From: an uncultured Aminicenantes bacterium
GTDB lineage: Bacteria > Acidobacteriota > Aminicenantia > UBA2199
DNA: 24,135 bases
Assembly: GCA_965195285.1 (NCBI GenBank)
Contig: CBDAFS010000047.1
Span: 1-24,135, forward strand
Direction of reading: 5' to 3'
Part shown: in pieces, positions 1-24,135 of the stretch
Layout of the letters: the number at the start of each line of letters is the position of its first letter
How positions within the stretch are numbered: the stretch's first letter is position 1
The notes under the pieces: model-generated
The model's input: the letters and a program-made list of their open reading frames with translations, nothing else
Told to the model about the DNA's origin: nothing
The model's database searches: none
Program-made: the position numbers and the translations under genes

Positions 1-1
1 T

Positions 2-193
2 TTGTGCACTCTCTGCGGTGCCTGCATCAGGGCCTGTCCCAATGAAGCGGCACGGGGAATGGTTGATAACAAAATTATGGGAGCGGATTGTTTCTGTTGC
101 ATGCGCTGTTTGAACACCTGTCCGGTGGATGCCATCCATTATAGATGTGTTTTGAAAAACCAAAAACCAAAAGGGACAGGCCTTGACAAATAA
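2..193 (+). CDS. 4Fe-4S dicluster (ferredoxin-type) domain, 3' end of a gene truncated by the window edge
   Basis: Two CxxCxxCxxxCP motifs (CTLCGACIRACP, CFCCMRCLNTCP). The frame is open from base 2, so the TTG start is probably an edge artefact. Stop TAA at 191-193. Confidence 0.85.
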   Translation: MCTLCGACIRACPNEAARGMVDNKIMGADCFCCMRCLNTCPVDAIHYRCVLKNQKPKGTGLDK

Positions 194-222
194 GCAAGGT
201 ATGTTTGTGAGGAGGTATGGAA

Positions 223-285
223 ATGGATCATGGAGAAATTAACAACAAAAAGGATAAAGAAAAGGTTACTGGATTGGTAGGGTGA
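223..285 (+). CDS. Putative 20-aa small upstream ORF (MDHGEINNKKDKEKVTGLVG) coupled to the hydrolase
   Basis: SD AGGAGGT at 210-216 lies 6 nt before ATG 223 (in-frame ATG also at 217). Its TGA (283-285) overlaps the hydrolase GTG (282-284) as GTGA. Confidence 0.35.
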   Translation: MDHGEINNKKDKEKVTGLVG

Positions 286-1064
286 AGAACCTCAGAAAAT
301 ACGGTGCTGCGCCTTACCGGGTAGCGGTAATCCACGGCGGTCCCGGTGTTGCCGGACAGATGTCAGCGGTTGCCCAAGAGTTGTCCATGGATCGGGGTGT
401 GCTGGAACCGATACAAACCGAATTGAGTCTGTCCGGCCAGGTTGAAGAGTTGAAGTCGGTTTTGGAAAAAAACAGCGGGGTCCCGGTGGTCCTGATCGGA
501 TTTTCATGGGGAGCCTGGCTGTGTTTTATCACTGCAGCTCGTTTTCCGGAGTTGGTTGAAAAACTGATTTTAATCAGCAGCGGTCCATTCCGGGAGCTGG
601 ATGCCCGACATATTATGGAGACCCGTTTGAAGCGGCTCAACCCGGAAGAGCGGGCTGAAGTTCATGGTCTGATAGAAAAGCTCCTGGATCCATCCGCTGT
701 GGAGAAAGATCGGGTATTGTCCCGGATCGGATGTTTGTTTTCGAAGGCCGATGCCTTTGATCCCATCAAATCTGAACCAGAGAGCCTGGATGTATGCTTT
801 GAGATTTACCGTTCGGTCTGGCCAGAGGCAGCAGAAATGAGGCGAAGTGAAAAACTCCTCGAAATGGGTTCCCGGATCCAATGCCCGGTGGTGGCCATTC
901 ACGGTGATCATGATCCCCATCCGGCCCGGGGTGTGGAGGAACCGCTGAAAGAATCAGTGGCTGATTTCCGATTCATTCTGTTACGGAATTGCGGACACAT
1001 GCCCTGGATTGAAGCCCAGGCCAGAGAAAAATTTTTCGCAATTCTCAGAGAAACCTTGATTTGA
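282..1064 (+). CDS. Alpha/beta fold hydrolase (proline iminopeptidase-like)
   Basis: HGGPG oxyanion motif, nucleophile elbow GFSWG, acid region HGDHD and catalytic His in CGHMPW; 260 aa. Confidence 0.9.
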   Translation: MKNLRKYGAAPYRVAVIHGGPGVAGQMSAVAQELSMDRGVLEPIQTELSLSGQVEELKSVLEKNSGVPVVLIGFSWGAWLCFITAARFPELVEKLILISSGPFRELDARHIMETRLKRLNPEERAEVHGLIEKLLDPSAVEKDRVLSRIGCLFSKADAFDPIKSEPESLDVCFEIYRSVWPEAAEMRRSEKLLEMGSRIQCPVVAIHGDHDPHPARGVEEPLKESVADFRFILLRNCGHMPWIEAQAREKFFAILRETLI

Positions 1065-1118
1065 ACAGATAATATTATGAAGAAAAAATCAGCCGGGCTA
1101 TCCTAATCTGTTTTCTTT

Positions 1119-1820
1119 TTAAATACCTGAAGTGATTTTGAAAACATGGTCTGCCAACTGTCCGATGCGCTGGCTCATCCATTTCACCACCTGTTCGTCG
1201 TGGGAGATGAATACATAGCTGATATGTGTCTGTTCCTGGATTTGTTTCAATAGCCTGAGTATTTGGGCCTGGATGGAAATATCCAGGGCGGAAGTGGGTT
1301 CATCGAGCACAACAACCCGGGGTTTGAGCATCAGAATTCTGGCCAGGGTTGCCCGCTGGTTAATACCGCCGGATAGCTGCCAGGAAAGGTAATCCAGGAG
1401 CTGGAGCGGCAGGCCAACCTGATCACAGGTCTGTTTGATCAATTGATCGTGACCCTCTGGTTCCAGCCGGGTAATCAACCGGGTATCGGAAAGAATCCGG
1501 CCCAGGGTTTTTTTCGGATTCAGTGTTCCTTCCGGATCCTGAAACATCATCTGCACCTGGCTGCGAAAATGCCGGAACTCCGATGGCTTCAGGTTGTGGA
1601 TATTCTGTTGTAGAAAATTAACTTCACCGTCGGTGGGCCGGATTAACCCGGCAATGATTTTGCCCAGGGTGGTTTTTCCGGCACCGGATCTGCCCATTAT
1701 TCCAAGGGTTTGGCCCCTTTCAATTTCCAGCGATACGTCTTGAAACAGGGGATGCGGGAATTTGGTTCCCTTTAATTTGAAACCCATCCCGACCTGTTTT
1801 AATTCTAATAGAGATGACAT
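1119..1820 (-). CDS. Peptide/nickel ABC transporter ATP-binding subunit (DppF/OppF/NikE-like, short form)
   Basis: Walker A GRSGAGKT, Q-loop MMFQDP, signature LSGGINQR, Walker B VVVLDEPTSALD, H-loop ISHD. No C-terminal HPY/Cys extension. Confidence 0.92.
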   Translation of the reverse strand: MSSLLELKQVGMGFKLKGTKFPHPLFQDVSLEIERGQTLGIMGRSGAGKTTLGKIIAGLIRPTDGEVNFLQQNIHNLKPSEFRHFRSQVQMMFQDPEGTLNPKKTLGRILSDTRLITRLEPEGHDQLIKQTCDQVGLPLQLLDYLSWQLSGGINQRATLARILMLKPRVVVLDEPTSALDISIQAQILRLLKQIQEQTHISYVFISHDEQVVKWMSQRIGQLADHVFKITSGI

Positions 1821-2743
1821 TTCACTTTTCCTCTATCCAGGGTTTTTATTTCCGGTCTTTCCCGATTACAGAAGCCGAGCCGTTGGGGGCAACGGGGGTG
1901 AAATCGGCAACCGCCGGGCAATTGATCCAGGCTGGGGCTTTTGCCGGGTATGGGATGAAATCCCTTTTCAGGGCTTGAATCCAGCAGTGCCCGAGAATAG
2001 GGGTGCCGGGGATTACCAAAAAAAGAGTCATTCGGAGAAGTCTCGATGATCTCGCCGGCGTACATAACGGCCATTTGATCGGCAAGTCTCCGGGCCAGGT
2101 TGAGGTCATGGGTGATCAGGATTAAGGTAACCTGCTCAATCTGCTTGGCTTTTATCAATTCATTGATAATGATTTCCCGGGTAGAACGGTCCAGTCCCTT
2201 GGTGGGTTCGTCGGCGATAATGACCTCCGGTTTGGTCAGCAGGGCAGCCGCAATCAACAGCCTCTGCTTCATTCCTCCCGACAGCTGGTGGGGATACAGT
2301 TTTAAAATGGATTTCCCATTATCAAATCCCAATTTTTCAAGTATTTGCAGGATCTGATTCCGGGCCCGGTTTCGATTGGTCAGATGATGAATGATTAAAG
2401 GTTCGACCAGTTGGTTTTGGATGTTAATGACCGGATTTAAGGAAAGATCCGGATTTTGAGGGATAATGCAGATCCGGGTTCCCCGGATTTTTTCCATTTG
2501 AATTTCCTTCAGTTTCAGGAGATTGAGGCCATTTAGCTTGATTTTTCCGGAAACCCTGGCCTGCGGGTCCAAAATTCGGATAATGGACTTGGCAATGATA
2601 GATTTTCCGCAGCCGCTTTCTCCAAGAATAACCAGGGTTTGGTTTCCGGGACATTCGAGTGAGATATGGTCAACCACCCTGAGCAGGCCCTTGATGGTGG
2701 GGAAACTCACCTGCAGGTTTTTTATGAATAATCCTGATTTCAT
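1805..2743 (-). CDS. Peptide/nickel ABC transporter ATP-binding subunit (DppD/OppD-like)
   Basis: GESGCGKS, LSGGMKQR, IIADEPT, ITHD, and a C-terminal HPY motif plus CRFHPRC..C..C. Start placed at ATG 2743 (MKSGLF), which overlaps the upstream TGA by 1 nt, rather than at 2860. Confidence 0.93.
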   Translation of the reverse strand: MKSGLFIKNLQVSFPTIKGLLRVVDHISLECPGNQTLVILGESGCGKSIIAKSIIRILDPQARVSGKIKLNGLNLLKLKEIQMEKIRGTRICIIPQNPDLSLNPVINIQNQLVEPLIIHHLTNRNRARNQILQILEKLGFDNGKSILKLYPHQLSGGMKQRLLIAAALLTKPEVIIADEPTKGLDRSTREIIINELIKAKQIEQVTLILITHDLNLARRLADQMAVMYAGEIIETSPNDSFFGNPRHPYSRALLDSSPEKGFHPIPGKSPSLDQLPGGCRFHPRCPQRLGFCNRERPEIKTLDRGKVKCHLY

Positions 2744-3555
2744 CACAATTGATCTGTAGACTGGATGCGATTGTGGTGGGGTTCCAACCGGTATCCCAGC
2801 CACAATACAGTGAATACCACGGCCACAATACACAGTCCCGGCGGCAGGTACCACCACCATAGATTGTTGAAGAAGCCGCCCCTGGCAAAGGCAAAGTGGA
2901 TCATCATTCCCCAGCTCTTGGCAGATGTGTCACCCAACCCCAGAAAAGAAATTGATGCCTCGACAGTCATGGCCGTGGCCAGATTGATTAAAAATTTCGG
3001 AAAGACAACATCCTGCAGGTTGGGAAGGATTTCTGAAAAAATGATGTAACCGTGCTTGAATCCCAGACACTTGGCACTTTCAATGAACCCCGCTTCCCGC
3101 AACTGCTTGGTCTTACTGCGAACCACCAGACAGGTGGATGGCCACCATAGTACTCCCAGGATAATGGCTATCAACCAGTAATCGGGTTTGATAAAAGCGG
3201 CCAGGAGGATGAGCACCGGAATTTTGGGAATAACCAGGAATATATCAGTCAGCATTTGAACCAGACTGAGAATCTTACCCGGGAAATATCCGGACAGCAA
3301 TCCCAGCACCAGTCCGATTGAAGAAGAAACCGCTGCAGCAATCAATCCGACCATCAGTGATATTTTGGTTCCGGCTAACAGCTCCGAAAGAATGTCGTGG
3401 CCCAGGTCATTGGTGCCCAGGTAATGGCCATGGCTTGGCATTTGAAAGGCCTCAAAGCGCTTCCAGGGATCATGGGGGGCCAGCCAGTGGGTGAGCAGGG
3501 AGGTGACTATGAAGATCAGGCCAACCGTAATTCCCCATTTCAGAATCTTGTTCAT
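2743..3555 (-). CDS. Peptide/nickel ABC transporter permease (DppC/OppC-like)
   Basis: HYLGTNDLGHDILS, EAA loop FIESAKCLG, EASISFLGLG and SWG motifs, with several hydrophobic segments. Confidence 0.93.
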   Translation of the reverse strand: MNKILKWGITVGLIFIVTSLLTHWLAPHDPWKRFEAFQMPSHGHYLGTNDLGHDILSELLAGTKISLMVGLIAAAVSSSIGLVLGLLSGYFPGKILSLVQMLTDIFLVIPKIPVLILLAAFIKPDYWLIAIILGVLWWPSTCLVVRSKTKQLREAGFIESAKCLGFKHGYIIFSEILPNLQDVVFPKFLINLATAMTVEASISFLGLGDTSAKSWGMMIHFAFARGGFFNNLWWWYLPPGLCIVAVVFTVLWLGYRLEPHHNRIQSTDQL

Positions 3556-4502
3556 TTTGGTTTTCTGGTTCTGGGATCCAGCATCAGCTGCAGTCCCTCG
3601 GCGATCAGATTGGCCGCAATGACCATAAAGGTAATTGTCAGAAAGATACCCTGGATCAAGGGGTAATCCCGGCTTAGAATGGAATCATAAATCAGGGTTC
3701 CCATGCCATTCAGGGAAAACACGATTTCGATAAACAGGGCTCCGCTGAATAGGAATCCGAAATCGAGGGCAATCAGGGCGATCAGTGGCAATATGGCATT
3801 TTTAAAAACATGTCTGTTCAGTATTTGTCCGGCTGAAAGGCCCTTGGCCCGGGCATAAATGACATAGGGTTGGTCTTTCTCCAGTATTACACTTCCCCGC
3901 ATGATCAGGAAGTTTCGGGACAAAGAGATCAGGCTCAAAACCATAACCGGAAGCAGATAGTGCAGCAAAATGTCTTGGAACGATCCGCTCTGATAAAATC
4001 CCTTCATGGGAAATATATTCAGCTGAATGGAAAAAATATTCAGAACCATCATGGCCAGGAAAAATGCCGGTATGGAATAGAGAAAAATCAACGCATGGGT
4101 AAACAGGCGGTTTAATCGGGTTGGAGAGGTCCAGGCTGATCGGGCACCCAGGAAAATTCCCAGCAGAGCGCCGAAAAAAATCGAGGGCAGGAGCAATCCC
4201 AGGGTCCAGGGAATTCGGTCGATAATAATGGAGATCACTTTTTTTCGAAAATGGTAGGAATAACCGAAATCCATACGCAGCAAATCCCGGCAATAATATA
4301 AAAATTGAGCCGCCACCGGTTTATCCAGGCCCAATTCCCTTTTCAGGTTGTTCAGGGTTTCTTGATCAACCGATGCATCTTTACCCAGCAAATAGATCAT
4401 GGGATCTCCGGGCATGGCCCGGGGAATGACAAAATTCAAGATGATGATCACCAACAAAGTCAGGAAAATTCGGATGGTACGCTGTTTAAAGTTGGGCATC
4501 AT
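3552..4502 (-). CDS. Peptide/nickel ABC transporter permease (DppB/OppB-like)
   Basis: MPGDP, LGLDKP, DFGYS, YVIYARAKGL, IEIVFSLNGMG and RDYPLIQG motifs. ATGA overlap with the next gene. Confidence 0.93.
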   Translation of the reverse strand: MMPNFKQRTIRIFLTLLVIIILNFVIPRAMPGDPMIYLLGKDASVDQETLNNLKRELGLDKPVAAQFLYYCRDLLRMDFGYSYHFRKKVISIIIDRIPWTLGLLLPSIFFGALLGIFLGARSAWTSPTRLNRLFTHALIFLYSIPAFFLAMMVLNIFSIQLNIFPMKGFYQSGSFQDILLHYLLPVMVLSLISLSRNFLIMRGSVILEKDQPYVIYARAKGLSAGQILNRHVFKNAILPLIALIALDFGFLFSGALFIEIVFSLNGMGTLIYDSILSRDYPLIQGIFLTITFMVIAANLIAEGLQLMLDPRTRKPK

Positions 4503-6099
4503 TGAACTGAAGGTTGAGTAAGCTGTTTATGTTATAGATTCCAAAAAGCGGGTCATGATGCCAGCCGGAGAGATGGTGTTTCATGGGGATCACATCGGTT
4601 TTCCAGATCAGGGCAATAGCCGGTAAATGGCAAGCATAGTATTCCTGAATTTTCCGGGCCAGGGATTTGAGTTGAGCGGGAATTTTTGTGGCTAAAATAT
4701 TATCACATAAACCGATAAAATCCGGGTCATCCAGGGTATGCAGAACCCCTTCACCGGAACGGCGGCTGTCAAAGTACCCGGTGGCCCAGCCGGCATGCAT
4801 CATCATTCCCCAGGGAGTGGTCCGGCTGAGAGTCAGATCATATTTGTAGTTGTCTTTCATATTGACCCAGGAGGCCGGATCCAGTATTTGTAGACGGGTA
4901 CGGAGGCCAACCTGTTTCAGGTAATCGATTATCAATTCCCCCAGACGAATATAAATCGAGGTGGCCACCAGGTTGATTTTCAGTTGATTACCACCCGGAT
5001 CCTCTACAAAGCCATCTCCATTGACATCTCTGTAACCCGCATCTTCCAGCAGGGTTTTAGCCAGGCCAATGTTTTTGTGCAGGGATTCGGTGGGGTGATA
5101 GAACCTGAAATGGGACGGGATGAATCCCCTTCGGGGCAGGGCCCCATAATCACGGGCAATCAACCGGATGATCTCCGCATAGTCCAGTGCATACAATACG
5201 GCCAGCCGGAGTGATGAATCGGAAAAGGGAAATTTCTTCAGGTTGAATCCTAAGAAAACGAGGCCGTTCTGTTTGAAGGTCAGTATTTTAAAATGGCCGC
5301 TGGCTTTCAGGGAGTTGATATTTTCATATGGAAACGTATCGGCATATTTGTAATAGGTATCGACATCTCCTCTTTTCAGGGCCAGTGAAAGTACATCAAC
5401 GTTATGGTAGGTATGGATTTCAATTTGATTGATCCGGGGATTTGAACCCTTCCAGTATGGATTCCGGCAGAAGCGGATGATTCCCGAGTTCAGGTCTGCT
5501 TCCCGGATTATATAGGGGCCGCAGCCTGTATAGTACTTCCCGGATTCCCGGTCCCGGGGGTCTTTTATCCCCTGCCAGATATGCCGGGGAAAGATTCTGA
5601 TGGAAGCCAGCTCGATATCGAAGCGGGTATAGGGCTGGTTCAGGGTGCAGGTGACCTGATTCCCGGATATATCGATCTTTCTGATGATTGTACCCAGCCA
5701 TTTACGGAAGGGCAGATGGGTGTTTTTGTAAAGCAGTGTAAATTTGATATCTTCGGGTGAAACCGGATGACCGTCGCTCCAGTAATAATCCTGATTGATT
5801 TGAAAGGTCCAGGTTTTGTAATCAGCCGAATAGTGGTAATTTTTTGCCAATAACCCCATCGGATTTCCATCCAAACCGAGTTTGAGCAGGGGCGGGTGAG
5901 AGATTATGGAAAAAAGTGACAGTGATGGATCAAACAAAAGGTTCTGTGATTTGACCCGGTGGATGGTGCCGATCTTCACAATCCGGGTATTTTTTTCCTT
6001 TGTTTTTTGAGGAAGGCAATCGGACAGGAGCAGGGAAGAGATTATGATGAGCTGGATAAAAAAGGGATACGGCTTCTTGGTAAAAGATATTGGTAACAC
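4486..6099 (-). CDS. ABC transporter substrate-binding protein, family 5 (peptide/nickel), probably a lipoprotein
   Basis: SBP family-5 motifs (WSDGHPVSPEDIKFT, GCGPY, NPYWKG, LRLAVLYALD, LLEDAGY.D.NGDG) and a hydrophobic signal ending LLLSDC. The ORF is open to TTG 6138, but that TTG is part of a -35 box, so GTG 6099 is preferred. Confidence 0.9.
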   Translation of the reverse strand: MLPISFTKKPYPFFIQLIIISSLLLSDCLPQKTKEKNTRIVKIGTIHRVKSQNLLFDPSLSLFSIISHPPLLKLGLDGNPMGLLAKNYHYSADYKTWTFQINQDYYWSDGHPVSPEDIKFTLLYKNTHLPFRKWLGTIIRKIDISGNQVTCTLNQPYTRFDIELASIRIFPRHIWQGIKDPRDRESGKYYTGCGPYIIREADLNSGIIRFCRNPYWKGSNPRINQIEIHTYHNVDVLSLALKRGDVDTYYKYADTFPYENINSLKASGHFKILTFKQNGLVFLGFNLKKFPFSDSSLRLAVLYALDYAEIIRLIARDYGALPRRGFIPSHFRFYHPTESLHKNIGLAKTLLEDAGYRDVNGDGFVEDPGGNQLKINLVATSIYIRLGELIIDYLKQVGLRTRLQILDPASWVNMKDNYKYDLTLSRTTPWGMMMHAGWATGYFDSRRSGEGVLHTLDDPDFIGLCDNILATKIPAQLKSLARKIQEYYACHLPAIALIWKTDVIPMKHHLSGWHHDPLFGIYNINSLLNLQFNDAQL

Positions 6100-6109
6100 G
6101 GTTGGAATA

Positions 6110-6138
6110 ATCGTAGCACAACTGTCTGCCAATATCAA
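6110..6138 (-). promoter_or_regulatory. Sigma70-type promoter of the ABC operon
   Basis: On the minus strand: TTGATA (6138-6133), 17-nt spacer ending in TGn, then TACGAT (6115-6110), 10 nt before GTG 6099. Confidence 0.55.
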
Positions 6139-6180
6139 CCTGCGGGTTCGGCTTTTCTGTATACTATTTGAAATTCACGT

Positions 6181-6209
6181 TTGACATCTTGAAGAAAAAT
6201 AAATAGGAT
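6181..6209 (+). promoter_or_regulatory. Sigma70-type promoter of the metallophosphoesterase
   Basis: TTGACA (6181-6186), 17 nt, TAGGAT (6204-6209); ATG at 6216. Confidence 0.65.
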
Positions 6210-6215
6210 GAATGA

Positions 6216-7076
6216 ATGGAATATTTTTTTGTTAGCGATCTGCATGGAAATATTGAGAAATATGAAAAATTGTTTCATTCAATAGAAAAACAAATACCCG
6301 ATGCGGTTTTTATCGGCGGCGATATCCTGCCTCATTTTTCAGTACCGGCTCAAGGACTGGATTCAGATTCTAATGATTTTATAAATGATTACCTGGTGAA
6401 AAAAATGACAGATCTGAAAAACCGGTTAAATGATTCATACCCTCCTGTTTTTCTTATTCTGGGGAATGATGATGGTCGATTCAGGGAAACTGCTATTCTG
6501 GATGCAGCGGCTAAAGGTCTATGGCATTACTGTCATTCAAGGCGTTTTATTCTGGATAAATATAGAGTTTACGGGTATGCTTATGTTCCTCCGACTCCAT
6601 TTCGTTTAAAAGACTGGGAACGCTATGATGTATCACGGTATACTGATCCCGGTTGTATTCCTATTGAAGAGGGAGTTTTTTCCCACCCGGTTTCGGAGTC
6701 TGAAAAAATGTATACCACTATTAGCGATGATCTGAAAAAGCTTGCGAATGATGATCCCATGGATAATGCCATTTTCCTCTTTCATACACCGCCCTACAAG
6801 ACCAATCTGGATCGGGCGGCACTGGACAACAAAAAAATAGATTATGTTCCCCTGGATGTTCACGTGGGAAGTATTGCGGTTAAACGTTTTATCGAAGAGC
6901 GGCAGCCACTGATTACCTTGCATGGCCATGTCCATGAATCAGCCCGAATCACAGGTTTCTGGAATGATCGGATCGGCCGAACCCATGCATTTTCCGCGGC
7001 CTATGATGGAAAGGAGCTGGCATTGATTCGCTTTAATCCCGAACAACCTGAAAGAGCCAGCCGGCAACTGCGGTGA
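6216..7076 (+). CDS. Calcineurin-like metallophosphoesterase (Icc-related)
   Basis: Five metal-binding motifs: SDLHG, GGD, GNDD, FHTPP, HGHVHE; 286 aa. Confidence 0.9.
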   Translation: MEYFFVSDLHGNIEKYEKLFHSIEKQIPDAVFIGGDILPHFSVPAQGLDSDSNDFINDYLVKKMTDLKNRLNDSYPPVFLILGNDDGRFRETAILDAAAKGLWHYCHSRRFILDKYRVYGYAYVPPTPFRLKDWERYDVSRYTDPGCIPIEEGVFSHPVSESEKMYTTISDDLKKLANDDPMDNAIFLFHTPPYKTNLDRAALDNKKIDYVPLDVHVGSIAVKRFIEERQPLITLHGHVHESARITGFWNDRIGRTHAFSAAYDGKELALIRFNPEQPERASRQLR

Positions 7077-7088
7077 AATAATGGCAGG

Positions 7089-10000
7089 TCAGGTTGTTTG
7101 TTGATCCTTGAGGGGTAAGGGCATTGCCGCATCGGTTACCGCACCAATTTTAGCTGCATAACTGGTCTTATTTTTGATATCTTCATCAGTAACCAAATGG
7201 ACATCCAATAATCCATCGGTTTGGTACCCGGTTTTGAGGTAATTTTGTTCTGCCAGGGTTAAGCTCCAGCCTTCAAGCCAGTGTTGAAGCGCTTCTTTCT
7301 GTTTAGCAGATCCATTAAAATGAATCAGGAGATCAATATCACTGGCCGGTCCTGCTGTGGCATTTTTGGTGCTGCCAAAAACATATAACCCTTTTACCCC
7401 GAATCGTTCGGGATCCAAACCGGATGCGATTTTTTTTACCATGTGTATTCGCCAGAGCCAAAAGTCATTGTCCAGTTTTTTGGCAGGTTCTTTTTCATCC
7501 GAAGAATATATGAGGGTACCGGTTGAAGGTTCTGATAAAAAACCGATGGCTTCTTCGAGATCCGCATTCATTAAAACACGAAGGATCATACCCTCATTGG
7601 TTTTCGGAACATCAATCACGTGAATTACCTTTTCCAGTGAAGAACATTCCGGGAGAATTTGCTTGAGTATGTTTTTCGAAGACAGAAAAAACCTTTCATT
7701 GAATACAACCTTTTCATCATCAGGATATAAAGGTAGATACCGGATGGAAGACTCCACCAGATCCTGGAAGAAATGGGTTCCGAAAGATAGATCGGGGATA
7801 TAGTTGCCCTTCTTTCTGGCGATTTCGATCAACATTGCGGTATTGTTTATGTCGGAATAGGTGACATTTACCCCCAGTTTGATATCACCTCGACTCCCCC
7901 AGCGTCCCGGTCCCATCAGGATAAACTGGCGTTTGGGTAAAACCTTGTTTAATCGTCCAACGGTTCGCCCGATTGATTTTAATTCGGAGAGATCGGGAAT
8001 ATCATTGTAGGTGTCGGGATTCACATAAACAATATGGGTAATATCCGGGACATGGCCATTTGATATAAAACGATTGGCAGAAAAAATAATTTCATTTTCC
8101 GGGATATCCTTGGGAATGGGAGCCGGTGAAATTTCTTTTGAAAAACTTTGGGGTCGACACTGAAGTAAATAAAAATCTGTGCCATCATGAGCAAATTCAA
8201 TATCCACAGGGGTGTTCATTTTTTCCTTTAAAACGGTTAATAATTGTTTCATCCGGATAATGAAGGGGGTCTTATTCAACAGACCTTCAAAGGTAACGAT
8301 CAGATTATTTTGATCAAAATCGATTCCCAGAATAGAAGTGGCGGTGGTAAAAAGATTATCCTGAAGAATGGATACCATATTTTCAATTCCCGGTATATCG
8401 TTTCCGACATTCTTGAGCAATTCTTTGATTTCCACACTTTCGAACCGGTTGCTTTCCAGGTTAATCACATCGAGCATCTTGGGGGAATAATGAGCGGTTT
8501 CATCAGGGGTTAAATTAATCCGATAATCGGGGTTTCCCGGAGAAATCAGAACCGGGTAATCATTGACCACCCGGTCCACTGCCCGGGTTCCCAATCCCGG
8601 CACCAGCCGGACCAGTCCATCTTCCCTTTGAATGCGGGTGGACCATCGGAATTCATTGTTACTGAAGGCCACGCCGGCAAAAGTGGGAAAGAAATATTGC
8701 CCCACCCGTTTTCCCACCACCTCTTGCAGTAAGATGCCCATTTCTTCCTGGAAGTCCAGCAATCCTCTTTCTTTACGGTATTCGATAGGGTCGGGGGCAA
8801 AAATGGATGCATATACCTCGGAGATGGCATCAAACAAGGCATCCAATCGCTGTTGTTTGGTCCCCTGATTGGCTAAGAATAAACTTTTATATTTTCCGGA
8901 AAATGCCGAACCAAGGCGATCCTCTAATAAACTGGAGCTACGGACAATTATGGGTTTATCCCCGAAATCATCCAGTGCCAGAGACAGGCCTTTTACCATT
9001 TCCGGCGGGAAATATGAATTTTTAAAGATCTGAATGATATTCGGGTAATCATAATGAATTTCATCGGTTTCCTTATATTTCTGTTCATAAATATTTTCGA
9101 GATTATTATACCTGAGGAAACTAATGATCCCATCGGTGCTGATATACCAGGTTTTTGGTATTTTAATATTTTCTTTTAGCTCCGGAAATTGGGTTTCCTT
9201 TTCGACAATTTTGGATGCCAGGAATAAGCCCGCGCTTTTTCCTCCCAATTTTCCATTACTATCGGCAGGAGATATGATCCTCTGAACGATATCATGGTAA
9301 TCACGAACTTCAGTATATTTCTTGGTGATGTTTATTAATTCCAGTTGATCAAAGAAAAATCGACGAGTCAATGATACCCGTAGTCCTTTGTCTATGGCTG
9401 GAGATAGTTTTACACCTTCCGAATCGAGATGCTGATAGCGGGAAAGGGCTTCAATAATATCTGATAAAGAAGATCTTGAATCATCGATGGCACGGACCAG
9501 GAAACGCGAACGGTCTTCGGCAATCCATTTTTGAATACTGGACATAATAATATCCTTGTTCAGATGATTGGCTGCGATGTTAAAGATATCATCACTGATT
9601 GTCATAACTTTATCCAGGGCTTCTTTTTTCAGCGGGCGGTTGAGTTCCTCGGAAATATCTTCTCCTTCGAAATTTTGATCAATGGTGATTTTTTCCAGTA
9701 ACTGTTTGGCGCTTTCCACTCCGATCCAGCACAGGTGATAAAGCATTTTTTGGGAAATATTGATATAAAGATTTTTTTCTGATTTTTTAAGGAGTTCTAT
9801 GATGGGTTTCCACTCATTTTTACTGTCCATGCTCTCTTGAAGACCGTTATCCTGTTTCTGGGTAATTTTCTGTTTTAATTCTTTGGACCAGATGAATTGG
9901 GCAATACGGTCCGAAATGGTATTGAGCAGTTTTGTCTCCTCTTTTAAAAAATATACGTCTTTCTTGTTGCCGGGTTCTTGAATATAGGAGACGGTTATTT

Positions 10001-10286
10001 TTCCATATTGAGCTTTGCTGGTTTTGATCTCGGCAGTCTGGTGCCTGTGGTTTTCCAGAAAGCCAGGAGACTGGATGACTTTATCATTCAGAAGGATCCG
10101 GATACGGCATATTTCCGGATATTGCCATCCGGAGGGTATAATTTTTATGATTTTTTCCAGGGTTTTATCCAGATCGGATTCAGTATCTCTCAATTGTTCT
10201 TCAATCTGGTATAAACAATTGAGTTCTTTCACCCGTTCTTTATAGCCTGCTATCAGTTTATTCTGATTTTTTTTTTGCCGGGTCAT
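7089..10286 (-). CDS. Multidomain protein: GAF-like N-terminus + PEP-synthase/PPDK-type ATP-grasp + putative phospho-His domain + C-terminal nucleotidyltransferase
   Basis: ATP-grasp motifs LGGK (aa 347-350), VRSSSLLED, FSGKY, PGLG, DIEFA, LLQCRP (Q709); then GPGRWGS and SFGTHFF (H838); pol-beta-type NTase motif G971-S-x10-D983-I-D985 with a later LLDVHLV; N-terminal ERVKELNCLY...PSGWQYPE segment. Confidence 0.85.
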   Translation of the reverse strand: MTRQKKNQNKLIAGYKERVKELNCLYQIEEQLRDTESDLDKTLEKIIKIIPSGWQYPEICRIRILLNDKVIQSPGFLENHRHQTAEIKTSKAQYGKITVSYIQEPGNKKDVYFLKEETKLLNTISDRIAQFIWSKELKQKITQKQDNGLQESMDSKNEWKPIIELLKKSEKNLYINISQKMLYHLCWIGVESAKQLLEKITIDQNFEGEDISEELNRPLKKEALDKVMTISDDIFNIAANHLNKDIIMSSIQKWIAEDRSRFLVRAIDDSRSSLSDIIEALSRYQHLDSEGVKLSPAIDKGLRVSLTRRFFFDQLELINITKKYTEVRDYHDIVQRIISPADSNGKLGGKSAGLFLASKIVEKETQFPELKENIKIPKTWYISTDGIISFLRYNNLENIYEQKYKETDEIHYDYPNIIQIFKNSYFPPEMVKGLSLALDDFGDKPIIVRSSSLLEDRLGSAFSGKYKSLFLANQGTKQQRLDALFDAISEVYASIFAPDPIEYRKERGLLDFQEEMGILLQEVVGKRVGQYFFPTFAGVAFSNNEFRWSTRIQREDGLVRLVPGLGTRAVDRVVNDYPVLISPGNPDYRINLTPDETAHYSPKMLDVINLESNRFESVEIKELLKNVGNDIPGIENMVSILQDNLFTTATSILGIDFDQNNLIVTFEGLLNKTPFIIRMKQLLTVLKEKMNTPVDIEFAHDGTDFYLLQCRPQSFSKEISPAPIPKDIPENEIIFSANRFISNGHVPDITHIVYVNPDTYNDIPDLSELKSIGRTVGRLNKVLPKRQFILMGPGRWGSRGDIKLGVNVTYSDINNTAMLIEIARKKGNYIPDLSFGTHFFQDLVESSIRYLPLYPDDEKVVFNERFFLSSKNILKQILPECSSLEKVIHVIDVPKTNEGMILRVLMNADLEEAIGFLSEPSTGTLIYSSDEKEPAKKLDNDFWLWRIHMVKKIASGLDPERFGVKGLYVFGSTKNATAGPASDIDLLIHFNGSAKQKEALQHWLEGWSLTLAEQNYLKTGYQTDGLLDVHLVTDEDIKNKTSYAAKIGAVTDAAMPLPLKDQQTT

Positions 10287-12040
10287 GTCAATATCACTCC
10301 TTGTTTTTTCCTTCCATCTACCTTTATGGTAAGTGGCGAGCGCAGATGGATATGCCTTACAAATTCTGTCTCATCGACTGTTTGCTGGATTTTCAGCCAG
10401 TTCCAGTCAAATGTCGATGTTTCCGACTGATTTAAAGAGAAATAGAGAATTTTCAGGTTTGAAATATTGTGGAAAAAATGAGATCCCTGGCTTAAATCCA
10501 CATGGATATTTTCCAATTTTGCCTCAACAATGGCCCGGGCACCGGATACTTGCCCCCACTCAACCGGAATCCCCAACCAGGGATCACTGCTTCCCAATCT
10601 GCCGAAAATCATTAAAAGAAATGGCTGGTTGTTCTTAATTAACGACCGGTTCATCTGTTCCAGTTGTTTGGCAATAGCCCGGGAATATTTGAAATCAAAT
10701 TTGTCCGGTTTCACATAAACAATATCCTGGATACTGCTCTGGATTCCATTTCCCAGAACATTGACGGAGTTCAGAATACAATTTTTCCCGTTTATTTCAT
10801 CAGTATGAATGGAAACCATTTCCAGGGAGATATTGATTGGCCTGATCTGCAATAAACCGAAACCGGATAAATTATGTGATCGGGTGGGGAATGTCATGGC
10901 AAATTCAATTTCCACTTTGGCCTTAAAATAGGTTTCACATAATTGAAGTATGTTTTTAATGACTTGATTCAGAGGAATCTGATCGAGTTCCAGAATAGGA
11001 GCAAAATTAATGATCCGGGGGCCTTTGGAGCTGGTGCCGATATTGATGCGGTCTGAGGCCGGATCATAGGTGGAAGCGATATATTTCAAGGTATTATCAT
11101 ATTCCGCATCTCCCAGATGCAAGAGGGTTAAATATTCAATTTCTTTGATGGGATCGTATGCGGGAAGTTTTCCCATATTAACCGCCCAGAATTCATTCTG
11201 TGTTTGCTTCAACTGATCATTGATGGTATTAAACGGGGGGCTGATGTGTGGGTATTCGGGGGAATATGACCAGGCCATACCGCCATCCACGATGGTTTTA
11301 CCAAGACCCAGTGCCAGGCTGACAATCCCATCCTCTGGTTTTGCTTCTCCGATGGGATAGAAATTATAACTGCGGCCAACTCCCGATAGGTTGGGGTAAA
11401 ATCGATTAGCATGTTTTTGGCCCACTACTTTTTGAATGATGACTGCCATTTTCTCCAATTCTAACCGGTTTCCCGTGGATTTCATATAATTCCTGGCATT
11501 TCTAAAAAAAGTGGACGCATAAATGAATTTGATGGCCTCTGCCAGTTTGCGGAACCGGCTGCTGGTATCGGATTGGTTATTGGGGATCATTTTGGTTTGG
11601 TACACACCGGCAAAAGGTGAATCGAGACTGTCTTCCAGCAAGCTGGATGAGCGGATGGCCAGTGGTGTATTGGTTTTGCTGATCAGTGATCTGAGATCTC
11701 CATTTAGCAGTGGGGGTAATTCGGATTTTTGAAAATGATGGGCTAATTTTTCATCGCTCATTTCGAGGCCAACAATATCGTACAAATGATTCATCTCCAT
11801 AAATTGGTCAAAAAAAGAAGTGGTAATGATTGTCAGGGGAGGAATTCCAATTTCAACTTCATCAACCGGGTGTCCGGAGGTGAAAGATCCAAGATAATTC
11901 TTGATTTTAGCCAGACCATGGGCTTTACCTCCTAACTCTCCATTTCCCATATAACAAAAATGGTTAACGGATTCAGATGCATTTCTTTGGAATGAGGTGA
12001 TACCTGTCTGTTGCGATAAATTCTTTTTTCTTGCCATCAC
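10283..12040 (-). CDS. PEP-synthase/PPDK-type ATP-grasp domain protein without a pyruvate-binding barrel
   Basis: LGGK (aa 36-39), IRSSSLLED, FAGVY, ALGLG, EIEFA, LLQIRP (Q398), then FGRLGS and SQGSHFF (H521). Start GTG 12040 or ATG 12037. ATGA overlap with the 1065-aa gene. Confidence 0.85.
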   Translation of the reverse strand: MMARKKNLSQQTGITSFQRNASESVNHFCYMGNGELGGKAHGLAKIKNYLGSFTSGHPVDEVEIGIPPLTIITTSFFDQFMEMNHLYDIVGLEMSDEKLAHHFQKSELPPLLNGDLRSLISKTNTPLAIRSSSLLEDSLDSPFAGVYQTKMIPNNQSDTSSRFRKLAEAIKFIYASTFFRNARNYMKSTGNRLELEKMAVIIQKVVGQKHANRFYPNLSGVGRSYNFYPIGEAKPEDGIVSLALGLGKTIVDGGMAWSYSPEYPHISPPFNTINDQLKQTQNEFWAVNMGKLPAYDPIKEIEYLTLLHLGDAEYDNTLKYIASTYDPASDRINIGTSSKGPRIINFAPILELDQIPLNQVIKNILQLCETYFKAKVEIEFAMTFPTRSHNLSGFGLLQIRPINISLEMVSIHTDEINGKNCILNSVNVLGNGIQSSIQDIVYVKPDKFDFKYSRAIAKQLEQMNRSLIKNNQPFLLMIFGRLGSSDPWLGIPVEWGQVSGARAIVEAKLENIHVDLSQGSHFFHNISNLKILYFSLNQSETSTFDWNWLKIQQTVDETEFVRHIHLRSPLTIKVDGRKKQGVILT

Positions 12041-12053
12041 GTCTTTTTAGCTT

Positions 12054-12062
12054 ATTTTACCA
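12054..12062 (-). promoter_or_regulatory. Possible extended -10 promoter for the dikinase-like gene pair
   Basis: TGgTAAAAT on the minus strand, 13 nt upstream of GTG 12040. No clear -35 box or SD. Confidence 0.35.
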
Positions 12063-12141
12063 TAAAGTTTAAAAAGATATGGTTCATCACAGGTGAGGGT
12101 GATAAATTCAATAAGAAACAGAGGTTTTATTCAGAATGATA

Positions 12142-13422
12142 TTAGACCCAGCCCCGGCTCTTACAGGCTGAAGCGACCCGGTCAATGGCAATTACGTAGG
12201 CGGCGTCTCGCATGTACAACTTTTTTTTCTCGGCCAGTTCGTGTACGGAAATAAATGCTGCGGTCATTTTGTTATCCAACCTGCCTAAAACATCATCTTT
12301 TTCCCAATAATAATTCATATTGCTCTGAACCTGTTCAAAATAACTGCAGGTAACACCCCCGGCATTGGCTAAAAAATCAGGTATCATAAATATCCCCCGT
12401 TCCTGAATAACCTTATCTGCTTCTATTGTTGTGGGGCCATTGGCTCCTTCTGCAATTATTTTGACTCCGGGTTTCACCTTTTGAATACTCTCCTGATTGA
12501 TTCCGTTCTCCAGTGCTGCCGGGATCAATATATCCACATCCTGTTCAATCCAGGCTTCTCCGGATAGAACCTCATAACCGAGGCTCTGGGCCTTGGATTT
12601 TTCGATACCACCAAAACTGTCTGTAATCGGTTGAAGTTCCTCCAGTCTGACGCCTTCCATTTTTTTGTAAGTATAAGCCTGATTATCCTTTTGGTCCCAG
12701 CAGGAAACCGCAATGACCTTGCCACCGATTTGGGAATATAATTGAATGGCGTACTGGGCCACATTTCCGAATCCCTGAACACTGGCTGTGGTGTCTTCCG
12801 GTCTGATATCCAAATCCTTCAGTGCCTCTCGAATCACAAAGACAACACCATAACCGGTGGCTTCGGTCCTTCCGAGCGAACCGCCCATTCCAATGGGTTT
12901 GCCGGTAATAAAACCGGGATATTTGGCACCGTGAATGGTTTCATATTCATCTAACATCCAGAGCATGTGCTGGGCACTGGTCATGACATCCGGAGCCGGC
13001 ACATCGGAAAACGGACCCACATTCTTGGCCATTTGGCGCACCCACCCGCGGCACAGTCGCTCCTGTTCTCTGGGGGTGAGGTTATGCGGATCACAGATTA
13101 CACCGCCCTTTCCTCCTCCGAGCGGAATATCCACCACCGCACATTTCCAGGTCATCCACATGGCTAAAGCCCGGACCGTATCAATGGTTTCCTGAGGATG
13201 AAAACGAATGCCACCTTTACCGGGTCCCCGGGCATCGTTATGCAAGACCCTGAAACCTCGAAACACATCAACCTCTCCGTTATCCATCGCAACCGGAATA
13301 TTAAAATGAAATTCCCGGGTTGTATTTCTGAGTAATTTCCGGGTGGCGGGTTCCAGGTTTAACATTTCAGCAACTTTGTCAAACTGGGCCTGAGCGGTTT
13401 CAAATGGATTGTATTGCGGCAT
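12142..13422 (-). CDS. gdhA: Glutamate dehydrogenase (Glu/Leu/Phe/Val dehydrogenase family)
   Basis: GPGKGGIRFHP, MTWK, GGGKGG, DVPAPD, GKP..GGS.GR..ATG, Rossmann VQGFGNVA, EGANGP, PD..ANAGGVTCSYFE. SD AGGAGG (13435-13430) is 7 nt upstream of the ATG. Confidence 0.95.
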   Translation of the reverse strand: MPQYNPFETAQAQFDKVAEMLNLEPATRKLLRNTTREFHFNIPVAMDNGEVDVFRGFRVLHNDARGPGKGGIRFHPQETIDTVRALAMWMTWKCAVVDIPLGGGKGGVICDPHNLTPREQERLCRGWVRQMAKNVGPFSDVPAPDVMTSAQHMLWMLDEYETIHGAKYPGFITGKPIGMGGSLGRTEATGYGVVFVIREALKDLDIRPEDTTASVQGFGNVAQYAIQLYSQIGGKVIAVSCWDQKDNQAYTYKKMEGVRLEELQPITDSFGGIEKSKAQSLGYEVLSGEAWIEQDVDILIPAALENGINQESIQKVKPGVKIIAEGANGPTTIEADKVIQERGIFMIPDFLANAGGVTCSYFEQVQSNMNYYWEKDDVLGRLDNKMTAAFISVHELAEKKKLYMRDAAYVIAIDRVASACKSRGWV

Positions 13423-13459
13423 TTTGTTCCCTCCTGTTTGCCTGTTTTTTGTAAGTCAA

Positions 13460-13488
13460 ATTATAACGTAAACCCGGAAGTAAGGCAA
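13460..13488 (-). promoter_or_regulatory. Sigma70-type promoter of gdh
   Basis: TTGCCT (13488-13483), 17 nt, TATAAT (13465-13460). Confidence 0.7.
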
Positions 13489-13510
13489 TACAAAAAGTTT
13501 ATTTTGTGGA

Positions 13511-13834
13511 CTATACCGTGGCTTTGGGAATTTTACGCTTCAGACTGTGAAGCTGTCGCCTGACCCTTTTCAGTTGAACATGATCATGATCCGCCAGTGC
13601 CTGTTCCCGTTTCTTCTTTAGCACCCTGATCTTCTTTTTAATCGAGGGCTTGTCAACACCGGCCACTTCATGATGCTGATGGAGTTCAATATTAAGGGCC
13701 TTGCATAAGGCAGTTAAAAGATGTTCTTTATTCAGCCGGGTGTATCCCTTGACTGCTTCGTGATCGGTCTCCTTGGCAATTCCCCGCAGTTCGGCTACGG
13801 TTTTTTTCTTGAGTTCTTCATAGGTATGGGCCAT
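13511..13834 (-). CDS. Small basic protein with a Rho N-terminal-like helical domain and a coiled-coil tail
   Basis: ELKKKTVAELRGIAK...GYTRLNKEHLL matches the Rho_N pattern; His-rich linker; Lys/Arg-rich C-terminal helices; AAGGAG SD upstream. Confidence 0.7.
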   Translation of the reverse strand: MAHTYEELKKKTVAELRGIAKETDHEAVKGYTRLNKEHLLTALCKALNIELHQHHEVAGVDKPSIKKKIRVLKKKREQALADHDHVQLKRVRRQLHSLKRKIPKATV

Positions 13835-13871
13835 GGTTCATTTCTCCTTTTTTCCAATCAAATAAAATTTA

Positions 13872-13901
13872 ATTCTAATATATTCGGGGGAATATTGTCA
13901 A
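13872..13901 (-). promoter_or_regulatory. Sigma70-type promoter with a palindromic spacer
   Basis: TTGACA (13901-13896), 18 nt, TAGAAT (13877-13872). The spacer contains ATATTC-N4-GAATAT (13880-13895). Confidence 0.55.
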
Positions 13902-13922
13902 CACCGGTGTGAGGTCTGTAAA

Positions 13923-16900
13923 TCAGAGGTTACCGGCTCTTGTCCGGTTGAAGATAAAACCTTGCAGCTTGTAAAACAGGTAGTAGAAAATGGGGAGCAC
14001 GAATAAAATGAAAAAGGCAGAGGTGGTGAGCCCGCCAACCGTACACAATGCCAGTGATGACCAGATATCGGAAGCATCGGCTTTTTTTAAAATAATCAGG
14101 GGAAGCATTCCCAGGACCGTGGTGGCTGAGGTCATGAAAATAGGCCTGATTCTTTCCTTGGCCCCGATGGAGATCGATTCAATGATATTCTTGGTCTCCC
14201 GGAGGTGGCGGTTGATGTTATCGATCAATAGAATGGAATTGTTCACCACAATACCGGCTAGCAGGATACAGCCGATATAGGCAGTGGAATCAAACGAGTA
14301 ATCCATAATGACAAAAGCGTAAAAAACCCCGATGAGGGCCAGGGGAATGGAAATCATAATGAGGATGGGCTGGAAGAAATTTTCATAGAGTATTCCCAGC
14401 AACAGGTATATCAAAACAGCTGATAACAGTATGGCACTCCAGAGCTGACTCACTTCTTCCTCGGTGATTCGAAATTTCCTCTCTTCCAGGCTTTTTTTGA
14501 AGCCTACCGGAACTTTCAGGTTGTTGAAAATGGTTTTGTGATATCGGTCACCGGCCTTTGATGATCCCAGGTAATCCCATCTGAGCATGGAAACATATTC
14601 CTGGTTCTCCCGGGTAATACCTCCTTTTTGAGTGGATAGTTCGATATCCACCAGATCCTTGATTCGAAAGGGAATGCCGGCCTGGGTCTCCAGATTCATG
14701 GTTAGGATATCATCCAGTTCCAGGTCCTCCACATCCATGGATTTTATTTCCAGGGAGAGTTCCTTGTCGTCGAATTTCAGTTTCTGGGTTCCGGAACGTT
14801 CCATGAGTACAGAGGAAATCAGGTAAAAAAGATAGCGGGGAGACATCTGATAGGATCTGAGTTTTTCCCGGTCCAGCTTAAAGGCAAAATACTTCTCCTT
14901 CCCCCCCCACCAGAAATCCATATCGGTTTGGATATCCACATCCTTTATCCGCCTGTGGTGAAGCATACTCCGTTTCACATCATTGGAATAATCCATTAAC
15001 TTTTCGAAATGATATCCCTTTACCTGAATATTGTAGGGGAGGAAAGATCCGGTATCCGGATTGTAATAATAGGGTTCGGGGTCAAAGCCGCCCACATACA
15101 CCCCGATTCCGGCCAGGTTAGTGGCCAGCCCGACCAGCTCCTGTTTGAGTTGAAGGGGAAAAGCGGAAAACTCTATCTCTTCGGGAAAGGTGATGACCAT
15201 ACGAGCACCACGGTAGTAGCCGCTGTATATCTGGGTGGTGATTTCCTTTTCATAGGGTTTGGCAAGGGCCAGGTCCTCGAATTTTTTTATGGCTTTTTTC
15301 ACATCATTGAATTCGGCTCCGGATGGAAACCGCAGGCTGACTTCGATTTTCTCTTTTGAATACCAGGAAAAGAAACGTCCGAACGATACCTCTTTTTTAA
15401 AGACTGAATAGGAAAAAAACATCAGACAGAAAACCGGGATGAGCACCACCAGCGGGTATTTCAGAATAAAAGGGAAAAATTTTCCCCTTCTGAAAAACAA
15501 ATTTTTGGCTTTGACCTTCAGGGTGATTCGGGCCCCCAGCGAGGGGATAAGCAAAAAGGAAACAATGATTGAAGAGATCAGGGAAATGGTAATCACATAG
15601 GCCAGGGGTAGATAGTATAGCTTCAGGCGGCCCTGAAACAGGGCAAAAGAGAAGAAAACAATTATCGTGGTCAGGGTTGATGAGAGAACCGGAAGAATGA
15701 CTGCTTTTGCCCCCTGAATGGCAGATTCCTTCTTGTCCAATCCCTTTTCCCGGTGTCTCAGGATGCTGTCAAATACCACCACGGCATTGTCGACGAAAAG
15801 TCCGAAACCCAGGGCCAGTCCGGACAAGGTTAGCAGATTCAGGGGGATTTTCAGAAGATAAATGACGGTAAAAGTGGTGAATACTGAAAAGAAAACCGAA
15901 GAAAAAATCAGAATGGAGGCTTTTATATCTTTTATGATGATCATTAATATAATAAAAATAATAATTAGAATGAGAAAAGCGATCTTCAGCAGCCGGACCA
16001 GCCTGTCTTTCAGCTCTTTGCTTTCATCGTGCTGGATGATGAATTCGATTTTCCCCCCCAGCTTATTGGTCAGGTATTGAAGCTTTTCCCGGATCTTCTC
16101 GGAAAGTTTCAGTGAACTGTAATTGGGTTCTTTATAGATGATGAATCCGATGACCGGCATTCCCATGAATCTCATCTCATAGCGTAATTCCTCGTAACCC
16201 AGATACACATCGGCGATCTCTTTTAGCCGCATCTGTTTGGCACCGAAATTTTTAACCACAATATTTTGAATATCCTGAATTTTCTGCGGGGATTCTGATA
16301 ATGAAAGGGTGATCTCGGAACCGGTTTTTTTCAAGGTTGCCGATTGAACAGTATAGAAACATTCATTTATTTTTTGCTGGATTTCAAACAGGCTGATTCC
16401 GAATCTTTTGAGTTTGTCCAGGTTGGTTTGAATTTTGATCTGTGGTTCAACTCCTCCCCAGATCATCACCGATTCGATCCCGGATATTGAATTCAGGTAA
16501 GGATAGATTTCCTTGTCGGCAATTCTTCTCAAGGCATAGATAGAATGCTTGCCATAAACACCCACCTTGAAGAAGGGCTCTTTTTTAAATTCCTCGGGGA
16601 TATTCTTTTGAATCTCAGGTTTCTGCACCTGGGAGGGAAGCTCTTTCTGAAGCCGGTTCAATCTTTCCCGCAGAATAACCTCGGCAAAATTCATTTTGGT
16701 TTTCCGGGTAAATTCAACCTTGATGGTTCCCCGGTTCTGGGTGGAACGGCTTTTCAGTTTTTCGACGCCCTTGATCTGCATGATTTCTTCTTCGGCCGGT
16801 ATTAAAATCTTTTTTAAAATATTATCCGGGGATGCGCCCCACCAGTTGTAGATGATTTCCAGGGTGGGGAGGTCCTCTTCCGGGACCAATTCAATGGGGG

Positions 16901-16985
16901 TGTTTTTGAGTGAATACACACCCAGGAGTATGACAATAATGAAAAAAATGACGGCCATTACCGGTCTTTCAATAATTTTTTTCAT
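13923..16985 (-). CDS. RND efflux transporter permease subunit (AcrB/SwrC/MdtC-like)
   Basis: 1020 aa; TM4 GLALGFGLFVDNAVVV, SSTLTT, TM10 GIVVNNSILL, RIRPIFMTSATT, GGLTTS; two large extracytoplasmic loops. Confidence 0.93.
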   Translation of the reverse strand: MKKIIERPVMAVIFFIIVILLGVYSLKNTPIELVPEEDLPTLEIIYNWWGASPDNILKKILIPAEEEIMQIKGVEKLKSRSTQNRGTIKVEFTRKTKMNFAEVILRERLNRLQKELPSQVQKPEIQKNIPEEFKKEPFFKVGVYGKHSIYALRRIADKEIYPYLNSISGIESVMIWGGVEPQIKIQTNLDKLKRFGISLFEIQQKINECFYTVQSATLKKTGSEITLSLSESPQKIQDIQNIVVKNFGAKQMRLKEIADVYLGYEELRYEMRFMGMPVIGFIIYKEPNYSSLKLSEKIREKLQYLTNKLGGKIEFIIQHDESKELKDRLVRLLKIAFLILIIIFIILMIIIKDIKASILIFSSVFFSVFTTFTVIYLLKIPLNLLTLSGLALGFGLFVDNAVVVFDSILRHREKGLDKKESAIQGAKAVILPVLSSTLTTIIVFFSFALFQGRLKLYYLPLAYVITISLISSIIVSFLLIPSLGARITLKVKAKNLFFRRGKFFPFILKYPLVVLIPVFCLMFFSYSVFKKEVSFGRFFSWYSKEKIEVSLRFPSGAEFNDVKKAIKKFEDLALAKPYEKEITTQIYSGYYRGARMVITFPEEIEFSAFPLQLKQELVGLATNLAGIGVYVGGFDPEPYYYNPDTGSFLPYNIQVKGYHFEKLMDYSNDVKRSMLHHRRIKDVDIQTDMDFWWGGKEKYFAFKLDREKLRSYQMSPRYLFYLISSVLMERSGTQKLKFDDKELSLEIKSMDVEDLELDDILTMNLETQAGIPFRIKDLVDIELSTQKGGITRENQEYVSMLRWDYLGSSKAGDRYHKTIFNNLKVPVGFKKSLEERKFRITEEEVSQLWSAILLSAVLIYLLLGILYENFFQPILIMISIPLALIGVFYAFVIMDYSFDSTAYIGCILLAGIVVNNSILLIDNINRHLRETKNIIESISIGAKERIRPIFMTSATTVLGMLPLIILKKADASDIWSSLALCTVGGLTTSAFFILFVLPIFYYLFYKLQGFIFNRTRAGNL

Positions 16986-19900
16986 TTTTTTCTCTTGTGC
17001 TTAAGATTTTCAAGAATTTCATAACAGACCGGAACAAAAATCAGAGTCAGGAAGGTGGTAAAGAACAGCCCGCCGATGATCACATAGGCCAGCGGCCGCT
17101 GTAATTCCGAACCGGTCTGGGTCATCAGGGCCATGGGGAATAATCCGAAGATGGTGGTAAAGGTGGTCATTAAAATGGGACGCAGCCGCACCCTGGATGC
17201 GGTCATGATCGCCTCCCGTATTCCTTTGCCCTCTTTTCTCAACTGATTTGAGTATTCAACTTTGACAATGGCATCGTTGACCCCGATTCCGATCAGGACC
17301 ATGATCCCGATTCCCGAGATGATATTCAATGAATTTCCGGATAGGAGTAAAAACAAAAAAGCACCGATAATGCCCATGGGAACCGTGAGCATGATGATCA
17401 ACGGTTGAAAAACATTTTCGAACTTTGCCGCCATGACCATGTAGACCAGAATGATGGCCAGGATGATGGCCTGGTTCAAGGAATCAAAGGCCTTTTTTCT
17501 TTCCTCTTCCTCACCGGCAAACACATAGCGGGTATTGGCCGGGAGTTCGATAGTTTCCAGTTTCCGGTTGGTTTTTTGAATGATTTTATCCAGATCGCCT
17601 GCTTTTGTATCCGCGGAAATCAGGAAGAATCGTTCCTGTGATTCCCGGTTGATTTCTTTTATTGAGGGGAGTTCCTTGAATTCGATCAGGTCTCTTAAAA
17701 AATAGGATTCACCCTTAATGGGAATGGGCAGAGAGAGGAGGCGGTTCATGGCAATGATTCCTTTAACCGGAATCCGGACCACGATATCATAGTTTTTTTG
17801 GATTTTTCTCAATACGCCGGCACTGTCTCCCCGGACCGCCTGGGTGACAAAACTGGCTATCTGTTGTTTGGTGATATTCAGTTTGTTCAGCAGATCCTGT
17901 TTGAAGGAGATAACAAAGAGCGGTTTACCTTCAGCGGTGTTGGCTTTCAAGTCCATCAGGCCTTCAATATCCATAAGCCGGCTCATAATGGTTTTGGTAG
18001 CCTGCTTGCCGGATTCGATGCTTTCGTAAAATATTTTGATCTGAAAATTTTCTTCACCCACGGAAAGGTATTGGGAGAGTGTGTTTTTTTCCAGGAAAAC
18101 CGAAAAATTAATCAGGTCTGTTTTTTCATCATTCATGATCTTGCGGGCCTGGGTCATCAACTCGGGTCGAATATTTGGATTGGTGCAGTTGACAATATAA
18201 TGAATACTATTGACCGAAAAATCCTCACTGCGGGCAGCAAATTTTGAAACGGCTCCGGATTCGGTAAATATAAAATCAACTCCCTGTAATTTTTTTATTT
18301 TCTGCTCGATTCGAAAGGCAATGCGGTTGGTCTCTTCAAATCCATAGGATGGTAAGGTGTTGGCTTTGACCTCGAACTTACGGCTGTCCGGGGCTGGCAA
18401 CAACTCCTTTTTGAGCAGCATGAACGAACCCAGGATTAAAAGAATAATGCAGATGCTTAGGTAAAGGGCAATGATTTTTTTGTTCAGAATTCTTTCCAGA
18501 ATGTTGTGGTAGAAATTGTCAAAGCTTTCGTAAAGCCGATTAAATCCCCTGAATACAGGTTTCAATATGAAATTGAGCAGGATCGATAGGTGTTTTAAAA
18601 ATGTTTTGAATACCCATACAATTCCACCCAGAATAAAATAGATAATGTAGCCGATTATTTTAAGGGGCACCAGTAAAATGAAATGAAGGCCCTTGAGGGG
18701 GATATGAAACCATTTTCCCTTCTTTACATCCGGGATATCATCCATGAAATCGGTTTTGAATACGGAACGGAAACCGGCCAGGGCCGGGAGCAGGGTAATG
18801 GCTACGATTAGTGAAGAAATCAGTGAAAATGACACGGTCAACGCCTGATCACGGAATAATTTCCCGGTAATGCCATATAAATAGATTACCGGGAGGAATA
18901 TTGAAATAGTGGTCAGTGTGGAAGCGGCTATGGCTCCACTGACCTCCTTGGTTCCGGATATGACCGAGGTGATGATGTCCTCTTTGCGCCGATGTCTAAA
19001 AATGGATTCGATAACAATGATGGAATTGTCAACAAACATGCCCACTCCCAGGACCAGGCCTCCCAGAGACATGATATTGACATTGACCTTAATAGCGAAC
19101 ATCAGGACAAAAGTAGATACCACCGAAATAATGATGGCCACGGCTCCATAGATAGGCCCCTGAAAATTCTGTAGAAATAAAAGCAGTATAATAAAGGCGA
19201 AAAGTCCTCCGATAATCAGGGACAGGGTTAAAGAATTAATAGACGATACGATCAGTTCGGCTTCCATGGAAATGATAAAGAAGTCAAGGTCCTTAAACTC
19301 TTGAGAGAGTTCTTTAAAGGCTTGCCGGGTGTCTTCGGTTGCCTGAACCGTATTACCGGCCGATTCCCGGTAAATCAGCAGGGCGATTGAGGTGGCCTGA
19401 TTGAAACGAATATCACCCTGTTTGATTTTATTTTTAAAAAAGGCCTTGCCGATGTCCTTGATGAGAATACTCCTTCCGCCCAGCTCTTTAACCACAATGT
19501 TTTCAATCTCATCAGGCTGGCTGATTTCTCCTTCGATTTTTAAGGTATAGCGGAATTTGTCCTTTTTGATGGTGCCGCCACTCTGGAAAATATTGTTGTT
19601 TTCTATGGCCATAATGACATCACTGAGGGTGATGGCGATGTTTTTTATTTTTTCCGGGTCAATTTCGACCGAAACCTCTTCCTCGTCTCCTCCCCTGATT
19701 TCAATTCTCGAAATGCCTTCCAGCTGTTCCAGTCGGGGTTTGATAATAAATTCGGCTGTGTCCTTTATATTTTTCGGGGTCCTTTTTTCACTCTTCATGA
19801 TGGCAATGATAATGGGGGAGGCGGACGGGTCCCATTCCAATATGACCGGAGCCCCGCAGTCATCCGGAAGGTCTCTCCTGGCCTCTTCGGTTTTTTCTTT

Positions 19901-20224
19901 GGTATGCAGCAGGGCAAAATCCATGTCGGTTCCCCAGTGAAATTCCAGGGTTATGATGGATATTCCCTCTTTTGAAATGGAATTGATCTTCTTAACCCCG
20001 GCGATAGAATTGACCGGGCCTTCCAGCTTGGTGGTGATAAATTTCTCGATCTCCTCGGGGCCGGAGCCCGGGTATTCGGTCAGAATGGTGATTTTGGGAT
20101 AGCTGAGATCGGGTAGCAGGTTAATGGACAACTTTGACAGCGAAATGAAGCCCAGCAGGATGATTCCCACAAAAAACATGATGGTGCCAACCGGCCTTTT
20201 AACTGAAATGTCGGTGATGCTCAT
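16982..20224 (-). CDS. RND efflux transporter permease subunit (AcrB/SwrC/MdtB-like)
   Basis: 1080 aa; SVKRPV, YPGSGPEEIE, GVGMFVDNSIIVIE, ASTLTT, RLRPILMTT, PLAYVIIGGL. ATGA overlaps with both neighbours. Confidence 0.94.
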   Translation of the reverse strand: MSITDISVKRPVGTIMFFVGIILLGFISLSKLSINLLPDLSYPKITILTEYPGSGPEEIEKFITTKLEGPVNSIAGVKKINSISKEGISIITLEFHWGTDMDFALLHTKEKTEEARRDLPDDCGAPVILEWDPSASPIIIAIMKSEKRTPKNIKDTAEFIIKPRLEQLEGISRIEIRGGDEEEVSVEIDPEKIKNIAITLSDVIMAIENNNIFQSGGTIKKDKFRYTLKIEGEISQPDEIENIVVKELGGRSILIKDIGKAFFKNKIKQGDIRFNQATSIALLIYRESAGNTVQATEDTRQAFKELSQEFKDLDFFIISMEAELIVSSINSLTLSLIIGGLFAFIILLLFLQNFQGPIYGAVAIIISVVSTFVLMFAIKVNVNIMSLGGLVLGVGMFVDNSIIVIESIFRHRRKEDIITSVISGTKEVSGAIAASTLTTISIFLPVIYLYGITGKLFRDQALTVSFSLISSLIVAITLLPALAGFRSVFKTDFMDDIPDVKKGKWFHIPLKGLHFILLVPLKIIGYIIYFILGGIVWVFKTFLKHLSILLNFILKPVFRGFNRLYESFDNFYHNILERILNKKIIALYLSICIILLILGSFMLLKKELLPAPDSRKFEVKANTLPSYGFEETNRIAFRIEQKIKKLQGVDFIFTESGAVSKFAARSEDFSVNSIHYIVNCTNPNIRPELMTQARKIMNDEKTDLINFSVFLEKNTLSQYLSVGEENFQIKIFYESIESGKQATKTIMSRLMDIEGLMDLKANTAEGKPLFVISFKQDLLNKLNITKQQIASFVTQAVRGDSAGVLRKIQKNYDIVVRIPVKGIIAMNRLLSLPIPIKGESYFLRDLIEFKELPSIKEINRESQERFFLISADTKAGDLDKIIQKTNRKLETIELPANTRYVFAGEEEERKKAFDSLNQAIILAIILVYMVMAAKFENVFQPLIIMLTVPMGIIGAFLFLLLSGNSLNIISGIGIMVLIGIGVNDAIVKVEYSNQLRKEGKGIREAIMTASRVRLRPILMTTFTTIFGLFPMALMTQTGSELQRPLAYVIIGGLFFTTFLTLIFVPVCYEILENLKHKRKK

Positions 20225-21486
20225 TTGAGAATTTTGACCCTTGACTGATGGGATAAGGTTAACTGCCCGTCAATCACGATGATGTCACCTTCCTGAATTC
20301 CGCTTTTGATTTCAATTTCTTCGTCATTCTGGGCTCCCAGCTCCACATATCTCCAGTCAGCGGTTCCAGTGGTGCCTTTTATATTGATGATGGCAAAAAT
20401 CAGGGGCCGGTCACCCTCACCCCTCACAATGATGGCTTTTCGGGGAACTTTGATTACATTCTCGTAAATTTTGTATTCGACATCCAGTTCGGCATGCATT
20501 CCCGGATAAATTAAGCTATCCGGGTTATCCAGCTTGACATAAATGGTGATGGTCTTTTTGTCCGGATCGACCTCGGGGCTTATGGATTGAATGTTTCCAT
20601 AGGAATACTGATCGGAAAAGGCGTCAAATTTGATCCGGGTCTGAATTCCAATTTTCAAATGTTTGATTTCTGTCTCCAGGGCAAAACCCTTCAAATACAG
20701 TGAATTCAGGTTTACAATTTTTAGGACTTCCTGACCCATACTCAATATCTCCCCCCGGCTGACCTTTAAATCCGAAATGATTCCCGGAAATGGGCTCTTG
20801 ATAAAGGTTTTCTTCAGATCCAGCTCGGCTTTTTTCAGATATACGATGGCATCGGTTAACTTTTCGGTGGCTTTGAGCACCTCCTCTCTTTTGGTACCGG
20901 AAAATATCATGATTTCCTCGTATTTTTCGCTTATTTTGTCAAGTTGTGTTTCACTGATTTTTCCCCTTTCAAAATCCCTCAGGGCCTGTTTGTAATTGCT
21001 CTCAATGGCATCCAGTTCTTTTTTTTGTTTTTCATTAAATTGCAGATTGAAAGGATTATCGGTTTTTTCTTTTACCAGGAACTTGGAAAGGGTTTCCAGC
21101 TTATTGGCTTTACGCGCTTCTACATCCAATTTTTTTTCAGAATCATCCACCTTCACCAGTAATTCTCCCTTTTTGACCCGGTCACCGATTTTACAGTTAA
21201 TTCTGATGACTTTTCCCTGGACTTCCGATTTGATACTGGCTTTTTCCCAGACATCGGCGGTGGCGGAAATCCGCAATCTCAGGGGTAGATTTCCCCGCTT
21301 GACCTGCATGACCTTCACCGGCAGGGAGGCTTCCCTTCTCACCGTATTTTCTGACTCCTGATTTTCCTGGACCTTAATGATGTCGGTGCCTTCTTTTTTC
21401 TCAGGCTGTAAGAACAGCTTGTATACTGCAAATACCAGACCGGCAATTATAATTACGATTGCAGATATTTTTAAGACTTTGTTCAT
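20221..21486 (-). CDS. RND periplasmic adaptor (membrane fusion protein)
   Basis: N-terminal TM anchor; lipoyl halves (SEVQGKV...GDRVKKGELLV and IKSPFPGII) around a long alpha-hairpin; ISPEVD, PGMHA, VELG...EIKSGI.EGD; SD AAGGAG. Confidence 0.92.
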   Translation of the reverse strand: MNKVLKISAIVIIIAGLVFAVYKLFLQPEKKEGTDIIKVQENQESENTVRREASLPVKVMQVKRGNLPLRLRISATADVWEKASIKSEVQGKVIRINCKIGDRVKKGELLVKVDDSEKKLDVEARKANKLETLSKFLVKEKTDNPFNLQFNEKQKKELDAIESNYKQALRDFERGKISETQLDKISEKYEEIMIFSGTKREEVLKATEKLTDAIVYLKKAELDLKKTFIKSPFPGIISDLKVSRGEILSMGQEVLKIVNLNSLYLKGFALETEIKHLKIGIQTRIKFDAFSDQYSYGNIQSISPEVDPDKKTITIYVKLDNPDSLIYPGMHAELDVEYKIYENVIKVPRKAIIVRGEGDRPLIFAIINIKGTTGTADWRYVELGAQNDEEIEIKSGIQEGDIIVIDGQLTLSHQSRVKILK

Positions 21487-21632
21487 GTGTGCTCCTTTGC
21501 GATTTTTTTATTGAGTCTTTTGAACTGTAAAATATTATATACGGGAAGATAAATCATATTGTTTCTATTACCATAACGTTTTGGGTGAAGTTTTTATTCA
21601 TTTTCGCATTAGATAAATGCAGGATGTTTACA

Positions 21633-21647
21633 TTTTGACTGTCAAAA
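21633..21647. promoter_or_regulatory. Perfect palindrome, candidate operator upstream of the RND operon
   Basis: TTTTGAC-T-GTCAAAA, about 150 nt upstream of the MFP start; contains TTGACA on the minus strand. Confidence 0.35.
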
Positions 21648-21724
21648 CCGGGGGCAACTTTCTCTGAACAGGTCTAAAGCACTCAGCTCCGGGGGGTAGA
21701 GCGGGAAAAGCTGGGGAAAGGGAA

Positions 21725-22924
21725 TTAGAATTGGCTTTTGATTTTCCTTATCCGGTCATCAAATTCTTTTTCGATTTTCTTTCTATCATCGAGTAATTTC
21801 TGACCTTCAACGTCATCTTGGGCGCTACCGCCGGATTTTAAACGGGCAATCTTCTTTTCCAGTTTTTCGGTTTTCTCTTCTTCATAAGTCGGTGGGTCCA
21901 GGTCATTGTATTCGTAGGTTTTCCTCAGGTGTCGCTGATGTTTTCGAAGTTCTTTTTTCAAACGGGAGATTTCAGCTTCGGTTTTGGCTTTGGATGTTTT
22001 GTTTTTTTTCTGTTTGGCATTGTAGTTCTTAATCCGGGCATTGAAGTTGTATTTTTCAAACAGTTGGTATTTTCCCAGCTTCAGGGCCGCATTGTAGTTT
22101 GATATACTGCCTTCCTTTTTGAATAAGAGAGCGGCTTCAATGTAGTATTGAACGGATTTGTCATATAGGGATTTATTTCGTCTGGTTTTTTTGGAGTAGA
22201 TTTCTGCGATATTTTTGGCAATGGTCCCCTTTTTATTCTGTTTGTACAGGCTGTTGAATTCTTTCAGGGCCGAATCCAGCTGATTGGTTTTCATCAGGGC
22301 AGTGGCATAGGTTTCGTAAATTTCAGGAGTATTCTGCTCTGATGATCCCAGTGACCGGTAGAAAGAAATGGCTTCCCGGTAATCTTCATCCTGATAGACC
22401 AGTATTTTGATCTTCTGTTCAGGGGTCATTTTTTTGGCCGGTGGGGCAGTTAATTTATTTTTAAGATTTTTAGCGGCTTTGAGAACTTCATTGTCATGAC
22501 CTCTGGCCAGAGAAATGGCTTTATTGGTGTTTTTAAGGGCTTTGTCCTTGTTGTAGAATGAAGTGTCCTTGATTCCGTAGGCATTCCCAATTACCAGATA
22601 CAACCTGGCCTGCTCGCCCCGAGAGGGCATCTCTCCCAGCTTCAAGGTTTTTTGACCGTATGTAAGGGTTTGCCGGTAATTTTTATTGTGGAAATAGTTC
22701 ACGGTAAGCATGTAATAGGCTAGTTTGGTAAACTTTTGTGAGGTGTCGGGGTATTTCTGGATATAGGCTTTAAAGGCTTTAATTTTTTCCAAAGGGGTTT
22801 TTTTCAGAATGGCATCGGTGTAATCCCGGGTACGGCTAATTTCTCTTTCATCACCACTTTGAATGGCAAAACAGGGCTGGATGAACATAAATGCTAATAA
22901 TCCAATAAAAATTATTCGTCTCAT
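21725..22924 (-). CDS. Secreted Lys-rich TPR-like helical-repeat protein with a C-terminal coiled coil, function unknown
   Basis: Signal-peptide-like N-terminus (MRRIIFIGLLAFMFIQPCFA); TPR-like helices (AYYMLTVNYFHNKNY, LYLVIGNAY, IYETYATALMKTNQLDSAL); SD AAGGAG 6 nt upstream. Confidence 0.7.
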   Translation of the reverse strand: MRRIIFIGLLAFMFIQPCFAIQSGDEREISRTRDYTDAILKKTPLEKIKAFKAYIQKYPDTSQKFTKLAYYMLTVNYFHNKNYRQTLTYGQKTLKLGEMPSRGEQARLYLVIGNAYGIKDTSFYNKDKALKNTNKAISLARGHDNEVLKAAKNLKNKLTAPPAKKMTPEQKIKILVYQDEDYREAISFYRSLGSSEQNTPEIYETYATALMKTNQLDSALKEFNSLYKQNKKGTIAKNIAEIYSKKTRRNKSLYDKSVQYYIEAALLFKKEGSISNYNAALKLGKYQLFEKYNFNARIKNYNAKQKKNKTSKAKTEAEISRLKKELRKHQRHLRKTYEYNDLDPPTYEEEKTEKLEKKIARLKSGGSAQDDVEGQKLLDDRKKIEKEFDDRIRKIKSQF

Positions 22925-22953
22925 TCTATACTCCTTTCATTTTTTCAAGTATG

Positions 22954-22981
22954 ATTTTACCTAAACAAAAAAAAAAATCAA
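22954..22981 (-). promoter_or_regulatory. Possible sigma70 promoter with a homopolymer spacer
   Basis: TTGATT (22981-22976), 16 nt, TAAAAT (22959-22954). An A11 run lies at 22967-22977. Confidence 0.4.
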
Positions 22982-23076
22982 GTCAATATTAAATTTTAAT
23001 TCTAATTTCATTCCTAAGACGTATTTTTTGGGGCAAATGGATTCAGTTTTTAGCCAGTCCGATGAACATGGAACAT

Positions 23077-23100
23077 GGGGTCAGGTCTAAAGAATAAAGA
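23077..23100 (+). repeat. Left terminal inverted repeat
   Basis: GGGGTCAGGTCTAAAGAATAAAGA, the exact reverse complement of 24112-24135. Confidence 0.95.
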
Positions 23101-23117
23101 TTTATCGGTAATGTTTT

Positions 23118-24080
23118 TCATCCCAGTACTCGATGTCGAATTTTCTTGTTCACTATTTTCACCATTTTTTTTATTTCCTTATTCTTCTCAATTTCCTTAC
23201 CAAAATACCTCGCTAATTCAGATACCGCTCCATAATCCATCTCCATCAACTCTCCAATAGCACGAAGGCTCATCCCAGTGTGTTTGCGTAACATATATAT
23301 AAAAAACTTACGATACAGATTCCCCCGTTTTTTGCTTTTTAGCTGATCCTCACCGATTCGAAACTCCCTTATGATAATCTCCATGAGATCTTCTGCACTC
23401 AATCTCCGGAATTCCTTTACTTCACGAATCTCCCGATCTCTCAGATTATGTTTAACTACTCCAGCCAAAACCCGGCGTATGAATCCTGTACTCCCCAGTA
23501 TTGAATTGATGCCATACACTTCTTCGCTTCTTATTTCCTTCTCATCTCTCAATAAATCCATAATATATTTCTGATATTCCCTTTTTGTTTTGAATTTTTC
23601 AAGAATATCAGATATATATAAAAAATGAGGTGTTTTTGATTTTCCAGAATAGCACCGGAAACTGCTCCAGAGGTATGCTTCAGGATATTTCACTATCCCT
23701 GCACGTACAGGATTTAGATGAATATAGACACTCAATGCAAGCATATATTCATCCTTTTCAACCAGAATCGCCTTATAGCGGCCTTGAAAAATGGAACCAA
23801 TAAGATTGTATTTACTCCGATACCAATTCGCATAACTGGCATTTAAATCATGCATCGCTTTGGATAGATTTGCGTCGGGGGTTTCAATAAGAAGGTGGTA
23901 ATGGTTACGCATCAACACATATACATGGATTTTTAATCTGTGTCGTTCTACTGTTTGTTCTAACTTCTCTAGGAATTTCTTCCTGTCCATGTCTCTACGG
24001 AAAATGTTTTCTCTACGATGTCCCCTGGAAACGACATGATAGAATGCATGTTCATATTCAATTCGAATTGGCCTAGCCAT
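23118..24080 (-). CDS. REP-associated tyrosine transposase (Y1/HUH, IS200-like fold) with a C-terminal DnaA/TrpR-like HTH
   Basis: MARPIR, YHVVSRG, HUH motif NHYHLL, FQGRYKA, catalytic Tyr in YIHLNPVRAG, YLWSS; C-terminal RKFFIYMLRKHTGMSLRAIGELMEMDYGAVS. Confidence 0.93.
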   Translation of the reverse strand: MARPIRIEYEHAFYHVVSRGHRRENIFRRDMDRKKFLEKLEQTVERHRLKIHVYVLMRNHYHLLIETPDANLSKAMHDLNASYANWYRSKYNLIGSIFQGRYKAILVEKDEYMLALSVYIHLNPVRAGIVKYPEAYLWSSFRCYSGKSKTPHFLYISDILEKFKTKREYQKYIMDLLRDEKEIRSEEVYGINSILGSTGFIRRVLAGVVKHNLRDREIREVKEFRRLSAEDLMEIIIREFRIGEDQLKSKKRGNLYRKFFIYMLRKHTGMSLRAIGELMEMDYGAVSELARYFGKEIEKNKEIKKMVKIVNKKIRHRVLG

Positions 24081-24086
24081 AAATTT

Positions 24087-24095
24087 ATTTTAACA
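24087..24095 (-). promoter_or_regulatory. Extended -10 promoter, likely giving a leaderless transposase transcript
   Basis: TGtTAAAAT, then 6 nt, then ATG 24080; no SD present. Confidence 0.5.
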
Positions 24096-24111
24096 CAAAA
24101 TGAATTTTAAT

Positions 24112-24135
24112 TCTTTATTCTTTAGACCTGACCCC
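24112..24135 (-). repeat. Right terminal inverted repeat
   Basis: TCTTTATTCTTTAGACCTGACCCC, running to the last base of the window. Confidence 0.95.

Follow-up and report, generated by a model that had tools for sequence, protein, structure and literature searches.

Bacteria control nitrogen assimilation with the nucleotidyltransferases GlnE and GlnD, and possess a nitrogen PTS enzyme, EI-Ntr (PtsP). Glutamate dehydrogenases (GDHs) can also act as partners in regulation: the enzyme of Thermus thermophilus forms a hetero-complex with a regulatory subunit, and the trigger enzyme RocG of B. subtilis controls GltC. Dikinase-like proteins such as HpeHI, PigC and RedH, for their part, act on small molecules.

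A regulatory member of the dikinase group is VadK (Rv1127c) of Mycobacterium tuberculosis. The available part of its description (PMC13400623) presents it as a truncated PPDK, made of an ATP-binding domain and a His domain, that autophosphorylates on His422, pulls down PrpC and PrpD, and is proposed to tune metabolic flux through protein contact with these methylcitrate-cycle enzymes encoded in its neighborhood. In the accessible accounts of rifampin phosphotransferase (RPH, PMC4844700) and HpeHI (PMC12167813), a His on a swiveling domain shuttles the phosphate, and the latter account indicates that the parts of a dikinase can be separate polypeptides.

Here we analyze a stretch of 24,135 nt (the window) in which gdh is clustered with two dikinase-like genes, which we call S and B, and a metallophosphoesterase gene. 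No description of this cluster was found in the literature searched.

Results

The list of open reading frames of the window places all four genes where an earlier note on this DNA had put them, and every detail of the arrangement it described is correct. The first gene of the module, gdh (12142-13422, minus strand), is followed on the same strand by two ATP-grasp genes, S (10283-12040, minus strand; 585 aa, with GTG 12040 or ATG 12037 as start codon) and B (7089-10286, minus strand; 1065 aa). Reading of the sequence shows the stop codon of S overlapping the start of B in an ATGA, and 12 nt between the convergent stop codons of B and the metallophosphoesterase gene (6216-7076, plus strand; 286 aa; PF00149, 43 bits).

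A survey of gene neighborhoods, named beforehand as a refutation test, found gdh directly upstream of S on the same strand in 68 of 80 S-seeded loci (4 had no room for it) and B as the next gene downstream in 73 (5 without room), the B proteins being 50-58% identical. When 80 loci were seeded with GDH instead, 42 carried GDH, S and B, 8 carried GDH and S with a contig end, 16 carried GDH and B, 7 left no room and 7 had neither S nor B nearby; S and/or B were thus present in 66 of the 73 informative loci, the 7 remaining ones counting against a module. Linkage to the phosphoesterase is conserved as well (44 of 54 assessable S-seeded loci), and in 33 of the 44 it is convergent and within 300 nt of B. 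As 16 contigs are common to the two surveys, they cover 144 distinct contigs, labeled Ignavibacteriota, Calditrichota, Zixiibacteriota, Acidobacteriota, Aminicenantes, Gemmatimonadota, Planctomycetota, Chloroflexota, Bacteroidota and others. Because it is found in 144 distinct contigs and many phyla, the arrangement is far beyond chance. In 41 related genomes, a GDH at least 67% identical and a B-type gene co-occur and adjoin, with one clear exception that also counts against a module: a 91%-complete genome (G030) has the GDH and no S or B. The earlier note had mentioned genes labeled "ppsA" beside gdh in Bacteroides; the cluster does occur in genomes labeled Bacteroidota or Bacteroidales (for example L037, L070, L092, L194, L196), all of them MAGs.

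Outside the four genes, the largest neighbor clusters reach only 18 and 13 of the 80 loci, and none of them provides a conserved fifth gene as a possible target. Of the 18-locus cluster two members were sampled, one a histidine kinase and the other a hybrid kinase. The 13-locus cluster resembles antisense frames over GDH or S.

S belongs to a family of more than 8000 related clusters and keeps an identity of about 50-56% across phyla. Its ATP-grasp domain (PPDK_N, Pfam E 1.4e-34; residues 35-404, 10829-11938, minus strand) has GGK, RSSSxxED and ExEFA...LQxRP motifs that are invariant in the alignment, and its model matches the folds of RPH (5hv1, Z 24.1), HpeI (9goj, Z 16.7) and PPDK (1vbg, Z 11.9). 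The C-terminal domain (residues 413-585, 10286-10804, minus strand) has no Pfam match and no similarity to the PEP-utilizers profile (hhalign 0.5%), and is assigned as a swivel-type carrier by its fold: the top match is the phosphoryl carrier domain of PPDK (2fm4, rmsd 3.6 over 115 aligned residues) with a Z of 7.3, a value in the range that the fold-comparison tool terms "common arrangement", followed by the C-terminal portion of pyruvate kinase from B. stearothermophilus (2e28, Z 6.8). Within this domain His521 (codon 10478-10480), in SQGSHFFHN, is invariant in the alignments and sits at the N-terminus of a predicted helix (520-528). As modeled, S joins an ATP-grasp to a divergent carrier domain of the swivel type, and is predicted to be a phosphotransfer enzyme that works in the manner of PPDK and RPH.

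B is a multidomain paralogue of S, as had been proposed (29-31% identity over about 510 residues), and the C-terminal carrier domains of the two match each other in hhalign (99.35%, E 6e-21). The sensor-like N-terminus that the earlier note saw in B (residues ~10-146, 9849-10259, minus strand; model pLDDT 78) has a GAF fold: all 50 matches listed for it are GAF-type sensor domains, including 3cit (VIA Z 12.5), 4g3k (11.8), the PtsP GAF (3trc, 10.8) and the NifA GAF (8jrc, 10.5). It conserves ERxKELNCLY, Cys24 and Cys60, and a histidine kinase encoded in the same genome has this domain too. Next comes a domain that secondary structure indicates to be all-helical (residues ~160-335, 9282-9809, minus strand), with no role assigned, then an ATP-grasp (PPDK_N, Pfam E 2e-56; residues 346-730, 8097-9251, minus strand) whose ATP-binding motifs are conserved in 54 sequences, and a swivel-type carrier domain (residues ~731-917, 7536-8096, minus strand; assigned from the hhalign match to S) with a conserved His838 (codon 7773-7775) in SFGTHFFQD. 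The protein ends in the expected nucleotidyltransferase, a minimal domain (residues ~945-1065, 7092-7454, minus strand) that matches PF18765 and, over residues 960-1022, NTP_transf_2 (PF01909, E 2.6e-8), with a conserved G-S...D-x-D motif. Pfam searches found no GlnE or GlnD family domain in the module proteins.

Neither S nor B matches a TIM-barrel PEP/pyruvate domain or a PEP-utilizers domain in Pfam at E<=0.01, in line with the absence of a pyruvate/PEP-binding barrel noted earlier, and a domain for small-molecule acceptors is missing from both. Against the NCBIfam PEP-synthase and RPH models they score about 50 bits where the cut-offs are 598-1700, and against the RPH models 14-32 bits where the cut-off is 999.

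Several variants of this architecture exist. S and B can be fused: 10 of the best 120 B matches have a length of 1625-1655 aa, and one of these (P0134), checked in detail, consists of S (residues 2-572) followed by B (residues 575-1632). A shorter protein of about 770 aa, B-short, aligns to B residues 155-918, thus keeping the helical domain and lacking both the GAF domain and the nucleotidyltransferase, and adjoins the same GDH as full-length B. S-like paralogue lineages are tied independently to other GDH paralogues: a REC-fused S paralogue (S') in four loci (L077, L061, L126, L143), and another, S'', in five Aminicenantes-type loci. The REC-fused paralogue in the window's own genome is not beside a GDH, which counts against a module, and 12 of 19 loci of its family have no GDH match. 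A comparison of five lineages (S, B, B-short, S' and S'') finds the carrier-domain His in every one.

The GDH (426 aa; ELFV_dehydrog_N and ELFV_dehydrog in Pfam) is of the hexameric type and of the kind that we call A-type. Its nearest solved relatives in the PDB are those of Pyrococcus, Thermococcus and Thermotoga (E 1e-118), with the Thermus chains 3aoe and 3aog also among the matches, and it is 65-80% identical across linked loci. It carries Lys105 (codon 13108-13110) in its GGGKGG motif and a clade-specific His113 (codon 13084-13086). Of 145 A-type GDHs examined, 134 keep this GGxKGG Lys; it is absent from 11 of 65 S-linked GDHs, with at least three independent losses required by the GDH tree. 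The eight Lys-less GDHs in alignment A2 retain Lys69, Lys93 and the GFG dinucleotide motif. Alongside Lys-less GDHs the other three genes (S, B and phosphoesterase) are intact, and a second, different GDH cluster is often next door in these lineages. One GDH (P0359) is fused to a B-like nucleotidyltransferase (hmmsearch E 2e-13); fusions to the ATP-grasp or swivel part were absent among 120 long GDH-containing proteins.

The metallophosphoesterase shows the motifs DLHG, GGD, GNDD, H190 and GHVH. It has no close solved relative (best match aq_1956, 2yvt, E 0.019), and its sole faint matches are YfcE-type diesterases. GNDD stands where GNH[DE] is usual, and we take it to be a mark of diesterases. 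The gene tracks S and not B or GDH (26 of 37 loci vs 2 of 12).

Discussion

These observations suggest that the four genes belong together as a conserved functional module, in which a regulatory dikinase pair resembling VadK would be coupled to GDH at the protein level; we see about an even chance that this is so. S and B would work as a heteromer, as translational coupling here and the fusions of ~1630 aa in other species suggest. By analogy with PPDK, RPH and VadK, the heteromer may autophosphorylate on the carrier His using ATP, gated by a ligand at the N-terminal GAF domain of B or, in the REC-fused paralogue, by a two-component kinase. The phospho-state would be read out on the GDH hexamer encoded upstream, by phospho-dependent binding or phosphotransfer, through a contact that we infer. 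The C-terminal nucleotidyltransferase of B may be an accessory second transferase, and the phosphoesterase that co-occurs with S may reset the mark. We also infer the direction of control between S-B and GDH. The GAF fold, the REC-fused paralogue and the kinases of the 18-locus neighbor cluster argue for a signaling context. Besides being an enzyme, GDH may serve as a partner that binds ligands, since several lineages kept the module after loss of the GGxKGG Lys. The repeated loss of this Lys, with the checked binding positions and the rest of the module kept, argues that GDH is a partner beyond an adjacent enzyme. Counting against the reading, were GDH activity the sole regulated output, the Lys-less lineages would gain nothing from retaining the other three genes. 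The sensor-writer-eraser reading of the earlier note is supported in its linkage and domains, nucleotidylation dropping out as the core chemistry, while the modification of GDH stands as a proposal. The phosphoesterase tracking S, B-short and the Lys-less GDHs all complicate a simple writer-eraser picture acting on GDH activity.

The Lys-less GDHs would also fit an opposite flow of information. GDH, or a catalytically dead derivative, could be a trigger-enzyme sensor that switches the S-B dikinase according to its bound ligand (glutamate, 2-oxoglutarate, NAD(P)H); S-B would then phosphorylate or nucleotidylate a third protein, the phosphoesterase reversing this. The second GDH cluster often found in Lys-less lineages, the REC-fused paralogue and the nearby histidine kinases fit this scenario, as does the control of GltC by RocG, but there is no conserved fifth gene to be the target, and the Lys kept in most A-type GDHs means that catalysis matters in most lineages; we regard it as possible but unlikely. 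The same Lys-less proteins, with their binding positions kept, would also suit a subunit that holds an acceptor for small-molecule chemistry. S-B would then be a multi-component dikinase or ligase that acts on one of the metabolites in the GDH reaction, or on a ligand bound in the active site of that enzyme, with GDH contributing the acceptor-binding part that S and B lack and the phosphoesterase hydrolyzing the product or a side product. The characterized ATP-grasp relatives suggested by the fold and NCBIfam matches (RPH, PPDK, PpsA) do use small molecules, and the available account of HpeHI (PMC12167813) indicates that two-component dikinases exist. However, none of the known metabolites fits. 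The added GAF, REC and nucleotidyltransferase domains have a regulatory look, as do the neighboring kinases, and what the linkage brings in is three different GDH subfamilies, not a series of further pathway enzymes; neighbors beyond the four genes are not conserved. We find this distinctly unlikely.

In the strict version of the earlier note, nucleotidylation of GDH by B, in the manner of GlnE or GlnD, would be decisive, with de-nucleotidylation by the phosphoesterase and auxiliary ATP-grasps. The conserved nucleotidyltransferase motif, the natural fusion of GDH to a similar domain and the diesterase-like features of the phosphoesterase speak for it. Yet B-short adjoins the same GDH without a nucleotidyltransferase, and nucleotidylation therefore cannot be the core chemistry; the S'-GDH pairs and S''-GDH clusters lack this domain too, Pfam finds no GlnE/GlnD family domain, and the phosphoesterase follows S instead of the nucleotidyltransferase-bearing B. 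We consider this version very improbable. Finally, some sources name homologues "pyruvate, water dikinase", as if S and B were fragments of ordinary PEP synthase or PPDK lying accidentally beside gdh. This explanation, whose probability we put close to nil, is refuted by the missing PEP/pyruvate domain, scores far under all PEP-synthase cut-offs and the linkage in 144 contigs; the genome moreover encodes its own full-length PEP-utilizer proteins of 939 and 879 aa.

The linkage of GDH, S, B and phosphoesterase, present in hundreds of bacterial species of many phyla, points to an undescribed control or sensing of a step central to nitrogen and amino-acid metabolism, and its components can be placed against known systems. 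With PpsA and PPDK, S and B share the PPDK_N ATP-grasp, its ATP-binding motifs and a carrier domain in the same position with a fold match to 2fm4, but they have neither the TIM barrel nor the PF00391 signature, reach about 50 bits where the cut-offs are 598-883, and coexist with separate full-length enzymes. RPH and the Hpe proteins provide the top structural matches of the S ATP-grasp; unlike S, whose two domains leave no room for one, RPH and HpeH have, according to the available accounts (PMC4844700, PMC12167813), a large domain that binds the small molecule, and the NCBIfam RPH scores are far below the cut-off. The pol-beta-type nucleotidyltransferase in a nitrogen-metabolism context recalls GlnE and GlnD, and the order of B, a GAF sensor and then a His-swivel phosphotransfer protein, recalls PtsP, the GAF domains of PtsP and NifA being among its fold matches. 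The module nonetheless has no GlnE, GlnD or EI family domain in Pfam, its predicted phosphoryl donor is ATP via the ATP-grasp instead of PEP, and GDH takes the place of PII, GS or NPr as partner. Thermus GDH and RocG are, like the Lys-less GDHs here, GDHs in a regulatory or sensing role, but without dikinase-like, nucleotidyltransferase or phosphoesterase partners.

VadK differs, as far as its available description goes (PMC13400623), in descending from PPDK, whereas the carrier domain of S and B has no detectable PEP-utilizers sequence similarity; S and B are moreover a paralogous pair or fusion, have a GAF, a helical and a nucleotidyltransferase domain in addition and a phosphoesterase alongside, occur in other phyla and have GDH as partner. 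The parallels lie in the layout and the setting: S has the same two domains as VadK and no PEP/pyruvate barrel, and as VadK is encoded near prpC and prpD, whose products it binds, so S adjoins gdh.

Organization of the gene cluster

The glutamate dehydrogenase gene (gdh, 426 aa) occupies window positions 12142-13422 on the minus strand and is followed, after ~100 nt, by the genes of two dikinase-like paralogues on the same strand. These are S (585 aa, 10283-12040, with PPDK_N at residues 35-404) and B (1065 aa, 7089-10286, with PPDK_N at residues 346-730 and NTP_transf_2 at residues 960-1022), and an ATGA is common to the stop of S and the start of B. A metallophosphoesterase gene (6216-7076, plus strand) converges on B, with 12 nt between the two stop codons. 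The ORF list and Pfam scan recovered the same ORFs and domains as the earlier note, whose description of the four genes proved exact; its statement that S and B are without the PEP/pyruvate barrel is also borne out, as neither protein has a Pfam match to the TIM barrel PF02896.

Short contigs over all four genes are present in two metatranscriptome runs of a single study (at least 99% alike in run X1). Since these are contigs, DNA carry-over is possible, their depth can neither rank the genes nor prove an expression level or an operon, and no meaning attaches to stretches that they leave uncovered. A promoter and terminator scan of 5900-14000 gave counts inside the range of shuffled sequence. 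PADLOC returned only generic, domain-level matches to the nucleotidyltransferase and phosphoesterase, and no defence system.

The surroundings of the cluster are varied. Just upstream of gdh, a 107-aa ORF (13511-13834, minus strand) has a borderline Rho_N match; one RNA-library contig runs from it into the start of gdh, and tblastn matched it in 0 of the 80 S-seeded loci described below. Upstream of gdh there is also an RND efflux set (13923-21486, minus strand) of two AcrB-type pumps (1020 and 1080 aa) and an HlyD-type adaptor. On the other side, divergent and back-to-back with the phosphoesterase gene, lies an Opp/Dpp-type peptide ABC transporter (1119-6138, minus strand) consisting of a family-5 binding protein, two permeases and two ATPases, which fits a peptide- and amino-acid-degrading lifestyle. 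Linkage to the module is conserved for neither the efflux set nor the transporter. In a 320-aa protein (23118-24080, minus strand), an IS200-like Y1 transposase domain is joined to a helix-turn-helix of the DnaA C-terminal type.

Linkage of gdh, S and B across genomes

A survey seeded with S, taking one genome per species, found at least 592 relatives, and one seeded with GDH at least 593; in each, the 80 best loci were analysed. Of the 144 contigs covered in total, 16 are common to both surveys, which are therefore not independent. A same-type gdh (at least 60% identity) lies directly upstream of S on the same strand in 68 of the 80 S-seeded loci; in the remaining 12 there was no room for it (4), it lay elsewhere in the locus (1), only a distant paralogue was present (3) or there was none (4). 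B is directly downstream of S in 73/80 loci, with no room in five and B missing from two. The 80 GDH-seeded loci divide into GDH with S and B (42), GDH with S at a contig end (8), GDH with B and no S (16), loci short of room (7) and loci with neither (7), which places S and/or B near GDH in 66 of the 73 informative loci. These counts strongly uphold the conserved linkage of S and B with gdh on which the earlier note had staked its proposal beforehand.

No other neighbour reaches comparable conservation, the largest further clusters being found in 18/80 and 13/80 S-seeded loci. Two sampled members of the former are a histidine kinase and a hybrid kinase, and the latter looks like antisense frames over GDH or S. 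At least ~590 species genomes in the collection carry the module, and they come from many mostly uncultured, protein-degrading phyla. The labels include Ignavibacteriota, Calditrichota, Zixiibacteriota, Krumholzibacteriota, Acidobacteriota, Aminicenantes, Gemmatimonadota, Planctomycetota, Chloroflexota, Bacteroidota, KSB1, Cloacimonadota and others, and one locus (L187) belongs to a cultured carrier, Melioribacter sp. Ez-97. Co-inheritance of the module with GDH is thus strong across genomes, as a genomic association and not as proof of binding; a complex prediction for S residues 12-585 with GDH (35-row alignments, without controls) scored 0.05 and 0.02 against a mark of 0.32, a result that tells neither in favour of binding nor against it.

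Two loci depart from the usual layout in other ways. At L180 (G036:C14:1-18000) two gdh copies of the window's hexameric-type clade (A-type) flank the module, in the order gdh, S, B, convergent phosphoesterase, gdh. At the Gemmatimonadota-labelled L084, a short gene directly after S (2418-2783) matches only the nucleotidyltransferase of B (residues 940-1061), and the phosphoesterase gene comes next; this could reflect a split form or an artefact of assembly.

Variants of the module and its core

In 41 genomes of the window's own family and class, a GDH at least 67% identical to that of the window and a B-type gene are co-inherited and adjacent. The arrangements are gdh-S-B-phosphoesterase; gdh-B with a REC-fused paralogue of S (S') and the phosphoesterase; gdh-B alone, in a genome (G026) from which S is missing altogether; and gdh followed by a ~770-aa form of B (B-short) that has neither GAF nor nucleotidyltransferase domain (G004, G010, G011, G012, G015 and G024). 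The single clear exception is G030, where GDH is present and both S and B are missing. The companion of GDH is therefore the ATP-grasp and carrier core and not the nucleotidyltransferase. Beyond these close relatives, S' adjoins GDHs that are 32-46% identical to that of the window (L077, L061, L126, L143), and five Aminicenantes-type loci combine a third S-like lineage (S'', 99.9% to S by hhalign) with a 453-aa GDH and an unrelated gene of 479 aa.

S and B probably work together, as suggested by their ATGA coupling and by natural S-B fusions. Ten of the best 120 homologues of B are 1625-1655 aa long, and one, P0134, was verified as a fusion in which residues 2-572 correspond to S (51% identity) and residues 575-1632 to B (58% identity).

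The phosphoesterase distribution follows S. In 33 of the 73 S-seeded loci with B, its gene converges on B at a distance of no more than 300 nt; it lies elsewhere in the locus in 11, is absent from 10 and is not assessable in 19. Assessable loci with S have it in 26 of 37 cases, those without S in 2 of 12 (Fisher p 0.002, kinship ignored), and it adjoins S' where S' stands in for S. The protein matches PF00149 with 43 bits against a cut-off of 21.5, and its D8, H10, D36, N84, H190, H236 and H238 are invariant in 26 sequences; its best PDB profile match has an E of 0.019.

Several related arrangements were also seen. The divergent GDH cluster of L025, L026, L057, L063 and L071 is a second one that sits beside the main cluster; it comprises the 453-aa GDH, the 479-aa protein, which matches no Pfam family, and a 551-aa S-like protein whose LQxRP motif no longer contains the Arg, and a NuoF-like Fe-S flavoprotein is often near. 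The 479-aa gene ('c4') was considered as a relative of S or B and is unrelated to either. The window's own genome (G000) encodes a 982-aa third paralogue (C15:35492-38440; L095:7493-10441), with a response-regulator receiver, ~300 residues without assignment, and ATP-grasp and carrier domains (41% identical to S) in that order. Its gene follows a LexA / Y-family polymerase / DnaE-like cassette with no GDH nearby, and 7 of the 19 loci of its family have a GDH match within the locus. In four loci of the B-short genomes (L174, L175, L176, L178), a ThyX-like 485-aa gene precedes gdh and a convergent class I/II aminotransferase gene follows B-short.

Domain architecture of S and B

The PPDK_N ATP-grasp domain (PF01326) is matched at E 2e-56 in B and 1.4e-34 in S. 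In the AlphaFold model of S (pLDDT 74.5), residues ~5-405 match rifampin phosphotransferase (RPH, Z 24.1), the ATP-grasp subunit HpeI (Z 16.7) and PPDK (Z 11.9), and a Foldseek search with the model reached E 1e-11. The motifs GGK, RSSSxxED and ExEFA...LQxRP are conserved in S and B alike, and with them kept both proteins look catalytically competent.

For residues 413-585 of S, the first-listed fold match is the isolated phosphoryl carrier domain of PPDK (2fm4, Z 7.3, rmsd 3.6, 115 aligned residues), followed by the C-terminal part of Bacillus stearothermophilus pyruvate kinase (2e28, Z 6.8). As both Z-scores fall within the range for which the tool warns of common arrangements, the carrier-fold assignment is moderate and not firm; at that level of resemblance, the C-terminal domain of S and B may work like the PPDK carrier. 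S and B are clearly homologous to each other in their C-terminal domains (hhalign 99.35%, E 6e-21), which share an invariant His at the N-terminus of a predicted helix (His521 of S in SQGSHFFHN, His838 of B in SFGTHFFQD), which is kept in all five lineages (S, B, B-short, S' and S''). We take their strand-loop-[ST]-His-helix layout to be close to that of the PPDK TSH motif. The phosphohistidine domain of PEP-utilizers (PF00391) has the signature GG-x-TSH-A; no match to PF00391 was found in S or B at E<=0.01 over the full length or at E<=10 on the isolated C-terminal parts. Against a PEP-utilizers profile of 26 genuine PPDK-like proteins, hhalign gave 0.5% for the C-terminal domain of S and 1.6% for that of B, that is, no similarity, and ESM Atlas queried with S residues 405-585 returned solely unnamed or 'putative PEP synthase' fragments.

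S terminates with the carrier domain, and B runs on into a nucleotidyltransferase (PF01909 and PF18765) whose fGStKN...SDiD motif (G-S, D-x-D) is conserved in 54 sequences. At the other end of B, residues ~10-146 adopt a GAF fold in the model (Z 12.5 to 8.0), all 50 listed matches being GAF-type sensor domains, with those of PtsP and NifA among them (Foldseek best E 4.8e-3); residues 160-335 of the model are helical and carry no fold assignment, since GAF matches took up the fold-search listings for B. A B-like small N-terminal GAF-type domain, with the motif L-K-E-R-V-K-E-I-Q-C-L-Y, also precedes the PAS-like and kinase parts of a 641-aa sensor histidine kinase of the same genome (G000 C9:17531-19456), and is thus a reusable sensor module.

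GDH and the recurrent loss of its active-site lysine

The window GDH has both ELFV domains (Pfam) and matches archaeal and Thermotoga structures at E 1e-118. Its LGGGKGG fits GG[SAG]K, which we take to be the PROSITE GDH active-site signature; the Lys of GGxKGG is presumably the catalytic one (K125 of the Clostridium symbiosum enzyme). This Lys is kept in 80/80 GDH-seeded loci, which are closer to the window. Of 65 S-linked A-type GDHs, 11 have S, N, Y, M or Q in its place. The eight Lys-less GDHs included in our GDH alignment (A2) keep Lys69, Lys93, Arg185, the GFG dinucleotide motif and Ser360, and their S partners belong to an alignment with invariant ATP-grasp and carrier motifs. In a quick maximum-likelihood tree, eight Lys-less GDHs form one clade (SH-aLRT 100) and three sit on separate long branches; the tree requires four changes, and well-supported branches force at least three of these. 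That the module was retained several times after the Lys was lost argues for a protein-level, non-catalytic role of GDH within it.

Among the signatures of the A-type clade are His113, which immediately follows the active-site motif, and an insertion of six residues around Trp242. They are candidate contact or acceptor sites, nothing more. His113 is invariant in 35/35 and 80/80 A-type GDHs; 7 non-linked GDHs lack it, and G030 has Arg at this position. The idea that it specifically marks the acceptor was rejected: the His also occurs in 7 GDH loci without S or B nearby, which makes it a signature of the clade.

Of 162 long GDH proteins, the 120 listed include none with GDH fused to an ATP-grasp or carrier part. 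The sole protein cluster in this set that fuses GDH to a B-like nucleotidyltransferase is that of P0359 (1094 aa, Omnitrophica-labelled), with a divergent GDH at 133-602, the nucleotidyltransferase at 619-756 and ~340 residues without assignment. An apparent 1082-aa fused GDH in G006 was discarded as an open antisense frame, because its GAF-like match sits on the opposite strand. Scalindua and Brocadiia (anammox Planctomycetota) commonly encode proteins of ~1100 aa (P0270-P0310) in which a GDH domain is fused to helix-hairpin-helix and phosphoglycerate kinase domains, another unexplained association of GDH with a kinase.

Possible functions of the module

GDH stands at the junction of carbon and nitrogen metabolism, and to our knowledge little has been described of the post-translational control of bacterial GDH beyond allostery and a few accessory proteins. 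Readings of the cluster in which S and B merely process a product of GDH or merely throttle its activity are argued against by the retention of the module after Lys loss. The repeated conversion of GDH to a Lys-less form inside the module amounts to a natural experiment, and it suggests that GDH acts there in a non-catalytic way. By analogy with VadK (Rv1127c), a truncated PPDK of Mycobacterium tuberculosis, the most likely function of S and B, to which we give about an even chance, is that of a regulatory phosphotransfer pair coupled at the protein level to GDH. Input to the pair would come through the GAF or REC domains, the nucleotidyltransferase of B would be an accessory activity, and the phosphoesterase would provide the reset.

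A further reading, which we consider rather unlikely, is that the ligand-binding module missing from the apparently acceptor-less S-B is supplied by the GDH hexamer and, repeatedly, by a catalytically dead form descended from it. GDH might then hold the acceptor, S-B phosphorylating or nucleotidylating something in the GDH active site, or it might be the glutamate, 2-oxoglutarate or NAD(P)H sensor of S-B. Either way, a central metabolic enzyme would have been built into a phosphotransfer machine; as a sensor, GDH would allow amino-acid status to be broadcast via a His-swivel relay separate from two-component systems and the PTS. Returning to the regulatory pair, this hypothesis is directly testable thanks to the cultured carrier, and if true it would add a third covalent or phosphotransfer control of nitrogen metabolism, beside GlnE/GlnD and the nitrogen PTS.

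Comparison with known systems

No description of a gdh-linked S/B cluster was found in the literature searched, supplements aside. S and B resemble PpsA and PPDK in their N-terminal PPDK_N ATP-grasp, but lie outside that family because they have neither PF00391 nor the barrel; the genome has its own full-length PEP-utilizer proteins (939 and 879 aa), as well as a 596-aa protein with a PEP-utilizers domain. NCBIfam models for PEP synthase, RPH, PigC and RedH score 14-50 bits on S and B against cut-offs of 598-1700. Unlike RPH, both proteins appear to lack the acceptor domain, and S is filled by its ATP-grasp (35-404) and carrier (413-585) domains, so that there is no room for a RIF-type small-molecule domain. 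With GlnE and GlnD, B shares the pol-beta nucleotidyltransferase core (G-S, D-x-D), but S and B do not belong with these enzymes: no GlnE- or GlnD-specific domain (UTase/UR, HD, ACT) is among their Pfam and NCBIfam matches, and the nearest named model to the nucleotidyltransferase of B is the minimal NTase MntA, at 20 bits against a cut-off of 60.

A dikinase split into separate components is described for HpeHI (PMC12167813). The nearest described analogue of S and B is VadK. According to PMC13400623, VadK consists of an ATP-binding and a His domain, autophosphorylates on His422, and co-purifies with the methylcitrate synthase and dehydratase encoded next to it; it is proposed to tune flux. 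S likewise appears to have only the ATP-binding and His carrier domains and no PEP/pyruvate domain, and B has the same core plus extra domains. Should S and B prove to be regulatory dikinases of GDH, VadK would be not a mycobacterial curiosity but an example of a widespread principle, the use of truncated dikinases as metabolic regulators.

Follow-up and report, generated by a model that had tools for sequence, protein, structure and literature searches.

Introduction

Nucleotidyltransferases (NTases) of the MNT, ANT and GlnE types transfer a nucleoside monophosphate (NMP) to a hydroxyl group. In the GlnD/GlnE systems, an NTase of the pol-beta fold marks a protein of nitrogen metabolism, a phosphohydrolase removes the mark, and a small-ligand sensor sets the direction of the reaction. 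GlnD is reported to uridylylate the PII protein at Tyr51 (PMC3612183). MntA, the NTase of HEPN/MNT pairs, is reported to be a protein adenylyltransferase (PMC7641770). A different kind of regulator is the Mycobacterium tuberculosis protein VadK (Rv1127c), described as a pyruvate phosphate dikinase in truncated form that serves as a regulatory histidine autokinase: it autophosphorylates His422, and regulates and binds metabolic enzymes instead of making PEP (PMC13400623).

Here we analysed a stretch of 24,135 nucleotides from an uncultured Aminicenantes bacterium (the window), in which a minimal NTase domain forms the C-terminus of a 1065-aa protein that also carries a GAF-fold sensor domain and the PPDK_N ATP-grasp domain of dikinases (Table 1). 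A literature search, with most subscription journals lying outside it, returned no paper on this GAF/PPDK_N/NTase architecture, no experimental characterisation of this protein family, and no report of a nucleotidylation switch for a bacterial glutamate dehydrogenase (GDH).

Table 1. Features of the target gene and its neighbours, with positions in the window.
Feature	Position	Strand	Basis
Metallophosphoesterase gene, convergent with the target; proposed NTase partner	6216..7076	+	Metallophos, E 9e-11
Target gene, 1065 aa: GAF, helical region, PPDK_N, His-bearing middle domain, tether, NTase	7089..10286	-	
N-terminal GAF-fold sensor domain, residues 1-146	9849..10286	-	VIA, Foldseek
All-helical region, residues ~147-345	9252..9848	-	AlphaFold2 secondary structure
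PPDK_N ATP-grasp domain, residues 346-730	8097..9251	-	PF01326, E 2e-56
Middle domain, residues 731-922, with GPGRWGSRGD and SFGTHFFQD (His838)	7521..8096	-	Conservation
Tether, disordered and variable, residues 923-936	7479..7520	-	pLDDT, alignment
Minimal pol-beta-type NTase domain, residues ~940-1065	7092..7469	-	NTP_transf_2, VIA
G971-S972 codons (hG[GS] motif)	7371..7376	-	Alignment of 77 relatives
D983-I984-D985 codons (DxD metal ligands)	7332..7340	-	Alignment of 77 relatives
D1028 codon (third carboxylate, LLDVH)	7203..7205	-	Kept in 77/77 relatives
585-aa paralogue (PPDK_N and the same His-bearing domain)	10283..12040	-	ATGA overlap with target
GDH gene, first gene of the conserved cluster	12142..13422	-	Pfam; 1gtm, E 1.3e-118

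Results

The initial annotation of this DNA had assigned positions 7089-7460, corresponding to residues 942-1065, to an NTase of the pol-beta/MNT type with intact catalytic residues. This assignment stood up to HMM and structure searches, and to an examination of the DxD residues among homologues. The last ~125 residues read LYVFGS-TKNATAGPAS-DID (G971 and S972, ten residues, then D983 and D985), followed by LLDVHLV (D1028), and the Pfam family NTP_transf_2 (PF01909) matched residues 960-1022 at 34.5 bits (cut-off 21; E = 2.6e-08), with Polbeta scoring slightly below its cut-off (25.7 vs 26.9 bits). NTP_transf_2 was found in all 77 family members whose C-terminal thirds we aligned; G971, D983 and D1028 were present in 77/77, S972 in 76/77 and D985 in 75/77, the remaining two having Asn. 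Residues 731-1065 were modelled with AlphaFold2 (mean pLDDT 89.6), and the top four VIA matches to this domain were the minimal NTases 1wot, 8xeh_E, 2rff and 1no5, at moderate Z scores of 7.0-7.5 and with 97-104 residues aligned to chains of 98-111 residues. The same minimal NTases were the top Foldseek matches (E = 1e-3 to 2.5e-2), and the small-molecule NTases AAD(9), AadA, ANT(4') and LinB also appeared among the fold matches. Residues ~940-1065 are a genuine minimal pol-beta-type NTase, sharing with the MNT/MntA proteins (8xeh, 7ae9, 1no5, 1wot, 2rff) the fold, the size (~100-125 residues), the hG[GS]-x10-DxD motif and the third Asp; judged by its conserved active-site residues, the domain is apparently active.

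The fusion to a PEP-synthase-like ATP-grasp domain, also read from the sequence by the initial annotation, was evident from the PPDK_N match (192 bits), in which the RSSSLLED motif is conserved. At the N-terminus, each of the 50 VIA matches listed was either a GAF domain or a sensor module that contains one, and most were so named in their title (Z 12.6 to 8.0; best 3cit_B, 123 residues aligned, rmsd 2.3), and the 1065-aa protein had no Pfam sequence match to GAF. The tether preceding the NTase domain had pLDDT < 50 (model residues 193-206) and an alignment containing no consensus residue.

An ATP-grasp PPDK_N domain followed by a His-bearing domain is also the arrangement of rifampin phosphotransferase (RPH), PEP synthase and pyruvate phosphate dikinase. 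However, unlike the PEP-utilising dikinases, the target protein matched neither PEP-utilizers nor PEP-utilizers_C (the PEP/pyruvate-binding TIM barrel), and its best score against the NCBIfam dikinase equivalogs was 50 bits, as compared with cut-offs of 598-883. The middle domain matched no Pfam family, and is nevertheless strongly conserved: in the 77 aligned members, GPGRWGS (792-798), G800, D801 and the entire SFGTHFFQD, including T837 and H838, occurred in 77/77, and R799 in 76/77. We considered whether it might be a canonical phosphohistidine domain, and found no profile or Pfam support for this: PEP-utilizers (PF00391) was detected in 0/77 members at E up to 10, and hhalign of residues 731-1065 against 20 canonical swivel domains of that family gave a probability of 0.4%. 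A weak fold likeness remains (VIA Z 5.2-5.5), to the pyruvate kinase C-terminal domain (2e28, Z 5.3), the His domain of RPH (5hv1_A 761-867, Z 5.2, 104 residues aligned, rmsd 3.4), RraA, putative cyclases, the transferrin-receptor apical domain and MccF, most of which we take to be 'swivelling beta/beta/alpha' folds in SCOP. The target resembles VadK in being a barrel-less PPDK-type ATP-binding protein, and differs from it in that the middle domain has no profile similarity to PEP-utilizers and the linked enzyme is GDH.

More than 7974 protein clusters, among 7999 candidates scored, matched the 1065-aa protein at E <= 0.001; the 120 relatives listed were 53-92% identical to it, or 55-92% when compared across its entire length, and the family with the NTase fusion spans more than 15 phyla. 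Shorter relatives of the NTase region (120 listed) were all fragments or splits of the same family, as was everything returned by the ESM Atlas. The gene overlaps its upstream neighbour by 4 nt and is followed downstream by a 12-nt gap. It is translationally coupled to the upstream 585-aa paralogue, and in relatives of ~1630 aa the two are fused into one protein. Across the partner family, His521 is invariant within SxGxHFF, with Ser-His at this place in the partner of the window.

In 69 of 80 loci, the GDH gene lies upstream of the target gene and is read from the same strand, and this gene order recurs in many phyla. A search for fusions of GDH to the dikinase-like protein gave 138 longer GDH relatives, and none of the 120 that were listed carries PF01326, a weak negative since the search was word-based. 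Structure prediction of GDH in complex with residues 731-1065, run without controls, gave ipSAE values of 0.00, 0.42 and 0.01 (mark 0.32), which we count neither for nor against binding. Scanning positions 6000-14000 for transcription signals gave numbers near those of shuffled sequence: 23 promoter-like sites, as compared with 16.8 ± 3.9, and 9 terminator-like sites, as compared with 9.5 ± 3.0. Contigs from two metatranscriptome libraries of one study cover pieces of all four genes; such contigs can neither show transcription nor rank the genes.

The NTase is an autonomous, separable module, a property that is new here. In a sample of 151 related genomes from the phylum of the window, the core (the protein without its NTase part) was matched in 43, with several matches stopping at residue ~920, where the NTase is absent. 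NTase orthologues occurred in 22/151 genomes, all of them among these 43, leaving 21 core-bearing genomes without any NTase. The NTase-less cores are 43-52% identical to the target, remain linked to GDH and share the same invariant core motifs (retained in 14/14 examined); at 16 such loci, we detected NTase-like sequence in 0/16, a phosphoesterase in 0/16, and a GDH of at least 67% identity in 10/16. Conversely, a free-standing NTase of about 140 aa was present in five genomes of the sample (NTP_transf_2 at 24.0 and 23.8 bits, cut-off 21, in the two loci scanned), keeping GSTKNATAGPxSD[IL]DL and LD[VL]HLV[TN]D in the two that we aligned, and in metagenome loci we found mini-proteins of ~285 aa in which the same GAF domain is fused directly to the NTase. 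Catalytic residues are retained in both forms. A search for the host phylum of the GAF-NTase loci, in 201 genomes sampled from the phylum of locus L076, returned only full-length fused forms (12 of 201).

The evolutionary history of this module was closely tied to that of the convergent metallophosphoesterase gene, the stop codon of which lies 12 nt from that of the target gene; a phosphoesterase gene adjoins the NTase in each of its three forms. Phosphoesterase orthologues occurred in 18 of the 151 genomes, namely in 18/22 NTase-bearing and in 0/129 NTase-less ones, the latter including the 21 with a core, although these counts overstate independence because the sampled genomes are related. 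All five free NTase genes were found 21-193 nt from a convergent phosphoesterase gene, and in 14/14 metagenome loci with enough downstream DNA, the GAF-NTase gene was directly followed on the same strand by a phosphoesterase orthologue (47-58% identical); four of the five free-NTase genomes belong to one genus, and the mini-operon loci possibly represent few lineages. Of 68 loci that have the fused form and 1 kb or more of DNA beyond it, 38 carry the phosphoesterase within 1.6 kb downstream, 33 of them in convergent orientation. The association is not complete: 4/22 NTase-bearing genomes lacked an orthologue, and in 30/68 fused loci none was found within 1.6 kb. The phosphoesterase had a single, weak NCBIfam match, to a YfcE-type phosphodiesterase, and no match among PDB sequences at E up to 1. 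No fusion of NTase to phosphoesterase was seen among nine matches of odd length scanned with Pfam (0/9). Several of these odd-length matches resemble chimeric gene calls (Mur_ligase_C, LysR).

Discussion

Our analysis upheld the NTase, the ATP-grasp fusion and the missing HEPN partner of the initial annotation, which had overlooked the GAF domain, the GDH cluster and the metallophosphoesterase; its proposal of a relay between two NTP-using active sites in one polypeptide found no support. Since NTase-less cores are still linked to GDH, and the NTase occurs free or with GAF alone, there is no support for the relay being obligatory to the ATP-grasp site, though a bifunctional enzyme is possible. 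The NTase and the phosphoesterase travel together in evolution, which suggests an add-and-remove chemical switch, so far undescribed, attached to the GDH gene cluster.

The explanation that we put forward, at slightly less than an even chance, is that a writer/eraser pair under sensor control acts on one of the proteins in the GDH-linked system. The NTase, on its flexible tether, would write a reversible nucleotidyl mark, probably AMP, by NMP transfer to a protein hydroxyl, as MNT/ANT/GlnE-type enzymes do; the adjacent metallophosphoesterase would erase it, the GAF domain would supply the input through a putative ligand, and the mark would sit either on the dikinase-like proteins themselves or on GDH. 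That the pair is GlnD/GlnE-like, its GAF-controlled NTase and phosphoesterase reversibly nucleotidylating GDH or the accompanying dikinase-like proteins, we hold to be a tentative and rather doubtful proposal. The analogy is one of working principle: searching the target protein against Pfam and NCBIfam at E up to 1 brought up neither GlnE nor GlnD, and in contrast to GlnD the candidate eraser is a separate calcineurin-like phosphoesterase rather than an HD domain, and the sensor is GAF rather than ACT. Comparing NTase-bearing with NTase-lacking lineages for a candidate acceptor revealed no Ser, Thr, Tyr or His position in the core that is specific to the NTase-bearing ones, and nothing convincing in GDH, where the sole position was T211, just before GxGxxG (64/67 vs 1/7, the seven NTase-lacking sequences representing few lineages). 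A YfcE-like phosphodiesterase could equally degrade a free nucleotide, which counts against a writer/eraser pair acting on a protein.

In an unlikely alternative, the NTase and phosphoesterase would act on a small molecule and not on a protein, either making and breaking it or adding and removing a modification, with GAF gating the synthesis; it could be, for example, a signal derived from a nucleotide, or a metabolite from glutamate or 2-oxoglutarate metabolism that has been nucleotidylated. The two-gene GAF-NTase and phosphoesterase operon, which has no obvious protein substrate gene adjoining it, is consistent with this, as are the weak YfcE-type match and the presence of AAD(9), AadA, ANT(4') and LinB among the fold matches. 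However, the domain, at ~125 residues, lacks the second substrate-binding domain of the aminoglycoside and lincosamide NTases (chains of 250-267 residues), its top four VIA matches are minimal NTases of ~100 residues, one of which (8xeh_E) is the MNT component in a complex with HEPN, and it is confined to core-bearing genomes in the sampled phylum (22/22). MntA, a minimal NTase of the same HEPN/MNT kind, is reported to modify a protein (PMC7641770). The resemblance to MNT antitoxins and ANT enzymes in fold and sequence, together with partial PADLOC matches to PDC-S09 models at residues 960-997, could also be taken to indicate the MNT partner in a toxin-antitoxin pair or defence system, or an enzyme that nucleotidylates antibiotics. 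We consider this extremely improbable: the flanking phosphoesterase and PPDK_N paralogue genes abut the target gene, leaving no room for an adjacent HEPN gene, no Pfam HEPN match was found among the 15 scanned window ORFs of at least 100 aa, and NCBIfam MntA (NF047752) scored 20.2 bits against a cut-off of 60. Unlike MntA, the NTase here is joined to a GAF sensor or encoded alongside one, is paired with a metallophosphoesterase and lies in a chromosomal metabolic context that is conserved across phyla, and the second substrate-binding domain of the antibiotic enzymes is absent.

The relay itself, in which the NTase would take part in a single catalytic cycle together with the ATP-grasp and His domains of its own polypeptide, perhaps by nucleotidylating the Thr837-His838 loop or by using a product of the dikinase-like reaction, appears decidedly unlikely. 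The fusion recurs in more than 15 phyla, every sampled genome with the NTase also has the core, Thr837 and His838 are conserved in the target as His521 is in the partner family, and the modelled tether would allow the NTase to reach the other domains; but core motifs and GDH linkage are unchanged in the 21/43 core-bearing genomes that have no NTase, and the NTase also occurs on its own or joined only to GAF, which excludes a cycle with obligatory coupling. The NTase might still modify the core in trans as a form of regulation, a reading that overlaps with the writer/eraser explanation. Finally, the NTase is dispensable in many lineages, as might be expected of a non-catalytic nucleotide-binding or scaffolding module. 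Purely binding domains tend to lose their catalytic residues, and here the Gly and the three carboxylates persist in 75-77 of 77 members across many phyla, as well as in the free-standing and GAF-fused forms, which makes such a role very improbable.

The analysis corrects names that databases give to these proteins, for example 'pyruvate, water dikinase'. By exposing a sensor-linked, autonomous NTase with its own phosphoesterase partner, it also replaces an ill-defined 'two-enzyme fusion' by a compact system of three proteins of modest size that could be assayed directly, the GAF-NTase, the phosphoesterase and a candidate substrate. GDH stands where carbon and nitrogen metabolism meet, and covalent control by nucleotidylation is a textbook mechanism for glutamine synthetase. 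If the GlnD/GlnE-like reading is true, many bacterial phyla, mostly uncultivated, would control a central carbon-nitrogen enzyme through a covalent switch.

A C-terminal nucleotidyltransferase domain with intact catalytic residues

The 1065-aa protein (hereafter, the target) ends in ...GLYVFGSTKNATAGPASDIDLLIHF...DGLLDVHLVTDEDI..., and translation of its ORF recovers exactly the minimal nucleotidyltransferase (NTase) motif that the initial annotation had read there. NTP_transf_2 matches residues 960-1022 (Pfam; E 2.6e-08, 34.5 bits, cut-off 21), and Polbeta scores marginally below its cut-off (25.7 vs 26.9 bits). When the last 335 residues were aligned with the equivalent region in 76 relatives from named genome contigs, G971, D983 and D1028 were found in 77/77 sequences, S972 in 76/77 and D985 in 75/77, the other two carrying Asn; NTP_transf_2 was found individually in all 77 members. 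Residues 731-1065 were modelled with AlphaFold2 at a mean pLDDT of 89.6, with values below 50 solely at residues 923-936. The model's best Foldseek matches in the PDB (E 1e-3 to 2.5e-2) are minimal NTases and aminoglycoside/lincosamide NTases, including 2rff, AAD(9) 6xz0, HEPN-MNT 8xeh, HI0073 1no5 and 1wot. The top four matches in VIA, which is independent of Foldseek, are all minimal NTases with moderate Z values (1wot, 7.5; 8xeh_E, 7.3; 2rff, 7.3; 1no5, 7.0), aligned over 97-104 residues to chains of 98-111 residues at an rmsd of 3.2-3.7. Together, the profile match, the invariant catalytic residues and the moderate Z values confirm the C-terminal NTase, and the domain belongs to the NTP_transf_2/minimal NTase family.

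Several more specific assignments were rejected: the NTase is neither an MntA equivalog (20.2 bits vs a cut-off of 60, NCBIfam) nor a domain of the GlnE or GlnD type, and the target as a whole does not belong to the PEP synthases, PPDKs or RPHs.

Features of the window, with positions on the forward strand
Feature	Position (nt)	Strand	Remarks
Flanking gene sets	1119-6138 and 13923-21486	-	Opp/Dpp-type ABC peptide transporter and RND efflux set
Metallophosphoesterase gene	6216..7076	+	convergent with target
Target ORF	7089..10286	-	1065 aa
D1028 codon	7203-7205	-	numbering derived from ORF coordinates
D983-D985 codons	7332-7340	-	numbering derived from ORF coordinates
G971/S972 codons	7371-7376	-	numbering derived from ORF coordinates
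Partner	10283..12040	-	585-aa paralogue, PPDK_N plus the same His-bearing domain, upstream of target
Glutamate dehydrogenase (GDH) gene	12142..13422	-
107-aa ORF	13511-13834	-	between RND efflux genes and gdh
320-aa ORF	23118-24080	-	IS200-like/REP-associated tyrosine transposase domain plus DnaA C-terminal helix-turn-helix domain

Domain organization of the remainder of the target

Residues 1-146 have a GAF fold: all 50 VIA matches listed are GAF domains or GAF-containing sensor modules, ranging among those listed from Z 12.6 (3cit_B, 123 residues aligned, rmsd 2.3) to 8.0 and including the GAF domains of PtsP (3trc, Z 10.7) and NifA (8jrc, Z 10.6). The model of this region, on which Foldseek was also run, has a pLDDT of 82.8; Pfam finds no GAF sequence match in these residues. 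An all-helical stretch in the structure model (residues ~160-335) is followed by the PPDK_N ATP-grasp domain (residues 346-730, Pfam E 2e-56), and both Pfam domains of the target are already annotated in public databases.

The most strongly conserved portion is residues 731-922, where GPGRWGS, G800, D801 and every residue of SFGTHFFQD occur in 77/77 aligned sequences and R799 in 76/77. No Pfam family is assigned to it in the target or the aligned relatives. Compared by hhalign with 20 canonical PEP-utilizers swivel domains, gathered from the genome that contains the window and from related genomes, its profile shows no similarity (probability 0.4%), and its VIA fold matches are weak (Z 5.5 to DRTGG 2ioj, 5.3 to the C-terminal domain of pyruvate kinase 2e28 and 5.2 to the His domain of rifampin phosphotransferase 5hv1). 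We therefore use the neutral name His-bearing domain; placed as the phosphohistidine domain of dikinases is, it is a candidate equivalent by position. Residues 923-936 form a disordered, variable tether that bears the NTase. For the core, comprising PPDK_N and the His-bearing domain, the closest precedent is VadK (PMC13400623), a truncated PPDK reported to autophosphorylate on His422 and to bind enzymes of the methylcitrate cycle.

A separable NTase module accompanied by a phosphoesterase

In one 151-genome sample of the window's phylum, the whole protein matched 43 genomes (E <= 1e-50), the NTase region alone 22 (E <= 1e-15) and the phosphoesterase 18 (E <= 1e-30). Whole-protein matches took three forms: full length, GAF and core without the NTase (residues ~8-920), and core lacking both GAF and NTase (residues ~150-920). 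All 22 NTase-bearing genomes fall within the 43 core-bearing ones, 17 with the NTase fused and 5 with it as a separate gene. NTase-like sequence (tblastn, E <= 1e-4) and the phosphoesterase are both absent from 16/16 NTase-less variant loci; 10 of these have a GDH of at least 67% identity, and a contig end cuts 2 of the remaining 6. GPGRWGSRGD, SFGTHFFQDLVE and RSSSLLED are kept by the 14 NTase-less cores examined. Thus, neither the GDH linkage nor the core chemistry needs the NTase. Among 1.84 billion representative proteins, the NTase clade is compact (403 proteins at E <= 1e-3, 79 at E <= 1e-30), with lengths clustering near 1060, 1640, 285 and 130-155 aa and fragments mixed in. The two ~285-aa sequences inspected (P0410 and P0490) fuse a target-type GAF domain directly to the NTase, and free NTases of 134-153 aa also occur (P0404, P0451, P0374).

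All 18 phosphoesterase-bearing genomes of the sample are among the 22 with the NTase, and none of the 129 NTase-less genomes, 21 of them core-bearing, has the phosphoesterase; as the sampled genomes are related, these counts do not represent independent events. Most carriers are metagenome-assembled. No phosphoesterase match was obtained in four NTase-bearing genomes (G022, G056, G074 and G106). In 5/5 genomes with a free-standing NTase gene, four of them from one genus, this gene and the phosphoesterase gene are convergent neighbours 21-193 nt apart, located at a distance from the GDH-core cluster. A 140-aa free-NTase ORF scores 24.0 bits on NTP_transf_2, and the two free NTases aligned keep GSTKNATAGPxSD[IL]DL and LD[VL]HLV[TN]D.

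A metagenome scan with P0410 yielded 23 loci, 17 of which have a GAF-NTase gene matching from its first residues (14 match to the end; L130 and L135 start at residues 5 and 10; the match in L133 ends at residue 243, at the contig end). A phosphoesterase orthologue, 47-58% identical to the window's, directly follows on the same strand in 14/14 loci with enough downstream DNA, a count outside which stand L123, L133 and L136, which stop at a contig edge. Downstream of the one mini-operon inspected come guaA and then genes for a LysM/binding protein, a GDH of the E. coli type (sharing 32% identity with the window's) and an ECF sigma factor; this locus has no dikinase-like core in its vicinity. At two metagenome loci (L137, 7043-8425; L142, 7043-8139) the GAF part is directly followed by the phosphoesterase with no NTase-like sequence between. 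These loci may derive from the mini-operon and lack the NTase, or may have undergone a deletion.

What is new here is that the NTase is a separable module travelling with the phosphoesterase. In the full-text literature searched, which mostly excludes subscription journals, we found no paper on a PPDK_N-NTase protein, nothing on an NTase-metallophosphoesterase-GAF module and no report of bacterial GDH nucleotidylation.

Linkage to the partner and to glutamate dehydrogenase

More than 7974 protein clusters match the target; the 120 matches listed are 53-92% identical to it and nearly all full-length. Its relatives come from Aminicenantes, Ignavibacteria, Zixibacteria, Planctomycetota, Acidobacteriota, Calditrichia, Myxococcota, Bacillota, Spirochaetes and Cloacimonadaceae, among others. 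The partner shares 29% identity with target residues 344-853 and belongs to a family in which RSSSxxED and SxGxHFF are conserved; the partner's stop codon overlaps the target start codon (ATGA). Relatives of ~1630 aa (P0011, P0012 and others) are probably fusions of the two, as fits their lengths and Pfam content, and open frames of 1559 aa (G013:C6) and 1676 aa (G150:C27) are further candidates by length. That partner and target are apparently one polypeptide in several lineages supports their action as one complex.

The gene neighbourhood was compared across 80 loci of species-representative genomes. Of these, 69 have a same-strand GDH upstream of the target, with 56-84% identity to that of the window; among the 59 loci that extend at least 3.3 kb upstream, 55 do. 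This GDH directly abuts the target in 15 loci. Where the upstream sequence is long enough, 56 of 72 loci carry the partner. Of the 68 loci extending 1 kb or more downstream, 38 have the phosphoesterase within 1.6 kb, in 33 cases convergent. The window's GDH is of the ordinary hexameric type, nearest in the PDB to Pyrococcus and Thermococcus GDHs (E about 1e-118), and the cluster GDH is extremely conserved (mean column identity 80%, n = 63).

Seven loci (L010, L014, L016, L034, L059, L115 and L116) hold a second paralogous pair near the main cluster, a GDH-like gene (30-35% identical to the window GDH) adjoining a PPDK_N protein 37-41% identical to the partner, which suggests that the GDH/dikinase-like pairing arose, or was retained, more than once. 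Separately, ~40 proteins of ~1100 aa among the matches listed (P0268-P0308) are fusions of phosphoglycerate kinase (PF00162) with a GDH that shares 33-37% identity with the window's; where named, their sources are Scalindua and other Brocadiia/Planctomycetota.

The flanking sets comprise SBP_bac_5, two permeases and two ATPases, and an HlyD-type adaptor with two AcrB-type pumps; the solute-binding protein, the one of these genes searched, has no homologue in the 80 loci. Nor has the 107-aa ORF, which matches Rho_N weakly (24.6 bits, cut-off 24.9). The transposase part of the 320-aa ORF is Y1_Tnp (NF047646, 71 bits vs a cut-off of 80).

A possible writer/eraser system and its alternatives

Pol-beta-type NTases bind two metal ions through their DxD...D carboxylates and move NMP from NTP to a hydroxyl, and minimal NTases have no substrate-binding domain of their own. 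MntA, the minimal NTase with a defined substrate, is reported to adenylylate the protein complexed with it (PMC7641770). From the nested distribution (core > NTase > phosphoesterase), the direct GAF-NTase fusions, the flexible tether and the constant phosphoesterase adjacency, we propose a model in which the NTase would be the writer, nucleotidylating some protein of the GDH-linked system, while the phosphoesterase, of binuclear-metal type, would erase the mark and the GAF domain would set the balance between the two. This model, which we infer throughout, is the account we favour, though as a possible rather than a probable one. Candidate acceptors are the dikinase-like proteins or GDH. Comparing NTase-bearing with NTase-lacking lineages, we found no Ser, Thr, Tyr or His specific to the former in the core, and a sole one in GDH, T211, immediately before the GxGxxG motif; no GDH-dikinase fusion occurs among the 120 listed of 138 longer GDH relatives.

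The NTase and phosphoesterase could instead make or break a small molecule, which we consider unlikely. The initial annotation had suggested a bifunctional or relay enzyme linking the NTase and ATP-grasp sites. A relay of the obligatory kind is excluded because the NTase is separable from the core, an exclusion that does not extend to regulation in trans; that the NTase modifies the core's Thr-His loop within the core's own cycle, as fusion by a tether might allow, seems quite unlikely. A non-catalytic domain is very improbable given the conservation of the catalytic residues, and a toxin-antitoxin, defence or resistance NTase, suggested by the HEPN-MNT and AAD(9) fold matches, is so improbable as to be nearly negligible.

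For the writer/eraser model, the nearest working analogue is GlnD, a nitrogen-control enzyme that combines a writing NTase, an erasing phosphohydrolase and a domain that senses ligands; the model proposed here differs in that the eraser would be a separate enzyme of calcineurin type and sensing would fall to a GAF domain.
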